A stretch of DNA of 60,829 nucleotides from an uncultured Gammaproteobacteria bacterium (GTDB lineage: Bacteria; Pseudomonadota; Gammaproteobacteria; Ga0077536). This document shows, piece after piece, positions 1 to 60,829 of the stretch (positions are counted from its first letter, which is position 1; the number at the start of each line of letters is the position of its first letter). The position numbers and the translations under genes were made by a program. The stretch lies in the NCBI GenBank assembly GCA_964642505.1, contig CAZXQY010000004.1, forward strand, positions 1 to 60,829, given 5' to 3'. The notes beneath the pieces were generated by a model. The model saw only the letters and a program-made list of their open reading frames with translations. It did not search any database and was not told where the DNA came from.

Positions 1-2
1 TA

Positions 3-1229
3 ATCAGTATGTTGCATGTTGTGGGCTCTGTGTCCCATGGAGCTAGAGCTAGAGTGACAACCGTAATCGTCGGAATATTAGCGGTCGTTGGTATTTGGTT
101 GATGCTTCAAATCAAAGTGGGAAACCCGGTAGAGGGAAGTAATCTTCTAAAAGAAACCTCCGATTTTAATACCGCCGTACGAGCGGTTAATGCTCATTTC
201 CCAGGTCTTATGACTTTGGAGATAGTGTTTGAAGGCAAGGAGAAGAATAACCGTTTCGTCGCAAGTTCTCCGGAAGCTCAAGCGACGATGTTCCAATTGC
301 AGAGGTTTTTGGAGGTGCAGGATCCTCCGCCGGAAGCTACGTTATCGTTTCCAGACTATTTGCCTGAGGTAAATCGTTTGTTTTCAGGAGGGAACCCTAA
401 ATGGGCGCCTCTCGATGCGAAGGTTGAATCTGTAAATGCGGCGGTTAACGCTCTCATGGTCGGATCTAGCCCGAAGGCGTATTCCCACGTGACTGATTTC
501 ACGTTCTCTAACGGAACGCTATCTCTTTGGTACAAAGATAACAAACAAAAAACAGTTGATACTGCCATTCACCAAACCAAAGCTGGCCTTGAAGTTGTGG
601 GATTGGACCACGAGGACTACCAAATTCGGCTGGGTACTGGGGCTATCGCTTTGCAACAATCGGTAAACGATACCGTGGACAGATATCAATGGACGATATT
701 GTTTTGGCTAAATGTAGTTATTCTGTTTACCTGCAGTTTTTCGTACCGCTCAGTAGTGGCCGGGATTTTGTTGTTGCTGCCGGTTAATTTTTCCAATGTC
801 CTCTTGGCATCTGTGATGGTATTGATGGGTATCGGGTTGGATGTGAATAGCTTGCCGATCGCAGCGATTGGGATTGGTGTGGGGATAGATTATGGTATCT
901 ATCTCCTGAGTCGCATCTGCGAGGAGTTTAGAGAAAATCAGGATCATGGGGAAGCCATCCAACGTGCGGTTACGACCACTGGAAAGGCGATCTTTTTTAC
1001 GGCGACCATCGTTTTGATTGGAATTCTTCCCTGGTATTTTCTGTCTGAACTGAAATTCCTGGCGGACATGGGGTTGTTATTGGTGATGATCATGTTGATT
1101 AATATGGTAATAGCGCTGGTGGTATTACCGCTTCTGGTTTATTTGGTTAAGCCGAAGTTTATCGAACGGGAGCATTTGATAATTTCCGAAAACGTCGACT
1201 TGTCGGAAATAATGGGTAGGACGCAGTAG
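3..1229 (+). CDS. MMPL/RND-family inner-membrane transporter, C-terminal half (5'-truncated by window edge)
   Basis: Frame open from position 3; periplasmic loop followed by several TM helices with RND/MMPL motifs GIGVGIDYGIY and TTGKAIFFTA. Confidence 0.85.
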   Translation: MSMLHVVGSVSHGARARVTTVIVGILAVVGIWLMLQIKVGNPVEGSNLLKETSDFNTAVRAVNAHFPGLMTLEIVFEGKEKNNRFVASSPEAQATMFQLQRFLEVQDPPPEATLSFPDYLPEVNRLFSGGNPKWAPLDAKVESVNAAVNALMVGSSPKAYSHVTDFTFSNGTLSLWYKDNKQKTVDTAIHQTKAGLEVVGLDHEDYQIRLGTGAIALQQSVNDTVDRYQWTILFWLNVVILFTCSFSYRSVVAGILLLLPVNFSNVLLASVMVLMGIGLDVNSLPIAAIGIGVGIDYGIYLLSRICEEFRENQDHGEAIQRAVTTTGKAIFFTATIVLIGILPWYFLSELKFLADMGLLLVMIMLINMVIALVVLPLLVYLVKPKFIEREHLIISENVDLSEIMGRTQ

Positions 1230-1252
1230 GCGTATATCAAAACCAAACTTAA

Positions 1253-2299
1253 ATGGAATTTGAAATCATGAAAAATAATTGTTGGAGTTTAAAAGTCATT
1301 TCATTTTTTGGGATCGTAGCGGCGGTATCGTTGGCTGCGTTCGCGGATGGACACGGAGAGAGTGAGGAGGCTGTTCATATAATCCGAAGTGGCATACCGC
1401 ATGACGCGCTCTATGCTCTAGAGATGGATGGCAAATGGGGATTGGCCGTAGGTAATTTCGGATTGATGTTGGAAACGTCTGACGGGGGCGAATCTTGGAC
1501 TTTAGTGCCGCCTGTCAAGGAATCAAATGGGGAAACTTTAAAGAGCGCACTTTTGGCGGTAGCTCGCGATGGTGAGAACGTTATCCTAACGGGGCAGCAA
1601 GGTCTTGTCGTTACTAGACAGGGGTCGGCAGATTGGGAAGTGCAAGATAGTGGGCTAGATGCCAGATTGTTAAATGTTGATATCGCTGGAGGACTGACGA
1701 TGGCAGTGGGTGAGTTCGGTTTTATCGGACGTTCTGTCGATGGCGGTAAGAGTTGGAAACAAGTAAGTGTCAATTGGGAAAGATTCAATGACGAAGGCTA
1801 TGAACCGCACTTATATGATGTTGTGATTCAAGCTAACGGCGTGGTGTTAATAGCTGGAGAGTTTGGCTTAATCCTTCGATCGACTGACGGTGGTATGAAT
1901 TTCGATGCTGCCAATCGAGGGGAACAATCTGTATTTGATATTCATCTGGCCGAGGACGGGACAAGGAATGGATTCGCGGTTGGACAAGAGGGCTTGGTAT
2001 TGAAAACATCGGACGCCGGGGCTTCGTGGACCAAACTTGCGAAAGCCACAAACGCCAATCTCTTAGGGGTCTGGAGTGGGCATGACGAAGTCGTGATAAC
2101 TGGTATAAGAGAGCTCCTTCGGTCGAGTGACGGAGGATCGACTTTTCAAAGTGGCCAGACGGACATACAGATCGGGCGGAATTGGTTCCAAGGTGTTGCT
2201 TCGGGTACAGCGGAAAAAAATTCTGGTGTCGGAGTTTTGGCAGAAGAATCTGTCTATATAGTAGGGCATCAAGGAAGTATTGCCCGGATAGTGAAATAG
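1253..2299 (+). CDS. YCF48-like / BNR-repeat beta-propeller periplasmic protein
   Basis: Signal peptide; repeated Asp-box motifs (TSDGGESW, SVDGGKSW, STDGGMNF, TSDAGASW, SSDGGSTF); typical partner of RND/DUF1302/DUF1329; alternative start 1268. Confidence 0.85.
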   Translation: MEFEIMKNNCWSLKVISFFGIVAAVSLAAFADGHGESEEAVHIIRSGIPHDALYALEMDGKWGLAVGNFGLMLETSDGGESWTLVPPVKESNGETLKSALLAVARDGENVILTGQQGLVVTRQGSADWEVQDSGLDARLLNVDIAGGLTMAVGEFGFIGRSVDGGKSWKQVSVNWERFNDEGYEPHLYDVVIQANGVVLIAGEFGLILRSTDGGMNFDAANRGEQSVFDIHLAEDGTRNGFAVGQEGLVLKTSDAGASWTKLAKATNANLLGVWSGHDEVVITGIRELLRSSDGGSTFQSGQTDIQIGRNWFQGVASGTAEKNSGVGVLAEESVYIVGHQGSIARIVK

Positions 2300-2454
2300 C
2301 GCCCAACAGGTTTAGAGAGGATTTGCCGAAGATTCGGTTTTCATAGCCGAAACCCACAGTTTGGTGTATTTAATGTTTGATGTGATTAAGTCTTAAATGA
2401 TTGATTGCTGGATATTAACGGACCGCTAAGAACCCGCTGAAATTCCCTTTATAT

Positions 2455-2469
2455 TGCTGCAATGCAGTA
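2455..2469. promoter_or_regulatory. Palindromic operator candidate TGCTGCA-A-TGCAGTA (contains CTGC-N3-GCAG)
   Basis: Imperfect inverted repeat about 45 bp upstream of the TTGACA box. Confidence 0.3.
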
Positions 2470-2513
2470 TATTTAGGTGCGCAAAACTTACGCGAATTAA
2501 AGAATCGAAGCCG

Positions 2514-2542
2514 TTGACAAGCACCCTGAAATAAGCGCTAAT
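2514..2542 (+). promoter_or_regulatory. Sigma70-type promoter for the DUF1302 gene
   Basis: Perfect TTGACA (2514-2519), 17-nt spacer, GCTAAT (2537-2542). Confidence 0.55.
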
Positions 2543-2550
2543 ACACAATA

Positions 2551-2699
2551 CGGGGGACCGAGTATCCGCTAGCTTTGTTAAGCTAGGGGCTTGGATCGAG
2601 GGGAGTGCCTTTTTAATGTTTCATTAAGAAGCGCCCGCGAGGTCCGAATAATCGGATTCCTCAAAAACATAATAATTTAATGGTCAGAGGAGAGCGGGA
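2551..2699 (+). promoter_or_regulatory. Structured 5' leader (three consecutive hairpins) of the DUF1302 gene
   Basis: CTAGCTT-TGTT-AAGCTAG; TTAATG-TTT-CATTAA with extended GU-containing stem; GAGG-TCCGA-ATAA-TCGGA-TT-CCTC; RBS GAGGA at 2687-2691. Confidence 0.5.
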
Positions 2700-5162
2700 G
2701 TGAGAAAACACACAATCGCGCGGAGTTTAATCTCAGGTATTGCTGTCGGTGGTATCCTTTTTGCAGGAACCGTATCGGCAGTTGATTGGAACATAACTGG
2801 ATTTTTCCGACAGGAGATAGCGTATAGTCTCCACGATGATGGGAACCAGAATAACACAATGGGTAACCCATTTAATCATCGAATCGTTCCGCAGATAACT
2901 TCTGCGGCTTTCATGAATGATGCAACCCTGCAGAACGGCTTGAATGCAAACGCTAGAGCTGCGACGACGGTTTTTAATTCTAGAGCAAATGGAATTCCAG
3001 GCGGCCTTCTGCCCGGCGGATTGTTTGCAAGTGGTGAGTTGGCTAAGGATGCCTTCACACTCAATGCAAACGGATCGCATAATCGGGTCACAGGTGTCTT
3101 GCCAGCGGGTTCTTTTACCAGTTCGCCAGTATCTTGTAAATTCGGTACTTCGGGTGGTAGAGACATTACCAACGGCAGAAACCGAGGTATTCTAGGGCTT
3201 GGATCGCCGCAAGTTGGACAAGTGGATGTACCCTTCCCGCTCATGATGTGTCCTAATGGACAAGGTTCGACGCAGGGTAACGCTGGTCTTTCCCAAATAG
3301 TAGGGCTGACTCTGAATAATGGAGCCATTGTACGGGGACCTGCGCCAGCTATAGGGTTGCCAAATACAGGTACTGACTTTTCTGCTTCACACGCTAATCA
3401 GAGTGCTGGGGAAGCGATTTCCCAGGCGGGTCTAGCGCTGAGCGATGAAATCGATTTCAACGCTTTCAATTCTCGAGTTGAAGTGGATGTACAGGGACAG
3501 TTCACGCCGGACTTAGCGATGTTTATGAAGGTTCGCGCATACTTTGATGCGACGAGAAACTTTGTAGATGGGGGCACATCGGGAGGCATAGATGACCATT
3601 ATGCGAATCCATACTTTGGGAATCGCCGAGCCACTTTAACGGAGTGGAATAGCCCGGATGCAATCATCGATATCCCGTTCTTATACTTCGACTGGAGTAA
3701 GGGACCGTTATGGATACGTCTTGGTAACCAGGTTATCGCGTGGGGTGAAGCATATTTCTTTAGAACTATGGACGTAGCGAACGGCTTAGACTTAAGACGT
3801 CACTTGGTGTTGGGTCCAGGAGCGGAGGAGTATCAGGATCAACGTATCGGATCACCTGCCATACGGGTGAGTTACACCTTCAAAAATGGTTGGGAAATAG
3901 ATGCGTTTGCGCAAATGTTTTCCCCAACGATTCTGCCGGGTCAAAACACGCCTTACAACCTCGCTCCCACGACTATCTATATGGATGACTCCGATGGATA
4001 CGACGATGCTGAGGGTGCGATTAATTTCGGCTTTAAGTTAACGATGCCGCTGACAGACGCTTTCACTGCGATGATAGCTTATGCAAACCGACGTAATCCG
4101 GATGGCTATTTTACTGGAGCTGATGCACCAATTGTCCATCAAGGAAGGGCGAATCCTTTCTGTTTGAACCAGCACAATGCCACAAATAACGTCATGGCTG
4201 CATTAGGCAACCCGCACTTAGGTTTGGGTATGGAAGCGATGCCAACGTTGGATACTAGCCAACGTACGATGAGACGCGGTTGTGGCACGAGTTTCGCGCC
4301 AGATGATTTCGCCGCAAGCTCTTTAGAGTACTGGTATCGAATTCGTGACGGTCGTATCAACAGCAGCAATTACGTTTCGACTCAAGTCGACGAGTTTCCG
4401 GCTTCGCGTTGGGCGACTCGTGAAATATTTGGGTTTGGTAACGAGGGTAACTTTGTTGATACCTATCGAACATTGGAAGGTTTCCGTAGCTCGTTTGGTA
4501 ATATCACCCAATATGTGGGCCGGTATTTCAGACGGGAAAGAAACTACATGATTGGTGGTAACTACATAATTACCGCCAATGATCCAAACTCGATTTTCGA
4601 CCAGTTGATTATTCGTGGTGAGGTGAACTGGACGCCTAATAAAGCGTTTACGAATGACCTCAGTTTCAACTTCACAGAGAAGGACGATATTGTGTCGTCG
4701 TTGATTTTTGAGAAGTACCACAGATTCAGTATGGATTTCCCTGCGACTTATATGGTCTTGCAGTGGATGCACCGTACAGAATCCGACATGTTTGGCCGAG
4801 ATCTAGATAAGCAAGATACTAGAAAGATTTCGGACTTTATGGATCCTACAACGGGTGCTTTCACGGCTTGTGCGTTTGACAATGCCTGTGACGATCCTCG
4901 AGGTGACAGCAGTGCTAATTACGTGGTGTTCGCGTTTCAACAACCTTTTCCAAATCTGATTTGGAGAGCGGATTTTGCCATTATGGTTGATGTTGCGGGC
5001 GGTTACCTCGTTCAGCCTGGAATAAGATATCGTCCGTCGGCTAAGTACCAATGGGACTTGTACGCGACGATGATTAACTCACCGGGTGGTGATAACGATA
5101 CGGTTACGGAGAGCTTAGATTGGGCGGATGAAATATTCGTTCGATTTACATATTTCTTCTAA
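2700..5162 (+). CDS. DUF1302-family outer-membrane beta-barrel protein
   Basis: GTG start with RBS; signal peptide; motifs RLGNQVIAWGEA and DVANGLDLRRH; C-terminal RFTYFF (terminal Phe typical of BAM substrates); genomic context. Confidence 0.8.
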   Translation: MRKHTIARSLISGIAVGGILFAGTVSAVDWNITGFFRQEIAYSLHDDGNQNNTMGNPFNHRIVPQITSAAFMNDATLQNGLNANARAATTVFNSRANGIPGGLLPGGLFASGELAKDAFTLNANGSHNRVTGVLPAGSFTSSPVSCKFGTSGGRDITNGRNRGILGLGSPQVGQVDVPFPLMMCPNGQGSTQGNAGLSQIVGLTLNNGAIVRGPAPAIGLPNTGTDFSASHANQSAGEAISQAGLALSDEIDFNAFNSRVEVDVQGQFTPDLAMFMKVRAYFDATRNFVDGGTSGGIDDHYANPYFGNRRATLTEWNSPDAIIDIPFLYFDWSKGPLWIRLGNQVIAWGEAYFFRTMDVANGLDLRRHLVLGPGAEEYQDQRIGSPAIRVSYTFKNGWEIDAFAQMFSPTILPGQNTPYNLAPTTIYMDDSDGYDDAEGAINFGFKLTMPLTDAFTAMIAYANRRNPDGYFTGADAPIVHQGRANPFCLNQHNATNNVMAALGNPHLGLGMEAMPTLDTSQRTMRRGCGTSFAPDDFAASSLEYWYRIRDGRINSSNYVSTQVDEFPASRWATREIFGFGNEGNFVDTYRTLEGFRSSFGNITQYVGRYFRRERNYMIGGNYIITANDPNSIFDQLIIRGEVNWTPNKAFTNDLSFNFTEKDDIVSSLIFEKYHRFSMDFPATYMVLQWMHRTESDMFGRDLDKQDTRKISDFMDPTTGAFTACAFDNACDDPRGDSSANYVVFAFQQPFPNLIWRADFAIMVDVAGGYLVQPGIRYRPSAKYQWDLYATMINSPGGDNDTVTESLDWADEIFVRFTYFF

Positions 5163-5189
5163 ACCGAAAGTTAAGAAGCCTTACTTTTT

Positions 5190-5218
5190 AGAGCCGGCCA
5201 TGTGCCGGCTCTTTTTTT
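5190..5218 (+). terminator. Rho-independent terminator
   Basis: AGAGCCGGC-CATGT-GCCGGCTCT followed by a T-run. Confidence 0.9.
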
Positions 5219-5410
5219 GGTCTGGCAACATGTCTAGGGACAGATTGGTCTCAGCGAGTTTCGGTGGTGTATATTTCCAATGTAAATAATTAATATTTCC
5301 GTAGGCATCTTTGTAGGTTTTGTCTTAGAGTTTGGTGCTATTTCGTTATAGACTAACGTTATGCCCTTTAGAAAGAGATTAGTGAACAATAGTTAAACGA
5401 GAAACAAACA

Positions 5411-6322
5411 ATGAACAAAGCGATCTTTCCATTGAAGATTTTGATTTTTTTTATACTAGCTGGCTCGGTGTTCGCACAGGAAGCTGGTGATGATTCTGAT
5501 TCTGTAACGTCAGAGACCGCAACTTCTCAAACTCCGGCAGTAGGGAATAGTCTGGAAAATAAACAAGAAACAAATATTGACGGGCCACCTAGTAGTGAGA
5601 ATTCAGAAGTAGTGCCAACTGACGATTCTACTCCCAGCGTGATTCCAGGCGTAACGCCATTACTTGAAGAAGAGGAGAGTGCGGGTTTTATCGTTGATTT
5701 TTATCGAGGGATAAAGACTTTATTAGTTCTGGGAGGGCCAGTTGTATGGATTCTTCTAGTCGTATCAATACTCGGTTTGACGCTAGCCCTAACGAAATTT
5801 CTTCAGTTTTCTAGGACTAATGTTGTGGCAATTAAAGTGATAGATGACGCTATCTCCCTTTGGTTGGAAGGAAATATCGCGAAAGGTAGCGGAAATCTAG
5901 AACGTTCAGCCATCCCGATTGCCGCAGATATAAAATATGGTCTTGAAATGAGAGGGACACTCGATCAGGAATCACTTCAGGATGAAATGATTAGAAGATC
6001 GTCTTCGTTTCTTAGGGAGTATTCTCACAATCTCAAGCCGTTGGAGTTGATTTACTATCTTGCCCCCGTCATGGGGTTGTTGGGAACTGTGCTCGGGATG
6101 ATAGACGCCTTCAGAGGGCTTGCGGTGACCGCTGGCGCTGCAGGCGAATCCTCTGCTCTAGCTAGTGGGATCTGGGAAGCTTTATTGACGACGGCAGTTG
6201 GATTGTCGATTGCTATTCCTTTTGCTGTGATGCATGCGATTTTAGAAACGAAGCTTGATACTCTAACTGAGCAAGTTGGAGATATGATCACTCGTGTTTG
6301 CTCGAGGAATGAGGTCAGCTAG
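5411..6322 (+). CDS. exbB: MotA/TolQ/ExbB proton-channel family protein with N-terminal signal peptide and acidic extension
   Basis: APVMGLLGTVLGMI and GIWEALLTTAVGL motifs. Confidence 0.85.
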   Translation: MNKAIFPLKILIFFILAGSVFAQEAGDDSDSVTSETATSQTPAVGNSLENKQETNIDGPPSSENSEVVPTDDSTPSVIPGVTPLLEEEESAGFIVDFYRGIKTLLVLGGPVVWILLVVSILGLTLALTKFLQFSRTNVVAIKVIDDAISLWLEGNIAKGSGNLERSAIPIAADIKYGLEMRGTLDQESLQDEMIRRSSSFLREYSHNLKPLELIYYLAPVMGLLGTVLGMIDAFRGLAVTAGAAGESSALASGIWEALLTTAVGLSIAIPFAVMHAILETKLDTLTEQVGDMITRVCSRNEVS

Positions 6323-6324
6323 CG

Positions 6325-6753
6325 TTGAATATGCAGGTCGCGTTGTTGGGGAATAGGAAAACCAGGAGGCGGTCTGGAAGAATGTCCCTTACCCCGCTCA
6401 TTGACTGCGTTTTCATTTTATTAGTTTTTTTCATGTTGCAGACCAATTTTTTAAGGCCGCGTGCGATAGAGTTCTCTCAATCCGCTTCTAGCGCTCAAAT
6501 CGATAGTGAAACGCCTTTAATAGCCATAGAGCTTCGACTAGATGGAACGATCTGGCTCAATGGAGTGGGAAGTAGCATGGAAGGACTCACGTCCTATGCT
6601 GCCAGCCTTACCGAACCGAGCCAAAGCCGAGTAATGCTTGCCGTTGATCCCCAGGTTAAATTGCAGGCTGCCGTCGATATTATGGACATGCTAAATACGA
6701 ATCAAATTTTCAATATTTCGTTGGCGGCTGCCCGTCGCTTTGAAGATGACTGA
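6325..6753 (+). CDS. exbD: ExbD/TolR family protein (Asp-type)
   Basis: LTPLIDCVFILLVFFML TM motif; alternative start 6331. Confidence 0.85.
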   Translation: MNMQVALLGNRKTRRRSGRMSLTPLIDCVFILLVFFMLQTNFLRPRAIEFSQSASSAQIDSETPLIAIELRLDGTIWLNGVGSSMEGLTSYAASLTEPSQSRVMLAVDPQVKLQAAVDIMDMLNTNQIFNISLAAARRFEDD

Positions 6754-6770
6754 TTAGGGTTGGGATATAA

Positions 6771-7211
6771 ATGAAAATTCGCAGCAGACGGCATACCATG
6801 GAAAGACTAACGGAGAAAGTTACTGGGAAAAGATCTGCTCGGGAAGAGAATGTCATCCCTATGATTAACATCATTTTTCTCCTACTCCTGTATTTTATGG
6901 TAGTGGGAAATTTATCACCCGATTATAATGTTAATCCTCCCTTCGCGTCTCAGGAGGCTGAGTCGTCATCGCTTGTACCAACGGTAAGTGTTACAAAAGA
7001 AGGGCAGCTTAGATTCGAAAATGTTCCTGTAAGCTGGGAAGAGCTGACATCTAGGCTCAGCGGTATCAGCGACTATGAAAAAATAAAAATTTATGCAGAT
7101 GCCGAGTCGGATGCCCTAACTATTTCGGAAATAATGAAAACTGCAGCAAATGCTGGGATTTTACAGTTTATTTTAGTTACTCAAAAAAAAATATCGGATG
7201 AATTAGAATGA
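6771..7211 (+). CDS. exbD: ExbD/TolR family protein (Asn-type)
   Basis: VIPMINIIFLLLLYFMV TM motif; C-terminal IYADAES. Confidence 0.8.
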   Translation: MKIRSRRHTMERLTEKVTGKRSAREENVIPMINIIFLLLLYFMVVGNLSPDYNVNPPFASQEAESSSLVPTVSVTKEGQLRFENVPVSWEELTSRLSGISDYEKIKIYADAESDALTISEIMKTAANAGILQFILVTQKKISDELE

Positions 7212-8326
7212 AATATTCATCTAGGCGCGTTGTTATTTTGGTTGGACTGTTAGTTGCTTCGAGTATTATCCATGCCATTGTTTCATGGCAGGTGGGTCGA
7301 AAAATAGATGGACCGGAGAAAGTGCTTCCTCCTGAAGAGGAGGTTGTGCAAATAGTTATGGATAAGCCACCGGAACCAGAACTAGAAAAAACTCCGCCGC
7401 CAGAAGAGCAATTGGAATTCGAAGAGGAATTGGAATTCGATCCGCCTGAAATATTGTTAGCCCCTAAGTCGGTGGCGCCACCTCCGCCGGATGTGACGGT
7501 TGCTTTAAAAGCTCAATCAGGAGGGTTCCAGGGTATAGACATTCCTACGGGTATAGCCGCAGTGCCGCTAAGTGAAGGCTCAGGTATTGGCGGTTTCAAA
7601 ACTGGTATAGGCAATGGTTTGGGAGATGGGACGGCGAGATTCGCTGCCTACATAGCAGGTCTACGAGAAGCAGGATTGGATGTAGTGTTTGCGATCGATG
7701 CTACGGGTTCAATGGATTGGGTGATAGATGAAGTTAGGGATAGGATCCAGGACATTGCTCAAACCGTAAGATCTCTGGTTCCGATTGCGCGATTTGGCGT
7801 GGTTGCTTACCGTGATCATAACGATCCAGAGTTTACTACGAGGGTGCACGAATTAACCTACAGCACAGCTAAAATAAAGCGTTTTATGGCGCAACTCGAG
7901 GCGAAAGGCGGTGGCGATTGGTTTGAAGCGATAGATGCTGGAATCAGGGATGCGATAGAGCAATCGGGATGGCGGATAGGGGCTAGGCGTCTGATTATTG
8001 TGGTTGGCGATGCGCCACTTAAGCAGGGTCAATTGGGTAAGGTAGTTCGTCTAGCTGAGCAGTTTGGTCGATCAGGTGGAACGATATCGACGTTGGATGT
8101 AAGTGATCAGGCTAATCCTTCGTTACTTGAAGCGAAGGTTGGGAGAAAAGTAGCCAGACCTCTCTATCGCAGTGCCCCCATGCATTCTTTTCTTGTTATA
8201 GGAGAAGCAGGGGGAGGAGACGCTGCTACTCTCGACGGAGAGCTAAAATTAACCAAACGTTTGGTGAAGCTTATTATGGGCGATCAGTTTGCAAATGAGA
8301 TGCAGGCACTTTTGGATGCGTTGTGA
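7208..8326 (+). CDS. Membrane-anchored Pro/Glu-rich protein with C-terminal von Willebrand A (vWA) domain
   Basis: N-terminal TM containing SSIIHA; PPEPE/PPPEE/APPPPD linker; vWA motifs DVVFAIDATGSM, VVAYRD, GGGDWFEA, VVGDAP; 4-bp overlap with exbD. Confidence 0.8.
   Translation: MKYSSRRVVILVGLLVASSIIHAIVSWQVGRKIDGPEKVLPPEEEVVQIVMDKPPEPELEKTPPPEEQLEFEEELEFDPPEILLAPKSVAPPPPDVTVALKAQSGGFQGIDIPTGIAAVPLSEGSGIGGFKTGIGNGLGDGTARFAAYIAGLREAGLDVVFAIDATGSMDWVIDEVRDRIQDIAQTVRSLVPIARFGVVAYRDHNDPEFTTRVHELTYSTAKIKRFMAQLEAKGGGDWFEAIDAGIRDAIEQSGWRIGARRLIIVVGDAPLKQGQLGKVVRLAEQFGRSGGTISTLDVSDQANPSLLEAKVGRKVARPLYRSAPMHSFLVIGEAGGGDAATLDGELKLTKRLVKLIMGDQFANEMQALLDAL
7403..7438 (+). repeat. 18-bp tandem duplication inside the vWA protein linker (EEQLEF/EEELEF)
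   Basis: GAAGAGCAATTGGAATTC GAAGAGGAATTGGAATTC, one mismatch. Confidence 0.85.
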
Positions 8327-8342
8327 TACGGGAACATTTATT

Positions 8343-10565
8343 ATGACGAAGCTACTTGAATACCCCATTTGTTTTCTATTTGCTACGTTGATATTAGTAG
8401 GTATATCAGGTGATACGAATGCTTCGTCTAAGAGTGCGATTGCCGGGGCAAGCAAATTGTCAGCTAAATTGGACGGCGACTTAGGGGCGACCGATCTTTT
8501 TGATATTGCTAATAAGGTCGGACCCTTTATAGATGAAATCAGAAGGGCTGACCCGAGTGCTCGCTCGTTAAAAGAAATGAAACGTATTTTGAATGACATG
8601 AGGCAAAAGACATCCTCCAAGGTTGCGGAGATAGAGGCGTCGATGGGGGATAATGAAGGTCAGTTGGAACGACTCTATCGTTCGCAAGAATGGGATGATA
8701 TGAGTTTTGCGTTGGCTGCTTTTCCATATTGGAGAGCGTGGATTGATTTAGAATTAGCTTATCGAGAGCAAAATATCGGGATAATGGGGGCAGAAAAAAC
8801 GACTGCTTTACTACCGGCGGAAAAAGGCTTTAGAGGGGCTTCTTTGCAGTTTTATAGGCCAGGCTTGGTCTATGGCGGTTGGTTAGGTTTAGGTTATATA
8901 GAGCTGGCAAAAAAAAAGTTTGAGAGAGCCCGCCAAATTTTTGAGAGTTTAGAAGTTGCGCTAGCCGGCGAAGAGTCTCCGATAATGGAGGTCGTACGGG
9001 CTGAACTCGAATTACTCGACGCTCGGAGTGGTAAGGTTTCTAATGTAACCGATCTCGGGTTGATCGACGATGATAAAGCGAGGATATTGCGACTTGAAGC
9101 CTTTGGGCTTTTAAAGGAGAGCAGGGCTTCTGGTGGGAGACCGTTAGAGGCTGCTAAACGACTTAATGCCCTGATAAAGGCAGGCTATATCGACCAATCT
9201 TTGATTAACGATATGATGATTTATGCTCAGGAAATATCAGGAGTCAAAGTTGGTTATTATACCGACCTTGCGGGCGCTGAATTTGCTTTAAATAACAACC
9301 ATTATTATAACGCGATGCAAAAGTATCAGTACTTCTTTAGCAATAACATCGCCCCACGGAAAGTTGATTTTAGTAACTATCGGTATCGTTGGGCATTAAG
9401 TGCTTTCAAGGCGAAAATTTACCAACCTGCGATCGATATCTTAGAAAAGTTGCAACGTAAAAAGAATCTGAACCAGGAACTTGACGTAGCTTCGGCCAAG
9501 TTACTTTATGCAATCTATGCAGCTAAGGAAGATGGCGGAAGTTCGTCTGCTCGAAATAGAAAAAATCTTAGGAAAGCTGCGAGGCGTTTTGTTAGGAAAA
9601 GTCCAAATGATCCAGACGCCGACAGCGCTCGCTTGTTGATAGCTCAAACTACTAGTAATGCGAAATCTGCTTTACGATCTCTCGACCAGATTTCTTCTAA
9701 CAAACTAAAAGGAGATGTTGGAAGAACAGCTTTCACGATACTGGCAAAGGAATTCAGTCGATATGTGAGACGTTCCAGTATAAAAAAGGCTAAAGGATTG
9801 GCAACCGAAGGTATCGCCGCATTCAAAGAATTGCCGAAAACCGATAGATCTGACCCGTTTTATTTTTCTGTTGTTTTACAAATGAGGGCTCTAGTTGACC
9901 CTAAACCAGAGGATGTCCTCGTCGCGATTTCACAAATAGAGGAAAAAGAACCTAAGAACCTAGATATTAGGAGGGCGCTCGTTTGGTCCAGGTTACAAAT
10001 CTATAACCGGATGGGTGGCACTAATGTTGAAAATTATATAAGGACCCTAGCGTCCTCTAAAATACCTGGCTGGCAGATGGAGTTCTTATACCCTTTTGTG
10101 GATGGGATGAAAAATGCCAGCTTACGCCTCAGCTTGGCGAAGCTGCTACATCCTTCAGCTAAATCACAGCCTGATATGGATAAGAGAATTTGGTCGACCA
10201 TAATTGATAGTATGCTTGAGTCGGGTTTGGTTGAGGATGCCTATGGAGATGCTATTAAATTTACCAAAGCCTATCCCTCTTCAGGGGATGCGTGGAGGTT
10301 GCTCGGTCGTAGCGCGGAGCGAGTAGATAAACCCTTTGAGGCTGATAGAGCATGGGGGGTGATCACTAAGAAGGCTATTCCTACCCAGGAAGTATGGTGG
10401 GAAGGTATGATAAGTCGGGCTAGAATCCGATCGGATCGGAGAATGGATCAGGCATGTAGTCTTTTGAAAAAAATGATTAGAAGTGAAGAGCTTGTTCCTA
10501 AAACTCAGAAAAAACAGTTCGGACAGTTGAGGTCTAGTCTAGACTGTTCGGTGGAGACTGGATAG
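8343..10565 (+). CDS. Large exported helical-repeat (TPR-like) protein
   Basis: Likely start MTKLLE with signal-like hydrophobic stretch (ORF track starts at 8289); TPR-like segments WLGLGYIELAKKKFERARQIF, YRWALSAFKAKIYQPAIDIL, YPSSGDAWRLLG. Confidence 0.6.
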   Translation: MTKLLEYPICFLFATLILVGISGDTNASSKSAIAGASKLSAKLDGDLGATDLFDIANKVGPFIDEIRRADPSARSLKEMKRILNDMRQKTSSKVAEIEASMGDNEGQLERLYRSQEWDDMSFALAAFPYWRAWIDLELAYREQNIGIMGAEKTTALLPAEKGFRGASLQFYRPGLVYGGWLGLGYIELAKKKFERARQIFESLEVALAGEESPIMEVVRAELELLDARSGKVSNVTDLGLIDDDKARILRLEAFGLLKESRASGGRPLEAAKRLNALIKAGYIDQSLINDMMIYAQEISGVKVGYYTDLAGAEFALNNNHYYNAMQKYQYFFSNNIAPRKVDFSNYRYRWALSAFKAKIYQPAIDILEKLQRKKNLNQELDVASAKLLYAIYAAKEDGGSSSARNRKNLRKAARRFVRKSPNDPDADSARLLIAQTTSNAKSALRSLDQISSNKLKGDVGRTAFTILAKEFSRYVRRSSIKKAKGLATEGIAAFKELPKTDRSDPFYFSVVLQMRALVDPKPEDVLVAISQIEEKEPKNLDIRRALVWSRLQIYNRMGGTNVENYIRTLASSKIPGWQMEFLYPFVDGMKNASLRLSLAKLLHPSAKSQPDMDKRIWSTIIDSMLESGLVEDAYGDAIKFTKAYPSSGDAWRLLGRSAERVDKPFEADRAWGVITKKAIPTQEVWWEGMISRARIRSDRRMDQACSLLKKMIRSEELVPKTQKKQFGQLRSSLDCSVETG

Positions 10566-10622
10566 GGGTAGATTTACGGTTGATCCTGATCGATAAAATA
10601 AACCTGGATAGAGGTAAAAACG

Positions 10623-12005
10623 ATGGTTCATATAAAAAAGTATGATGTAGATTTTAGTAAGAGAAAGTTTTTAGAGAATACCGCCGCTGGGTTTTTAGGC
10701 GCGGGTGTACTTTGCCCAGTGTGGAGCGCGCTTGCTGAAAACGGAGATTTTTCTGCTTCGTATCCTGACGAGTTACTATCTATCGAAAACTATACGAAAG
10801 GGGCACTTAAAACAGGAGATACTATAGATGCTAGCAACGTAGATTTGCTTCAAGACCTTTTAGATGGCGTTCGCTATACCCAAATCAAACAGATGGGCAG
10901 AAAATTGGAGATCGTTCCGGTTACTACCGACATGACGAAACTGAGTCCGGTGGAGTATACTGAGGCAACCCTGCGTAACAAAGGTTTGGCGAAGTTTGAT
11001 TCGAAAGGGAATGTTGTTGTGGGAGGCGGGAAACCTTGGATAGGAGGAACACCTTTTCCGGAACCGACCAGCGGGGTAGAGTTATTTGCGAACATTACCT
11101 TAACGTGGGGTAGGCACGATGTTTCTTTTTATCCTGTGAAAAGTTATGAACAAGATAAAAACGGTAGAATAGGGTACAAGTATGAATTGGGATGGATAGA
11201 ATTTGCCCCTGTCGGTCGTGTGAAGGTTGAACCGACGCCATATTGGCCGGGTCACGAGGATAAATTGCGATATCAATCTGTTTTTTTCACGATCCCTCAA
11301 GATTATAAAGGTTCGGCATTTCTAAATACCTGGCATTACGATCAAACAAGATTTCCGGAATTATTGGGTTATCTACCGCAATTCAAACGAGTTCGAAATT
11401 TCCCTACAAGCCAACGTTTTGAACCCTTACTACCTGGGTCGCATTTGTATTTCTCGGATGCTTGGGCAGCAGGAGATCCTTACCTCACTTGGGGTAACTT
11501 CAAGATAATAGGACGTGGGCCGTTTTTGGCAGGACTCACGGAGAATTGGGATTCCAGTGATGAGAACTGGGAAGGTACTACTCATGGGGGCGCTAAAGGC
11601 GATACTTTTTGGGATACCAAAGTGGAGCTAATACCGGAGGCCATCGTTGCTGAAGCTGAACCGACAGGTTACGCAAGGGCGCCTGTAAGCAAAAAGCGGG
11701 TCTGGTTCGACGCTCGAACAGGGTTGCCTCTGATGATGCTTACGTTCGATCGAAAAGGGGAGATGTGGAAAACATTTGATGGTGCCTATTCTGTTTATGA
11801 CAACAAGGGTAAACAGGTTATGGACGGAGCGTACCCATATTGGTCTTGGACTCACGTACACGCTTTCGACATACAGAGCAGCCATATGTCCAGACTCAAG
11901 CAAGTTCGAAAGATAGCCGGAGGACATACTTGGTGGGTCAATAAAGGGACAGAGATTTATAACAAATTTTTGACGAAGTCTGCTTTACGAAGAATGGGAA
12001 CATAG
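10623..12005 (+). CDS. DUF1329-family periplasmic protein (LolA-like fold) with Tat-like signal
   Basis: SKRKFL plus hydrophobic leader; GDTIDASNV, PFPEP, YLPQFKRVR, FDRKGEMWK motifs typical of DUF1329. Confidence 0.8.
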   Translation: MVHIKKYDVDFSKRKFLENTAAGFLGAGVLCPVWSALAENGDFSASYPDELLSIENYTKGALKTGDTIDASNVDLLQDLLDGVRYTQIKQMGRKLEIVPVTTDMTKLSPVEYTEATLRNKGLAKFDSKGNVVVGGGKPWIGGTPFPEPTSGVELFANITLTWGRHDVSFYPVKSYEQDKNGRIGYKYELGWIEFAPVGRVKVEPTPYWPGHEDKLRYQSVFFTIPQDYKGSAFLNTWHYDQTRFPELLGYLPQFKRVRNFPTSQRFEPLLPGSHLYFSDAWAAGDPYLTWGNFKIIGRGPFLAGLTENWDSSDENWEGTTHGGAKGDTFWDTKVELIPEAIVAEAEPTGYARAPVSKKRVWFDARTGLPLMMLTFDRKGEMWKTFDGAYSVYDNKGKQVMDGAYPYWSWTHVHAFDIQSSHMSRLKQVRKIAGGHTWWVNKGTEIYNKFLTKSALRRMGT

Positions 12006-12012
12006 TTAACAA

Positions 12013-13902
12013 TTAAGACGCTAGGTTTTCCAATTCTGCCCAACGGGTCAAAGCTTTTTCTAGCTGTAAATTTAGAGCAGTAATTTCTTGTAGAACAGGC
12101 TGTTGCTCGTCATAAGATTTCTTGTGAAAGTTAGAATTCTCTAGTTCGGAGTTCAAGATCGCAATGTCTGATTCGAGTTTCGAGATTTTATCAGGAAGTA
12201 GTGCCAACTCTCGACTTAATTTATAGCTAAGTTTTTGCTTTTGATTTTTTACTTGGATCGTTTTAGTTCTTGCGGATATTCTATTTTCGTGATGCTTGTC
12301 TTTGGAAGATAGTTCCCGACCTTTTGCGAGCCAATCCGAATATCCACCGGGATAGTTCGCAATCTCGCCTGACGACTCAAAGACGAGTGTCCTGTTAGCT
12401 ACATTATCTAGGAATTCGCGGTCGTGACTAACGATCATCAAAGTACCTTTGTAATTGGCTAGCTGCTTTTCTAATACCTCAAGGGTTTCTACATCGAGGT
12501 CATTAGTCGGTTCGTCTAGTACTAAAAGGTTCGCTGGTTTTGTAAGGAGTCGGGCCAGAATTACCCTATTTTGTTCTCCCCCTGACAAAAATTTAACAGG
12601 TGTCATAGCTCGGGCAGGAGAAAAAAGAAAACCCTTCAAATAACCTATCACGTGCCTAGGCTTGCCGTTAATAGAGATATAGTCTTGTTCATCACCCACT
12701 ATTTCTGCCACTGTCTTATCAGGATTGAGTTGTTCTCTTGTTTGGTCGAAGTAAGCGATCTCAAGATTTTCAGAGAATTTTATGCTACCGCTTTGAGGTT
12801 CGAGTCGTCCTATTAACAACTTAAGAAGAGTGCTTTTACCTACGCCATTGTTACCAATTAAGGCTAAGCGTTCTCCTTTCATGATCTTGATTGAAACATT
12901 GTTGATTAATGTTTTATCGTTACGAAATGAATAACAGATTTTTCTAGCTTCAACTATTTTTCGGCTAGATTGAGTGGCTTTTTGGATAACGATTTTAGCG
13001 CTACTTTCAGGTTTGACTCTGTTAGAACGTTCGACCCTGAGTTTTTCTAAATTCCGGACTCTGCCTTCGTTACGGGTACGTCGGGCTTTGATACCCTGAC
13101 GAATCCAAACTTCTTCTTTTTCTAAATTTTTGTCAAATAGGGCGTTGCTTTTTCTTTCTTCATCAAACGATTTTTGCTTCAATAGTGAATATTTTTTATA
13201 GTCACTCGGCCAGCTTCTTAGTGTTCCCCTATCTATATCAACAATCCGCGTTGCAAGGTTTTGGAGGAGCTTTCGATCATGTGTGATAAAAATAATGCTC
13301 CCTTTAAATCCTTTTATCTGATTTTCCAGCCATTCCACCGCTTCGAGATCTAAATGATTAGTCGGTTCATCCAACAGCAGTACATCGGGAGTACTTACTA
13401 GCGCTTTAGCTAAAGACACTCGTCTTTGCCATCCGCCCGACAATTGATTTAATTTAGCCTCTGCAGGTAAATCGAGATTACTCATGATCCGCGCTGCCTG
13501 GGTGGTAGTATTCCAACCGCCGAGTGCTTCAATCCGACGTTGCATTGCCTCGAGCTTTTGCAACTGCTTTGTTCCGGTGCTTTTTTTTGTTTCCTTTTCG
13601 TATTCGTTTATTAAAGTTTCTTGTTTTTCTAATCCTTTGCTCACAAATTCCTTCACAGATAAGCCAAGCTCTTCGGGTAGAGCCTGTTCTAGTCTTCCGA
13701 AATTGATATCTTGCTGCAAAAGAATATCTCCTTCATCTGGATCTATTTCCCCCATTATTAATCGAAAAAAGGTTGATTTACCGGATCCGTTACGACCAAT
13801 GAGGCAGACTTTTTCTCTTTCTTCGAGAGAGAAGCTGGCCTCCCGAAAAATCACTTGGTCTCCGAAAGATAAGCCTATTTTATTGAGTGAAAATAAAGGC
13901 AA
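12013..13902 (-). CDS. uup: ABC-F family ATPase Uup
   Basis: Two ABC domains (GRNGSGKS, GNNGVGKS), WIRQGIKARRTRNEGRVR linker, KLSYK C-terminal coiled coil. Confidence 0.92.
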   Translation of the reverse strand: MPLFSLNKIGLSFGDQVIFREASFSLEEREKVCLIGRNGSGKSTFFRLIMGEIDPDEGDILLQQDINFGRLEQALPEELGLSVKEFVSKGLEKQETLINEYEKETKKSTGTKQLQKLEAMQRRIEALGGWNTTTQAARIMSNLDLPAEAKLNQLSGGWQRRVSLAKALVSTPDVLLLDEPTNHLDLEAVEWLENQIKGFKGSIIFITHDRKLLQNLATRIVDIDRGTLRSWPSDYKKYSLLKQKSFDEERKSNALFDKNLEKEEVWIRQGIKARRTRNEGRVRNLEKLRVERSNRVKPESSAKIVIQKATQSSRKIVEARKICYSFRNDKTLINNVSIKIMKGERLALIGNNGVGKSTLLKLLIGRLEPQSGSIKFSENLEIAYFDQTREQLNPDKTVAEIVGDEQDYISINGKPRHVIGYLKGFLFSPARAMTPVKFLSGGEQNRVILARLLTKPANLLVLDEPTNDLDVETLEVLEKQLANYKGTLMIVSHDREFLDNVANRTLVFESSGEIANYPGGYSDWLAKGRELSSKDKHHENRISARTKTIQVKNQKQKLSYKLSRELALLPDKISKLESDIAILNSELENSNFHKKSYDEQQPVLQEITALNLQLEKALTRWAELENLAS

Positions 13903-13923
13903 CGTGACTAGCTCTGTCGGTAC

Positions 13924-14502
13924 CTATTGTGTGCTAGATGAGTTTAAGATCGATACGTTTGTGATCGTAATGGGAGAAGTTGGTACGTCTTGCATTCCGT
14001 TGAAATGGCCTGTCGGAGTTTCGCCAATTCGATCGATGACCTCGAGGCCAGAGGTCACTTTAGCAAATACTGCATAGCCCCAACCGCTTTGATTTTTTCC
14101 TTTGTGATCTAGGAAATCGTTGTCTACCAGATTGATAAAAAATTGGGAGGTGGCGCTGTCAGGATCGGGAGTCCTAGCCATCGAGAGGGTGCCGCGGGAA
14201 TTTTTAAGACCGTTATCTGCTTCGTTCTTAATTGGCGGAAGAGTTTCTTTTCTATTCATTGGATGTTCAAATCCACCCCCTTGTATAACGAAGCCGGGTA
14301 TGACTCTATGGAAAATCGTGTTGTTGAAAAATCCCGAATCGACGTATTTCATAAAATTCTCGGAAGTCGCTGGTGCGTTTTCTAAATCTAGAGAGATAGT
14401 TATATCTCCGCTAGTGGTCTGAATAAGAATCAGTTTTTCAGAAGCAGGGGTGCTACCAAAAAGGGCTAGAAGGAAGGTGCTTAGGGTAATTTTATGGATC
14501 AT
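13924..14502 (-). CDS. ppiA: Cyclophilin-type peptidyl-prolyl cis-trans isomerase with signal peptide
   Basis: FHRVIPGFVIQGGG, MART-DPDSATSQFFIN. Confidence 0.88.
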   Translation of the reverse strand: MIHKITLSTFLLALFGSTPASEKLILIQTTSGDITISLDLENAPATSENFMKYVDSGFFNNTIFHRVIPGFVIQGGGFEHPMNRKETLPPIKNEADNGLKNSRGTLSMARTPDPDSATSQFFINLVDNDFLDHKGKNQSGWGYAVFAKVTSGLEVIDRIGETPTGHFNGMQDVPTSPITITNVSILNSSSTQ

Positions 14503-14550
14503 CGCTTGTCCTTTTCAGTTGTAAGTCTCAGTGAACGCTTGAATATTTAG

Positions 14551-15330
14551 TTATTTATGTTGTTCTTTTCGTAAAAAAATCGGCGTACTTTCTGAAGAAC
14601 TCGTACCATCTAGGTAGTATCCGCCAGAGCAAAAATCACCAATATCCGAAGGCTGTTTTATTCGACTCTCAATCAAGAATTTCGCCATCATCCCTCTTGC
14701 TTTTTTTGCGTAAAAAGAAACCACCTTGAATTTTCCGTTTTTTTCATCCTTGAATATTGGTGTGATTAACTCTGCATCAAGTTTCGCTTTGTTAACCGCT
14801 TTAAAATATTCTTCCGAGGCAAGGTTAACCAAGAATCGAGATTGGGTTTCTCGAGCATGTTTATTGAGCAACTTAGTAATTTCATCGCCCCAAAAATCAT
14901 AGAGCGTTCTTCCCTTTTCGGTGAGTAGTTTGGTTCCCATTTCTAGTCTGTAAGCTTGCATCGTATCCAACGGTCTTAGAAGGCCGTATAGGCCAGACAG
15001 AATACGTAAATGTTTCTGGGCGTACTCGATGTCTTTTTTATCGAGTGAATAAGCGTCTAGCCCGGTATAGACATCTCCCATAAAAGCATAGATAGCTTGC
15101 TTGCAACTCGATTTCCTATTTTGTTTTGACCATCTCTGATAACGTTCCACGTTTAAGGTTGCTATCTTATCGCTAATGTTCATCAACGTAGTAATTTCGG
15201 ATTTTGTCTTTTTCCGCATAATTTCTATTAAATTTTCTGCCTCTTCTAGCATTAACGGATTGCTGTGCTTAGCAACAGTCGGAGGAGTCTCAAAGTCTAG
15301 CGTTTTAGCGGGTGAGATCGTAATTAGCAT
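14551..15330 (-). CDS. yaaA: Peroxide-stress protein YaaA
   Basis: ISPAKTLD, LSGLYGLLRPLD, NLASEEY, SFYAKKARG. Confidence 0.95.
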   Translation of the reverse strand: MLITISPAKTLDFETPPTVAKHSNPLMLEEAENLIEIMRKKTKSEITTLMNISDKIATLNVERYQRWSKQNRKSSCKQAIYAFMGDVYTGLDAYSLDKKDIEYAQKHLRILSGLYGLLRPLDTMQAYRLEMGTKLLTEKGRTLYDFWGDEITKLLNKHARETQSRFLVNLASEEYFKAVNKAKLDAELITPIFKDEKNGKFKVVSFYAKKARGMMAKFLIESRIKQPSDIGDFCSGGYYLDGTSSSESTPIFLRKEQHK

Positions 15331-15570
15331 GCTTAAAAACCTGATCGATTACCTTTAACATACTCTATTTTCGTTATTTGTGACCTCAAAGTGAAGCGTT
15401 TTAGCATTTATGTTCAAATTAAATTGGGTTTTAGTGTTAGTCTTTTGTTTAGTTTAAAAATATTCGGAGTATTGGGTTAAAATAGCGGGAGGACACAGCA
15501 CTTGCCCAGTAAGCTTTTTCCTCTTCGTGAGGGTAATTAAAATCAGTTATTAAGTTAAGGGAGCTATCTC

Positions 15571-16905
15571 ATGAATTTGCAGGCTGCTCGTAAATTACTG
15601 AAAGACAACGATGTAAAATACATTTTGGCACAATTTGTCGATATACACGGTGTGGCGAAAACGAAATCAGTTCCAGTGTCTCATTTTGAGACTATCCTAA
15701 AAGAAGGCGCTGGTTTTGCAGGTTTTGCAGCTTGGGGACTTGGAATGGAGCCTCATGATCCTGACTTTATGGCTGTCGGTGACTTAGATAGCCTGTCATT
15801 GGTTCCTTGGCAAAAAGGTTATGCTCGAATAGTTTGCGACGGACATGTCAACGGGAAACCTTATCCTTACGATACTAGATTGGTGCTAAAAAAACAGATT
15901 GAACGCGCCCAAGAGATGGGTCTCACGTTTAATGTTGGAATAGAGCCTGAATTCATGCTGCTGAAATATTCTGAGGGAAGTGAGGTTGAAGTGGCAGATT
16001 CTTCCGATAAGCTCGAAAAACCTTGTTACGATTATAAAGGTCTGTCCAGGAGTCGGGTGTTCCTAGAGCAACTCATTACCTCTTTACAGGAAGTTGATTT
16101 TGACGTGTATCAAATCGATCATGAGGATGCAAATGGACAATTTGAAATAAACTATACCTATTCGGATGCTCTTTCGGCCGCCGATAAGTATGTATTTTTC
16201 AGGATGGCCGCAGGTGAAATTGCTCGCGAATTTGATTTGATTGCGACGTTTATGCCAAAGCCCTTTAGGAATAGAACGGGAAATGGGATGCACATGCACG
16301 TGTCTGCTAAAAAGGGTAGCAAAAAGAATGCTTTTGAAGATAAATCTGACAAACAAGGTTTAGGTTTGTCGAAACTAGGTTATTATTTCCTAGGTGGGAT
16401 TTTAAAACATGCACAAGCGCTAACTGCTTTATCGGCCCCGTCTGTGAATTCTTATAAGAGGCTGGTTGTTGGAGAAAGTTTGTCTGGTGCGACTTGGGCC
16501 CCAGCCTATGTTACTTACGGAGATAATAATAGGAGTGCTATGGTTCGGGTTCCGTTTGGTCGATTGGAGTATCGGTTGGCAGATGCAAGCTGTAACCCTT
16601 ATTTGGCTATGGCGGCTATGCTAGCGGCTGGTTTGGATGGAATTAAAAATAAGGTTGCAGTAGGGCCTGCCATGAATGTAAATCTTTACAATATGACGGA
16701 GACTCAATTGAAGGAGCATAAGATTTCTGTCTTGCCTCAAAATTTGGGTTTGGCACTTCAGGAGCTCTCCGATGACCAATTTTTCAAGCGAGAGCTAGGA
16801 GACTCTATTGTCGAAGAATTTCTCAAGGTCAAGAGAATGGAATGGGTGGAATATTGTCGACACGTTTCTGATTGGGAAAAAGATAGATATGTTGAATTTT
16901 ACTAG
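15571..16905 (+). CDS. gmaS: GlnT-type glutamate-amine ligase / probable gamma-glutamylmethylamide synthetase
   Basis: [48 protein letters not shown]. Confidence 0.75.
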
Positions 16906-16912
16906 TGTTTAT

Positions 16913-18304
16913 TTATGACCATTGAGCGGGAATCATAAACATCGCGACAGAACATACACAAAAGCAAATCGCCGCTACCATAAACGTGTAACCGACAACG
17001 TCACCAAAACGAAGCCTGGTAACGGCTAAAATCGGGATCGCGAAAAAAGGTTGTATTAAATTGGTTGTCGAGTCTCCGTAGGAGTAGGCTAGCAGTGTTG
17101 TAACGACTGAGACATCTAGTTTTTCAGCGGCTGGTATTAGAAAAGGTGCCTCTATCATCCATTTGGATCCGGCCGAAGGTACAAAAAGGTTCATTAAGCC
17201 GGAATAGGCGTAGACCACCCAAGGATAGGTATTGGTAGTCGCGATTTCCGCGAAGAAGTTTCCTAACCAGTCACCTAGGTTCGTTTTTTGAAGCAGGCCG
17301 AAAATCCCAGCATAAAACGGGAATTGAACTATGATTCCCCACGCCGAGTCTACACCATTCCGACAAGCTCTTAGAAACGACGGTGCCTTACCATGGAGTA
17401 ACAAGGCGAGTACTAGAAAACTAATATTATAGGCGTTGATAGTCCAACTGGTCCCGAAGCCTTGCTTGACTATGGAGTGCCCAAGAGGATATAGAAGTAA
17501 TACCACTGCTAATAAAACCCAGCCGCGGAACTGGTCGATATACTCCGCTGGGTTGGTTGGTTTCTTTGTTTCTGGAGGAAGCTCCGGCATAATTTTTTCT
17601 ACTTCCTCTGGAGATAAAGTGCGTACATTGTTTTTGGGATGGAGTAGGCAAGTAGCGATTAGACCTATCGTTCCAATAATTACCAAAAAAACCAAATTAA
17701 AGGGGTTGTAAAGAGTTTCGGTTACTGGATAAAGCCTGTCTACCACTGAGACGGTCCCTTCCGAAGCTACTAGTAAAGGGTTTCCGGGTGTGGCAAGAAT
17801 TAGAGGAGCTGAACCAGATAATCCACCGTGCCAAACGGTGCCTAAACCAAGATAAGACGCACAAATCAGTACCCTAACGTCCACCTTTGGATTTTTTTTC
17901 AGGATAAAAGGTGTAAATAATGCACATGACACCAGGCATAGTGCCCAGTTCAGATAGCCTGTGATAATCGAAAAAATACCCGCTAGTAGCAACGCGTGTA
18001 CCGGCTTTTCTGGATCAGGTATTGACGATAACCAGCTAAATAATTTGTGCACAGGGCGAGACGATACGCAAGCGGAGGCAGCAACCATCGCGATAGTGAA
18101 TTGCATCGCTAAGCTTAGCAAGTTCCACACTCCTTCACCCCAGGCTAATACGGTTTCTTCGACGGTCGCACCAGCCCCAAAAATGCAAAGTAAAATGGCT
18201 ACTGTAGTTAGTATCATACAAATGACCCAAGCATCCGGCACCCATCGTTCTGTGAACACAGAAAGGCGTGCGCCTATCGCTCTAAAACCTGAAAGGATTT
18301 CCAA
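16913..18304 (-). CDS. atoE: Short-chain fatty acid transporter (AtoE family)
   Basis: WVPDAW, WHGGLSGSAPL, QFPFYAGI, NLFVPSAG, NLIQPF. Confidence 0.85.
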   Translation of the reverse strand: MEILSGFRAIGARLSVFTERWVPDAWVICMILTTVAILLCIFGAGATVEETVLAWGEGVWNLLSLAMQFTIAMVAASACVSSRPVHKLFSWLSSIPDPEKPVHALLLAGIFSIITGYLNWALCLVSCALFTPFILKKNPKVDVRVLICASYLGLGTVWHGGLSGSAPLILATPGNPLLVASEGTVSVVDRLYPVTETLYNPFNLVFLVIIGTIGLIATCLLHPKNNVRTLSPEEVEKIMPELPPETKKPTNPAEYIDQFRGWVLLAVVLLLYPLGHSIVKQGFGTSWTINAYNISFLVLALLLHGKAPSFLRACRNGVDSAWGIIVQFPFYAGIFGLLQKTNLGDWLGNFFAEIATTNTYPWVVYAYSGLMNLFVPSAGSKWMIEAPFLIPAAEKLDVSVVTTLLAYSYGDSTTNLIQPFFAIPILAVTRLRFGDVVGYTFMVAAICFCVCSVAMFMIPAQWS

Positions 18305-18383
18305 TTTTTGATCCTCCTGTTGAACTAGGGTACATTTTCCTTAGGTTTTAAGATTGATTCAACTGCTTTAGGAAGCTTAATCG

Positions 18384-18869
18384 ATGCAGATATCAGAAAG
18401 TGTTTTGCTACAAATTATTGATTTGATGCCCGTGGCACGATTGTCGCTCGTTACACCTTATGGAAAGCCAGACGCGATGCCTATTGTGTTTGCTAGAGTA
18501 AAGAACAAGATTTTTTCGCCGATAGATGAGAAGCCAAAAAAAAGCTCTAGACTCTCCCGACTGAGCTCTATTCGTGGCAATCCAGATACTTTGCTGCTGT
18601 TGGATCACTACTCTAAAAATTGGTCGGATTTATGGTGGATTCGATTAAATTGTGTGGCTCGAGTAGTGAATGAAGATAATGTTTATTGGGGAAAAGCTGT
18701 TAATCGTTTACTAGAAAAATATACCCAGTACCAGACAGTTGGTCTTTTTAAAGGAGATCAACCAACGATGCTTGAGTTTGAATGGAAAACAGTTCGTTCT
18801 TGGGCGTATTTAGGTGAGAAAGGGTTTACGAATTGGTTGGAAACAAGGAGGGATTCTTCTGTCCCTTAA
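18384..18869 (+). CDS. PPOX-class (split beta-barrel) putative F420-dependent oxidoreductase, Rv0121-like
   Basis: VARL, IDEKPK, LLLDHYSKNWSDLWWIR, LEKYTQY. Confidence 0.8.
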   Translation: MQISESVLLQIIDLMPVARLSLVTPYGKPDAMPIVFARVKNKIFSPIDEKPKKSSRLSRLSSIRGNPDTLLLLDHYSKNWSDLWWIRLNCVARVVNEDNVYWGKAVNRLLEKYTQYQTVGLFKGDQPTMLEFEWKTVRSWAYLGEKGFTNWLETRRDSSVP

Positions 18870-19741
18870 GGACCTCTACCCAAGCGATTTTTTATGTCTA
18901 CGATTTCGTTTAGAACACCGGGAATGTCATCCGATCTTTCGTGCGGGATTAAAAATATGAAACCGTGGTATCCCTCGGAAGCTAAAGACTTTATCGTTTC
19001 ATAATCGAAGGGAGCACCGAAAAGGAGGACGGTCATGTCTTCATAATTTCGCCCAATTTCTAGACAACTCTTCTTGAGATCACTTATTGGATCGGTATTT
19101 CCTTCATAGCGTTCGTATATTGGCATCCATCCGTCAGCATAATCGGCTACCCTGCTCGGTACACGTTTATGATTAGAGCCGATAAAAATTGGCGGCCCTC
19201 CCGGAGTATAAGGTTTCGGAAATTGTTGGATGCTTTCCTCAATCGAAACGAAATCTCCGCTAAAAGTGATGGTTTCCTTTTCCCAGAGAGAGCGTATTAA
19301 AAGAGCATGTTCTTTTACAACGTTCCACCGGTCTTTGAAATTGGTACCATGGTTTTCCATAGCTTCTTTTATCCAACCGCCGGCAATTCCGAATATGACT
19401 CTTCCTTTAGAAAGGTGGTCTAGGGTCGCAATCGATTTCGCGGTGGTAATTGGATCCCTTTCAGTTAACAAGCAAACTCCGGTCCCAAGAAGTATTTTCT
19501 CGGTAACTGCAACACAAGTACTTAGCGCTGTTATAGAATCGAACATTCTAGCGAAAGGTTCTACAATATCGTCCGAGTGATATTTGTTTTTACTGTGAAT
19601 GACTGGTACATGGCTATTTTCTGCAAAGAAAAGCGAATCCAATCCAGCTTTTTCCACTGCGACTGCTATTTCCGCGGGGGGCAGAATTAGGTCCGTCGGC
19701 ATCACACAGACGCCAAATGATAGCTGATTGAAGCCATTCAT
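18866..19741 (-). CDS. LLM-class putative F420-dependent oxidoreductase (Rv2161c-like)
   Basis: AENSHVP, LGTGVCL, RDPITTAKSIATLDHLSKGR, GWIKEAMENHG, DGWMP. Confidence 0.8.
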   Translation of the reverse strand: MNGFNQLSFGVCVMPTDLILPPAEIAVAVEKAGLDSLFFAENSHVPVIHSKNKYHSDDIVEPFARMFDSITALSTCVAVTEKILLGTGVCLLTERDPITTAKSIATLDHLSKGRVIFGIAGGWIKEAMENHGTNFKDRWNVVKEHALLIRSLWEKETITFSGDFVSIEESIQQFPKPYTPGGPPIFIGSNHKRVPSRVADYADGWMPIYERYEGNTDPISDLKKSCLEIGRNYEDMTVLLFGAPFDYETIKSLASEGYHGFIFLIPHERSDDIPGVLNEIVDIKNRLGRGP

Positions 19742-19892
19742 AGGTTTTCTACTCGTTTATTTTTTTAATTATTCACCGCAAGGGTAACATAGGGCATACG
19801 AATTTAGATCAGCGCAGGTCTAATAAATAAAAATAAACTAATATACGGGTCTAGGCAGAAGCATTTTTTCTGATGGCTATAGGAGCGAATTC

Positions 19893-20777
19893 ATGTCGAT
19901 ACACTTGAAGCTAATTGTAGCTACCTTTGTTTGGGGGCTTACTCCAACGCTGGGTAAAATTCTAGCCGCTCTCGAGGCGCCCTTTATTATTACATTCGGA
20001 CGGTTTTTATTTGCGTGTCTATGGCTATTTCCGATTTTAATACTCCAGAAGGAGAGAGTGCTTATTGACAGAGACCTCTTGAAGACGTTCGTCGCCTTGG
20101 GGTTCACAGGGATTCTTTTACACAACGTACTGATGTATAAAGGTCTTGAATATATCAGTGCGAGTATCGCTTCGTTAATTTTTGCCTTTATTGTTGTTCA
20201 AGTTGCAGTCATAGACTCGATTATATATAGGAAATTGCCATCCTTAGGTAGTACTCTAGGAATTATACTGAGTGTGATAGGAATAATAATTGTTGTGGCG
20301 GGGGGCGATTTATCGGATTTAGAAACAGGAGAGTTTGGATGGGGTATATTTTTGATTTTCGGCTCTGCGCTTTCTTGGGCTATTTATACTGTTGTTAGTA
20401 GGAGAGCTTTGCGACAGCATAGCCCCTTGATCGTTACGAGTTATGCTTCTCTAGCCGGGTTAGCGCTTACATTACCTTTCCCAATAACAAACTTTAAAAC
20501 AACAACCTTTATCTTTAGTGATTCTAGTTCGATTTTATTCGTGATTTTTTTAGGTGTCGCCAGCTCTGCCATAACATTTATCTGGCATCATCAAGCAATC
20601 AAAAAGCTAGGAGTTTTATCTACCTCTATTTACCTGAATCTAATGCCTATTTTTGGAGTTTTAAGTGCTGCTTTGATTTTAGGTGAGACTATTGACAGAT
20701 ATGTTCTGGTTGGAGGTGTTCTAGTTATTTGTGGAATTGTTTTAGTTAATCTAAAGGAGGGACAACCTGTTCAATAG
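19893..20777 (+). CDS. DMT/EamA family transporter
   Basis: Ten hydrophobic segments, WG...R, SWAIYTV, NLMPIFG, LGE motifs. Confidence 0.9.
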   Translation: MSIHLKLIVATFVWGLTPTLGKILAALEAPFIITFGRFLFACLWLFPILILQKERVLIDRDLLKTFVALGFTGILLHNVLMYKGLEYISASIASLIFAFIVVQVAVIDSIIYRKLPSLGSTLGIILSVIGIIIVVAGGDLSDLETGEFGWGIFLIFGSALSWAIYTVVSRRALRQHSPLIVTSYASLAGLALTLPFPITNFKTTTFIFSDSSSILFVIFLGVASSAITFIWHHQAIKKLGVLSTSIYLNLMPIFGVLSAALILGETIDRYVLVGGVLVICGIVLVNLKEGQPVQ

Positions 20778-21921
20778 CTCGTTTTTTTCCCTTGCCAGCT
20801 ACAAATAATACAAGGGTTAAGCCTAAGCTTATGTGCATTACTGTATTCCAGCTCGTTAGCTCAAAAACTAAGATAGCCCAGATCGATCCACAAAAGGCAC
20901 CTAGGTAGTAGAAAATCATATAAAGTGAATTGGCTTGGCCGAGTCCTCTTTCGATCTTTCGATTAAGCCTAGCGGTTGCGGTCGTATGTATCGTAAAAAA
21001 CCCGAAGCAAATACCGCTTAGTCCTATAATGATGTGAAACATTTCCTGCCCCTTTAAAACCCAAATGCTGATAAACAGAATTATAATCCCTGTGGAAAGT
21101 GTTCTCCTCGATCCATAACGAACTGTGGAGTAGCCTGCCAGGGGGCCAACGACAAGTCCAATAATATAGACACAATAGATAAGGCTGACTATGTCACTAG
21201 AAAGATTATATTGCGGTGAATCCAATCTGAAAGGCAGGGTGTTAAAGACGGCCGAAAAAATCGTTTGTCCAAAAAATGCGCAAATAAGAGAAATTCGAAT
21301 TTTTCTATCTAGAAATATCTCTCGGTATGTAATTCGCTCCTCTTGTTTGTTTTTCCAATCACTTGATTTTGGAACAAGGAGACGGATGAATATACAGGAA
21401 AGCAAGATGAGGGAACCTGAAAGCAGAAAAGAGGTCTGCCAGTAATTTACACTATTCGCTACCCCACCTATCACTCTGCCACACATCCCACCCAATATAG
21501 TAGCCGTCACATACCAGGCAATACCTCGCACAATATTGTTCTGTCTTACGGTTTTTGATAGTGACGCAGCTATGGCAGAGGTTAGAAAGGGTATTAAAAA
21601 ACCTTGCAAAAACCTAGACGTTACTAAAACAAATAAATCTGAGGTGAAGGCACAAATAACATCACAAATTAGTAGTAAGGCACTGCCCACGTAAGCGAGA
21701 TAGGATATCGGGTATTTTTCGCTCAGGATACCGGACGGTATGCTTCCCAATGTGATTCCTGCCAAAACCAAAGAAATAGATAAGGAGGCCTGAAAGGGTG
21801 AAGCACCGAAGTTTCTACCGATCGCAGGAAGGATAGGCTGCGTGATGTAGATGGTTGTGAATGCAGAGAAAACAATAATGAAGGACGACAGAATAACTTT
21901 ATCGTCAGTCGTTAGCGTCAT
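20746..21921 (-). CDS. MFS transporter (YnfM-like)
   Basis: YITQPILP, RFLQG, GGMCGR, ANSLY..FYYLG. Confidence 0.85.
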   Translation of the reverse strand: MTLTTDDKVILSSFIIVFSAFTTIYITQPILPAIGRNFGASPFQASLSISLVLAGITLGSIPSGILSEKYPISYLAYVGSALLLICDVICAFTSDLFVLVTSRFLQGFLIPFLTSAIAASLSKTVRQNNIVRGIAWYVTATILGGMCGRVIGGVANSVNYWQTSFLLSGSLILLSCIFIRLLVPKSSDWKNKQEERITYREIFLDRKIRISLICAFFGQTIFSAVFNTLPFRLDSPQYNLSSDIVSLIYCVYIIGLVVGPLAGYSTVRYGSRRTLSTGIIILFISIWVLKGQEMFHIIIGLSGICFGFFTIHTTATARLNRKIERGLGQANSLYMIFYYLGAFCGSIWAILVFELTSWNTVMHISLGLTLVLFVAGKGKKRAIEQVVPPLD

Positions 21922-21925
21922 CTTC

Positions 21926-22933
21926 TTATTGGTTGAAACAACAAAAATATTGTTTTCTAGCTATTGCAGTGATCCATCTTAGTAGTTCTGAAAAAACGTT
22001 TTGTTCTTTAAGCTCATTGTCCCATTCTGGATCACTGGCGGGAAGAGGTAGTGCAGAAGAACGGGAAAAAAGCGCAGCACATCCCATATATGAACCGTTC
22101 TGTGACTCTAAAACGCTTTTTAAGATTTTAGAATATCGGTTCTCAAGGTCGTTGTTCAAACACCACACAAAGCGACCGTTATCTTCTATGAGTTCCAAGT
22201 CTCCCGTCCCGTCCCAAATCATGGAGGAAGAATTCGACGAACAAGCGCTTGCTAAGGAAATGAAGGAAGCCAAGCTGCCGCTTCCCAGTCTAAAGATCAA
22301 CTCTCTAGTATCTCTCCAGATTTGCTCTATGATGGGGGCAGTCGGTTCTTTTTTGAATCGTTCTAAGTAGGCAAAATCAGATCGGTAGAGAAGATTCCAG
22401 CAAAGGTAGATGGCGGTCATGGTTCCGCCTGTTACAAGAGTTGGTGCCTCTGCTTGTGGTATCCGGTCTAGATCGCGTTTTCTTGGGAGCAGCATTCTTA
22501 AAGAGACGAAATCGTTTGTACTTATTTTAAAGGGAACATTTTTATCGGGTTTCTCTATCAAAGAATTAGCCCAATTTTCACTAGCGACAGAAATGCATTT
22601 TTCCATCAAAGCTATGGAAGAGAAAACGGAACCTAGTTTCAAATTGACTGATCGATCACCCGGTCCATTTTTGTCCTGGACATACGCGCTCTTTAAATCT
22701 TCTGCTTTTAGTAGTACCTGTTCGTTCTCTATCGTTATTTTTAGAGACAAGCCTAATTTCTCGGGATCGGATTTAATGACTTCGCACAGGTATGGCCAGA
22801 AATTCTGAACGTAGAGAACACTTACGTTATTAGAAGTTCCTGGGTCCTTTTGTTCGATATTAGAAGTAGCTAGCCTATCATGTCTAAGGCCACTATTCGT
22901 TTCATCGATTAACGCTTCGACACTTAAAACCAT
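21926..22933 (-). CDS. Hypothetical protein
   Basis: 335-codon ORF filling the gap between amidase and MFS, co-oriented; no family recognised. Confidence 0.7.
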   Translation of the reverse strand: MVLSVEALIDETNSGLRHDRLATSNIEQKDPGTSNNVSVLYVQNFWPYLCEVIKSDPEKLGLSLKITIENEQVLLKAEDLKSAYVQDKNGPGDRSVNLKLGSVFSSIALMEKCISVASENWANSLIEKPDKNVPFKISTNDFVSLRMLLPRKRDLDRIPQAEAPTLVTGGTMTAIYLCWNLLYRSDFAYLERFKKEPTAPIIEQIWRDTRELIFRLGSGSLASFISLASACSSNSSSMIWDGTGDLELIEDNGRFVWCLNNDLENRYSKILKSVLESQNGSYMGCAALFSRSSALPLPASDPEWDNELKEQNVFSELLRWITAIARKQYFCCFNQ

Positions 22934-22968
22934 AATTCTAATTTCTAGGAATAATTGATGATCAAAGT

Positions 22969-24474
22969 TTAGGATAACGTTTCGAAGGCATTTCCGAGTT
23001 TCAAAATATCTTCTTCCCTATTACGTTTCCCTATCAACATCATACCGACCGGCATGTCATCAGATAATCCGCAAGGTATGGTTATAGCGGGGTGGCCTGT
23101 CACGTCGAAAGGACAAGTGTTGTTAATCATTTCTAAGGCCCTGGCCACATATTCCTCTCTGGAACAAGTAGGTTCTGGAATGTCGGTAGCGACCATGGGT
23201 ACTGTTGGCATCAGCAAGGCATCGAAGCTATTTAGTTGCTGGTCATATGCAGCAGAGAGTTGTCGGGATAGATTTTGAGCAATAGAATAAAAACGTCCCT
23301 GGTAACGATCTGTCATATATTGACCTGTCAGCATGACAAGCTTCGTCGTTTCGGAAAGATCATTGGGTCTTGTTAGGCGTCCTTTGGAAAAGTAGTCTAG
23401 AAGACTGGTATTATAAGCGCCTTTCCAATTTGTTCCCATACCGTTTCCTTTTATCATTAACGAATTAGCGCCTTCTAGGGCTATAGCATTCCAGATATGG
23501 ATGCCATCTTTATGCATCGGTATCGATACCTCTTGGATTTCAACGTTAAGTTCCGTATATTTTTTGCTAGCTTCTAGAACAACTCGGTCTACGTCGTTCT
23601 CTGACAGGTTGTCCCAACCGAATCCTTCTTTTATTACCCCTATTCTCATGCCGGAGCAGCTCTTGTCGAGACACGAGGAGTAAGATGTTTTCTTGGGCAT
23701 AGCGCTTTGCCTTGGATCTAAGCCGTCCGATCCTGCGATTACGTCTAGCAGTAGGGCACAGTCGCTTACGTTTTTCGTAATCGGGCCCAAATGATCTAGG
23801 GTAATCTCTATCGGGAAGGCTCCCGTATAGGGGACTAGTCCAAAAGTGGGCTTTAGACCAACCACTCCACACCAACTCGCTGGCATCCTTATCGAGCCAC
23901 CTTGGTCTCCACCGAGTGCCATATCTACTTCCTCGGCTGCGACTAGAGCGGCACTGCCGCTTGAAGATCCACCGCTAGATTTAGAATGATTATGAGGGTT
24001 TTTTACGGGGCCTGTGTCGTTTGTGTGGCTCGCACCAGAAAAGCACAAATTTTCACAAACCGATTTTCCGACAATCGTACCGCCTGCACTCAAAATTCGT
24101 GTTACCACTGTAGCGTCAGTATCTGGAATGTAACCTTCTAGCACTGAAGAGCCGTTCATCATAGGTATTCCAGCGACACAAATATTATCCTTTACGACTA
24201 TCGAGCGTTCCTTTAACTTTCCGCCCTTGCTGCCTTTTATATCGCATTTTTGGTACCAAGCGTTTAGAAGATTTTCGCTTGCAGCAGGTCTATAAGAATG
24301 AGTTCGTCGATACTTAGATTGTTTCTCCGGCACTAGCTCAGTGAGTCTGTCATAGGAGGCTAAAGTTAGATCCATCAGGCCTCGAAAAGAGTCTATGTCT
24401 TCTTTGTCAAGGTCTAGTCCAAAAAATTTTCCAATTTTCTCTACTTCGGCTAAAGACGGTCTGTGGATTTTCAT
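22969..24474 (-). CDS. Amidase (amidase-signature family)
   Basis: VKDN, GGSSSGS, GGDQGGSIRMPA. Confidence 0.92.
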   Translation of the reverse strand: MKIHRPSLAEVEKIGKFFGLDLDKEDIDSFRGLMDLTLASYDRLTELVPEKQSKYRRTHSYRPAASENLLNAWYQKCDIKGSKGGKLKERSIVVKDNICVAGIPMMNGSSVLEGYIPDTDATVVTRILSAGGTIVGKSVCENLCFSGASHTNDTGPVKNPHNHSKSSGGSSSGSAALVAAEEVDMALGGDQGGSIRMPASWCGVVGLKPTFGLVPYTGAFPIEITLDHLGPITKNVSDCALLLDVIAGSDGLDPRQSAMPKKTSYSSCLDKSCSGMRIGVIKEGFGWDNLSENDVDRVVLEASKKYTELNVEIQEVSIPMHKDGIHIWNAIALEGANSLMIKGNGMGTNWKGAYNTSLLDYFSKGRLTRPNDLSETTKLVMLTGQYMTDRYQGRFYSIAQNLSRQLSAAYDQQLNSFDALLMPTVPMVATDIPEPTCSREEYVARALEMINNTCPFDVTGHPAITIPCGLSDDMPVGMMLIGKRNREEDILKLGNAFETLS

Positions 24475-24567
24475 TTCTTGTCTCCTGTATAGAGAGCTTA
24501 ATGTACACTTCTTTCTTCAAAGGGTATAGTCGGATTTTTAGAGCAATATAGGACGTTCAATTTCTAA

Positions 24568-25242
24568 TTGAAAAACAAAAAAATAAGCGGAAAAATTTAT
24601 GTTTGGGATATAGGAATACGTTTGTTTCACGGTAGTTTGATTGTTCTGCTTTTGATTTCGTGGTGGACAGGGAACGAAGGTGGAGTATATTTGCGGTATC
24701 ATTTTTGGTCAGGATATTGCGTTCTGACCCTGATTCTTTTTAGGGTTATGTGGGGGTTTGTTGGAAGCACAACAGCTCGATTTAACTATTTCATACGATC
24801 GCCGAAAACGGTTATGTATTTCTTTAAAGATTTAGTACGGCGAGAAAAGTACGAAGGACTGAGTCATAACCCAGCGGGGTCCTACATGGTTGTGGTGTTG
24901 ATTGTTATTCTTCTTGTACAGGTCCTGACTGGTTTTTTTTCCGATGATGAAATCTTTAACGAAGGGCCATTCAGACATTATATAACTAGCGACTTTGCAA
25001 GTGAATTGACGGCTCTACACCATCTTGGATTCAATATCATATTGGTTTTAGTAGTGATCCATATTTTGGCCGTTATGTGGCACGAGCTAGCGAAAGGTGA
25101 ACGACTAGTTTGGCCCATGATCACGGGAAAGAAAAAATTGTGCCAGGAAACACCGAATCTGTTTTTTGCTTCCGGACGCCGCATGGTAATTAGCTTTATT
25201 CTTTCGGTTATTATAGTCTGGGCTATGGTGACGTTATTTTAA
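24568..25242 (+). CDS. Cytochrome b (Ni/Fe-hydrogenase b-type / b561-like)
   Basis: VWD..IRLFH, HFWSGY, HNPAG, LHH, IH..A, MITG. Confidence 0.88.
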   Translation: MKNKKISGKIYVWDIGIRLFHGSLIVLLLISWWTGNEGGVYLRYHFWSGYCVLTLILFRVMWGFVGSTTARFNYFIRSPKTVMYFFKDLVRREKYEGLSHNPAGSYMVVVLIVILLVQVLTGFFSDDEIFNEGPFRHYITSDFASELTALHHLGFNIILVLVVIHILAVMWHELAKGERLVWPMITGKKKLCQETPNLFFASGRRMVISFILSVIIVWAMVTLF

Positions 25243-25250
25243 GGGAGCAA

Positions 25251-25706
25251 ATGATGAAGAAGCGATTAATAATTCTAGTGGCATTAGTTGGCAGTTTTTT
25301 ATTGCCTTTCTCCGCGGCTTCAGATCCACTAGAGGATACTGTTACTTATCGACAGGGTATCTTATTCGGCATTGGTTGGAACGTAGGTGCGATGGGGGCG
25401 ATGGTGAAAGGAGACGTTTCTTTTGATAGGGATAAATTCGTGTTTCTAGCGCAACGTACTTCTGTTTTAATTCCGATGGTTTTGGAAGGCTTTAAGTTAG
25501 AAACCAAAGAGATCGAGTCGAACACTAAATCGAATGCCTGGTCCAACTTGAGCGACTTCGAAGAAAGATTCTCGACCTTGTCTAAAGGAGCTGAAGAACT
25601 GGTTCGTATAGCTGAAGTTGGCACTGAGTCAGAAATAAAGAAGCAGTTCGGGGTTACTGCAAAACAGTGTAAAGGTTGCCACGATAAGTATAAAAAGAGC
25701 AACTGA
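25251..25706 (+). CDS. Cytochrome c' (class II cytochrome c)
   Basis: Signal peptide, YRQ motif, C-terminal CKGCHDKY. Confidence 0.9.
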   Translation: MMKKRLIILVALVGSFLLPFSAASDPLEDTVTYRQGILFGIGWNVGAMGAMVKGDVSFDRDKFVFLAQRTSVLIPMVLEGFKLETKEIESNTKSNAWSNLSDFEERFSTLSKGAEELVRIAEVGTESEIKKQFGVTAKQCKGCHDKYKKSN

Positions 25707-25710
25707 TTTG

Positions 25711-27993
25711 TCACGTGCTTAAATGGGGTTTGGTGTCCCAAAGAAGGGGTTCGTCGGACAAGGCAATTTCGTTATCGAAGAGAATTCCACAACCAGGACA
25801 ATAAAAAGATCGGAATTCAACAGTATCATCGATATGTGTATCAGGTTTCCCGATCAGAGGATTAATCTCTTGGAATTCTTTCTTTTCCTGAACGCACTTA
25901 ACTTTGTAGTTTTGATTACTTTCCCCCAGATCTAGGCTACATTTTCTGCAAGCCCAAAAAGAACCCTTTTTATCTGATCGAAGTTGTAAAAATTCAGAAA
26001 CGTCGTGGAGTACTTCTCCAGTGCGAGTTGGTTTTCTATTTTTGTCTCTTCTCTTATTCCGTATGTTTCTACGATTATCAACGGTTTTTTCAGCATCGAT
26101 TTTTCCGTCACCGCCCATAATAACGCCATAAATATCTCGAGCAGCAGATTGACTGACAGCAAAATTATCTAAATCTTCTTGGATTTTATCGAAATTTCTT
26201 TCAAAAGGATCACCAAATCCCCCTCCACCGCTCCAACGAACGGAATATACGTCAGAAGGGTTTTGTTCGAAATTTTGTTGTCTTAACTCTAATTCAATAC
26301 TATCACCTTCCAGATCCATTATGTCTTCGGGCATTTTGCCGCTGATCAGACGTTGGAGGATATCGCTATTTTTGACAAATTTGTAGGCGTTGGTAGTAGA
26401 CGGGAGTCCTCCCATTAAGCCAGATGAAGTAGGAATAGCGTTGCCTGAGGAGAGGGTGTCTTGAGTGATCGAAGTTGTGTTATTTGGTATAAAACAAGAT
26501 TCGGCGGATAGTCCGCCTCGGAATTTTCCTGCACCGCCAGAGTCTGTGAGTTCCTTTCTGTATAGGAACAGTATGGGAAAATTCTGTTCTGTGTGCTCTA
26601 CATTGGGCAGCTGGCAGATGGGTGTTCTGGATTGGCCTCCGGTATTGATACCATCACCCGACGCAAAAGCTCCGATCGCTCCTCCTATCGGATCGATTAG
26701 TAAATAGCCGTACTGTTCTCCCCATTGATCGATTCCTCTAAATAAAGTGGCGGGCCATTGGCTGGTGCCACCAATACACATGATATCGTTTCGCAATCGA
26801 GGGTTCGGATAAATCATTTTAGAGATAACGTTGTAGGCTGGATATAAAGATATTTCCATGGACTGGATAGGGGCTGTGGAAACAGAAGCCGGATAATTTG
26901 CGCAGTTCAAGGTTCCCGGAGTCGGATCAAACTTTATATGCCTAAGGGCTCCCCCAACGGCGAAGTATTGGTCCCAGCAGAGTAGCTCGTTTAATGCGAC
27001 CATGATCGAGCCCCTCCAGCCAGAAAACGTCGCGTTCATAGCTCCCTCTTGTGGGGCTGATCCATCGTTGTAAAAAGTGAGAGAAGAGCCTTTTTTACGC
27101 AATCCTATCATTACGCGATGAGTGCGACGGTCACCTGGTCTGCAAGCCTCTATGTAAGTTCTGTCGATCCAATTTCCATCAGGTAGGGAGGCCATCTTTT
27201 CTAAGTAGGCTTTTTCAGAGTTTTCGATGATCTGCTTCATCACTCCTTTTACGGTTTTTGCACCATATCGTTTTAACAACTCTAAGATTCTTTCACGAGC
27301 TGTTGTATTACCGGCGACTTGAGCTCGAAAATCCAGGGCTACTAAATTGGGTTTCCTAGAAGAACGTAAATAAACTGCCTCTATATCTTTTCTGACTTCG
27401 TAGTTTTCTATTATTTTCAAGGGTGGAAGCATCAGTCCTTCATCAAATACAGATTCTGCGGCTGGACAAAAACTGCCCGGTGTAATACCGCCTATGTCGT
27501 ATTGGTGAAGACAGTTCGCAATCCAGCAGAATAATTCTCCTTCCCAGAAAATCGGGCAGAGCAGCATCACGTCTTGTTGATGGGCCGCACCGACCCAGGG
27601 GTCATTTGCGATGAACATGTCTCCTTCTGAAATACCAGGATTTTCGCTTCTGAATTCCATGGTCCACTTAATTTGGGTGTCAGTCACACCTGACATATAT
27701 TGCATATAAGGTCCGAAATAAACGAACTCGGCATCTTCAGTCAGGATGGAAGGATTAAGATCTAAGGCATACATCGCAACCGGAGAACCGGATAGCCGCT
27801 GGATAGTCGCTCCATGCTCTTCATTAATCTGCCAGAGATTATGCCGTACCACCTCGTAAGTTACGGGGTCTACTTTTGAGTCCCATTCGGAGTGCAAGAT
27901 CAGTTTTTCGGAAATCGTAAGTTTGTCGGGAGGTATATACGGATTTTCAATTCCGTTGAAATCGATATCTGTTATTTCACTGATTCGGGGCAT
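25711..27993 (-). CDS. Hydantoinase B/oxoprolinase-family subunit fused to an acetone-carboxylase gamma-like Zn domain
   Basis: DPVTYEV, NDPW..AHQQD, HQYDIGG..PGS, DSGGAGKFRGG, GGGGFGDP; C-terminal CRKC...FYCPGC. Confidence 0.85.
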   Translation of the reverse strand: MPRISEITDIDFNGIENPYIPPDKLTISEKLILHSEWDSKVDPVTYEVVRHNLWQINEEHGATIQRLSGSPVAMYALDLNPSILTEDAEFVYFGPYMQYMSGVTDTQIKWTMEFRSENPGISEGDMFIANDPWVGAAHQQDVMLLCPIFWEGELFCWIANCLHQYDIGGITPGSFCPAAESVFDEGLMLPPLKIIENYEVRKDIEAVYLRSSRKPNLVALDFRAQVAGNTTARERILELLKRYGAKTVKGVMKQIIENSEKAYLEKMASLPDGNWIDRTYIEACRPGDRRTHRVMIGLRKKGSSLTFYNDGSAPQEGAMNATFSGWRGSIMVALNELLCWDQYFAVGGALRHIKFDPTPGTLNCANYPASVSTAPIQSMEISLYPAYNVISKMIYPNPRLRNDIMCIGGTSQWPATLFRGIDQWGEQYGYLLIDPIGGAIGAFASGDGINTGGQSRTPICQLPNVEHTEQNFPILFLYRKELTDSGGAGKFRGGLSAESCFIPNNTTSITQDTLSSGNAIPTSSGLMGGLPSTTNAYKFVKNSDILQRLISGKMPEDIMDLEGDSIELELRQQNFEQNPSDVYSVRWSGGGGFGDPFERNFDKIQEDLDNFAVSQSAARDIYGVIMGGDGKIDAEKTVDNRRNIRNKRRDKNRKPTRTGEVLHDVSEFLQLRSDKKGSFWACRKCSLDLGESNQNYKVKCVQEKKEFQEINPLIGKPDTHIDDTVEFRSFYCPGCGILFDNEIALSDEPLLWDTKPHLST

Positions 27994-28005
27994 CGTAGAG
28001 ATCCT

Positions 28006-30114
28006 TTAATTATCGATAATAAAATTTCCATATTCATCCATACAGATTAACTGTTCGGGATGAACTACAATGGAAGTGGTATCCGTCTCAATTACACAAG
28101 GTCCTTCTAGACTGTTGCCGGGATCAATTAGATATCCATCATAGATGGGGGTTTTTTCTATTTTCTTCTTTTCGTCCCAGTAAATGTCTCTCTTACCTCT
28201 AAAAGCCTCTTTTGTTACTTTTTTCTTAGAAGTATTTTTCCTTAATATGGCAGGTTTCTTAGTAATAGCTGATGCTCTTGATCGAAAGGTAACAGCTTCT
28301 AATTTCGACCCGGGCAAAGACGATCCTTTTCCATATTGTTGTTCATAAGTGGCAATGAATTTAGATTGCAGTTTAAGTAGCTCTTTTTTAGACAGTTTTT
28401 TTCCACTCAAGGGCACTTCTACTTCGTTTATTTGGCCCTTGTGCCGTATGTCTATAGAGAACGATAAACTGCGGGATTCCTCAGGAACCGAGTCATCGTC
28501 CAATTGTTCAGTTCCTTTTTTACAAAGTAAATTTAGGGTCGAATTTATTTCTTCTAGCTCGAAAGGAGATGACATGATATTTACTTTTTCATTGACGTGA
28601 CTGATGTCTGCGGAGGCCGCGCCGAAGGCGCACCAGACAGCAGCGGCGTCTCCGAAGGGGACGTAAATTTTTTGAATTCCTAGTTCTCGCGCGGCGACCC
28701 CCATGTGCACCGGTCCCGCTCCTCCAAACGCGAAAATCACAAAGTCTCGAGGATCTAGCCCTTTTTGTACGGTCACTTTTCGGATTAGGTCTGCCATCTG
28801 GAATTCCGCGATAGTGGTGGCTCCACTGGAGAATTCATATTCATCCATATCAAGTTTTCGTGCTAAGTTCTTGATAGCATCTACGGTGTTTTTTCTATTA
28901 AGTTTGATCGATCCACCAGCGAAATTGTTTTCGTCTAAATAACCCAGTACAAGATCGGCGTCAGTCAACGTAGGTTCGATGCCTCCTTTGTCATAGCAGA
29001 CTGGGCCGGGATCCGCACCGGCACTGTCGGGGCCAACTGTTAGTCGTTTCGTCAGTGTATCGACTTTTATCTTGCTTCCCCCACCTGTACCTAAGGTTTG
29101 GACATCTACTTTAGGAAGGAAATATTCATATTGGTGCACAAGACTTTTGTACGACACACTCGGTTTTAGATCGTAGATAACGCCGACGTCAAATGAAGTG
29201 CCACCTAAATCTGTGGTGATGACATTGGGGGTTCCAATTTCAGAGCCTAACCTGACTGAACCGGTTACACCAGAGACAGGACCAGAATCGAGGGTTAGTA
29301 AAGGCGCTTCTAGAGCCTTAGATACCGAAATTGTGCCGCCAGCACATTGGGATATTTGTAACGGCTTCTTGTATCCCATGTCGGAGAGTTTTTGATCTAG
29401 CCGATTGACATAGCCGACGGTGATCGGTCCAATATAGGCGTTCAAAGCGACGGCTGTTGTTCGTTCGTACTCACCCCATTTCGGTACCAGTTCCGAAGAA
29501 CAGGTTACATAGGTTTTGGGTGATAGCGTATTTACCATCTCTTTTATTTTCTTCTCATGTTTGGGCTCAAGGAATGACCAGAGGCAACAAATCGCTATTG
29601 AATCGCAGCCAAGTTCTAATAATTCTTTGATACTTTCGGAGGCTTCTTCGGCATTGAGGTTTACGATAGTACTGCCCATACAGTCGATTCGTTCAGATAC
29701 GCCTCTGATTAACCGTTTAGGAACTATAGGGTCAGGCTTCGTGCTTTCCGGAATATGAACTATCAGTTTAATATCTTGAGCAGACAGTCCTCGAGAGCCT
29801 CTCATGATATGGATCACATCATTGTGACCTTTTGTGGTAATCAATCCAACGCAGGCACCTTTTCTTTGAATTATCGCATTTGTACCTACTGTAGTACCGT
29901 GTATTAGTATATCTAGAGACTCTAAAAGAACATCTAGTGAGAGTCCTAGTTTTTCTGCAGCTCCCTTGATGGCGTTTACCACTCCTTTCGAAAAATCTTC
30001 TGGGGTCGAAGAAGATTTAGAAACGGTGATTTTCCCCTTACGGTCAATGAGAACACAATCCGTAAATGTTCCTCCGATATCTAGGCCGCATAAAAAAGTC
30101 GAAGATTTAGACAT
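28006..30114 (-). CDS. Hydantoinase A/oxoprolinase-family ATP-binding subunit
   Basis: DIGGTFTD, HGTT, EYERT, SGP, DLGGTSFD, SAGADPGP, FGGAGPVH. Confidence 0.92.
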   Translation of the reverse strand: MSKSSTFLCGLDIGGTFTDCVLIDRKGKITVSKSSSTPEDFSKGVVNAIKGAAEKLGLSLDVLLESLDILIHGTTVGTNAIIQRKGACVGLITTKGHNDVIHIMRGSRGLSAQDIKLIVHIPESTKPDPIVPKRLIRGVSERIDCMGSTIVNLNAEEASESIKELLELGCDSIAICCLWSFLEPKHEKKIKEMVNTLSPKTYVTCSSELVPKWGEYERTTAVALNAYIGPITVGYVNRLDQKLSDMGYKKPLQISQCAGGTISVSKALEAPLLTLDSGPVSGVTGSVRLGSEIGTPNVITTDLGGTSFDVGVIYDLKPSVSYKSLVHQYEYFLPKVDVQTLGTGGGSKIKVDTLTKRLTVGPDSAGADPGPVCYDKGGIEPTLTDADLVLGYLDENNFAGGSIKLNRKNTVDAIKNLARKLDMDEYEFSSGATTIAEFQMADLIRKVTVQKGLDPRDFVIFAFGGAGPVHMGVAARELGIQKIYVPFGDAAAVWCAFGAASADISHVNEKVNIMSSPFELEEINSTLNLLCKKGTEQLDDDSVPEESRSLSFSIDIRHKGQINEVEVPLSGKKLSKKELLKLQSKFIATYEQQYGKGSSLPGSKLEAVTFRSRASAITKKPAILRKNTSKKKVTKEAFRGKRDIYWDEKKKIEKTPIYDGYLIDPGNSLEGPCVIETDTTSIVVHPEQLICMDEYGNFIIDN

Positions 30115-30242
30115 TATTTATTTCGTTCCAGGCATTTTATTCAATTTATCCCCGCATTCTTTGTCATTTTATCAGAATTGTACTGTAGTAGAACTTTTCG
30201 GCTTCTTTGGAAAAGAATTTATTTTAGGTTCGGCTGTTCTAA

Positions 30243-30257
30243 GTATAAAATTTATAC
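30243..30257. promoter_or_regulatory. Perfect palindrome GTATAAA-A-TTTATAC in divergent intergenic region
   Basis: 7-bp inverted repeat with 1-nt spacer between divergent hydantoinase A and crotonase genes. Confidence 0.35.
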
Positions 30258-30286
30258 ATAAACTTCTTTTTATTGGGAGATGATCT

Positions 30287-31081
30287 ATGGGTTATGGGAC
30301 GATAAATGCGTGCAATACAGAGGTTGGGATAACTACTATTAGTTTAAATCGACAAGATACTGGGAACGCCTACAATGGGCAAATGATCGAAGAACTATTA
30401 GCTGAGTTTAGCCGAATTTCTGAAGACCCGACCATTCGAGTCGTTATTATTCGCGGCGAAGGAAAAAATTTCCAGTGTGGTGCGGATATCAATTGGTTGG
30501 AAAAAGTAAGATGCAGTGGGAAATCAGAGAACGAGTCTGTGTCTCTGAAAACCTGTCAAATGATGCGCGAGTTGAATTCACTCAGGAAGCCGACCATTGC
30601 GACTGTTCAAGGTCTCTGTGCTGGCGGTGGCACCGGTTTGGTCGCCGCTTGTGATGTCGTGATTGCGGAGGAAACTGCGAGCTTTTCGATAAGCGAGGCT
30701 CGATGGGGTGTCAGCGCTTCCATCATATTCCCGATGTTGAATGCGGCGATAGGAGTTCGGAATGTTAGACGCTATGCGTTGACAACCGAACGTTTTGATG
30801 CGAACCAAGCGCGATTTATCGGTTTAGTGCATGAGGTCGTGGGGTCTGGGGATTTGGAGGCGCATTCAAATATTTTAGCGAAAGAGATTTTAAAATCTGC
30901 CCCACGAGCTACTGAAATAACAAAAACCGGAATCCTGCATTCTTCTTGGTCGGCGACTTCTGATATTTTCGACTCTCTAATGTTGGACCATGCTTCGATT
31001 CGACAAAGCGAGGAGGCGAAAGAAGGATTTAGGAGCTTTTTTGAAAAACGAGACGCGGTATGGGATAAGATCCATTTTTAA
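30287..31081 (+). CDS. Enoyl-CoA hydratase/crotonase family (methylglutaconyl-CoA hydratase-like)
   Basis: FQCGADI, GGGTGLVAACD, FSISEARWG, EAKEG..SFFEKR. Confidence 0.85.
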   Translation: MGYGTINACNTEVGITTISLNRQDTGNAYNGQMIEELLAEFSRISEDPTIRVVIIRGEGKNFQCGADINWLEKVRCSGKSENESVSLKTCQMMRELNSLRKPTIATVQGLCAGGGTGLVAACDVVIAEETASFSISEARWGVSASIIFPMLNAAIGVRNVRRYALTTERFDANQARFIGLVHEVVGSGDLEAHSNILAKEILKSAPRATEITKTGILHSSWSATSDIFDSLMLDHASIRQSEEAKEGFRSFFEKRDAVWDKIHF

Positions 31082-31082
31082 T

Positions 31083-31850
31083 TTATTCTCGAGCGATCGG
31101 TGTTTTATGTGTAACTATTACTTTTAAGGTCGCTTTTAGAGAGAATCTCGTTTGGATAATGTGCAGGCCGTGCTGATTTAATAGCTGAGATAAATTTTCT
31201 TTATTGAAATAATAAAGGTGTTCTGAGGGTTTAATTTCTTTCCAAAATTTTAGATGTCGCGGTACGGTCCAGTGTCCTATATCGGGCGTGACTAAATCTA
31301 TTAACCCTCTTGGTGCTAAAAGTCGTTTCATTTCTGCTGTAAAGGTGTGAAGGTTTTCTACGTGTTCAATCACGTCGTAGGCAGATATAACATCAAAGGA
31401 TTGTGCTTGGAAACAAAGTTCTTCCAAAGTGCCTAATTGGACAGTACTCAGATTCAAGTTTTTCTTCGCATAAGCTATTCCTTCGGGATCTATATCGATC
31501 CCGAATCCTTCGAATCCGTCATCTCGACACGCTTTTACGATGAACCCGGCAGAACATCCAATATCAAGCCATCTGCCGTTTCTTCTGAGTCTATTTTTTA
31601 TTCGTCTTACATGTCGTTTAGCCCGCTTAATCTTTTTCACAAATTTCTTTTGGTAAGAGTCGCTATAACCGCGTAGGTACGTAGACCGAATGGTTTTAGT
31701 ATTCGGTTTCGGGTTAATGTGAGTGAGTTGGCAATTGCCGCAACGAACAAATCGTTCTCTTTCTAGTGAAAATAGTTCTTCCAGTCTGGAAGATAGGCAA
31801 AGAGGACAAGGCTCGAGAGAGTTATCTGCGTGAGAATTTTGAAGATTCAT
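31083..31850 (-). CDS. Class I SAM-dependent methyltransferase with N-terminal CxxC...CxxC
   Basis: CPLC/CGNC, LDIGCSAG, FDVI..DVIEH, EHLYYF. Confidence 0.88.
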   Translation of the reverse strand: MNLQNSHADNSLEPCPLCLSSRLEELFSLERERFVRCGNCQLTHINPKPNTKTIRSTYLRGYSDSYQKKFVKKIKRAKRHVRRIKNRLRRNGRWLDIGCSAGFIVKACRDDGFEGFGIDIDPEGIAYAKKNLNLSTVQLGTLEELCFQAQSFDVISAYDVIEHVENLHTFTAEMKRLLAPRGLIDLVTPDIGHWTVPRHLKFWKEIKPSEHLYYFNKENLSQLLNQHGLHIIQTRFSLKATLKVIVTHKTPIARE

Positions 31851-31941
31851 AAATACGACTAGTTGTTTTCTCGTGATCGGGATTGCGTTACATCTTTATA
31901 GTAGTATACCTAGTTTAGAGTATCGACGGGGAGATATTAGT

Positions 31942-32745
31942 TTGCTTTTTAAACCCAGTGGATTGATAACGTTGACGACTGACTTCGGCCATCGAGGACC
32001 ATTTATAGGAGTAATGAAGGGAGTGATAATAGACAGATGTCCAAAGGCTTCTGTCATAGATTTAACGCATGAATGTTTGGTCCATTGGCCCGCGGAGGCA
32101 GGTTTTTGGATTGCGCGGTCCTATTCTTTTTTCGCAGCAGGTACGGTGCACCTAGCGGTAGTAGATCCAGGAGTCGGTACTAAGAGAGGGCTTTTAATAA
32201 TATTATTGGATGGGCATATTTTTTTAGGCCCCAACAATGGTCTGTTTGCAGAAATCGCAGATAGACCAGACTCTATTGTAAGACTAATGTCAACCCAAAT
32301 CATAGAAAAGTACCGTCTTCCGAGTGACAGTAACACCTTTCATGGTAGAGATATTCTGGCGCCCATTGCGGCGGCACTTGTGGCCGGAACGTTACGTTTT
32401 GAAGAGTGTGGAATTGAGTTCGAGGATTACGTAGGGGACATCGTCGAAAAACCGGAATATTTTTCAGGATCTCTGACTGGACAGGTGATAACAACAGACA
32501 ATTTCGGAAATTTAATCACTAATATTTCTCGGGAGGCACTCGGTGATTTCCGTGATCCTCGCATCGTGGCTGGAGGTGAAGAAATCGAATTAAAAAAAAC
32601 TTATGGTGATGTGGTGCCAGGTCAATATCTGGCGTTGATAAACTCTCTAGAAATGTTAGAGATCGCCTGTTCGGAAAGAAACGCGATGGAGATGCTAGGA
32701 ATAGGGCGCGGGGCTCCCGTAAAAATTGTTGAGGGTATCTACTAG
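31942..32745 (+). CDS. SAM hydroxide adenosyltransferase (SAM hydrolase, DUF62)
   Basis: LTTDFG, VVDPGVGTKR, TFHGRD, DNFGN; TTG start after GGGGAG RBS (ORF track starts at 31873). Confidence 0.88.
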   Translation: MLFKPSGLITLTTDFGHRGPFIGVMKGVIIDRCPKASVIDLTHECLVHWPAEAGFWIARSYSFFAAGTVHLAVVDPGVGTKRGLLIILLDGHIFLGPNNGLFAEIADRPDSIVRLMSTQIIEKYRLPSDSNTFHGRDILAPIAAALVAGTLRFEECGIEFEDYVGDIVEKPEYFSGSLTGQVITTDNFGNLITNISREALGDFRDPRIVAGGEEIELKKTYGDVVPGQYLALINSLEMLEIACSERNAMEMLGIGRGAPVKIVEGIY

Positions 32746-32764
32746 AAGCTAGCGTTTAACAGAC

Positions 32765-33493
32765 TTAATAATGCCTCAGATCTATATAGCTGCCCGAATC
32801 TAGTTGAGATATTTCCTTCAGTCTTTTTATCAACGTCGTTGCTACCTTTTCAGGTGTGGGAAGTAAGTTATCCTCATATGCCTTAAACATTTTTTTGAGA
32901 GAAGGAAATTCGGTCCCATCATTTTTTCTAATTAATGCTTGCATTTTTGTGTCAATTAATCCAGGAGCTACCGCGCTAATGTGGGAGCCTGGAAACTCGT
33001 GTGCATAGAGTTTTGCTATCATGTTAAGACAAGATTTTGAAATCGCATAAGCACCCCAGCCATAATTAGCGTTTTTTGAAGCGCCTGAAGAGATCAGGAC
33101 GATTTGTTTAGGAACGTGGTTAAACTTAAGAAACCAGTCTAGAATCATTTTATTTGACCAAACATTTGTGTCCATAGTCTTTTTCAAAACATCAAGTTTC
33201 AATTTTTTCAGTGGGCTTATCGGTCCTAGTTCGGCGGCGTTTAGAAATAAGACTTCTAGTGATTTATTTTTTAACTTTAGGGCTTCTAAGGCCGGCTCAA
33301 TATCCTGGTGTCCAGACAGGTCGAGTTTCTCTTCATGGAGCCGAGGATGTTTTCTCTCTGAGAAATTGCGTGACAATCCAAAAACTGTCGCGTTATGATC
33401 CAGATAGTGCTTGGCAATTGCCAAGCCCAGTCCACTTGTATGGCCAGTTATAAAAACGTTCAAATTAGTAGATTGGTTTTTATTTTTTAACAT
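32765..33493 (-). CDS. Short-chain dehydrogenase/reductase (benzil/sepiapterin reductase-like)
   Basis: TGHTSGLG, ISSGA, YAISK, APGLIDTKMQ. Confidence 0.88.
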   Translation of the reverse strand: MLKNKNQSTNLNVFITGHTSGLGLAIAKHYLDHNATVFGLSRNFSERKHPRLHEEKLDLSGHQDIEPALEALKLKNKSLEVLFLNAAELGPISPLKKLKLDVLKKTMDTNVWSNKMILDWFLKFNHVPKQIVLISSGASKNANYGWGAYAISKSCLNMIAKLYAHEFPGSHISAVAPGLIDTKMQALIRKNDGTEFPSLKKMFKAYEDNLLPTPEKVATTLIKRLKEISQLDSGSYIDLRHY

Positions 33494-33514
33494 AATTGGA
33501 TTTACCTCATCCAG

Positions 33515-34672
33515 ATGAATCTTACAGGTTTAACAATTCAGTCGCTACGATTACGGAAAGGCGCGAAATGGAACAACTATGGCGAGAGTATTATACCCGC
33601 TTGGGTTGCTGATATGGATTTTCCGGTTGCCGACGCAATTACTGAGGCATTGTCTGAACGGATAACCCGCTCAGATTTTGGATATCCAGTGACCGCGAGC
33701 GATACGAAGTTACCGGAACTATTTTGCCAGCGAATGTTTAGTCGTTTCCGATGGGATATAAATTTGAGTGAAGTTTTGCTGTTAACAGACGTTGTACAGG
33801 GACTGTACCATTCTCTTTTTACTTTTTCTGGCCGAGGTGAAGGTGTAATTGTTCAGACCCCTATCTATCCACCCTTTTTAGAATCGGTCAGAGATTTGGA
33901 CAGGAAATTAGTTCCTAATCCTCTCGCGGTGGAATGTGATCGATATAGTATAGATTTTGATCATCTCTATTACTGCTTAAAAGAAAAACCAAAAATTTTA
34001 ATGTTCTGCAATCCTCATAATCCCTCCGGGCGGGCCTTTACTCTGGAAGAACTTGAAAAGCTAGCAACATTTGCATGCCGCAATAATCTAACAGTAATTT
34101 CTGACGAAATTCATTCCGATCTGATATTAGGTTCTAAACCACATATTCCTTTAGCATCGCTAGATCCAGAAATCGCTGAACGGACTATAACATTCATGTC
34201 TGCTAGCAAATCATTTAATATCGCTGGTCTTTGCTTGGCTTTCACGCATTTTGGATCTGAGAGTCTGCAGCGAACATTCAAAAGTTTGCCTAGACATATG
34301 AGTGGTGGTTTAAACACTTTGAGTTTGGCAGCTGTTGAAGCCGCTTGGACTGGAGGAGAAAAATGGTTGTCGGATGTTTTAAAGCAATTACGAAATAATC
34401 GTGATCGCTTAAAAGAACAAGTGGAACAACGGTGGCCCATGGTTAATTATTTCCCAGGCGAAGCGACTTATCTGGCCTGGCTTGATATGCGTGATGTTGG
34501 TCCTGGAGAAAAAATGGCACAATATTTTTTGAAAAATGGTTATGTCGCTTTATCCGAAGGGGAGACTTTCGGGGCGGAGGGGAGGGGTTTCGTAAGGCTT
34601 AATTTCGCTACATCCTGGGATCTGTTGTCGACTATTTTGGAGCGTATGGATTCTGTAATTCAGAATGGATGA
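33515..34672 (+). CDS. MalY/PatB family PLP enzyme (cystathionine beta-lyase-like)
   Basis: WVADMDF, CNPHNPSG, SDEIHSDL, SKSFN, TYLAWLD. Confidence 0.9.
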   Translation: MNLTGLTIQSLRLRKGAKWNNYGESIIPAWVADMDFPVADAITEALSERITRSDFGYPVTASDTKLPELFCQRMFSRFRWDINLSEVLLLTDVVQGLYHSLFTFSGRGEGVIVQTPIYPPFLESVRDLDRKLVPNPLAVECDRYSIDFDHLYYCLKEKPKILMFCNPHNPSGRAFTLEELEKLATFACRNNLTVISDEIHSDLILGSKPHIPLASLDPEIAERTITFMSASKSFNIAGLCLAFTHFGSESLQRTFKSLPRHMSGGLNTLSLAAVEAAWTGGEKWLSDVLKQLRNNRDRLKEQVEQRWPMVNYFPGEATYLAWLDMRDVGPGEKMAQYFLKNGYVALSEGETFGAEGRGFVRLNFATSWDLLSTILERMDSVIQNG

Positions 34673-34700
34673 GTTTCGGCAAATAGTTATTAGTCAATAA

Positions 34701-36167
34701 TTAAAGCTCGGACACCCAGGTCATTAATGCTTCTTGAAAATTTGGCCCGGATGCTCGATCTACGTTAGGGTGATTAGCAATAAAAACGACGGAAAACACT
34801 TTTCCGGATTTCCCGAATACATAACCGCCAACGGAAGAAACATTTTTTAAGGTTCCTGTTTTTACTCTTATCCGATTTTCTGTTTTACTGCCGCGGAATC
34901 TTTTCCTTGTGGTACCATCTTCGCCTGCGATCGATAAGGACGAGATGAATTCGGGCATAATTTGGCTTCTCCAGGCTTTTCTTAATACGTCGTTAATTAA
35001 ATTTGTGGTAACGCGGGTAGAACGAGACAATCCAGAGCCATTTTCGATATGTAATTGTTTTATGTCGATGTTTCGATCGGAAAGGTATTTTCCAATATAT
35101 TTTATTCCCTTTTTTCTTGTTCCCGGCGGCCCGAGAATTTCCGCGCCTATAGTATAAACCAAAGAGCGAGCCATCAAGTTATTACTCCATTTATTTAGTC
35201 GTAAGACTATTTCCGCGAGAGATTTAGAGTTCCATTGGTGAAATAATTTTCTTTCCATAAAAGGGTCGTGTTTTGCCTTTACATAATTACCGCTAATACT
35301 ACCACCCCATTGGTTAATCAGAAGTTTGAAGAGTCCGTATAGATAAGCCTCCGGACTAAGGGCAGTGCGAGATAAAGTATAGTTTTTGCAGGATTTAGGT
35401 AGGCTGCCAGAAATTTCAACGATATCTTGTTTGTTTTTCTTAAAGTAATTGAATTTAATATTAGGGTTGTTTCCACGGCATGGCTTGTTAGAAACCTCGA
35501 CAGAATTTAAAATTCGAAGATTCGGTAATTGGGGAACAGTAGTGATACGAGTACGTTCGCCATCCGAGGAAGGGTTTATCACGAAGTTTATCCATTTAAA
35601 ATTAACCATGCTTGCATTAGGAGGTACGTTATAAAGTCTATCCTGACCACCGTCAATCGAACTCACATTAGACAAATCTGAGGAGAAATAACTTGAATCG
35701 ACGATGAGATCACCATTTACGTGCCTTAGTCCTTTTCGCGATAGTTCTCCGACTATGTGCCACAGATCCTCTACTACTAAATAAGGGTCACCGTAGCCTT
35801 TTATTAATAGATCACCTTCAAGAGCTCCATTTCTAATTGGACCGAGAGTGTATATTTCGGTTCGCCATTTGAAAGAAGGCCCTAATGTTTCAAGTGCTAC
35901 CCAAGTAGGGACGACTTTAATCAGAGATGCAGGAGCTCGGCTAACGTCGGCGTTTATAGAAACCAGAGGATCATTTTCGGCCACGGATTGAACTACTATG
36001 CTTATCGCATCTAAGGGTATGCCACTAGATTCAACTATGGTCGACAGGTCTTTTGGGAGTGCTGAAATTTTAGCGTTGATAGAGTCGCAAAATGTAAAAA
36101 TGAAGATCGCGAAGAGCGCAATCTTCGGATATCGACGAACGAAGGGAGGGTGTTTATTTTTCTTCAC
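34701..36167 (-). CDS. dacB: D-alanyl-D-alanine carboxypeptidase/endopeptidase PBP4
   Basis: PASLIK (SxxK), SNN, NGSGLSR, KTGTL. Confidence 0.92.
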   Translation of the reverse strand: MKKNKHPPFVRRYPKIALFAIFIFTFCDSINAKISALPKDLSTIVESSGIPLDAISIVVQSVAENDPLVSINADVSRAPASLIKVVPTWVALETLGPSFKWRTEIYTLGPIRNGALEGDLLIKGYGDPYLVVEDLWHIVGELSRKGLRHVNGDLIVDSSYFSSDLSNVSSIDGGQDRLYNVPPNASMVNFKWINFVINPSSDGERTRITTVPQLPNLRILNSVEVSNKPCRGNNPNIKFNYFKKNKQDIVEISGSLPKSCKNYTLSRTALSPEAYLYGLFKLLINQWGGSISGNYVKAKHDPFMERKLFHQWNSKSLAEIVLRLNKWSNNLMARSLVYTIGAEILGPPGTRKKGIKYIGKYLSDRNIDIKQLHIENGSGLSRSTRVTTNLINDVLRKAWRSQIMPEFISSLSIAGEDGTTRKRFRGSKTENRIRVKTGTLKNVSSVGGYVFGKSGKVFSVVFIANHPNVDRASGPNFQEALMTWVSEL

Positions 36168-36757
36168 TGTTCAGGGTTTTTTTGGCGGTTTTGAAAATGA
36201 TATTCCCCGTTCGGCTGCATATCCAAAGCGGCGGCCATACGGTTTGTCATGTTATAAAAAGACGCAACGGACGCGATATCCCAAATACTCTTTTCGTCGA
36301 ATCCCGCATCTCTCAATTTTTGTCGGTCTTCTTCGACTACATTCGATGGATCTTCGGTGAGTTTGCTAGCAAAATCTAGCATTGATTTGTGCCTCGGGGT
36401 CAAATCCACGCTCTTGTAATTCATTACCAATGCTTCCCCCAGCGTAGGATCATTCGCATATTCTCTAACCGACTTTCCATGGGCCGTTAGACAATAAAAA
36501 CAGTGATTTTTTGATGAAACTACTACTGCGATCATTTCTCTTTCTAAAGGACTTAAGCCGGTATCGGCAAACATAATAGCGTTATATATCTGGCTGAACG
36601 CATTGAATTGTTCCATATTGTGTGAGTAAGCCTGGAGTACGTTGGGAATTAATCCGAGTTTTTCTTTACACACCTTGAAGTACTTTTGAGTTTCGGCCGG
36701 TAAATCCTTCGCATCCGGGAGGTCAATTTTCAAGGCAATAATGGGCTTGGTCTTCAT
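36164..36757 (-). CDS. AhpD/CMD-family peroxidase-related enzyme
   Basis: EKLGLIPNV, EREMIAVVVS..NHCFYCLTAH, FYNMTNR. Confidence 0.9.
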   Translation of the reverse strand: MKTKPIIALKIDLPDAKDLPAETQKYFKVCKEKLGLIPNVLQAYSHNMEQFNAFSQIYNAIMFADTGLSPLEREMIAVVVSSKNHCFYCLTAHGKSVREYANDPTLGEALVMNYKSVDLTPRHKSMLDFASKLTEDPSNVVEEDRQKLRDAGFDEKSIWDIASVASFYNMTNRMAAALDMQPNGEYHFQNRQKNPEQ

Positions 36758-36873
36758 AATGTCAATATCCTTCTTTTTAGTTCGGCCGCTACTTCTATAA
36801 CAACACTTCGGGACAGTTTAACTTAGAGAACTAAAATAAGGTTACAAATTATCTATCCCCTGTATTTTGTGTT

Positions 36874-38085
36874 TTAGATGATTCCCTTTTTGATCAATAT
36901 CTCTATTTCTTCCTGGTTCATTCCTAATACGTTCTCGTAAATCTCGGTATTGTGAGAACCTAGTTCTGATCCAGGAAAGTCAGTTCCTCCTGGCGATCTG
37001 GATAAATGGGGCATAATCGCAGGTATTTGGATTTTTTTCCCGTTGATAGTTACTGCTTCAAATAGGTGTCGCGCTTTGAATTGGGGATCTTCCATCATGT
37101 CTTTGACGTCATAAATGGGTCCTGCCGCTACGCTAAATTGGTCCAATTTGGTGAGAGCATCTTCTGCCGACAAGGTTTTTGTCCAATCTTCTATAGCGGT
37201 ATCTAATTCTTCCTGGTAATCGACCCTTCCAGAGTTTTCAGCTAAGCGATCATCGTCTCCAATTTCCGGCCGATCCATGGCTTCAGTCAGTCTTTTAAAC
37301 ATCGAGTTGGTATTTGCCCCGATGACTATGTATTTTCCGTCTTTACACATATAAGTGTTGGTGGGGGCAATTCCCGTTATCGTGGATCCTGACGGTTGTC
37401 TTATCAACCCGCTTCCGCAGTATTCGGGAATTACGGCTTCGAGTAGGTTGAATACTGCCTCAAATATGGCTATATCTACGACTTGCCCTTTACCATCACG
37501 TTCTCGTTGTATATAGGCGATTAAAATGCCTAGGGCGGCGTGAATGCCCGCCAGCGTGTCACCTATACTCAGATTGGGTCGGACAGGCTTTTGCCCAGGA
37601 AAGCCGTTAACATGACGAAACCCACCGAAAGCTTCACATACCGAGGCGAAGCCTGCTTTTGTCGCATAAGGGCCTGTTTGTCCGTACCCAGAAATCCGGG
37701 CATAGATAAGTTTGTTATTTGTTTTTTCTAATGATGGGGGATCGATTCCCCATTTTTCCATAACCCCTGGTTTGAAATTTTCGACTAAAACGTCTGCTCT
37801 GTCGGCTAGCTGCCTAAAAACTTTCTGGCCTTCTTTAGTGTCGAGATTCAGAGTAATACATTTTTTGTTGCGGGCTAAGCTGGCCCACCAGTAAGATGTC
37901 CCCTTATAGACTTCTCTCCATCCTCTTATGGGGTCGCCTTTGTTAGGCGTTTCTACTTTGATTACCTCGGCTCCGAAATAACCTAGTATTGTTCCAGTAA
38001 AAGGACCTGCTAGTAATTGGCCTACTTCCAATACCCTTAGGCCTTCTAGGGGACGTGTTTGTTTAGTAGAGTGTTGCTCGTTCAT
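36874..38085 (-). CDS. CaiB/BaiF family III CoA-transferase
   Basis: LAGPF, GAEVIKVE, RNKK, ENFKPG, ISGYGQTGP. Confidence 0.92.
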   Translation of the reverse strand: MNEQHSTKQTRPLEGLRVLEVGQLLAGPFTGTILGYFGAEVIKVETPNKGDPIRGWREVYKGTSYWWASLARNKKCITLNLDTKEGQKVFRQLADRADVLVENFKPGVMEKWGIDPPSLEKTNNKLIYARISGYGQTGPYATKAGFASVCEAFGGFRHVNGFPGQKPVRPNLSIGDTLAGIHAALGILIAYIQRERDGKGQVVDIAIFEAVFNLLEAVIPEYCGSGLIRQPSGSTITGIAPTNTYMCKDGKYIVIGANTNSMFKRLTEAMDRPEIGDDDRLAENSGRVDYQEELDTAIEDWTKTLSAEDALTKLDQFSVAAGPIYDVKDMMEDPQFKARHLFEAVTINGKKIQIPAIMPHLSRSPGGTDFPGSELGSHNTEIYENVLGMNQEEIEILIKKGII

Positions 38086-38118
38086 TTACTATGTCTACGA
38101 TAATAATTTGTAGAGAGA

Positions 38119-38154
38119 AGTGCCCGTTCATCCATTTATTCAAGAACGGGCACT
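38119..38154. terminator. Inverted repeat, putative terminator/processing hairpin after the PuuD-like gene
   Basis: 11-bp perfect stem AGTGCCCGTTC / GAACGGGCACT, 14-nt loop; only weak U-tract. Confidence 0.55.
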
Positions 38155-38185
38155 CTTCATCTTCAGGTCTTAGAACAGCAGCGAT

Positions 38186-38713
38186 CTAACCTGGGAGAAA
38201 AAGCGCTAAGTGATGCGATGTTGCGGCCATAAAAAGTAACATAGGAATCGACATGACCGTATTCGATCGGGAGGCTAGGAAGGCGATTCGTTTGGCGGAT
38301 GCTTTTTCTTCATCCGTTGCCTCAACCATGCCAAGGATTTTTTTCTGGTTAGGCCAGATTAAAACCCATACATTGAAAAGCATAATAGTTCCCAGCCAAG
38401 CCCCAATACCTATCGAAGTTAGCTGAGCATTAACCTCTCCCACTCCTAGCGTGAATGCACCGTGAAGCGAGTAGCCAGGGGCGGCGTACAAGTAGTACGC
38501 TCCAGTTAACCAAGTGACAAGAGCAGCCCATCGAAACCATAGAAGCGCTCGAGGAGCGACATATTTCCCAATTGCCGCAGGCCCTGGTCCGTCAGAGTCT
38601 GCCGTTGCTTCTGCCATGGCCGGCACTTGGACGAAATTAAAGTAATATAGTAGTCCAATCCACATAACACCGGCTACTATGTGTAGCCAGCGATCTAGCA
38701 TGATAATTTCCAT
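38186..38713 (-). CDS. Urate-oxidase N-terminal domain / PuuD-like membrane protein
   Basis: RWLHIVAGVMWIGLLYYFNFVQ, ALLWFRWAA, GTIMLFNVW..IWPNQK, SRSN..MSIPML. Confidence 0.82.
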   Translation of the reverse strand: MEIIMLDRWLHIVAGVMWIGLLYYFNFVQVPAMAEATADSDGPGPAAIGKYVAPRALLWFRWAALVTWLTGAYYLYAAPGYSLHGAFTLGVGEVNAQLTSIGIGAWLGTIMLFNVWVLIWPNQKKILGMVEATDEEKASAKRIAFLASRSNTVMSIPMLLFMAATSHHLALFLPG

Positions 38714-38742
38714 AATTTATCCCTCAGGTGATTTTTTGATGA

Positions 38743-38841
38743 TCAAGCGCCAGCTATTATCCACTTAGCGACGAACACAAGCACTACGCTTAAGACAACG
38801 CCAGAAACTATAGTGCCAAGGATACTGTCTAACGGATTCAT
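38743..38841 (-). CDS. Small single-TM protein MNPLDSILGTIVSGVVLSVVLVFVAKWIIAGA (32 aa), not in ORF track
   Basis: Strong RBS GGAGGAG before ATG; hydrophobic helix; stop 29 nt upstream of the PuuD-like gene. Confidence 0.7.
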   Translation of the reverse strand: MNPLDSILGTIVSGVVLSVVLVFVAKWIIAGA

Positions 38842-38880
38842 AATTTCGCTCCTCCATATTTCAATTACAGTGATGATTTG

Positions 38881-39756
38881 TTACGTTGACAACGCCATAT
38901 GATAACTCATTGCGATTCCGCAGAAAATAATTCCTCCTACAAAATTATTATTCTCAAAAGCTTTCAGGCACTTGAAGTCCTCCCTAGAGGTTATTAACCA
39001 GTGCTGATACATAAAACTAACGGATACTAGGCCAAGTCCGACGTAAAACGGATACATTAGCCCTAAATTCTGTCCAATAATAACCAGGAAAATCACGAAT
39101 ATTGTCTGAAGGATGGCCGTGGCTATCACATCTTCTTCGCCAAATAAAATGGACAGCGATTTGATTCCGGCCTGTATGTCGTCTTTTTTGTCTGCCATAG
39201 CGTAAAAAGTGTCGTATGCGACCGTCCAGATTACGGCAGTTAAAAAAAGCGACCAGGCTATTTTTGGAACGGTCTCCAAGACAGCTGAGAAAGCCATCGG
39301 AATACTCCAACTGAAAGCGAATCCCAAGTGGAATTGAGGCAGGTAGGAAAATCGTTTAGTTAAAGGATAGGTTGTAGCCAGAAAAAGTCCGATAACGGCT
39401 AGCAGTACTGTTAATTTATTGGTCAAGAGAACCAAACTAGTGCTGAATAAGACCAAGACAACAAAGGTAACTAGTGCCTCTTTGGGTGTTATAGCACCAG
39501 TTACGATAGGTCGCTCTTTGGTTCTGGTGATTTTTCCATCCACCGTTCTGTCAAGATAATCGTTAATGACACAGCCTGCCGAACGCATCATAATTGTCCC
39601 AAGCACGAAGATAGTTAAGACTCCCAGGGAAGGAGGGCCTTCCGCTGCAATCCATAGAGCCCACAACGTGGGCCACAGAAGTAAATAAATCCCAATCGGC
39701 CGATGTAATCGGAGAAGAAAAGCATAATTTCTAGCTTTCTTAGCGACTGCATCCAT
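38881..39756 (-). CDS. ubiA: 4-hydroxybenzoate polyprenyltransferase
   Basis: RLHRPIG..LLLWP, RSAGCVINDYLD, YDTFYAMADKKDD. Confidence 0.95.
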   Translation of the reverse strand: MDAVAKKARNYAFLLRLHRPIGIYLLLWPTLWALWIAAEGPPSLGVLTIFVLGTIMMRSAGCVINDYLDRTVDGKITRTKERPIVTGAITPKEALVTFVVLVLFSTSLVLLTNKLTVLLAVIGLFLATTYPLTKRFSYLPQFHLGFAFSWSIPMAFSAVLETVPKIAWSLFLTAVIWTVAYDTFYAMADKKDDIQAGIKSLSILFGEEDVIATAILQTIFVIFLVIIGQNLGLMYPFYVGLGLVSVSFMYQHWLITSREDFKCLKAFENNNFVGGIIFCGIAMSYHMALST

Positions 39757-39779
39757 AACTTATTGTTGTCACTCCTTTT

Positions 39780-41870
39780 TTAAATGTCTGCTGAAAGTCT
39801 CTTCCCAATCGCCCATCGATTGCATAGGCGATCAATTGTATTATCATCAATACTTTTCATTTCTATAGCCGCGTTTCCTATTTCGGCTACTATTCTAGAG
39901 TCTCTTACTAAGTCCGCGATCTTAAATTGAAAAGCCCCCGATTGTCGTTTCCCCAAAAATTCACCGGGCCCTCGTAGTTCTAGATCTAGTTCGGCGATCT
40001 TGAAGCCGTCGTTTGTGTTTCTAATTATTTCCAGTCTAGTTCGTGCCATCTCGGATAAAGGGTTTTTGTACAACAGGATACAATTGGCTTTCAATTGGCT
40101 TCTGCCTACTCGCCCTCTTAGTTGGTGGAGTTGCGATAGTCCTAGATGCTCAGAATTTTCGATCACTATTAAGGTGGCATTCGGTGCATCAACCCCAACC
40201 TCGATTACCGTGGTCGCAACAAGGAGGCTAGTATTACCTAGAATGAAATCTTGCATAACATCGTATTTTTCCTGTTCTGACAATCTTCCATGGATCAAAC
40301 TAACGCCTAGTCCGGGTAATTCTCTCGTTAGTTCTGCCGCTATTAAAGTGGCCGCTTTTTTTTCTAATTTGTCGGATTTTTCTATTAATGGGCAGACCCA
40401 GTATATTTGTCTGCCGCCCCGAAAGGCGATTCTTATTCTTTCTATTATCTCGACTCTACGAGATTCTGGTATCAAGTGTGTCGAAACCGTTTTCCTTCCC
40501 TTTGGAAGAGATTTCAACAATGAGATATCTAAATGCGAGTAAGCGGTCATAGCTAGGGTTCGGGGTATAGGTGTTGCCGTCATGACTAACTGGTGAGCCC
40601 GGAACTTACCGGAACGACTTTTCCTTAAAAGGGCCTCGCGTTGTTCGACACCAAATCGATGTTGTTCATCGATTATAGCTAGGCCAAGCTTTCGGTATAT
40701 CAAGTTTTCTTGAAAGAGAGCGTGTGTTCCTACGACAATAAGTGGTTTTTCTGATGCTATGTGTAACACGATATCTTTTCGCTCAAATGCAGAAAGTTTA
40801 CCGGTGACTAATATTGTTTCAAACCCTAGAGGTTTGAACCATTCCATCAATGTTTTGTGGTGTTGCTCTGCAAGTATCTCGGTGGGAGCCATCAGAGCGA
40901 CTTTGTAGTTACTCGCCAGTATGTTAGTGCAGATGGCACCTGCCACTACGGTTTTTCCGGAACCAACATCTCCTTGTAATAGTCTATTCATTGGTATGTT
41001 TCTATTTAAGTCTGCATCTATTTCAGATATGACCTTTTGTTGGTTGCCCGTCAATTCAAATTCAAGACCGTTTAGAAACTTATCGCGTAAAAAAGAGCAA
41101 GAAACGGATGGAGCAATTCGCTTCATGTTCTGATTGCGTCCACGAGTTAGGTATAATTTTTGAGCAAGAAGCTCCTCAAAAGCTAATCGTCGAAGGTAAG
41201 GATAGATTAATTTGCGGATCGGATCCGTGCTATCAGCTGATGGGTAGTGTATATTCTTTATGGATTCGCCGATATCAGCTAGTTTAAAGTTTTGTCTTAT
41301 TGTTTCTGGCAATAGTTCGTAGTCGGAGGGATTACTTTTTTCTAAAATATTTATTGTCTGACGAATAAGACTACTCATTTTTTTCTGTTGAATTCCTTCT
41401 GTTAAGGGATAGATTGCTGTAAGCGTTTCGTTGATAGGGATTTTGTCAAAGATGTTCGCTAACTTGTATTCTGGGTGTATAAGCTCGAAACCACGGACCG
41501 TTTTCCTCGTTAAACCGAAACACTGTATCTTACTTCCCACTTCTAATTTATCCGTCTGGCTTTTTGAGAAATGAAAGAATCGCAGCGTTACCGAGCCACT
41601 GGGGTCGGTTACCCTGCACACAAGACTTCTTCGTCCTCTATAAACTATTTGTTTGGTTTCTAATACACCTTCGATAAGCGATTCCTCCCCATTTTTCAAA
41701 TAATTTATTGGAGTTATCTTAGTTTTATTTTGGTACCGGGTGGGTAAATGGAATAGCAGGTCACTGGCGACATTAACACCTATCTTGGCCAGTTTCTCGG
41801 CTGTTTTTGGCCCTACTCCGTCCAGTTTTAGAACTGGACTATCAAGTTTTAAATCGTCTTTATCCGGCAT
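39780..41870 (-). CDS. recG: ATP-dependent DNA helicase RecG
   Basis: LQGDVGSGKT, DEQHRFG, TATPIPRT, QLHQLRGRVGR. Confidence 0.97.
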   Translation of the reverse strand: MPDKDDLKLDSPVLKLDGVGPKTAEKLAKIGVNVASDLLFHLPTRYQNKTKITPINYLKNGEESLIEGVLETKQIVYRGRRSLVCRVTDPSGSVTLRFFHFSKSQTDKLEVGSKIQCFGLTRKTVRGFELIHPEYKLANIFDKIPINETLTAIYPLTEGIQQKKMSSLIRQTINILEKSNPSDYELLPETIRQNFKLADIGESIKNIHYPSADSTDPIRKLIYPYLRRLAFEELLAQKLYLTRGRNQNMKRIAPSVSCSFLRDKFLNGLEFELTGNQQKVISEIDADLNRNIPMNRLLQGDVGSGKTVVAGAICTNILASNYKVALMAPTEILAEQHHKTLMEWFKPLGFETILVTGKLSAFERKDIVLHIASEKPLIVVGTHALFQENLIYRKLGLAIIDEQHRFGVEQREALLRKSRSGKFRAHQLVMTATPIPRTLAMTAYSHLDISLLKSLPKGRKTVSTHLIPESRRVEIIERIRIAFRGGRQIYWVCPLIEKSDKLEKKAATLIAAELTRELPGLGVSLIHGRLSEQEKYDVMQDFILGNTSLLVATTVIEVGVDAPNATLIVIENSEHLGLSQLHQLRGRVGRSQLKANCILLYKNPLSEMARTRLEIIRNTNDGFKIAELDLELRGPGEFLGKRQSGAFQFKIADLVRDSRIVAEIGNAAIEMKSIDDNTIDRLCNRWAIGKRLSADI

Positions 41871-41885
41871 ATTCTGCCAGTTGAT

Positions 41886-42275
41886 TTAATCATGTGATAA
41901 AGCCAGTATCGCATCAATTTCTAGTATGCCCCCTTTTGGAAGTGATTTAACTTCTACTACGGATCGGGCGGGATACGGTTCAGAGAAAAACTCTCTCATC
42001 GTAGTATTTACCAAGTCAAAATCCTTTAAATCAGTGACAAATATAGTCAATTTTATGCAGTCGTTTAATGTACAACCCGTGGCGTTCGCTATGCTGGCTA
42101 AATTTTGAAATGTTTGTCGCACCTGGGATTCTTTAATTTCACTTACTATAGAGTTACTTTTTGGGTCGAGTGGAATCTGCCCTGAAATAAAGACTAGACC
42201 ATTTTGAGCAACTGCCTGTGAGTAGGGCCCTAAAGCTTTTGGTGCGTTTTCCGTTGCAATAGCAATTTTAGACAT
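41886..42275 (-). CDS. ridA: RidA family reactive-intermediate deaminase
   Basis: GPYSQAV, SGQIPLDP, PYPARS, LPKG..EIDAI. Confidence 0.92.
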   Translation of the reverse strand: MSKIAIATENAPKALGPYSQAVAQNGLVFISGQIPLDPKSNSIVSEIKESQVRQTFQNLASIANATGCTLNDCIKLTIFVTDLKDFDLVNTTMREFFSEPYPARSVVEVKSLPKGGILEIDAILALSHD

Positions 42276-42278
42276 AAG

Positions 42279-44459
42279 CTAAAGTAGCCTAGATTTTCTC
42301 GGTTGGTTTCTGTTGACTCTAGAGACAGTTTTTATCTTTCTTAGATCTCGCAGTAGGTCCGCGAGATGCTTTCTTCCTTGTACACCAATCGTTAGTTTCA
42401 TTTGAGCATACTCTTCCGCTCTCTCACTTAGCTCAACACCTTCAATACTTGCTAGCCGGTCGGCGCAACTAGCAGCTATGGTTGCTAAAACTCCTTTCTG
42501 ATTCGACACATCCAGAGTAATTTCGCAACTAAACTCTCTGCTTATAGAAGTTGCCCATCGTACATCTACCCACTTTTCTGGGGCATTACGGAACTCTACG
42601 GTGTTGTGGCAAGTCGGCCTGTGAATTACTATTCCTCTTCCTGAGGTAATGATCCCCATTATTTGATCCCCAGGTATCGGGTGACAGCATTTTGGTATAG
42701 ATACAACCATTCCCTCTGTTCCATGGATAATCAGCGGAGCTGCATTTTTGCTCTTTGTCGTTTTCTTATCTTTTTGGTCAATCTTAGCGAGTTCTAATTT
42801 TACCACCTCCGCGGCTAAAATCGGGGGACGATTCCCTAATCCTATATCTGCTAAAAGATCATCGAAAGAAACTAATTTTAAACTGCCAACTATGTTAGAT
42901 GCTTGTTGAGTATTTAGAGACTTAACCGACCGAGAAGTTTTAATAAGTTCATTGTCCAGCATTCTTCTGCCTAATTCTATTGCCTCGTCTCGACGAAGGT
43001 TCTTTAAATAGTGCCGGATATTGGCTCTAGCTTTGCTGGTGGTTACAAAGTTCAGCCACATTGGATTCGGTTTGGCTCCCGGAGCGGTAACGATTTCAAT
43101 TTGATCTCCTGTCTGTAGTAGAGTTCTGAGAGGTGCTATTCTTTTATTGATTCTGCATCCTACACACCGTTTCCCGACATCTGTATGAATGGCGTACGCT
43201 AAATCTACCGCGCACGCACCTTTTGGCATTTCGAGGACGTCGCCGTTCGGAGTAAGGACATAAACGGAGTCGGGAAATAAATCCACTTTTACATGCTCAA
43301 GAAATTCCACTGAGTTCCCAGCTTGTCTTTGGATATCCAACATGCCTCTAAGCCACTCGTGGGCCCTCTTCCGAGCTGTTTTCACAGCTTTATCACCAGT
43401 TTTATAAAGCCAATGGGCTGCAATTCCAGCCTCCGCCATTTGGTCCATTTCATTCGTCCGGATTTGAATCTCGACAGGAACTCCAAAGGGGCCAAACAGG
43501 ACAGTATGGAGAGATTGATATCCGTTCGCCTTTGGTATGGCTATATAGTCTTTAAAGGTACCGGGGACCGGTTTGTATAGACCATGAATCAGACCAAGTG
43601 TTCTATAGCAGGTATCAGCTGTGTCGACTATAATTCTAAAAGCGTAAACATCGTGCACCTCACTAAAGTGAAGACTTTTTTCTTTCATCTTTTTGTAGAT
43701 GCTATATAAGTGTTTTTCCCGGCCGACCACATGAGAAACTAAATTTCCCTGTCTTAGATACCGCTTCAATCTATTTCCGATTTTCGTAATTACTTCTTTT
43801 CTGTTACCCCTTATTTGTTGAATGACCCTTTGAAGCACCCCATGTCTCAACGGATATAGTGTTTGAAATCCCAGTTCTTCTAATTCCAGCCTTATTGTGT
43901 TCATCCCTAGTCTTTGGGCGATGGGTGCGTATATCTCTAAAGTTTCCCTGGCTATTAGTTTTTGTTTTTGTAGTTCTAAGTGCTCTATGGTTCGCATGTT
44001 ATGCAATCGATCAGCTAATTTGACCAAAATAACCCGTATGTCGCTAGCCATTGCCATCAACATTTTCTGAAAATTAGTAGCTTGAGCTTCCGCATGTGAC
44101 TCGAATTCTATTTGAGTTAGCTTACTCAACCCGTCGACTATCTGCGCTACCCCTGTTCCAAATTCCCTTCTGATGTGGCTTTTCGCAACTCGAGTGTCTT
44201 CTATGACGTCGTGGAGCATGGCCGCTATAAGAGTTTCATGATCCATTCGCATTTCTGCCAAGATATGCGCGACCGCTAAAGGATGTTGTATATACGGCTC
44301 TCCACTTTTTCTTAATTGCCCTAGATGCGCCTTCGCGCTGAAGTCGTAGGCTTTTCTAATTGACCTAATTTTTTCGGCATCCAGATAAGATCGAGCGCGT
44401 CTACAAAGGTGATCTATTCGGAGGAAGTGGACGGATACATGGTTAGGTCTCGCACTCAT
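42279..44459 (-). CDS. spoT: (p)ppGpp synthetase/hydrolase SpoT
   Basis: HD domain (LHDVIED), KLADRLHNMRT, YQSLHT, TGS/ACT; position after rpoZ. Confidence 0.96.
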   Translation of the reverse strand: MSARPNHVSVHFLRIDHLCRRARSYLDAEKIRSIRKAYDFSAKAHLGQLRKSGEPYIQHPLAVAHILAEMRMDHETLIAAMLHDVIEDTRVAKSHIRREFGTGVAQIVDGLSKLTQIEFESHAEAQATNFQKMLMAMASDIRVILVKLADRLHNMRTIEHLELQKQKLIARETLEIYAPIAQRLGMNTIRLELEELGFQTLYPLRHGVLQRVIQQIRGNRKEVITKIGNRLKRYLRQGNLVSHVVGREKHLYSIYKKMKEKSLHFSEVHDVYAFRIIVDTADTCYRTLGLIHGLYKPVPGTFKDYIAIPKANGYQSLHTVLFGPFGVPVEIQIRTNEMDQMAEAGIAAHWLYKTGDKAVKTARKRAHEWLRGMLDIQRQAGNSVEFLEHVKVDLFPDSVYVLTPNGDVLEMPKGACAVDLAYAIHTDVGKRCVGCRINKRIAPLRTLLQTGDQIEIVTAPGAKPNPMWLNFVTTSKARANIRHYLKNLRRDEAIELGRRMLDNELIKTSRSVKSLNTQQASNIVGSLKLVSFDDLLADIGLGNRPPILAAEVVKLELAKIDQKDKKTTKSKNAAPLIIHGTEGMVVSIPKCCHPIPGDQIMGIITSGRGIVIHRPTCHNTVEFRNAPEKWVDVRWATSISREFSCEITLDVSNQKGVLATIAASCADRLASIEGVELSERAEEYAQMKLTIGVQGRKHLADLLRDLRKIKTVSRVNRNQPRKSRLL

Positions 44460-44532
44460 TGTTTATCCTATACACATGATTTTAGGTGTCTTTACATTCC
44501 TTAAAAATGAGTATTATAGGTCAATAGGGTTT

Positions 44533-44838
44533 TTATTTTGGGCCCGGACGAAACTCCGTCGATTGTTCTTGCTGATCAGCTTGTCTTTCAGCATATTCAA
44601 CCGCGGCCTCATATTCTTCTGCAGCTCGTTGCTTGGCCTCAATCTCATCTAAAATTTCTTGATTCATTAATCCTGCAGCGATTTCTCTCAGAGCAATAAC
44701 CGTCGGTTTATCTTTTTCAGCTTCCACTAATGGTTCCGCTCCCATTTCCAGTTGTCGCGCTCTTCGACTTGCGACCAGCACGATATCAAACCTGTTTCCA
44801 ATTAGGGGCAGGCAATCCTCTACTGTCAGTCGGGCCAT
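44533..44838 (-). CDS. rpoZ: RNA polymerase omega subunit
   Basis: [29 protein letters not shown]. Confidence 0.97.
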
Positions 44839-44869
44839 TTTATTTCCTCGTTGAGTCTAAAAGGAGATT

Positions 44870-45520
44870 CTAACAAACTCTCCCTTGAGCTTCTATTAAT
44901 TCACTTATTTGGCTGTGTTTTCGGATTTTTTGTACTCCCGTCTCAAGCCTCGATGCCCCAATTATTGTTTTTAGCTCAATTAGGGCCTTTTCAAAATTGT
45001 CGTTAATGATTAGGTAGTCGTACTCATCAAAATGCCCGATTTCGCTCCTAGCTTTGTTCATTCTCGATGCGATTTGCGTGGCATCATCACCCCGCTTAAC
45101 TAAACGATCACTCAGGGCGTCCATTGACGGAGGTAAAATGAATACTGAGACGCTGTTTGGCAGCTGAGTTTTTACTGCGCGGGCGCCTTGCCAGTCTATA
45201 TCGAGAGCTACGTCCAGACCTGATTTCAATTGGCTTTTCAGATTATTTTTTGCGGTCCCGTATTTTTCCTCAAAAACATTCGCGTATTCTATAAATTCCT
45301 TTTCTGAAATCATGAAATCGAAAGTTTTGTTTGAGACAAAATGGTAGTCAATCCCATCCCGCTCATTATTTCTCATAGATCGAGTCGTATGGGATATCGA
45401 GCGATGCAGATAGCGATCGGTTTTAATCAGAGCATCCACTAAGCTTGTTTTTCCAGCGCCAGAAGGGGCGGAAAAGATAAATACACGACCTTCGTCGTTT
45501 TCTAGAGTCTTTCTATTCAA
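44870..45520 (-). CDS. gmk: Guanylate kinase
   Basis: APSGAGKTS, SHTTR, DIDWQGA, FILPPS. Confidence 0.97.
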   Translation of the reverse strand: MNRKTLENDEGRVFIFSAPSGAGKTSLVDALIKTDRYLHRSISHTTRSMRNNERDGIDYHFVSNKTFDFMISEKEFIEYANVFEEKYGTAKNNLKSQLKSGLDVALDIDWQGARAVKTQLPNSVSVFILPPSMDALSDRLVKRGDDATQIASRMNKARSEIGHFDEYDYLIINDNFEKALIELKTIIGASRLETGVQKIRKHSQISELIEAQGRVC

Positions 45521-46379
45521 TGTTCTGAACCTGCTCTCTCATTTGCTCAAGTAAGACTTTCATTTCAATAGTACCAGCTGAAATTTCAACGTTGTTAGAT
45601 TTTGCTCCTAAAGTGTTTGTTTCCCGGCCCAGTTCCTGCAAGATGAAGTCTAGTCTTCTTCCGACTGGGCTATGTTGATCGATTACTCTTGCCATTTCTT
45701 CCAAATGAGAGTCTATTCTGTCGAGTTCTTCAGAAATATCTAGTTTTTGTATCAAGAGAGCACATTCTTGCTCCAGTCTACCGTGTTCTAACCCGTCGTT
45801 AAGTTGTGTTATTCGTTCCTTGTACCGCTTTCGTGCTTCGTCAATACTAGCTGGGGATAAAGTTTTTATCGCTGAGAATTGAGCTCTATATAGTTCTATT
45901 TTTTCCTCAAGTGTTTGCTTGATTTTGATGCCTTCCCGTTCTCTGGCAGACAGTAGGTCGTCCAAGGTTTCATTGAATAATTCCGTCAAGGTTTCGGAAA
46001 AACTTTCAAAATGAATACCAGGTACTTTAAGAAGATTCGGCCATTTGAGAATGTCTACAAAGTTTAATCCTAGCTCAGACCCAAACGATTCCGATAGCTC
46101 TTTGTGGAGCGCGGACAAAGAAAATAGTGTATTTTTATCGATTGTTAAAAGATTTTTTGTCGTTTGTTCAATTTCTATTGTCAAATGACAATCGATTTTA
46201 CCTCTGGTAACCCGTGATTTTATTAGCTCTCTCGCATTTTCCTCAAAAGATCGAAATATTTCCGGTAATTTGACCGAAACGTCTAAATGGCGGTGGTTTA
46301 GAGACCGTATCTCTAGGAAGCCACTATTGGTATCCTTCTTGAAATTAGTCCTAGCGAAGGCAGTCATGCTCAGAACCAT
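45513..46379 (-). CDS. yicC: YicC family endoribonuclease
   Basis: SMTAF, RSLNHR, GRRLDF..QE..RETNT, EQMREQVQNIE. Confidence 0.95.
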   Translation of the reverse strand: MVLSMTAFARTNFKKDTNSGFLEIRSLNHRHLDVSVKLPEIFRSFEENARELIKSRVTRGKIDCHLTIEIEQTTKNLLTIDKNTLFSLSALHKELSESFGSELGLNFVDILKWPNLLKVPGIHFESFSETLTELFNETLDDLLSAREREGIKIKQTLEEKIELYRAQFSAIKTLSPASIDEARKRYKERITQLNDGLEHGRLEQECALLIQKLDISEELDRIDSHLEEMARVIDQHSPVGRRLDFILQELGRETNTLGAKSNNVEISAGTIEMKVLLEQMREQVQNIE

Positions 46380-46551
46380 CTTTTATTCTCCTTTATCACT
46401 TTAGAGCTCTATTTTGTTTCAAAGAAACGGGATAGTCATTAACGATAGTCGCTAAAGCGGGTGCTAAAATTCTTGGTAAACCTATGTTGGAATGATTTAG
46501 AGGGTATAATGTTTCACATAGCGTACTTGTGTAAAGGGGTAAGTTGATATT

Positions 46552-47271
46552 ATGCGACGACCTAGCGGTAGATCGGCAGATGAATTGCGGGAAACAAAAA
46601 TCACAAAAGATTTCATTCGAAACCCAGAAGGGTCTGTTCTCATCGAATGTGGTGGGACGAGAGTGATCTGTAGCGCCACTATAGAAGAACGGGTGCCGGG
46701 TTTTTTGAAGGGTTCTGGAAACGGTTGGGTGACTGCCGAATATGGCATGTTGCCGGGAGCTACCGCAACTAGGAATCGACGAGAGGCGGCCTCCGGAGTT
46801 CAATCTGGAAGAACAAAAGAGATACAAAGGTTGATCGGGAGATCGATGCGATCAGTAGTAGATTTAGAGTCATTGGGTGAAATGACAATTACGCTGGATT
46901 GCGACGTAATAGAAGCTGATGGAGGGACTCGCACAGCATCTATCACCGGAGCTTATGTGGCCCTTGCTATGGCCGTCGAAAATTTATTGGTGTCCGAAAA
47001 ATTGACCAACAACCCTATCCACGGTGCTTTAGCGGCGATTTCTGTAGGTATCTTTGAAGGAGTTCCCGTTCTCGATTTAGATTACTTGGAGGATTCATCT
47101 GCAGAAACAGATATGAATGTGGTGATGAATGAAGCGGGTCATTACGTAGAAATACAGGGCACGGCAGAGGGCCACGCTTTTCGGAGAGAAGAAATGAACA
47201 TTATGCTAGATTTAGCTCAGCTCGGCATTACGCGGTTGCTACAAATTCAATCCTCTGTTTTGTCCTCTTAG
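46552..47271 (+). CDS. rph: Ribonuclease PH
   Basis: [39 protein letters not shown]. Confidence 0.97.
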
Positions 47272-47281
47272 ACCTGAATTA

Positions 47282-47884
47282 ATGAAGATTCTAGTAGCTA
47301 GCGAAAATACTGGTAAGGTGTCAGAAATTAGCTATTTTCTCAGGACTCTCAACGTAGACTTCACATCACAAAAAGACCTTGGCTTTAAGTCTGAGCCTGA
47401 GGTTGGCTGTTCTTTTTTGGAAAATGCTTTGAGAAAGGCCAGATATGCTTGTCGATGCAGCGGCTTGCCAACGCTAGCTGATGATTCTGGTCTAATTGTG
47501 CCTAGCCTTCAGGGAGCTCCGGGGGTCAACTCGGCGAGGTTTGCCGGCGACAACTCCGATGATGTTCAGAATATGACTCGGCTGCTCAGACTCATGGAGA
47601 CTCTTGAAGGGGACGATCGGAGAGCGTTTTTTACTTGTGTAATGGTGTTTCTTAAGAACGATGCTGATCCGCTACCCATTGTTACTACGGGTATATGGAA
47701 CGGATCGATTACTAAAGTTCGAAAAGGAGAAAACGGTTTTGGTTACGATCCGATTTTTTTCGACCCACTAGCCGGGAAAACCGCGGGTGAACTAACGCAG
47801 GAGGAAAAGATGATTATTAGTCACAGAGGTAAGGCGTTAGAGGAAATGGCTGAGAAACTTGAGGACTTTTTGTGCCATGAGTGA
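47282..47884 (+). CDS. rdgB: dITP/XTP pyrophosphatase
   Basis: ADDSGL, PGVNSARF, GFGYDPIF, SHRGKA. Confidence 0.96.
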   Translation: MKILVASENTGKVSEISYFLRTLNVDFTSQKDLGFKSEPEVGCSFLENALRKARYACRCSGLPTLADDSGLIVPSLQGAPGVNSARFAGDNSDDVQNMTRLLRLMETLEGDDRRAFFTCVMVFLKNDADPLPIVTTGIWNGSITKVRKGENGFGYDPIFFDPLAGKTAGELTQEEKMIISHRGKALEEMAEKLEDFLCHE

Positions 47885-49025
47885 ATGGACAAAGGAAACG
47901 TCGCTATATGTGCATCTACCATGGTGCAAAACTAAATGTCCCTACTGCGATTTTAATAGTTTCAAATCTACTCCCTCTTTGGAGGAAAATCGTTACATAG
48001 ACTTTCTTCTCAAGGATTTAGAAGAAGAAATTGAATTTTCTCCCAATCGGGTAGTAAAGAGTATTTATTTTGGCGGAGGCACACCGAGCTTGTTCAGTGG
48101 GGACTCGATAGAAAAATTACTTGACGAAATTAGGCTAAGAGTCCCAACCAATTCGCCGTCAGAAGTGACCCTAGAGGTCAATCCTGAAAGCGCTACTAAG
48201 GAAAAGCTGCGCCACTATCGAATGGCTGGAGTGAATAGAATTTCGCTGGGTGTTCAGAGCTTTTCCGACGGGGTATTGTCTTCGCTTTCTCGGCCTCATA
48301 CTGCCAAAGAGGCCATCAACGCATATTTTACTGTGCGAGAAGCTGGTTTTGAAAACGTTAATTTAGATCTAATTTTCGGGGCTCCAAAATCGACCTGGCA
48401 GAGCGATTTAGCCGATCTAAACCTCGCAATTACTTTGTTTCCAGAACATATCTCAAGGTATCAACTGACTATAGAACAGGATACTAAATTTTCTCTCGTG
48501 CCGCCTGAGTTACCCCATGAAGATGATATCTACAAGTCTTTCTGTCGAGGGCTGCAACTATTGGTCGAAAATGGTTTTCGTCAGTACGAGGTCTCAGCCT
48601 ATGCTCGTCCAGGAAAAACCTCATCCCATAATCTTCATTATTGGAATTATGGTGATTACATAGGGGTCGGGGCCGGTGCTCACAGTAAGGTAACCGTGGA
48701 CAGCAAGATTTTTAGATCTGAAAAAGTAAAAAATCCTGTTTTATATATGTCGAATGTTTCCGGAGATGAAAAGGCTATTAATAGGCGAAGGGTGGACGAA
48801 TCTGATGCGCTGTTAGAATATGTTATCAACGCCACGCGGTTAGTAGACGGTTTTATAATTAGTGATTTGCATGCTAGAACCTGCATACCTCCAAACTCGA
48901 TCGACGTAGTCAGAAAATTAAAAAAGGCCGTGGAAAAAGGGTTTTTAAGCTGGAACGGAGACTTGTTAAAGCCCACTTCGCTTGGCCGACTCTTTCTAAA
49001 CGATCTGCAATTAGTTTTCCTGTAG
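47877..49025 (+). CDS. hemW: Radical SAM heme chaperone HemW
   Basis: YVHLPWC..KCPYCDFN, GGGTPS, HN..YW; follows rdgB (ORF track starts at 47859). Confidence 0.93.
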   Translation: MSEWTKETSLYVHLPWCKTKCPYCDFNSFKSTPSLEENRYIDFLLKDLEEEIEFSPNRVVKSIYFGGGTPSLFSGDSIEKLLDEIRLRVPTNSPSEVTLEVNPESATKEKLRHYRMAGVNRISLGVQSFSDGVLSSLSRPHTAKEAINAYFTVREAGFENVNLDLIFGAPKSTWQSDLADLNLAITLFPEHISRYQLTIEQDTKFSLVPPELPHEDDIYKSFCRGLQLLVENGFRQYEVSAYARPGKTSSHNLHYWNYGDYIGVGAGAHSKVTVDSKIFRSEKVKNPVLYMSNVSGDEKAINRRRVDESDALLEYVINATRLVDGFIISDLHARTCIPPNSIDVVRKLKKAVEKGFLSWNGDLLKPTSLGRLFLNDLQLVFL

Positions 49026-49054
49026 CGACTTTTTGGAAATTCTGTCTGAAAATA

Positions 49055-49696
49055 TCAATTAAAAAACTTCTTTCCAAAGGTTTCGTTCCAGCACATATCT
49101 TCGATGGGTTTTCTATTGAGCTTTGCAGGAAATTTGTTCAACGGATAACCTAAGGTAAGCATCGCCGCTGTCGAAACATCATCGGGAATTTCGAGAAGTT
49201 TTTTTACGTTGGATTCTACTGCGCATAATAGAGTGGTTAGAGCCGAGCCTAATCCTTCGTTTCTTGCACAAAGTAGTATGTTCTGGACAGCGGGATAGAC
49301 AGAGGCGCCACCGACTATGCTCAGTCGATCCAGTTCGATATCCGTTGGATGAACATCTCCTAGTCGAGCGCATATTTGAATTAAAATCGGTATGTTGGCT
49401 AGATTACGGGCAAAATGATCTGCTGCTCGCAACATGCTCGAGTTACGAGCTGATATTTTTATATTGCCTTGTTCTATTCCGCGAATGTAGGGTTCCCACA
49501 GGGGAAGATACAAATCCTGCAGGGCTAATTTTTTGTCTCTCTCGCGTATAACAATGAGGCTGACAGGTTGCCGATTGCCACCGCTGGGACCCCACCTGGC
49601 TGCAGACAAGACTCTTTTTAGTTTTTCTTCTTCTACAGTGTCTTCCTTGTAGTACCTGCACGTATAGGTACTTTCTAATACATCAGTAAGTTCCAC
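49055..49696 (-). CDS. Nitroreductase family protein
   Basis: PSGGNRQP, GASVYPAVQNILLCARNEGLG, LGYP; GTG start after GAGG (ORF track starts at 49723). Confidence 0.88.
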   Translation of the reverse strand: MELTDVLESTYTCRYYKEDTVEEEKLKRVLSAARWGPSGGNRQPVSLIVIRERDKKLALQDLYLPLWEPYIRGIEQGNIKISARNSSMLRAADHFARNLANIPILIQICARLGDVHPTDIELDRLSIVGGASVYPAVQNILLCARNEGLGSALTTLLCAVESNVKKLLEIPDDVSTAAMLTLGYPLNKFPAKLNRKPIEDMCWNETFGKKFFN

Positions 49697-49724
49697 GATT
49701 AATAGCCTCGCCAGATTCCACACA

Positions 49725-51260
49725 TTACAGTAGGTAGATAACAGCTAGCAGGCCAGCTATTGACATTGTGATGGTATAGGGTAGTGCCATCCAGACCATT
49801 TGCATATAGGAGAGTCTGATAAGTGGCGCCAAAGCAGAGGTAAGCAGGAATAAAAAAGCAGCCTGGCCATTCGGAGTCGCGACGCTAGGTATATTAGTAC
49901 CAGTGTTTATCGCTACCGCTAAAAGATCGAATACTTCCCGGGTGATTTGACCATTATCTAAAGCCTGCTTAACTTCGGAAATATAAACAGTTGCAACGAA
50001 GACATTGTCGCTGATCATGGAAAGAAAACCGTTGGCAAGGTAAAACGACGCGATCTGTACGGTGCCTTCTAAGCTTAAGACCCAATGTATTACCGGGGTA
50101 AACAGATGTTGGTCATGAATTACGGCTACGATAGCGAAAAAAACAACTAGAAGGGAAGTGAAAGGTAGCGCCTCTTCAAAAGCGTGCCCAATACGATGTT
50201 CTTCTATTACTCCATTGAAAGCTGTCGCAAGAACAATTACCGTTAAACCAATTACACCGACTTCTGCAACGTGAAAGCCAAGCGCGAAGCAGAGTAAAAT
50301 AGCTGTGATAGCCTGCACCCAAAGTGTGGCTACGTCTTGAGACGTTCTTTGGTCGTTTTCGTGGCGATCGTAATTTTCGAGTATCTCTCTAACGGCGGGT
50401 GGTAATTCTCCCCCGAATCCGAAACTTTTGGTTTTTTCCAGTAGTATGCAAGTGGCCAGCCCAACTATTAGAACCGGCATAGATACAGGGGCCACTCGAA
50501 GGAAAAACTCTACGAATTCCCACTCGGCCATTTTTGCAATTAGCAAGTTTTGAGGTTCTCCTACTAAGGTACAAACGCCACCAAGCGCAGTTCCGACCGC
50601 GCCATGCATCATTAGACTCCTTAAAAAAGCCCTGAACTTTTCGAGGTCAATTCTACGATTTTCCTCGAGGCCACTGTCATTTTCGTTATTCACATCGTGA
50701 GAGTCCCCGTAATTCTTACCCGAAGCTATCTTGTGATATACCGAATAGAATCCGTGGGCGACAGTTATAATTACCGCCGTAACCGTCAGCGCATCTAGGA
50801 AGGCAGATAAAACTGCTGCCACGAAGCAGAATAAGAAAGAAAGAAAGGTCTTCGAACGGACTCTAAGGAGGATTTTTGTAAAAGTGAAAAGCAAAAGTTC
50901 TTTTAAGAAGTAGATTCCTGCTACCATAAACATGAGAAGCATAATGACTGGGAAATTCATGACCGTCTCTTTATAGACTGTTTCGGGCGAAGTCAGACCC
51001 ATAACCACCGCTTCAATGGCTAATAGCCCGCCTGGTTGTAACGGGTAGCATTTTAGTGCCATAGCTAGGCAAAAAATGAATTCTAGGATCAGGCACCAAC
51101 CCAGGAAAAATGGAATCTGCTCAGCAAAAGCTGTCTGTTGACCCAGTAACAAAACCGCTGGGTTGAAGAGCAAAAAGCCTATTATTACTTTTTTGTACCA
51201 ATCCGGCGCTTTCCCTAAAAAGTTCCTAGAAAACGAGTTCATGCTTAACTTTTCGGTCAT
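49725..51260 (-). CDS. nhaB: Na+/H+ antiporter NhaB
   Basis: [49 protein letters not shown]; RBS GGAGGGG before ATG 51260 (alternative start 51272). Confidence 0.95.
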
Positions 51261-51570
51261 TTTCCCCTCCATTCGGGTTTTTAACTAATATTGTCTAAGA
51301 GGTTTAGTTTGTCGTAGCAAAATTATAGTATACATTCAAGTTGGTAGTACGCCCATACCCTCGGTGTATCTATACCTACGTTAGTTTGAAAACGCGGCAA
51401 TATTTAGTCCTTGGTGGCGGTATTTATTTCCCCACCGACTGTCTGTTTTTAGTTTATGAACAGTGTCAAGGCTTTTGTACTCTCCCAAGGCCGGTTCTGG
51501 TTTCTCCTTGTTGCTTCAAATTTTTCTTATGGACGATATTGCCCAAAATCCAAGAGTTCAAGTGATACAA

Positions 51571-52716
51571 CTATCTTATTTTGTTTTTGTAGGAGGTTTT
51601 TTCTTCGATTAAGGCTCCTCCTAGACAAGTGTCCCCAGAGTAGAAAACTATCGATTGGCCAGGTGTAACGGCTCTCTGCGGGCTTCGAAATACTACTTTT
51701 AGTTGTTCGGAGGGCATCTCGCTGATTTCACAAGGTTGATCGGCCTGTCGATACCTAATTTTTGCCGAGCAGGAGAATGGAAAATTGCTAGGTGGGTCAA
51801 GAATCCATGATACATCGCCGGCTATTAGAGTATTCGATAATAGGTAGGGGTGTTCGCTTCCTTGCCCGACTACTAATTTGTTTTCGAACAAAATTTTATC
51901 GACAACATACCAAGGATTATTGTTCCCGTAATTTGTTCCACCAATTCCTAAGCCCTTACGTTGTCCTATCGTATAGAAGATAGCGCCCTTATGCTCGCCG
52001 ATCACTCGGTCTTCTGTATCTACTATGGGGCCATCATTTGCCGCGACATATTGAGCTAGAAACGATCTAAATTTTCTTTTGCCGATAAAGCAAATACCTG
52101 TACTGTCCTTTTTACTATGGTTGTTGAGGCCGTATGAACGAGCTAATTTTCTCGTCTCTTTTTTTTCAGATTCGCCTAAGGGAAAAACAACGTTGCTCAA
52201 TTGATCCTGTCCAAGCGAGTAAAGGAAATAACTTTGGTCCTTATTTTTATCGGAAGCTTTCCGCAGTTCTATCCCGAACGAATGGTGTTGAATTTTTGCA
52301 TAGTGTCCTGTTGCAATTACATCGGCGCCTAGTTCCTGTGCTTTGATTTTGAAAGTATTAAATTTTATTTCCTTGTTACAAAGAATGTCCGGGTTTGGAG
52401 TTCTGCCTTTGGCGATTTGGGCCAAGAACTCTTGGAACACTAGGTCCCAGTATTCTTCGGTTAGATCGACAGTGTTTAGAGGTATGTCGAGACGCTCGCA
52501 TACGTCCAAAGCGTCAGCCACATCGGTCTCCCATTGACACATACCAGAAGTTTCTCTATCGTCCCAACTTTTTATAAAAAGAGCCGAGCATCGAAACCCA
52601 GCTTCTTTGATCTTAAGAGCTGCAACTGACGAGTCAACTCCTCCTGACATCGCGATAATAATTAAGGGATCTGAGAAGTTACCTAGTCTCGGATTTTTTA
52701 ACCATTTTTCGGACAT
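51571..52716 (-). CDS. mnmA: tRNA 2-thiouridine(34) synthase MnmA
   Basis: MSGGVDSS, TPNPDILCN, ATGHYA, KDQSYFL, DSTGICFIG. Confidence 0.97.
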   Translation of the reverse strand: MSEKWLKNPRLGNFSDPLIIIAMSGGVDSSVAALKIKEAGFRCSALFIKSWDDRETSGMCQWETDVADALDVCERLDIPLNTVDLTEEYWDLVFQEFLAQIAKGRTPNPDILCNKEIKFNTFKIKAQELGADVIATGHYAKIQHHSFGIELRKASDKNKDQSYFLYSLGQDQLSNVVFPLGESEKKETRKLARSYGLNNHSKKDSTGICFIGKRKFRSFLAQYVAANDGPIVDTEDRVIGEHKGAIFYTIGQRKGLGIGGTNYGNNNPWYVVDKILFENKLVVGQGSEHPYLLSNTLIAGDVSWILDPPSNFPFSCSAKIRYRQADQPCEISEMPSEQLKVVFRSPQRAVTPGQSIVFYSGDTCLGGALIEEKTSYKNKIR

Positions 52717-52750
52717 TACCTTTTGATCCCGGCCTATCGTTGTGTCGTTT

Positions 52751-55700
52751 TCATTGTTCTATTTTTGTGACGGTGGGGTTCTCCCAATCACCTTCAATAA
52801 GGTACTCTTTTTGTAAGATTTCATCTACCTTGCCTGGTATAGACTTAAATACTTTTTGGCTCAAAAAATATACCGCTCCCGCTCCTAGCCCTACCGGCCC
52901 TAGCAATGCGCTGGCCACCGGAATGCTGTCGGACAGTTTAGGGGTTACGGTGGCAACTTGTTTGTAAGACCTTGCTTTAAGATCAGTTTTTCCAGAGACC
53001 TCAATGGTTACTGAAGGTCCATCAAGCATCATATTATCTGTAGTTGCTATGCCCTCTTTAAGAGCAAATTCGCCTTTTATGATGTCGAAAGAAAGTCCCT
53101 TTTGGAATAGGTCTTTAAAATCGAGTGACAGGCGTCTCGGCAACGCTTGAAGGCTCATCAAACCGAAGAGACGGCCAGTGCCTGGTTTAAGATTTAGTAT
53201 TCTACCGTCTTGAATGCTCAGCTCTAATAGTCCTGTTACCTGCGAGAAATTGAATTTGGTCGGTGAGTCGTTCCATTGGGCTTCAAGGAGGAAGGTGGTG
53301 GAGCTGCTTTCCAGTCCCTTTACGCTGTAATCACCCGATGAAAAAAATTCCTCTAGGTTTTTTCCGCTGCCTTTGATAGTGCACAAAGTATTGGAAGGTT
53401 GGCTATTCCAGGTTCCGTTCATTTGTAAATTTAAGTTGTCGCCAAGTAGCTCAAATTCTTTTACGTGGAAAGCTCCATTCTCGCTGTACGATTTGAAAGC
53501 CAATCTCCCAAGCGCATGATTTCCGTAACTTAACGAATCAACTTCCACATTTAGTGGAGGAACTTCCAGGAGGGTTAAGTTTGTTTGCCTTTCGAAGTCG
53601 AAAGCGGTTATTTTCAACATGTTTAAATTAACATCGTAAGAAGCCCTAGCTTTCTTAAGCGGTACCAGAATTCTCCCTGAAATTCGATCGCCGGACAGCT
53701 TTAGCACCCAATTTACGTCGGTTCGTTTTATTTGTACTTGAGTGTCTTTTATAGTTTGATCTAGTATGTGCAGTTTTTCGATTTTTATTTCTATTAAATC
53801 CGGCTGCTCCTGTCGGCTTAGTACGAATTTCGCCATTGGACCATCAGATGATACTGAGTCGATAGTTAAAACAGTATTTCTCGCAGACGTTACATTGACT
53901 TCAAACTGTTTGTCTCCGATCGTTGCCGACAGATTTTTGCCGTTTAGTTTGTCTTCTGAGAAAAACAACAAACCCGTTAGGTTTCGGAGTGCTAGATCGG
54001 TGCCTCTGATTTTGGCGGTATTCCCTTCAAATATAACGGTACCATTCAAATCCTGTTCAAATTCACCGAATAAATTTATCCCGGTCTCTATTTTCACATG
54101 AAGAATTTGATCTACTTCTATCTCAGTAAGAAGGTTGGAAGCTGTACTTTTCACTGGGATTTTTTCTATCAAATTTGAAAATTCTGATTGGAATCCCCAA
54201 AAGTCCCCAGTGAAGCGCAGTCTTTTTTCCGGTGACAATAGGTTGTCGATTTGAACTTGAGCAGCACCTAAGTTGAAATTCTCCACTTGTCCTTCACTAA
54301 AGCTAAATTTCAAAGAGTCATCCAAGATACGCACAGTGCCATACACGCCGGTTGTAGCCGGCCAGTCATTCAAAAAGTTGATAGTGGCGTCGGCGAGATC
54401 GATATTCACTGCTAGTCTATCTGTCTCGTTTTTGCCGATCTCCGGTTTGATGGACCCTTCGTAAATAAATTCGCTATTCGGGATACTGCCTCCTAGAACA
54501 GCATTTTTTAACCAATCTTCGCCATCTTGAGGTAAAATATTTTGCGGAATTAATTGTTGCAAATCATTAGTATTGCCGCTTTCAAAATTTGTTTTTAATG
54601 CGATTCGAGTATCGGATCCTTGCGGTGTTCGCATTATTACATCTGAAGTAAATTTAATTCCATTGGCCAGTCCCGTTAGTCCATCAGAAATTAAGATCAA
54701 TCCTTCATTGTTGGATTTTCTCCATGCCATGTCTCCATTAAGGTTGGTCAAGGAGATTTGGTCCTTAAAAAAAACTTCATCCTTCAGCCGCAAATCATGT
54801 TGTTTGAAAATTAATTTACCTGTTCCTAAATTCGCTTCTAAGAAGAATCCGGATCCCGCCAGCAGCGAAGGTCGCCATGAGGGTGCTATCTCGAAATCGG
54901 AAACTCCCATCAAAAGTCTCATCTGGTGGTCACCTAAAATTTTTTCATCCCAAGCTATTGCCAGAGCGGTGATTTCCCCTCCTAACCATTTGAATTCATA
55001 ATTTTTTTCTAATCCCATCAGATGTTGTGGATTTAAAATAGAAGCGAATTCAGCGGGGACGTCTGTACCACGGATATAGACAGAAGAAAAGTTATGACCT
55101 CGAAGAGTAGTAAAGCCGCTAAGAAGTCCCGTTTTTTTTCTTTGTTTGTTTATAGAGATAGTGCCCATTTCAAACAACCACCGGTCGAATTGGGACCATA
55201 GTTGCCCCGATATTTTTAATTTGCTACTGGCTAAGCTATAGACTGCTGGGTCATTTACTATTTTATGGTTATTCCCTTCTTTGATAGTCAGGTTATAGCT
55301 AATGCCTTTTATCTTTCCTTCTTGCAATTGGAACCAGCAGACTAGATCTAATTGACTCTGGATAAGATCCCTATTGAGAATTGGAAAGGTCTCAAGAAAT
55401 AGTGAAGGATCTAGCTTGTCGACTGATAATCCTATTTCTCCTTCAAAATCGATAAAATTGGATTTTTTCTGTGGCTTCAAGTGAAAGTGGATTTTCTCGC
55501 CAATAGAGGATAAATGGCCTTCTCCTTGAATATTCGTCGTTTGTCGGCGATTCAAGGAGGTAATTTTAAAATCAGAAATTTCTTCAGTTTTGGAGAGCAC
55601 TAAATCTGTGATTTCAAGTCCTGAAGCAGTTAAATGAAATTTCCTTTGCGAGAATAACCAATCAAAAAAATTATTTTTGGAAGATGACATGCCGTTTATT

Positions 55701-56101
55701 AAAATCCGGCCATTTTTTTTACGGGTTATGGAAAAATTCGCCCCATTAACAACTATTTTTTGCAGACTAAGTCGAGCAGACATGATGGTTTGAAAGAGGC
55801 TTATTGCCACTTCTACTTTATCTGCTGTAAAAATAGTTGCGTTAGTTGAGCGTTTGTAGATCTTGAAATTCCCTATGCGAATTGTAGGGTTCCAACCTGC
55901 CCAGCCTCCTTCTAAATTTTTAAAGGAGGTATGGTGCCCCAAGGACTCTTGTATATACGACGAAATTAAGGATTCCTTTTCAATAACGAAAGGGAAAATC
56001 AGTCTAATAAATATTAGAAGGGCGGCAACGGTCGTTCCACCCAGTAGTATACTGGAATATTGAAGCCCCATAATTGAAGAGCGAATCGTTTTTATAGTCA
56101 T
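52751..56101 (-). CDS. yhdP: YhdP/AsmA2-family phospholipid bridge protein
   Basis: N-terminal TM anchor, [47 protein letters not shown]. Confidence 0.85.
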
Positions 56102-56175
56102 ATGTATGTTCTATGATAACTCTTTTTAGGCCTTTCTTAACCGTTAAAATTTGCTCAATTCACTGTAGAAATAGT

Positions 56176-56204
56176 TTGACAGGAGATGTATTCGCCAGTA
56201 ATTT
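56176..56204 (+). promoter_or_regulatory. Sigma70-type promoter for alaC-hom-thrC
   Basis: TTGACA (56176-56181), 17 nt, TAATTT (56199-56204). Confidence 0.5.
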
Positions 56205-56244
56205 TAGTTTCTTTAACTACCTATTTGATATCTATATACTTGTT

Positions 56245-57423
56245 GTGAAAGACGGATTTTCTCGAATCGCGAGGTTGCCACCTTATGTGTTTAACCAAGT
56301 AAATGAACTAAAGCTGCGTTCTCGGCAGGCTGGGCAGGATATTGTTGATTTTGGAATGGGAAACCCAGACCAACCGCCGCCGAAGCATATCGTTGAAAAG
56401 TTAACGGAAGTAGCGAAACGAGAAGATGTCCATAGGTATTCGGTTTCCAAAGGAATACCTCGATTGAGGCGAGCTATTTGCGACTGGTATCGGACGCGTT
56501 ATTCTGTCGAGCTGGATCCAGAAAGCGAAGCAATCGTTACCATAGGTTCCAAAGAAGGGCTTGCTCATTTGGCCATGGCAACAGTTGATAGGGGCGATGC
56601 GGTTTTAGTACCAAATCCGGCGTATCCTATACACCCTTACGGATTTGTTATAGCGGGCGCCGACATTCGGCATGTGCCAATGGATAGGGAATTAAATTTC
56701 TTTGACGAATTGGAAAGTGCGATTCGAAATACGTGGCCCAGACCGAAGATGTTACTACTCAATTTTCCCAGTAATCCTACGACGCAGTGCGTGGATTTAC
56801 ATTTTTTTGAGAAGGTTGTAGAGATAGCGCGAGACAGCAATATGTATGTAGTCCACGATATAGCGTACGCTGATCTAGTATTTGATGGTTACAAAGCGCC
56901 TTCAATATTGCAAATAGCGGGAGCCAGAGAAGTAGCAGTGGAGTTCTTCTCGCTGTCAAAAAGTTATAATATGCCGGGATGGCGTGTGGGTTTTATGGTA
57001 GGAAATCAAGAATTAGTTCAGGCCCTGGGGCGTTTAAAATCTTATTTAGATTATGGTACCTTTACTCCTATTCAGGTCGCCGCGATCGCGGCGCTAGAAG
57101 GACCTCAGCAATGTGTACAGGATATTTGTCGCATGTATCAGTTGAGGAGAGATGTGTTGTGCGACGGAATGCAAGCTGCGGGTTGGAGAGTAGATAAGCC
57201 GCTGGGAACAATGTTTGTTTGGGCCAAGATACCTGAGGAATTTGTAAAAATGGGTTCTTTGGAATTTTCAAAACTTCTTTTAAAAAAGGCCAGGGTCGCG
57301 ACATCTCCCGGGATAGGTTTTGGTGAATATGGCGACTCCCATGTTCGTTTCGCATTGATTGAAAATTTACATCGAACCAGACAGGCGGTAAGAGGTATTA
57401 AGGAAATGATGCGGGGAGCTTAG
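56245..57423 (+). CDS. alaC: Alanine transaminase AlaC (class I aminotransferase)
   Basis: [42 protein letters not shown]; GTG start proposed downstream of the promoter (ORF track starts at 56113). Confidence 0.9.
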
Positions 57424-57430
57424 GTAGGTT

Positions 57431-58756
57431 ATGACTGAACCCTGCAAAAATGAAAAGAATTGTTTAAACATTGGGATAATTGGTCTGGGCACGGTTGGTT
57501 CCGGCGTCGTTGCGGCACTACAAAGAGATCCTGATTTACTCCAAAAAGAGATTGGAAAAGAAGTAAAAATTTCTGCTGCCAGTGTGCGTGACTTGGCAAA
57601 GAAAAGACCGGGTATAAATCTGGATTTTAAGGTAACTGACGATCCAGTCGAAATTGTAGAAGATCCCAGTATTGATTTAGTAATAGAATTGATAGGCGGA
57701 ATAGAGCCGGCCAGAGATCTTATTGTCAGGGCGATGAAAAATGGTAAGCACGTAGTGACGGCTAATAAGGCTTTGCTCGCAAGTCACGGAAAAGAACTAT
57801 TTGATCTTGCGTCAAAAAACAAATGTTTTTTGGGGTGTGAGGGGGCTGTTGCCGGTGGAATACCGATCATTAAGGTTATCCGAGAGGGGCTGGTCGCCAA
57901 CAAGATTTCGAGATTGGAAGGTATAATTAACGGAACTTGTAACTTTATTTTGACGGGCATGAAAGAACGTCAAACGTCTTTTGAAAGAATATTGAAAGAA
58001 GCACAAGACAAAGGGTTCGCAGAACAAGATCCGACTTTTGATGTAGGTGGAATCGATGCAGCCCAAAAATTGACGATCCTCGCTGCGTTGCTGTTTGGTG
58101 TTCCACTCGACCTTAACAAGGTTTCAGTAGAGGGTATTTCTCAGATTGAGCTTGATGACATTAATTACGCAGAGAAATTAGGATATCGAGTCAAACATCT
58201 TGCGATGGCTGTCCGGTCTCCATCAGGCATTGAATTGAGGGTACATCCAGCCTTGGTTCCGGAAAATCATATGTTGGCTAATATAGAGCGAGAAATGAAC
58301 GCGATAGTTCTTGAAGGAGACTTACTTGGACCTCTTTTGATTTCCGGAGCTGGAGCAGGTGCTGAACCTACTGCATCATCGGTACTCGCCGATGTGGCCG
58401 ATTGCCTGAGGAAGGGTGACAGTGATTGGCAGCTACTGCGATCACCGACGGCCGAAGAAAGGGGGCGAGGAGTGTCTGTTACAAATCTTCGTAAGATCAC
58501 TAGTTCTTTTTATTTTCGTGTAAGTGCAGTAAATGAACCAGGAATTCTTGCCTCTATCACCAAGGTTCTAGCGGCGAGAGAAATTAGCATTGAGGCAATT
58601 GTTCAACATGAGGAGAGGGGAGACGATTGCAGGGTCCCTATCGTTATTATTACCGAAAAAATAGAAGAAGAACAGGCGACTCTTGCCGCTCAGGCAATGT
58701 CAGAGATGCCAGGTATTGTTGGTTCTGTTAAAAGTTTCCGTGTCGAGAAGAGCTGA
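57431..58756 (+). CDS. hom: Homoserine dehydrogenase with ACT domain
   Basis: GLGTVG, VVTANKA, AVAGGIP, NGTCNFIL, GAGAEPTAS. Confidence 0.96.
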   Translation: MTEPCKNEKNCLNIGIIGLGTVGSGVVAALQRDPDLLQKEIGKEVKISAASVRDLAKKRPGINLDFKVTDDPVEIVEDPSIDLVIELIGGIEPARDLIVRAMKNGKHVVTANKALLASHGKELFDLASKNKCFLGCEGAVAGGIPIIKVIREGLVANKISRLEGIINGTCNFILTGMKERQTSFERILKEAQDKGFAEQDPTFDVGGIDAAQKLTILAALLFGVPLDLNKVSVEGISQIELDDINYAEKLGYRVKHLAMAVRSPSGIELRVHPALVPENHMLANIEREMNAIVLEGDLLGPLLISGAGAGAEPTASSVLADVADCLRKGDSDWQLLRSPTAEERGRGVSVTNLRKITSSFYFRVSAVNEPGILASITKVLAAREISIEAIVQHEERGDDCRVPIVIITEKIEEEQATLAAQAMSEMPGIVGSVKSFRVEKS

Positions 58757-58761
58757 CCATT

Positions 58762-59868
58762 ATGGATTATAAAGGCCTAATAGATAAGTACATCGATCGT
58801 CTGCCATTGGACTCTATAGATGGAATAGTCACCCTATACGAGGGTGGGACTCCTCTCATAGAGCTCAAAAATATTCCGCTGTGTAATTCGCGTGGAATAA
58901 AACTGTATGCTAAATTTGAGGGCCTTAATCCCACGGGTTCTTTCAAGGATCGTGGCATGACGGTGGCGATTACTCAAGCTGTAAAAGAAGGGTATCAGGC
59001 AGTGATATGCGCCTCGACTGGTAATACCTCAGCGTCTGCTGCGGCCTATTCTGCGAAGGCTGGTTTGCCATGTTTCGTTATTATACCATCTGGGAAGATA
59101 GCTTTAGGTAAATTGGCGCAAGCAGTTGCACACGGTGCTATTGTGCTCCAGATTGCTGGTAATTTTGATTCTGGGATGGCAATAGTTAAGGAGATGGCCG
59201 AACATCAAGGCCTTGCGGTGGTGAATTCGGTGAATCCGTTTCGTCTACAAGGTCAAAAAACTGGGGCGTTTGAGATAGTTGATCAACTAGGTAAAGCGCC
59301 CGACTATCATTGTATACCGGTAGGAAATGCCGGCAATATAAGTGCGTACTGGATGGGTTTCAGCGAATACTGCGGCATTGGCCTCCCGGGCCAGAAAAAA
59401 TACAAATATTCTAAGTCTGCGGTAATTTCCAATAGGCCTGTAATGGTAGGCTACCAAGCAGAAGGTGCTGCCCCGTTTGTGAGAGAGAGAATAATTGATA
59501 AGCCTGAAACGATTGCTACGGCAATCCGCATTGGGAATCCCCAATCCTTAGAGTTGGCCAAAACAGCAAGTGTCCAATCTGCCGGTTGGTTTAAAAGCTT
59601 AAGCGATGCTGAAATTATAGATAAACAAAAATTACTTGCGCAAAAGGAAGGCATATTTTGTGAGCCGGCCTCAGCAATTGCGGTTGGGGGAGCGCTGTCT
59701 GATATAGAAGAAGGACGAATTCCTGAGGGAAGTGTTGTTACTTGTACTTTAACAGGACATGGGTTGAAGGATCCGGATATCGTTATAGGGCGATATAATA
59801 CTGAAGTGTTAGAAGTGGCAGCCCGTCGGGAAGCGGTTGCGGAAGTGATCGGCCGTTATATTTCCTAA
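58762..59868 (+). CDS. thrC: Threonine synthase
   Basis: NPTGSFKDRGM, CASTGNTSAS, PVGNAGN, FCEPASA, TGHGLKD. Confidence 0.96.
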   Translation: MDYKGLIDKYIDRLPLDSIDGIVTLYEGGTPLIELKNIPLCNSRGIKLYAKFEGLNPTGSFKDRGMTVAITQAVKEGYQAVICASTGNTSASAAAYSAKAGLPCFVIIPSGKIALGKLAQAVAHGAIVLQIAGNFDSGMAIVKEMAEHQGLAVVNSVNPFRLQGQKTGAFEIVDQLGKAPDYHCIPVGNAGNISAYWMGFSEYCGIGLPGQKKYKYSKSAVISNRPVMVGYQAEGAAPFVRERIIDKPETIATAIRIGNPQSLELAKTASVQSAGWFKSLSDAEIIDKQKLLAQKEGIFCEPASAIAVGGALSDIEEGRIPEGSVVTCTLTGHGLKDPDIVIGRYNTEVLEVAARREAVAEVIGRYIS

Positions 59869-59933
59869 AAAATCTACGATATTACCAGTTATATTGTGAA
59901 GATTACTTCAATCAGACCGGGTGAGATTGAACC

Positions 59934-60829
59934 TTGAAAGACGAGTTTTGCTTGTTATTTCCTGATTTTTTTTCTTGTTTCGAGACGGAAATAGAAGGGA
60001 ATAGCTCACACATAAAAGAAGGAAAATTTATCTACAGTCGGCTTTTTAAGTTCTTAGGTCCTTATCGGGGGTACGAAAAAGAGTTACTTAGCTTGTTTGG
60101 GGCTTACGAAGCAGAAGAAACCGCAAACTCCCGTTTGGTAAGTATCCTAGCCGAACAAGATTTGCAGGAGAATACGGCCGATTCGATTTTAAGAGCAGAT
60201 CCCGTCTTCCTTAAAGCTGATCAGAATAGGGTTTTTTTGGTCGACGGTAAAAGTTTGAAGGTTAGTCGGGAAGATGCCCAGCGGATTGCGTTAGAATTAA
60301 ATCGATTCTTCCATGAAGATTCTATCGAATTTGTCGTTGGCAAAGAGCCTTGGCGCTGGTATTTGAAGGATTCGGGCTTCTCTCCGCCCAATTTGGCTTC
60401 ACCTTTTTCTCTTAAGGGCCAACCTTTAGAACCTACATTATCCGAAAGTCAGCACATGGGTCCACTAAAAACCTTTCTCACAGAAGTACAAATGTTTCTG
60501 CACAATTCAAGTATTAATCTAAAGAGGATTGAAGATGGTCAATTGCCTGTAAATAGTTTGTGGTTCTGGGGGGGGCAGCATGTACGAAAAATCCCTCGTT
60601 TTTATAATAGTCCGTTCCAGCTACTCACCGATTGTGAGATGGCCCTCAGCTTCGCCAATTTTTTTAAATTTGAAAATCGTGAGAAGTTAGAGGTGTTATC
60701 GGAGAAAAATTTGTGGATGGACTTAAAAAATACTTTAGTGGTGGTAGATCCTACCAAACAAGGTTTCGGAAAGTCCGTCCATAAGGAACTGGCGAGACAT
60801 GTAATACAACTTTTACACTCCGGCTCCGT
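59934..60829 (+). CDS. Phosphoglycerate-mutase-like conserved protein (3'-truncated; not in ORF track)
   Basis: Manual translation from TTG 59934 gives LRADPVFL, RWYL, EVQMFLH, PVNSLWFWGG, motifs of a family often found after thrC. Confidence 0.75.
   Translation, partial: MKDEFCLLFPDFFSCFETEIEGNSSHIKEGKFIYSRLFKFLGPYRGYEKELLSLFGAYEAEETANSRLVSILAEQDLQENTADSILRADPVFLKADQNRVFLVDGKSLKVSREDAQRIALELNRFFHEDSIEFVVGKEPWRWYLKDSGFSPPNLASPFSLKGQPLEPTLSESQHMGPLKTFLTEVQMFLHNSSINLKRIEDGQLPVNSLWFWGGQHVRKIPRFYNSPFQLLTDCEMALSFANFFKFENREKLEVLSEKNLWMDLKNTLVVVDPTKQGFGKSVHKELARHVIQLLHSGS

What the first reader, a model, noticed from the sequence alone, without database searches (positions are those of the whole stretch)
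3..12005. Candidate new envelope machine: RND/YCF48/DUF1302/DUF1329 module with an embedded ExbB-ExbD-ExbD-vWA-TPR motor cassette
Seen: nine co-oriented genes in the order MMPL/RND, BNR propeller, OM barrel DUF1302, ExbB, ExbD, ExbD, TM-proline-vWA, TPR-like, DUF1329. Gaps inside the motor block are -4 to 17 bp, and DUF1329 follows 57 bp after it. Known: RND+YCF48+DUF1302+DUF1329 recur as an uncharacterised four-gene module, with DUF1302 and DUF1329 usually adjacent. ExbBD-type complexes transduce PMF to the outer membrane in the Ton, Tol and Agl systems. Inference: the motor is dedicated to this module and may energise gating or substrate extraction at the DUF1302 barrel, with DUF1329 as periplasmic shuttle and RND as inner-membrane step. 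That would be a Ton/Tol-like system with no TonB-dependent receptor, TolB or Pal in the locus.
Basis: partly seen in the sequence, partly recalled or inferred. Interest (0 to 1): 0.88.

Follow-up and report, generated by a model that had tools for sequence, protein, structure and literature searches.

The report
vWA-headed proton motor inside lipid-carrier module
A TonB-like, proton-driven motor whose pulling arm ends in a von Willebrand A domain sits inside a gene module for an outer-membrane barrel, a LolA-like carrier and an RND pump, and the same pairing recurs in distant bacteria, which suggests what this recently described but function-less motor class acts on.

Summary

**The motor is not a new kind.** ExbB, ExbD (Asp), ExbD' (Asn), a TM(SxxxH)-Pro-rich-vWA protein and a TPR solenoid match the "vWA force transducer" class. 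That class was proposed computationally in 2025 (PMC12204202, passages read). Its function is unknown, and its main text does not mention DUF1302, DUF1329, RND or LolA.

**The embedding is what is new.**
- In 80 loci from uncultured Gammaproteobacteria, 55 were informative on both flanks. Of these, 45 have the vWA-TPR pair beside DUF1302 and/or DUF1329, and 32 have motor, barrel and carrier together.
- In distant, differently ordered cassettes from metagenomes, a LolA-like gene directly follows the TPR gene in 7 of 16 informative contigs. Others are flanked by DUF1302, DUF1329 or RND genes.

**The motor is not exclusive to the module.** Ten of the 55 loci have neither DUF1302 nor DUF1329 nearby; in nine of them the motor cassette stands alone. 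Some loci keep vWA-TPR without a motor. This genome has about 16 DUF1329 genes and one motor.

**Best reading (about 0.55):** a proton-motive-force-driven transducer acting on a LolA-like carrier/DUF1302 barrel route for hydrophobic cargo. No physical contact was shown.

The parts
3..1229 (+). C-terminal 408 codons of an RND transporter of the MMPL/HAE3/HpnN-like kind. The gene is cut by the contig start.
   Evidence: Pfam MMPL 88.9 bits. NCBIfam HAE3, MMPL and HpnN hits are all far below their cut-offs. The N-terminal 426 codons are on contig C142:2526-3803, running into that contig's end.
1253..2299 (+). BNR/YCF48-like beta-propeller protein
   Evidence: Pfam PSII_BNR 54.6 bits. Conserved next to the RND gene in relatives.
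2700..5162 (+). DUF1302 outer-membrane barrel protein (820 aa) with a variable insert at about residues 68-245
   Evidence: Pfam DUF1302 80.8 bits over residues 267-820. tblastn to relatives splits into q1-67 and q246-820. The protein ends in ...TYFF.
5190..5212 (+). Terminator-like hairpin followed by a T7 run, between DUF1302 and ExbB
   Evidence: Consensus scan: 9 pairs, 7 G-C, tail TTTTTTTGGTC. This is a pattern match only, not proof of termination.
5411..6322 (+). ExbB/TolQ-like stator subunit (303 aa) with a signal peptide and an acidic N-terminal extension found only in this genus
   Evidence: Pfam MotA_ExbB 89 bits. TolQ and ExbB equivalogs are far below cut-off (53.8 against 221; 47.8 against 206). 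T226, T261 and E256 are conserved in 51-56 of 56 sequences. Relatives outside the genus have a 219-aa form.
6325..6753 (+). ExbD/TolR-like subunit 1, with the transmembrane Asp
   Evidence: Pfam ExbD 67.5 bits. Asp27 is present in 59 of 59 orthologues.
6771..7211 (+). ExbD/TolR-like subunit 2, with Asn in place of the transmembrane Asp
   Evidence: Pfam ExbD 65.5 bits. Asn33 is present in 60 of 62 orthologues; the other two have Ser and Asp.
7208..8326 (+). Force-transducer candidate: N-terminal TM helix with S18-x3-H22, a ~105-residue Pro/Glu-rich disordered linker, and a C-terminal vWA domain with a D164-x-T-x-S168 MIDAS-like motif
   Evidence: Pfam VWA_4 and VWA. S18, H22, D164, T166, S168 and D268 are invariant in 17 of 17 sequences. 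AF2 model: helix 5-34, pLDDT below 50 for 35-52 and 73-141, vWA fold 141-372. Foldseek hits include BatB 3ibs, integrin I domains and Rpn10.
8343..10565 (+). Secreted 740-aa TPR-like superhelical scaffold. It is always paired with the vWA gene.
   Evidence: Signal-peptide-like N-terminus. AF2 pLDDT 90.1, about 38 helices. Foldseek hits are TPR scaffolds, including the C. jejuni flagellar periplasmic scaffold 9hmf_K. C705 and C735 are invariant in 32 of 32 sequences. The gene is present in 80 of 80 related loci.
10623..12005 (+). DUF1329 / LolA-like periplasmic protein with a Tat-like signal (SKRKFL here, SRRxF in relatives)
   Evidence: Pfam DUF1329 185.3 and LolA_like 31.2 bits. The [RK]RxF[LIVM] motif is in 51 of 53 orthologues downstream of the TPR gene. 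It lies 57 bp after the TPR gene, and no terminator-like site was called in the gap.

Best explanation
**What it is.** The region holds two adjacent units of one envelope system.
- Unit 1: RND, BNR propeller and DUF1302 barrel. It ends at a terminator-like hairpin.
- Unit 2: a proton-motive-force (PMF) motor cassette plus its likely client. The genes are ExbB, an ExbD carrying the proton-binding Asp, an ExbD' with Asn, the vWA protein, the TPR protein and DUF1329.

**Shown or read from sequence.**
- The vWA protein is built like TonB/TolA. It has a TM helix with the Ser-x3-His motor-docking motif and a ~105-residue Pro/Glu-rich periplasm-spanning linker.
- Its head is a vWA domain with a MIDAS-like site, not a TonB C-terminal domain.
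- The TPR protein is a secreted 740-residue superhelix that always accompanies it.

**Inferred steps.**
1. An ExbB pentamer with an ExbD/ExbD' heterodimer converts proton flow into movement.
2. The vWA protein docks on it through S18/H22 and transmits tension across the periplasm.
3. The vWA head, together with the TPR scaffold, engages the LolA-like DUF1329 carrier and/or the DUF1302 barrel.
4. That tension loads or unloads hydrophobic cargo (lipid, fatty ester or alkane-like) at the outer membrane.
5. The RND pump and BNR propeller perform the inner-membrane step.

The motor is probably shared in trans, as TonB is, rather than private to this one module.
For: **The cassette fits the published class.**
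- All features of the 'vWA force transducer' class (PMC12204202) are present.
- An A1 profile search of 1.84 billion representatives gave 254 proteins at E<=1e-30. Of 73 hits 330-470 aa long, 59 have S-x3-H in a TM-like segment.

**Linkage in the gammaproteobacterial clade.**
- The vWA gene was found in 18 of 24 other genomes of the same family.
- Of 80 loci, 55 were informative on both sides: 32 have motor, DUF1302 and DUF1329; 45 have DUF1302 and/or DUF1329 beside vWA-TPR.
- vWA identity falls to 44% with the order kept, despite local insertions such as CobW, an AMP-binding enzyme or a second DUF1329.
- Within the genus, the three genomes without the vWA gene also lack a close DUF1329 orthologue.

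**Independent linkage in distant cassettes.** These have three other gene orders (V-e-d-d-T, e-d-V-T, and d'-d'-e' diverging from V-T).
- In 7 of 16 contigs with at least 1.8 kb after the TPR gene, a 545-600-aa gene with a Pfam LolA_like domain follows directly. Six were Pfam-checked, at 42-122 bits.
- L185 reads DUF1302-DUF1329-V-ExbB-ExbD-ExbD-TPR-LolA_like.
- L184 reads BNR-like (own HMM only)-MMPL-DUF1302-...-V.
- L197 reads DUF1302-HEAT-V.
- L172-174 have an AcrB-type RND gene directly upstream of V.

**Operon layout.** There is a hairpin after DUF1302, and only 57 bp with no called terminator before DUF1329.

**Published context for the module.**
- Cofitness of DUF1302, DUF1329, BNR and RND genes (10.1101/072470).
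- A Tween 20 / fatty-ester phenotype (10.1101/2020.07.04.188060).
- DUF1329 predicted to dock either on DUF1302 or on BNR+RND (PMC10866462; PMC13499233).
Against: - **Stand-alone cassettes.** 9 of 55 informative loci have the whole cassette with no module gene nearby. All five such genomes searched hold a single full-length vWA copy, and the four whose DUF1329 regions were fetched hold only distant modules at 23-31% identity.
- **Loci without a motor.** 6 of 55 keep vWA-TPR between DUF1302 and DUF1329 with no ExbB/ExbD, so a local motor is dispensable.
- **Distant contigs without the carrier.** 9 of 16 informative distant contigs have no LolA-like gene after the TPR gene. For 6 of these no module-like neighbour was detected at all.
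- **One motor, many carriers.** About 16 DUF1329 genes share this one cassette in the genome.
- **Non-independence.** The gammaproteobacterial loci are kin, so their counts overstate independent support.
- **Transcription.** The hairpin at 5190-5212 suggests the barrel/RND unit is transcribed apart from the motor.
- **Missing evidence.** There is no expression data and no shown protein contact. Cargo and direction are unknown.
- **MIDAS may be incomplete.** The usual Thr position reads GGGD.
Confidence: 0.55

Rival explanations
1. The ExbB-ExbD-ExbD'-vWA-TPR cassette is an autonomous envelope system, for example outer-membrane tethering, adhesion or gliding-type force transmission as PMC12204202 suggests. 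It merely landed between DUF1302 and DUF1329 in an ancestor of this clade and was inherited there, with no mechanistic coupling.
For: - The cassette stands alone in 9 of 55 informative loci, and vWA-TPR stands alone in 1.
- All five stand-alone genomes searched have a single full-length vWA copy, and the four inspected further have no close orthologue of the embedded module.
- There is a terminator-like hairpin between DUF1302 and ExbB.
- The clade's loci are related, so conserved synteny could be inheritance (quick tree).
- 6 of 16 informative distant contigs show no module-like neighbour.
Against: - Distant cassettes with three different internal gene orders still carry a LolA-like gene right after the TPR gene (7 of 16), or are flanked by DUF1302, DUF1329 or RND genes. 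Hitch-hiking in one lineage does not explain that.
- In the quick tree the stand-alone copies are derived clades nested among embedded ones.
- Loci that lost the motor keep vWA-TPR exactly between DUF1302 and DUF1329 (6 of 55).
- Even the stand-alone copies lie 9-12 kb upstream of a divergent DUF1329-like/DUF1302-like/RND set.
Confidence: 0.2
2. The vWA and TPR proteins serve biogenesis or quality control of the module rather than its transport cycle. Examples would be PMF-assisted docking of the Tat-exported DUF1329 onto the DUF1302 barrel, or removal of jammed carrier.
For: - TPR solenoids and vWA domains are typical assembly and adaptor modules; Foldseek hits are scaffolds.
- DUF1329 here carries a Tat-like signal (51 of 53 orthologues), so it would arrive folded.
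- vWA-TPR persists without a local motor in 6 of 55 loci.
Against: - S18 and H22 are invariant even in motor-less loci and in the motor-less paralogue, which argues for motor dependence.
- Three other Tat-type DUF1329 paralogues in this genome have no vWA-TPR beside them.
- Nothing distinguishes assembly from cycling at the sequence level.
Confidence: 0.12
3. The system is tied to metal supply rather than to hydrophobic cargo. The motor-vWA-TPR set would work with a COG0523 metallochaperone and a cofactor-loaded, Tat-exported DUF1329 in uptake or handling of a metal or metal complex.
For: - A CobW/COG0523 GTPase gene lies between the TPR gene and DUF1329 in 28 of the 53 loci that have DUF1329.
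- The DUF1329 signal is Tat-like.
- The vWA head has a metal-binding MIDAS-like motif.
Against: - The window itself has no CobW gene; the gap is 57 bp.
- No metal-binding motif was shown in DUF1329.
- Module phenotypes in print concern Tween 20 and fatty esters.
- LolA-like folds carry acyl chains (established knowledge of LolA/LolB, recalled).
- A MIDAS metal is structural for ligand binding, not cargo.
Confidence: 0.05

Closest known systems
vWA force transducers (PMC12204202, Mol Biol Evol 2025; passages read)
   Same: [quoted passage not shown] All are found here.
   Different: - Gene order here is ExbB-ExbD-ExbD'-vWA-TPR; the paper describes the TPR gene upstream in the PVC group.
- The paper gives no function or target and suggests gliding.
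- Its main text has 0 occurrences of DUF1302, DUF1329, RND or LolA. Its supplements could not be seen.
- Here the cassette is embedded in a DUF1302/DUF1329/BNR/RND module. In distant members it is followed by a LolA-like gene whose consensus N-terminus is lipobox-like.
Ton system (ExbB-ExbD-TonB with TonB-dependent transporters)
   Same: MotA/ExbB and ExbD family stator, a TM Asp in one ExbD, an SxxxH anchor helix, and a Pro-rich periplasmic linker. PMF is presumably relayed to the outer membrane.
   Different: No TonB C-terminal domain and no TonB-dependent receptor among the nine products. The head is a vWA domain. ExbB and ExbD score far below the equivalog cut-offs. There are two different ExbD genes, one with Asn for Asp.
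Tol-Pal system (TolQ-TolR-TolA-TolB-Pal-CpoB)
   Same: Operon logic: stator, then transducer, then a periplasmic partner, with a TPR protein (CpoB) in the operon. TolA pulling TolB off Pal is the nearest analogy for a transducer acting on a soluble carrier that docks on an outer-membrane partner (established knowledge; analogy only).
   Different: No TolB, Pal or TolA C-terminal domain. The TPR protein is 740 aa, not CpoB-sized. The putative carrier is LolA-like and the outer-membrane partner is a DUF1302 barrel.
DUF1302/DUF1329/BNR/RND four-gene module (10.1101/072470; 10.1101/2020.07.04.188060; PMC10866462; PMC13499233; passages read)
   Same: The same four Pfam families are clustered. In those papers DUF1302 is predicted as an 18-stranded barrel, and DUF1329 as a LolA-like protein predicted to bind either the barrel or BNR+RND.
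   Different: In those descriptions DUF1302 and DUF1329 are adjacent and no motor is mentioned. Here five genes (ExbB, two ExbD, vWA, TPR) separate them.
Bat (aerotolerance) operon proteins BatA-BatE of Bacteroides
   Same: Membrane-anchored vWA proteins together with TPR proteins. BatB (3ibs) is among the best structural matches of the vWA head.
   Different: No MoxR ATPase or DUF58 gene in the locus. Bat operons are not described with ExbB/ExbD (recalled). The SxxxH anchor and motor linkage are specific to this system.
Agl-Glt gliding machinery of Myxococcus
   Same: A TolQR-like motor, TonB-like proteins, several TPR proteins and a vWA protein (CglB) in one trans-envelope force-transmitting system. 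Only the search listing and abstracts of PMC9946355 and PMC11761067 were seen.
   Different: In that system the vWA protein is an outer-membrane lipoprotein adhesin, not the inner-membrane-anchored transducer. No Glt barrels are present here, and the neighbours here are transport genes.

Membership tests
vWA force transducer class (PMC12204202) | N-terminal TM helix carrying the SHLS-type Ser-x3-His motor-docking motif | tested here: met
   S18 and H22 are invariant in 17 of 17 sequences. The helix spans residues 5-34 in the model. 59 of 73 unselected family hits of 330-470 aa have the motif in a TM-like segment. The later Leu and Ser of SHLS were not checked.
vWA force transducer class (PMC12204202) | Disordered or proline-rich periplasmic linker of about 100 residues | tested here: met
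   Residues 35-140 are Pro/Glu-rich, with pLDDT below 50 for 35-52 and 73-141. A conserved alternating hydrophobic stretch at about residues 53-60 (E-V-x-I) is a candidate 'motor box'. That is an inference.
vWA force transducer class (PMC12204202) | C-terminal vWA fold in place of a TonB/TolA C-terminal domain | tested here: met
   Pfam VWA_4, VWA and VWA_2. Foldseek probability 1.00 to BatB, integrin I domains and Rpn10.
vWA force transducer class (PMC12204202) | [quoted passage not shown] | tested here: met
   ExbD1 has Asp27 in 59 of 59 and ExbD2 has Asn33 in 60 of 62. The TPR gene is present in 80 of 80 loci.
vWA force transducer class (PMC12204202) | Predicted docking of the TM helix on the motor through the conserved His | not tested
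An ExbB5-ExbD2 assembly would also be close to the tool's size limit.
Ton system | TonB C-terminal domain and a TonB-dependent receptor as target | tested here: not met
   No TonB_C or TonB-dependent receptor family appears among the Pfam hits of the nine products.
Ton system | ExbB and ExbD equivalogs | tested here: not met
   NCBIfam ExbB scores 47.8 against a cut-off of 206.2, and ExbD_1 scores 24.8-32.2 against 152.95. Only the broad Pfam families are met.
Tol-Pal system | TolB, Pal and the TolA C-terminal domain in the operon | tested here: not met
   None appears among the Pfam or NCBIfam hits. TolQ scores 53.8 against 221 and TolR 47.1 against 127.3.
DUF1302/DUF1329/BNR/RND module | The four families clustered and co-oriented | tested here: met
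   The cluster recurs in relatives.
DUF1302/DUF1329/BNR/RND module | DUF1302 and DUF1329 adjacent; cofitness of the four genes | tested here: not met
   Adjacency is not met: five genes separate them here. Cofitness cannot be tested with these tools.
Bat aerotolerance operon | MoxR-type ATPase and DUF58 genes with BatA-E | tested here: not met
   Neither family appears among the nine products. The definition of the operon is recalled.

The most novel reading that the evidence does not exclude
A third kind of PMF-driven trans-envelope machine beside Ton and Tol. A vWA-headed transducer and a long TPR 'spring' would pull on LolA-like carriers, either DUF1329 docked on DUF1302 barrels or LolA-like lipoproteins in other phyla. 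This would move hydrophobic molecules between the outer membrane and an RND pump. One motor would serve many carrier/barrel paralogues, about 16 DUF1329 genes here, as one TonB serves many receptors. That would give the 2025 'vWA force transducers' their missing target and give the DUF1302/DUF1329 module its missing energy source.
Probability: 0.3. Interest if true: 0.85.

Novelty: new variant of a known kind. Interest (0 to 1): 0.7.

Why it matters
Two open questions meet in this locus.

- **What do vWA-headed TonB-like transducers do?** They were proposed in 2025 with no phenotype and no target.
- **How does the DUF1302/DUF1329/BNR/RND module work?** It is widespread and known only from cofitness and growth on Tween 20 or fatty esters. 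How it is energised at the outer membrane is unknown.

The recurrent linkage points to a LolA-like carrier as the client of the motor. The linkage is seen in one gammaproteobacterial clade and in distant cassettes with other gene orders. This turns both questions into concrete tests:
- deletion and cofitness experiments;
- point mutants H22, Asp27 and the MIDAS site;
- pull-downs;
- multimer models.

If true, it adds a PMF-powered route for hydrophobic cargo across the periplasm. That matters for lipid homeostasis and for uptake of hydrocarbons and lipids by marine bacteria. All evidence here is computational.

Tried and rejected
**Complex prediction.** vWA head (residues 141-372, alignment A1) with mature DUF1329 (residues 39-460, alignment A3). 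The verdict was 'no answer', score 0.01 against a mark of 0.32, and the controls were not run. This is neither for nor against binding.

**Expression.** No RNA holder was listed for window:5000-12100. The three metatranscriptome runs offered held next to none of its words.

**Profile-profile comparison.** The distant LolA-like proteins (A6) against the DUF1329 orthologues (A3) gave only 18% probability (E 0.0013) over the C-terminal 99 columns. I therefore call them 'LolA-like domain proteins' from their Pfam hits, not DUF1329 orthologues.

**My own iterated DUF1302 HMM stayed narrow.** It gave 25-26 hits. Absence of a DUF1302 call in distant contigs is weak evidence.

**The tree is the quick version.** The careful search did not finish. 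It is rooted at the midpoint only, so 'stand-alone copies are derived' is provisional.

**Rejected: a frameshift in the second TPR gene on contig C2.** The break coincides with a run of N in the assembly.

**Rejected: the Tat-like signal as a mark of the embedded DUF1329.** Three other paralogues (contigs C68, C18 and C3) have it too, making 4 of 16 in this genome.

**Rejected: Asp/Asn heterology of the two ExbD as a family-wide rule.** In distant cassettes some pairs are Asn/Asp and others are Asp/Asp.

**Literature searches for the link.**
- 'DUF1302'+'DUF1329': 15 papers, none with a motor in the passages I read.
- 'ExbB'+'ExbD'+'von Willebrand'+'TPR': 3 papers.
- 'vWA' / 'force transducer' / 'TolQ': 19 papers.
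- 'DUF1329'+'von Willebrand': 0 papers.
- 'LolA'+'von Willebrand'+'ExbD': 0 papers.
- The six-term search gave only PMC6304351 as relevant. It reports an MMPL-LolA-like fusion and a porin induced on n-C28 alkane, with no motor link.

Full report
**1.

The window is the start of contig C4 of a 2.6-Mb, 161-contig assembly that is 95% complete. Nine co-oriented ORFs occupy 3-12005. Pfam assigns them as follows:
- MMPL/RND: 88.9 bits
- PSII_BNR/YCF48: 54.6 bits
- DUF1302: 80.8 bits
- MotA_ExbB: 89 bits
- ExbD: 67.5 and 65.5 bits
- VWA_4 / VWA: 45.8 / 38.4 bits
- TPR-like protein: nothing above cut-off
- DUF1329 with LolA_like: 185.3 / 31.2 bits

The gaps are 2, 17, -4, 16 and 57 bp. The 16 bp takes the TPR start at the ATG at 8343, in front of a signal peptide.

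The RND gene is cut by the contig start. Its first 426 codons end contig C142.

After DUF1329 comes a convergent ABC-F ATPase. The rest of the window is housekeeping.

**2. Anatomy of the motor block.**

None of the ExbB or ExbD products reaches an NCBIfam equivalog cut-off. TolQ scores 53.8 against 221, ExbB 47.8 against 206, and TolR 47.1 against 127. They are stator proteins of the family, but neither the Ton nor the Tol orthologues.

- **ExbD1** keeps the transmembrane Asp (Asp27, 59 of 59 orthologues).
- **ExbD2** has Asn at that position (60 of 62).
- **ExbB** keeps T226, T261 and E256. That these equal the Thr ring and Glu of E. coli ExbB is recalled, not tested.
- **The vWA protein.**
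  - It has a positively charged N-terminus, a TM helix (5-34), a Pro/Glu-rich segment that AlphaFold leaves disordered (35-140), and a vWA fold (141-372).
  - The closest solved folds are BatB, integrin I domains and Rpn10.
  - In 17 orthologues and paralogues, S18, H22, the D164-x-T166-x-S168 motif and D268 are invariant.
- **The TPR-like protein.**
  - It has a signal peptide and two invariant C-terminal cysteines.
  - It folds with pLDDT 90.1 into a roughly 38-helix solenoid.
  - It resembles TPR scaffolds, including the periplasmic scaffold of the Campylobacter flagellar motor.

**3. The motor block is a member of a class already in print.**

[quoted passage not shown] Its features are:
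- a TM helix with the SHLS motif;
- a disordered or Pro-rich linker of about 100 residues;
- a vWA C-terminal domain;

The class was found in several phyla. Its function is unknown, no phenotype is reported, and gliding was suggested. Every feature I could test is met here.

A profile of the 17 vWA proteins was searched against 1.84 billion representatives.
- It gave 12,842 proteins at E<=0.001 and 254 at E<=1e-30.
- Of the 150 best, 96 have S-x3-H in a TM-like segment.
- Of the 73 that are 330-470 aa long, 59 do and 14 do not.

The main text of that paper holds no occurrence of DUF1302, DUF1329, RND or LolA. Its supplements were not available to me.

**4. Linkage inside the gammaproteobacterial clade.**

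The vWA gene was found in 18 of 24 other genomes of the same family. It was found in 0 of 16 genomes from 16 other families of the class (single-protein query).

A scan of species-representative genomes found 115 relatives. The 80 best loci are all from MAGs or otherwise uncultured records. I mapped them by tblastn with the window's proteins and those of five relatives.
- The TPR gene is present in 80 of 80 loci.
- All hits are co-oriented in 80 of 80 loci.

Fifty-five loci had enough flank on both sides:

| Arrangement | Loci |
|---|---|
| Motor + DUF1302 + DUF1329 | 32 |
| DUF1302 + DUF1329 without ExbB/ExbD | 6 |
| Motor + DUF1302 without DUF1329 | 3 |
| Motor + DUF1329 without DUF1302 | 2 |
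| vWA-TPR-DUF1329 only | 2 |
| Motor cassette with no module gene | 9 |
| vWA-TPR alone | 1 |

So 45 of 55 have a module gene at the vWA-TPR pair and 10 of 55 have none. The other 25 loci are cut by contig ends.

The order survives local change:
- a CobW/COG0523 GTPase sits between the TPR gene and DUF1329 in 28 of the 53 loci that have DUF1329;
- an acyl-CoA-synthetase-like gene is inserted in one locus;
- a second DUF1329 sits after the RND gene in seven loci.

In the window's genus, the vWA gene was found in G000 and G004.
- A 95%-identical DUF1329 lies at a contig end in G005.
- G001-G003 are 77-92% complete. G001 and G002 have no DUF1329 closer than 30-31% identity, and G003 had no match at the E<=1e-60 threshold used.

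These genomes are kin, so the counts are not independent events.

**5. The cassette is portable.**

The window's own genome has a second vWA-TPR pair on contig C2, with vWA 55% identical and S and H kept. It has no ExbB/ExbD beside it. Its flanks are a nucleoside transporter and HAD/NAMPT genes.

The stand-alone ExbB-ExbD-ExbD-vWA-TPR loci of other genomes sit in the same HAD/NAMPT neighbourhood. In a quick, midpoint-rooted tree they form derived clades among embedded copies.
- Five such genomes each hold one full-length vWA gene.
- In the four whose DUF1329 regions were fetched, only distant modules (23-31% identity) were found.

In all five genomes checked, including G000, a weak DUF1329-like hit lies 9-12 kb downstream of the stand-alone pair.
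- In G000 it is a DUF1329-like / DUF1302-like / MMPL set, by Pfam.
- In one other genome the same three kinds of gene were seen by tblastn only.
- This is one conserved synteny, so at most one event.

G000 holds about 16 DUF1329 ORFs. It has 5 Pfam-detectable DUF1302 matches and one motor cassette.

**6. Independent support from distant cassettes.**

An alignment of 11 distant family members was used to scan metagenome contigs. I had picked these from hits that carry the S-x3-H motif, so that motif is not evidence within this set.

The scan gave 410 relatives, of which 80 loci were kept. With HMMs built from my alignments:
- 22 loci belong to the gammaproteobacterial type and again show the embedded order;
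- 53 are distant;
- 5 lost their vWA call to overlapping hits.

The distant cassettes have three other orders: V-ExbB-ExbD-ExbD-T, ExbB-ExbD-V-T, and ExbD-ExbD-ExbB diverging from V-T.

Sixteen distant contigs have a TPR gene with at least 1.8 kb after it.
- In 7 of these a 545-600-aa gene follows directly.
- Six of the seven were checked in Pfam. All six carry LolA_like (42-122 bits), and three also pass the DUF1329 cut-off.
- Their consensus N-terminus is lipobox-like (L-x-G-C; the motif definition is recalled).
- In 9 of the 16 no such gene follows.

Other module genes flank distant cassettes:
- L185 (37% G+C): sigma-54 activator, DUF1302 (27.7 bits; cut-off 23.2), DUF1329 (140.7 bits), V, ExbB, ExbD, ExbD, TPR, LolA_like.
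- L184 (67% G+C): BNR-like (my HMM only), MMPL, DUF1302, then V.
- L197 (70% G+C): DUF1302, a HEAT-repeat protein, then V.
- L172-174: an AcrB-type RND gene (807 bits for L172; the other two by my HMM only) directly upstream of V.

Altogether 10 of the 16 informative contigs have a module-like neighbour and 6 have none detected. The persistence of a LolA-like or DUF1329 partner through different internal gene orders is my main reason to read the linkage as functional.

**7. Mechanism and its limits.**

Shown or directly read:
- the domain architectures;
- the invariant motifs;
- the conserved neighbourhoods;
- a terminator-like hairpin at 5190-5212 after DUF1302, with none called in the 57 bp before DUF1329 (a pattern match only).

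Inferred:
1. An ExbB pentamer with an ExbD1/ExbD2 heterodimer uses the PMF.
2. The vWA protein docks through S18/H22 and spans the periplasm.
3. Its head, with the TPR solenoid, engages the LolA-like carrier or the barrel.
4. The RND pump and BNR propeller do the inner-membrane step. This matches the published co-folding hypothesis that DUF1329 binds either DUF1302 or BNR+RND (PMC10866462; PMC13499233).

Hydrophobic cargo is suggested by:
- the Tween 20 / fatty-ester phenotypes of the module;
- the alkane-induced MMPL-LolA-like protein of Thalassolituus;
- the LolA fold itself.

Direction, cargo and contacts are unknown. The only contact test I could run gave no answer (see Tried and rejected). 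No RNA data were available.

**8. Verdict.**

A functional tie between motor and module is likely, but it is neither exclusive nor obligatory.
- The motor is a member of a class proposed in 2025, not a new kind.
- I found no print record of its union with a DUF1302/DUF1329/BNR/RND module, or more broadly with LolA-like proteins.
- That union gives both orphan systems a testable partner.
- I rate it a new variant of a known kind, interest 0.7.

Noticed in passing
L023, L027, L029, L033, L036, L038 (between the TPR and DUF1329 genes); 28 of the 80 loci L042-L121: A CobW/COG0523 GTPase gene (Pfam cobW 161-179 bits) is inserted between the TPR gene and DUF1329 in many relatives, always in that position. 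The window lacks it (57-bp gap). One locus (L038) also has an AMP-binding, acyl-CoA-synthetase-like gene there.
   Followed up: partly
window 10623-10750, and orthologues in L042-L120: The embedded DUF1329 has a twin-arginine-like signal (SRRxF[LIVM]) in 51 of 53 orthologues. In the window and its genus it reads SKRKF. Four of 16 DUF1329 paralogues of this genome (contigs C4, C68, C18, C3) have it, and the rest have Sec-type signals.
   Followed up: partly
G000 contig C2:47271-50598 (L016) and C2:59267-64885 (L122): A second vWA-TPR pair has no ExbB/ExbD beside it. A divergent DUF1329-like / DUF1302-like / MMPL set lies 9 kb downstream, beyond NAD- and nucleoside-salvage genes. The same spacing to a weak DUF1329-like hit recurs in four other genomes. 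The apparent break in that TPR gene coincides with a run of N.
   Followed up: partly
whole genome G000: There are about 16 DUF1329 ORFs in a 2.6-Mb genome but only 5 Pfam-detectable DUF1302 matches. This is a large expansion of the carrier family, or many barrels too divergent for the model.
   Followed up: no
window 5411-5700: In this genus only (G000 and G004), ExbB has a signal peptide and a ~75-residue acidic Ser/Thr/Pro-rich periplasmic extension (288-303 aa). Most other relatives have a 219-aa form (up to 241 aa by ORF call). Long ExbB forms are known elsewhere; for 10.1101/2021.04.21.440815 I saw the abstract only, in the listing.
   Followed up: no
window 2900-3435 (DUF1302 residues ~68-245): A Gly/Asn/Ser/Thr-rich insert of about 180 residues lies ahead of the Pfam-matched part of DUF1302. 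It is variable or absent in relatives: tblastn splits into q1-67 and q246-820.
   Followed up: no
L043:83-913, L046:246-1085, L100:844-1686 and others (upstream of the RND gene): A co-oriented ~276-280-aa gene with no Pfam family lies upstream of the RND gene in 8 of 20 full loci examined. It was not found on contig C142, which precedes the window.
   Followed up: partly
L143, L144, L152, L154, L156 versus L150, L157, L160, L168, L176, L180, L185, L189: In distant cassettes the first ExbD has Asn at the TM Asp position in some lineages and Asp in others. The Asp/Asn heterodimer is therefore lineage-specific, not universal.
   Followed up: partly
window 52751-56101 (- strand): A YhdP (AsmA-like) protein gene (Pfam YhdP 485.7 bits), from a family linked to intermembrane phospholipid transport (recalled). 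It is not linked to the cluster.
   Followed up: no
window 25711-30114 (- strand) and G000 C2:40818-44731: Two separate hydantoinase/oxoprolinase A+B gene pairs. The window's B subunit carries an acetone-carboxylase-gamma-like C-terminus.
   Followed up: no

Follow-up and report, generated by a model that had tools for sequence, protein, structure and literature searches.

The window analysed here, a 60,829-nucleotide stretch from an uncultured gammaproteobacterium, carries near its start a motor module surrounded by transport genes. On one strand, the gene order is RND, YCF48, DUF1302, exbB, exbD, exbD, vWA, TPR-like and DUF1329, with the following features:

9..1229, + strand: MMPL/HAE3 RND transporter, C-terminal half (AmeD-like), cut by the contig start; full-length orthologues in relatives have about 800 residues
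1253..2299, + strand: YCF48/BNR beta-propeller (AmeC-like)
2700..5162, + strand: DUF1302 outer-membrane barrel (AmeA-like)
5190..5222, + strand: terminator-like hairpin and T run between DUF1302 and exbB (consensus match only)
5411..6322, + strand: ExbB/TolQ-family motor subunit; S119 in TM1, T226, E256 and T261 conserved
6325..6753, + strand: ExbD-1, membrane Asp present
6771..7211, + strand: ExbD-2, with the membrane Asp replaced by Asn; 4-bp overlap with the vWA gene
7208..8326, + strand: vWA force-transducer gene, open frame of 372 residues (Pfam, alignment, AF2 model, Foldseek)
7220..7309, + strand: N-terminal membrane helix, residues 5 to 34, with S18 and H22 (alignment, AF2, hydropathy)
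7310..7636, + strand: Pro/Glu-rich, then Gly-rich periplasmic linker, residues 35 to 143 (composition, conservation, low pLDDT)
7346..7360, + strand: D-box-like strand V47-x-I49-x-M51, candidate ExbD-binding motif (column hydrophobicity; function predicted)
7637..8323, + strand: vWA domain and flanking helices; MIDAS-like D164-x-T166-x-S168, GGG-D237-x-x-E240 and D268 (Pfam, alignment, AF2, Foldseek)
8343..10565, + strand: all-helical TPR-like protein of 740 residues, likely periplasmic partner (adjacency, weak docking support)
10623..12005, + strand: DUF1329/LolA-like protein (AmeB-like)

All four AmeABCD-like families (DUF1302, DUF1329, YCF48/BNR and HAE3 RND) flank the motor module in the window. 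Promoter-like sites were not in excess (11, versus a mean of 15 in shuffled sequences). The 4-bp overlap between exbD and the transducer gene, reported in the original prediction from the sequence alone, was confirmed as ATGA (7208 to 7211), with the refinement that there are two exbD genes and that it is the stop of the second one that overlaps the transducer start.

The same prediction described a protein with a single N-terminal membrane helix containing S-x3-H (SSIIHA), a Pro/Glu-rich linker, a Gly-rich spacer, and a vWA domain with DATGSM as the effector instead of TonB_C. All of these elements were recovered. The 19-residue Kyte-Doolittle maximum (2.53) falls at residue 8, in the only strong hydrophobic segment of the protein, which is preceded by a basic K/R/R tail and contains both S18 and H22; elsewhere, the value exceeds 1.2 only in the buried first strand of the vWA domain. 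Residues 35 to 101 include 16 Pro and 15 Glu in 67 positions, and residues 102 to 143 include 13 Gly in 42. Pfam models VWA_4 (6e-12), VWA and VWA_2 matched at about residues 158 to 308, and no TonB_C, TonB_2 or TolA domain was found in the transducer at E ≤ 0.1. DATGSM occupies residues 164 to 169 (nucleotides 7697 to 7714). The AF2 model, based on a 55-row alignment, consists of a helix (residues 5 to 34), a linker of low pLDDT and a confident Rossmann-like alpha/beta domain, for which the top Foldseek matches were the BatB vWA domain, Rpn10 and integrin I domains. A sequence search of the PDB gave no relative at E < 0.2.

Conservation was read from an alignment of 121 rows, in which the query is joined by the top 120 of 335 hits, with 5 rows truncated at the N-terminus. 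In this set, S18 and H22 are kept in all 116 rows that reach the helix. We also examined 135 distant HMM matches from a set of 1.84 billion. Of these, 105 have a hydrophobic helix at a good distance upstream of the MIDAS, and in 85 of the 105 this membrane helix contains S-x3-H, compared with 7% in shuffled segments. Invariance of Ser and His in two further alignments (A4 and A5) is a product of selection and was not counted as evidence. The original prediction had likened the helix to the SHLS coupling motif of TonB and TolA. This holds for the S-H half only, as the positions of the L/S half (H+7 and H+11) are V29 and I33 in the transducer; according to the available text of a cryo-EM study, the L-x3-S half is also less conserved in Ton proteins (PMC12215075).

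Downstream of the helix, V47-x-I49-x-M51 matches, at the level of sequence, the D-box pattern as defined in the accessible part of PMC10907165. Hydrophobic residues occupy position 47 in 83%, position 49 in 99% and position 51 in 98% of 119 rows, with prolines on both sides of the strand. An alignment-free control for this pattern (94 versus 1 of 116) was discarded, because the pattern without Phe is biased, and the column counts alone were used. Further along the linker, L69, F71, P79-P80, L83, P91-P93 and A102 are kept; at 98-100%, the conservation of L69, F71, L83 and A102 is unusually high for a spacer. The vWA domain is probably periplasmic, because the N-terminal tail is basic and because in some relatives the helix follows a cytoplasmic FHA domain or the C-terminus of an RND protein. 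Relatives of the layout FHA-TM(S-x3-H)-vWA were found among the distant matches.

The motor subunits provide a counterpart to the helix. In ExbB, all 76 rows that extend to position 119 without a gap there carry Ser (78 hits, duplicate genomes included), and S119 aligns with the Ser of TolQ from the same genome. At the position of the TolQ Trp, the partner of the His, ExbB mostly has Leu (62/76). In the E. coli structure, as given in the available text, TonB S16 and H20 contact ExbB S34 and W38 (PMC12215075). In all 62 loci of the same type as the window (duplicates included), Asn replaces the essential Asp of ExbD-2. Both ExbB (Leu for Trp) and ExbD-2 (Asn for Asp) thus set the motor apart from the E. 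coli model. The Asn is not specific for vWA systems: a locus with a canonical tonB (L182) has the same ExbD pair, and in cognate motors that have relocated, each of the two ExbD proteins has Asp.

These relocated motors were identified in the wider locus set, which comprised 81 loci, or 66 after removal of duplicates. Among the 54 distinct loci with enough flanking sequence, exbB adjoins the transducer gene in 45 and not in 9. Whole-genome searches in five genomes without an adjacent motor located an ExbB of 40-42% identity elsewhere in four, which mostly rules out the idea that copies without adjacent exbBD are motor-independent. The three relocated motors that we examined each have two exbD genes and adjoin HpnN/HAE3-type RND genes, and their ExbB proteins nest inside the cognate ExbB clade in a tree (97/93). 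In one genome with a vWA arm (G335), the whole-genome search gave no close ExbB (best 28%).

The related operon L182 (genome G344) has the order exbB-exbD-exbD-tonB-receptor. The transducer gene has the position of tonB in this operon, which directly shows what the original prediction called the TonB slot of the ExbBD motor. This claim is well supported by the invariant Ser and His, the ExbB TM1 Ser and the D-box-like strand as well. It is thus very probable that the transducer is coupled to the motor, in such a way that the helix with S18 and H22 would dock on ExbB TM1 at S119, the strand 47-51 would bind the periplasmic domains of the ExbD pair, and the 110-residue linker would span the periplasm.

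In spite of working like TonB, the transducer is not a TonB. It shares S-x3-H, the ExbB TM1 Ser, a D-box-like strand and a Pro-rich linker with E. coli TonB-ExbBD as described in the available texts (PMC12215075, PMC10907165), and differs by the missing TonB_C domain, the absence of an adjacent receptor gene, the Leu for Trp exchange in ExbB and the lack of L-x3-S. Assignment to the TonB/TolA family was rejected for the lack of any TonB_C, TonB_2 or TolA C-terminal domain, with real family members elsewhere in the genome: TonB_C domains are encoded on contigs C13 and C38, TolA on C82, and three barrels of TonB-dependent receptors are also present. Replacement of a missing TonB by the transducer was rejected on the same grounds. 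With ordinary TonB and TolA present in the genome, the vWA system is additional to Ton and Tol, and not a substitute.

A canonical MIDAS has the pattern DxSxS...T...D, and such sites act in force-bearing adhesion. In the 121 rows (query and best 120 of 335 hits), D164, T166, E240 and D268 are invariant, S168 is present in 120 and D237 in 112. The site is non-canonical, with Thr replacing the first Ser and Asp (D237) at the Thr position, accompanied by the invariant E240; the same variant is common among the 135 distant matches. Because MIDAS-type residues are near-invariant across the rows, a metal site in the vWA domain is likely.

The TPR gene directly follows the transducer gene in 65 of 65 loci, a fixed linkage. 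We checked 51 near-complete family genomes and found the TPR gene in 47, with the vWA gene scoring in 44; the three discordant genomes are accounted for by two contig ends and one N gap. The TPR-like protein has an N-terminus resembling a signal peptide and a conserved pair of cysteines (C705 and C735). Its model is an all-helical solenoid, matched only by generic solenoids with a TM-score of at most 0.3 on the query. Docking of vWA residues 135-372 with the mature TPR protein and Mg (median of three runs) gave a score of 0.59, compared with 0.26 for the best control, with agreement between runs for at least 31% of contacts and a partner pLDDT of at least 76. In a benchmark, 116 of 157 solved pairs and 2 of 215 mismatched pairs passed the docking mark. 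We graded the docking support as weak, because scores above the mark and up to 0.60 were obtained for only 18 solved pairs and for both mismatched pairs. On balance, binding of the vWA domain to the TPR protein is slightly favoured. Contact by way of the MIDAS metal, the metal-dependent adhesion of the original prediction, is a more tentative suggestion, since the docking gave a score but no interface; E98, E105 and E109 are the invariant candidates for an acidic residue on the TPR side.

Cassettes with DUF1302 and DUF1329 are widespread, and lipid, ester and terpene phenotypes are associated with them. Of the 37 transducer loci in which both flanks could be seen, 34 have DUF1302 or DUF1329, as do 58 of all 66 loci; neither was seen within the fetched flanks of L018, L065 and L034 (the paralogue on contig C2). 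Loci of the same type as the window come mostly from one family and are not independent. The full-length transducer was limited to this family among 300 sampled genomes of the class, and to the source genome among 401 sampled genomes of the phylum.

More independent support for the link to the cassette comes from a distant clade with 34% identity to the transducer over the vWA region. Most of its loci have the order vWA-exbB-exbD-exbD-TPR, and of the 10 that extend past the TPR gene, 7 continue with a gene for a TPR and LolA-like protein (L093, L095, L096, L099, L106, L108 and L115, not L112, L114 and L118). DUF1302 lies upstream in L101 and L106, the latter also with DUF1329, and L093 has an MMPL fragment. 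In addition, locus L098 contains a full MMPL-type RND protein that continues in frame into the transducer (P0391, 1209 residues; P0392 is 98% identical). A search for further RND fusions among proteins of 664-2116 residues returned only one cluster of 98% identity, with 19 members. The fusion therefore represents a single lineage, and a lost stop codon could be an alternative explanation.

The abundance of DUF1329 genes limits what can be concluded from adjacency. The 2.6-Mb genome of the window has 19 DUF1329 matches, and as the family is rich in such genes, most copies have no motor alongside. Four near-complete genomes without vWA and TPR genes still hold 7-14 DUF1329 matches. The DUF1329 paralogue of the adjacent type is missing from these four as well; given the linkage of the genes and a genome completeness of 90-92%, we did not count this co-loss. 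Conversely, three genomes have vWA and TPR genes and lack the adjacent-type DUF1329 paralogue at the cut-off. Overall, we rate the chance that the AmeABCD-like cassette is the target of the motor-driven arm as a little short of even.

The architecture and synteny of the transducer have been predicted before, so that it does not represent a categorically new class. Williams-Jones et al. (2025, Mol Biol Evol, PMC12204202) described "vWA force transducers" by prediction, with Tichowtungia aerotolerans as the prototype, beside tolQ-like, two tolR-like and TPR genes; the available text presents no mutant data and suggests a role in gliding. The five class features that we tested were all found: the S-H helix, the motor-box pattern, the Pro-rich linker of about 100 residues, the C-terminal vWA domain and the synteny with a tolQ/exbB-like gene, two different tolR/exbD-like genes and a TPR gene. 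The TPH-vWA family of the same paper, which is described with a TM Asp and without exbD/tolR, was rejected, as Asp is missing from the helix here and the transducer gene has two exbD neighbours. Differences from the published SHLS-type class, as far as its description is accessible, are the single transducer rather than two, the downstream position of the TPR gene, the Asn in ExbD-2 and the embedding of the module in a DUF1302/DUF1329/YCF48/HAE3-RND cassette. Neither DUF1302 nor DUF1329 was found in the text of the supplement, though its figures and models may show more neighbours. What is new here is thus a variant, the predicted vWA-transducer architecture set in such a cassette. The published order (TPR-exbB-exbD-exbD-vWA-vWA) occurs beside DUF4159 in L121 and L122, with no LolA-fold gene within about 8.7 kb; the homologues in these loci are 35% identical over 240 residues (E 4e-38).

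The gene families around the module are those of AmeABCD from Castellaniella defragrans, which is linked to monoterpene tolerance (PMC6394551), and of Pseudomonas and Shewanella cassettes. For DUF1302-DUF1329-BNR-RND cassettes, the accessible texts report a link to fatty esters (bioRxiv 10.1101/2020.07.04.188060) and cofitness with a proposed export of a wall component (bioRxiv 10.1101/072470), and a predicted DUF1302 barrel and DUF1302-DUF1329 complex (ipTM 0.84; PMC13499233). As far as these sources are available, the Castellaniella, Pseudomonas and Shewanella cassettes are described as four genes, without ExbBD, vWA and TPR, which counts against the cassette as the target of the motor. Our literature search found no paper joining DUF1329 with ExbD and no experimental study of vWA transducers, most subscription journals being outside its coverage. 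Another similar system is Myxococcus AglRQS-GltG/GltJ. In the available description, its 5:1:1 motor contains two different ExbD-like subunits, and its TolA-like arm works on scaffold proteins of the periplasm (PMC11761067). Unlike the transducer, GltG has FHA domains and ends in a TonB-CTD-like domain, and the vWA protein CglB is a separate outer-membrane adhesin (PMC11761067).

Together, these observations are best accommodated by a model, to which we assign a probability of roughly 0.4, in which the transducer is the arm of the ExbB-ExbD-ExbD motor, has a predicted grip on the TPR protein and works on the DUF1302/DUF1329/YCF48/RND machine. With the helix and the strand engaged by the motor, the linker would carry the vWA domain across the periplasm to the TPR protein, which it would grip, perhaps through the MIDAS metal and an acidic residue. 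Proton-driven motion would then reach the DUF1302/DUF1329/RND machine via the TPR protein. For example, a LolA-fold DUF1329 carrier might be pulled on or off the DUF1302 barrel, which would drive or reset the passage of a hydrophobic substrate.

The main rival, which is less probable yet deserves serious attention, also has a true motor-driven arm, serving general envelope assembly or remodelling via a TPR scaffold, with a single motor that supplies many cassettes in trans or that has its target outside the cassette. The DUF1302/DUF1329 neighbourhood would then reflect co-regulation or history. Such a role would fit the numbers in near-complete family genomes, which have 3-22 DUF1329 matches versus usually one vWA/TPR set. 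The terminator-like hairpin that separates DUF1302 from exbB, the DUF4159 neighbours of the published-order loci (L121 and L122) and the three well-flanked loci without DUF genes (L018, L065 and L034) point in the same direction and were counted against the cassette as target. A purely historical neighbourhood is harder to reconcile with the recurrence of the LolA-fold/DUF1302/RND link in the 34%-identical clade, where the gene order is different, and in the RND fusion. The arm might also dock on the motor while the vWA domain serves as static scaffolding or handles metal and the conserved linker binds the TPR protein. The non-canonical MIDAS and the 98-100% conserved linker residues are compatible with this idea, and there is a precedent in the Myxococcus model, where, in the available text, the GltG linker wraps GltD (PMC11761067). 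In 26 of 40 family loci, a gene for a CobW-family GTPase follows downstream, but it is absent from the other 14 and from the window, and the docking pass, though weak, was obtained with the vWA part alone (135-372). We consider a static vWA domain improbable.

A system that powers gliding motility or surface adhesion, the role which the accessible text of PMC12204202 proposes for the class, is still less probable. The FHA-TM(S-x3-H)-vWA relatives do mirror the layout of GltG, but the neighbours that we found are transporter, LolA-fold and barrel genes. Least probable of all is the reading that the N-terminus is a cleaved signal peptide and the vWA protein is secreted or simply tethered, functionally apart from the motor. 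Secreted proteins of the same vWA subfamily do exist, and exbB is not adjacent in the nine loci mentioned above. However, Ser and His are invariant inside the helix, the motor is kept in trans in four of five tested genomes, and where the same helix is internal, after FHA or RND domains, it is no ordinary N-terminal signal peptide.

To our knowledge, TonB/TolA-type arms in E. coli-like cells have only two established outputs, receptor unplugging and TolB-Pal release, both by beta-strand addition. A bolder form of the preferred model would be a third system of the Ton/Tol type, with a 5:2 motor, an Asp/Asn ExbD pair and a metal-dependent vWA grip on the TPR protein, energising hydrophobic trafficking by DUF1302, LolA-fold and HAE3-RND proteins; at present we regard this as unlikely. 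If the link between motor and cassette is real, vWA transducers and DUF1302/DUF1329 cassettes each supply an assay for the other. If it is merely positional, the window adds one more member to the predicted vWA-transducer class.

The source genome also has a second pair of vWA and TPR genes, on contig C2. A suspected frameshift in the paralogous TPR gene turned out to be an N gap. This pair is not accompanied by exbBD and lies about 11 kb from another DUF1302, DUF1329 and MMPL set, in the order DUF1329-DUF1302-MMPL.

The second ExbD encoded in the window (6771-7211) carries Asn at the position of the essential membrane Asp, as it does in all loci of close relatives of the vWA transducer, and the second ExbD of a canonical Ton operon (L182, exbB-exbD-exbD-tonB-receptor in genome G344) likewise has Asn there. 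A 5:2 motor with an Asn-bearing second ExbD has one Asp remaining. Residue 11 of the vWA transducer (7238-7240) is Leu in the window copy versus Trp in 107 of 114 homologues; the Trp of the transducer family may take the place of the ExbB Trp, which is absent from the window motor.

The cognate exbB-exbD-exbD set is found apart from the vWA-TPR genes in L180 (genome G346), L181 (G336), L183 (G344) and contig G338:C24. These relocated sets adjoin RND genes, with an HpnN match above cut-off next to the set in L181, and tonB was not seen adjacent to any of them. In one lineage only, a full MMPL/HAE3 RND transporter and an S-x3-H vWA transducer share a single 1209-aa ORF (P0391, L098:1000-4626; relative P0392), which in L098 is immediately followed by exbB-exbD-exbD and is either a true fusion or the result of a lost stop codon.

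In the distant clade (34%-identical transducers), the motor-vWA operon also contains genes for a family of ~575-aa proteins, encoded 3' of the 830-aa TPR gene (L093, L095, L096, L099, L106, L108, L115; partial ORFs in L095 and L108), with a lipoprotein-like start, a TPR/YfiO-like N-terminal part and a LolA_like C-terminal domain.

Other proteins combine FHA, TM(S-x3-H), linker and vWA (P0296, P0307, P0319, P0333, P0348 and P0377, the FHA domain being confirmed in these six, plus about 20 similar matches). Their layout resembles that of GltG and, judged from sequence, suggests phospho-regulated vWA transducers; a motor gene was not detected at L140 or L143, the two such loci checked for context. 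The subfamily of the window's vWA also includes secreted proteins that lack the linker (L041-L043, L045, L046, L049), and a two-gene upstream neighbourhood is common to L043, L046, L047 and L049.

The genome of the window has a second vWA+TPR pair, without exbBD (G000:C2:47262-50616, equivalent to L034:11263-14617), next to genes for a nucleoside transporter, NAMPT, HAD and hydantoinase. The syntenic relatives L016 and L018 have kept exbBD.

Across this 2.6-Mb genome there are 19 DUF1329 and 5 DUF1302 matches, and DUF1329 matches number as many as 22 in relatives, a large expansion across the family. A CobW/COG0523-family GTPase gene separates TPR and DUF1329 in 26/40 family loci (for example, L009:13440-14423) and is absent from the window, where the DUF1329 protein adjacent to TPR has a twin-arginine-like leader (10623-10700), recognised by eye, with KRKFL here versus RRHF in relatives.
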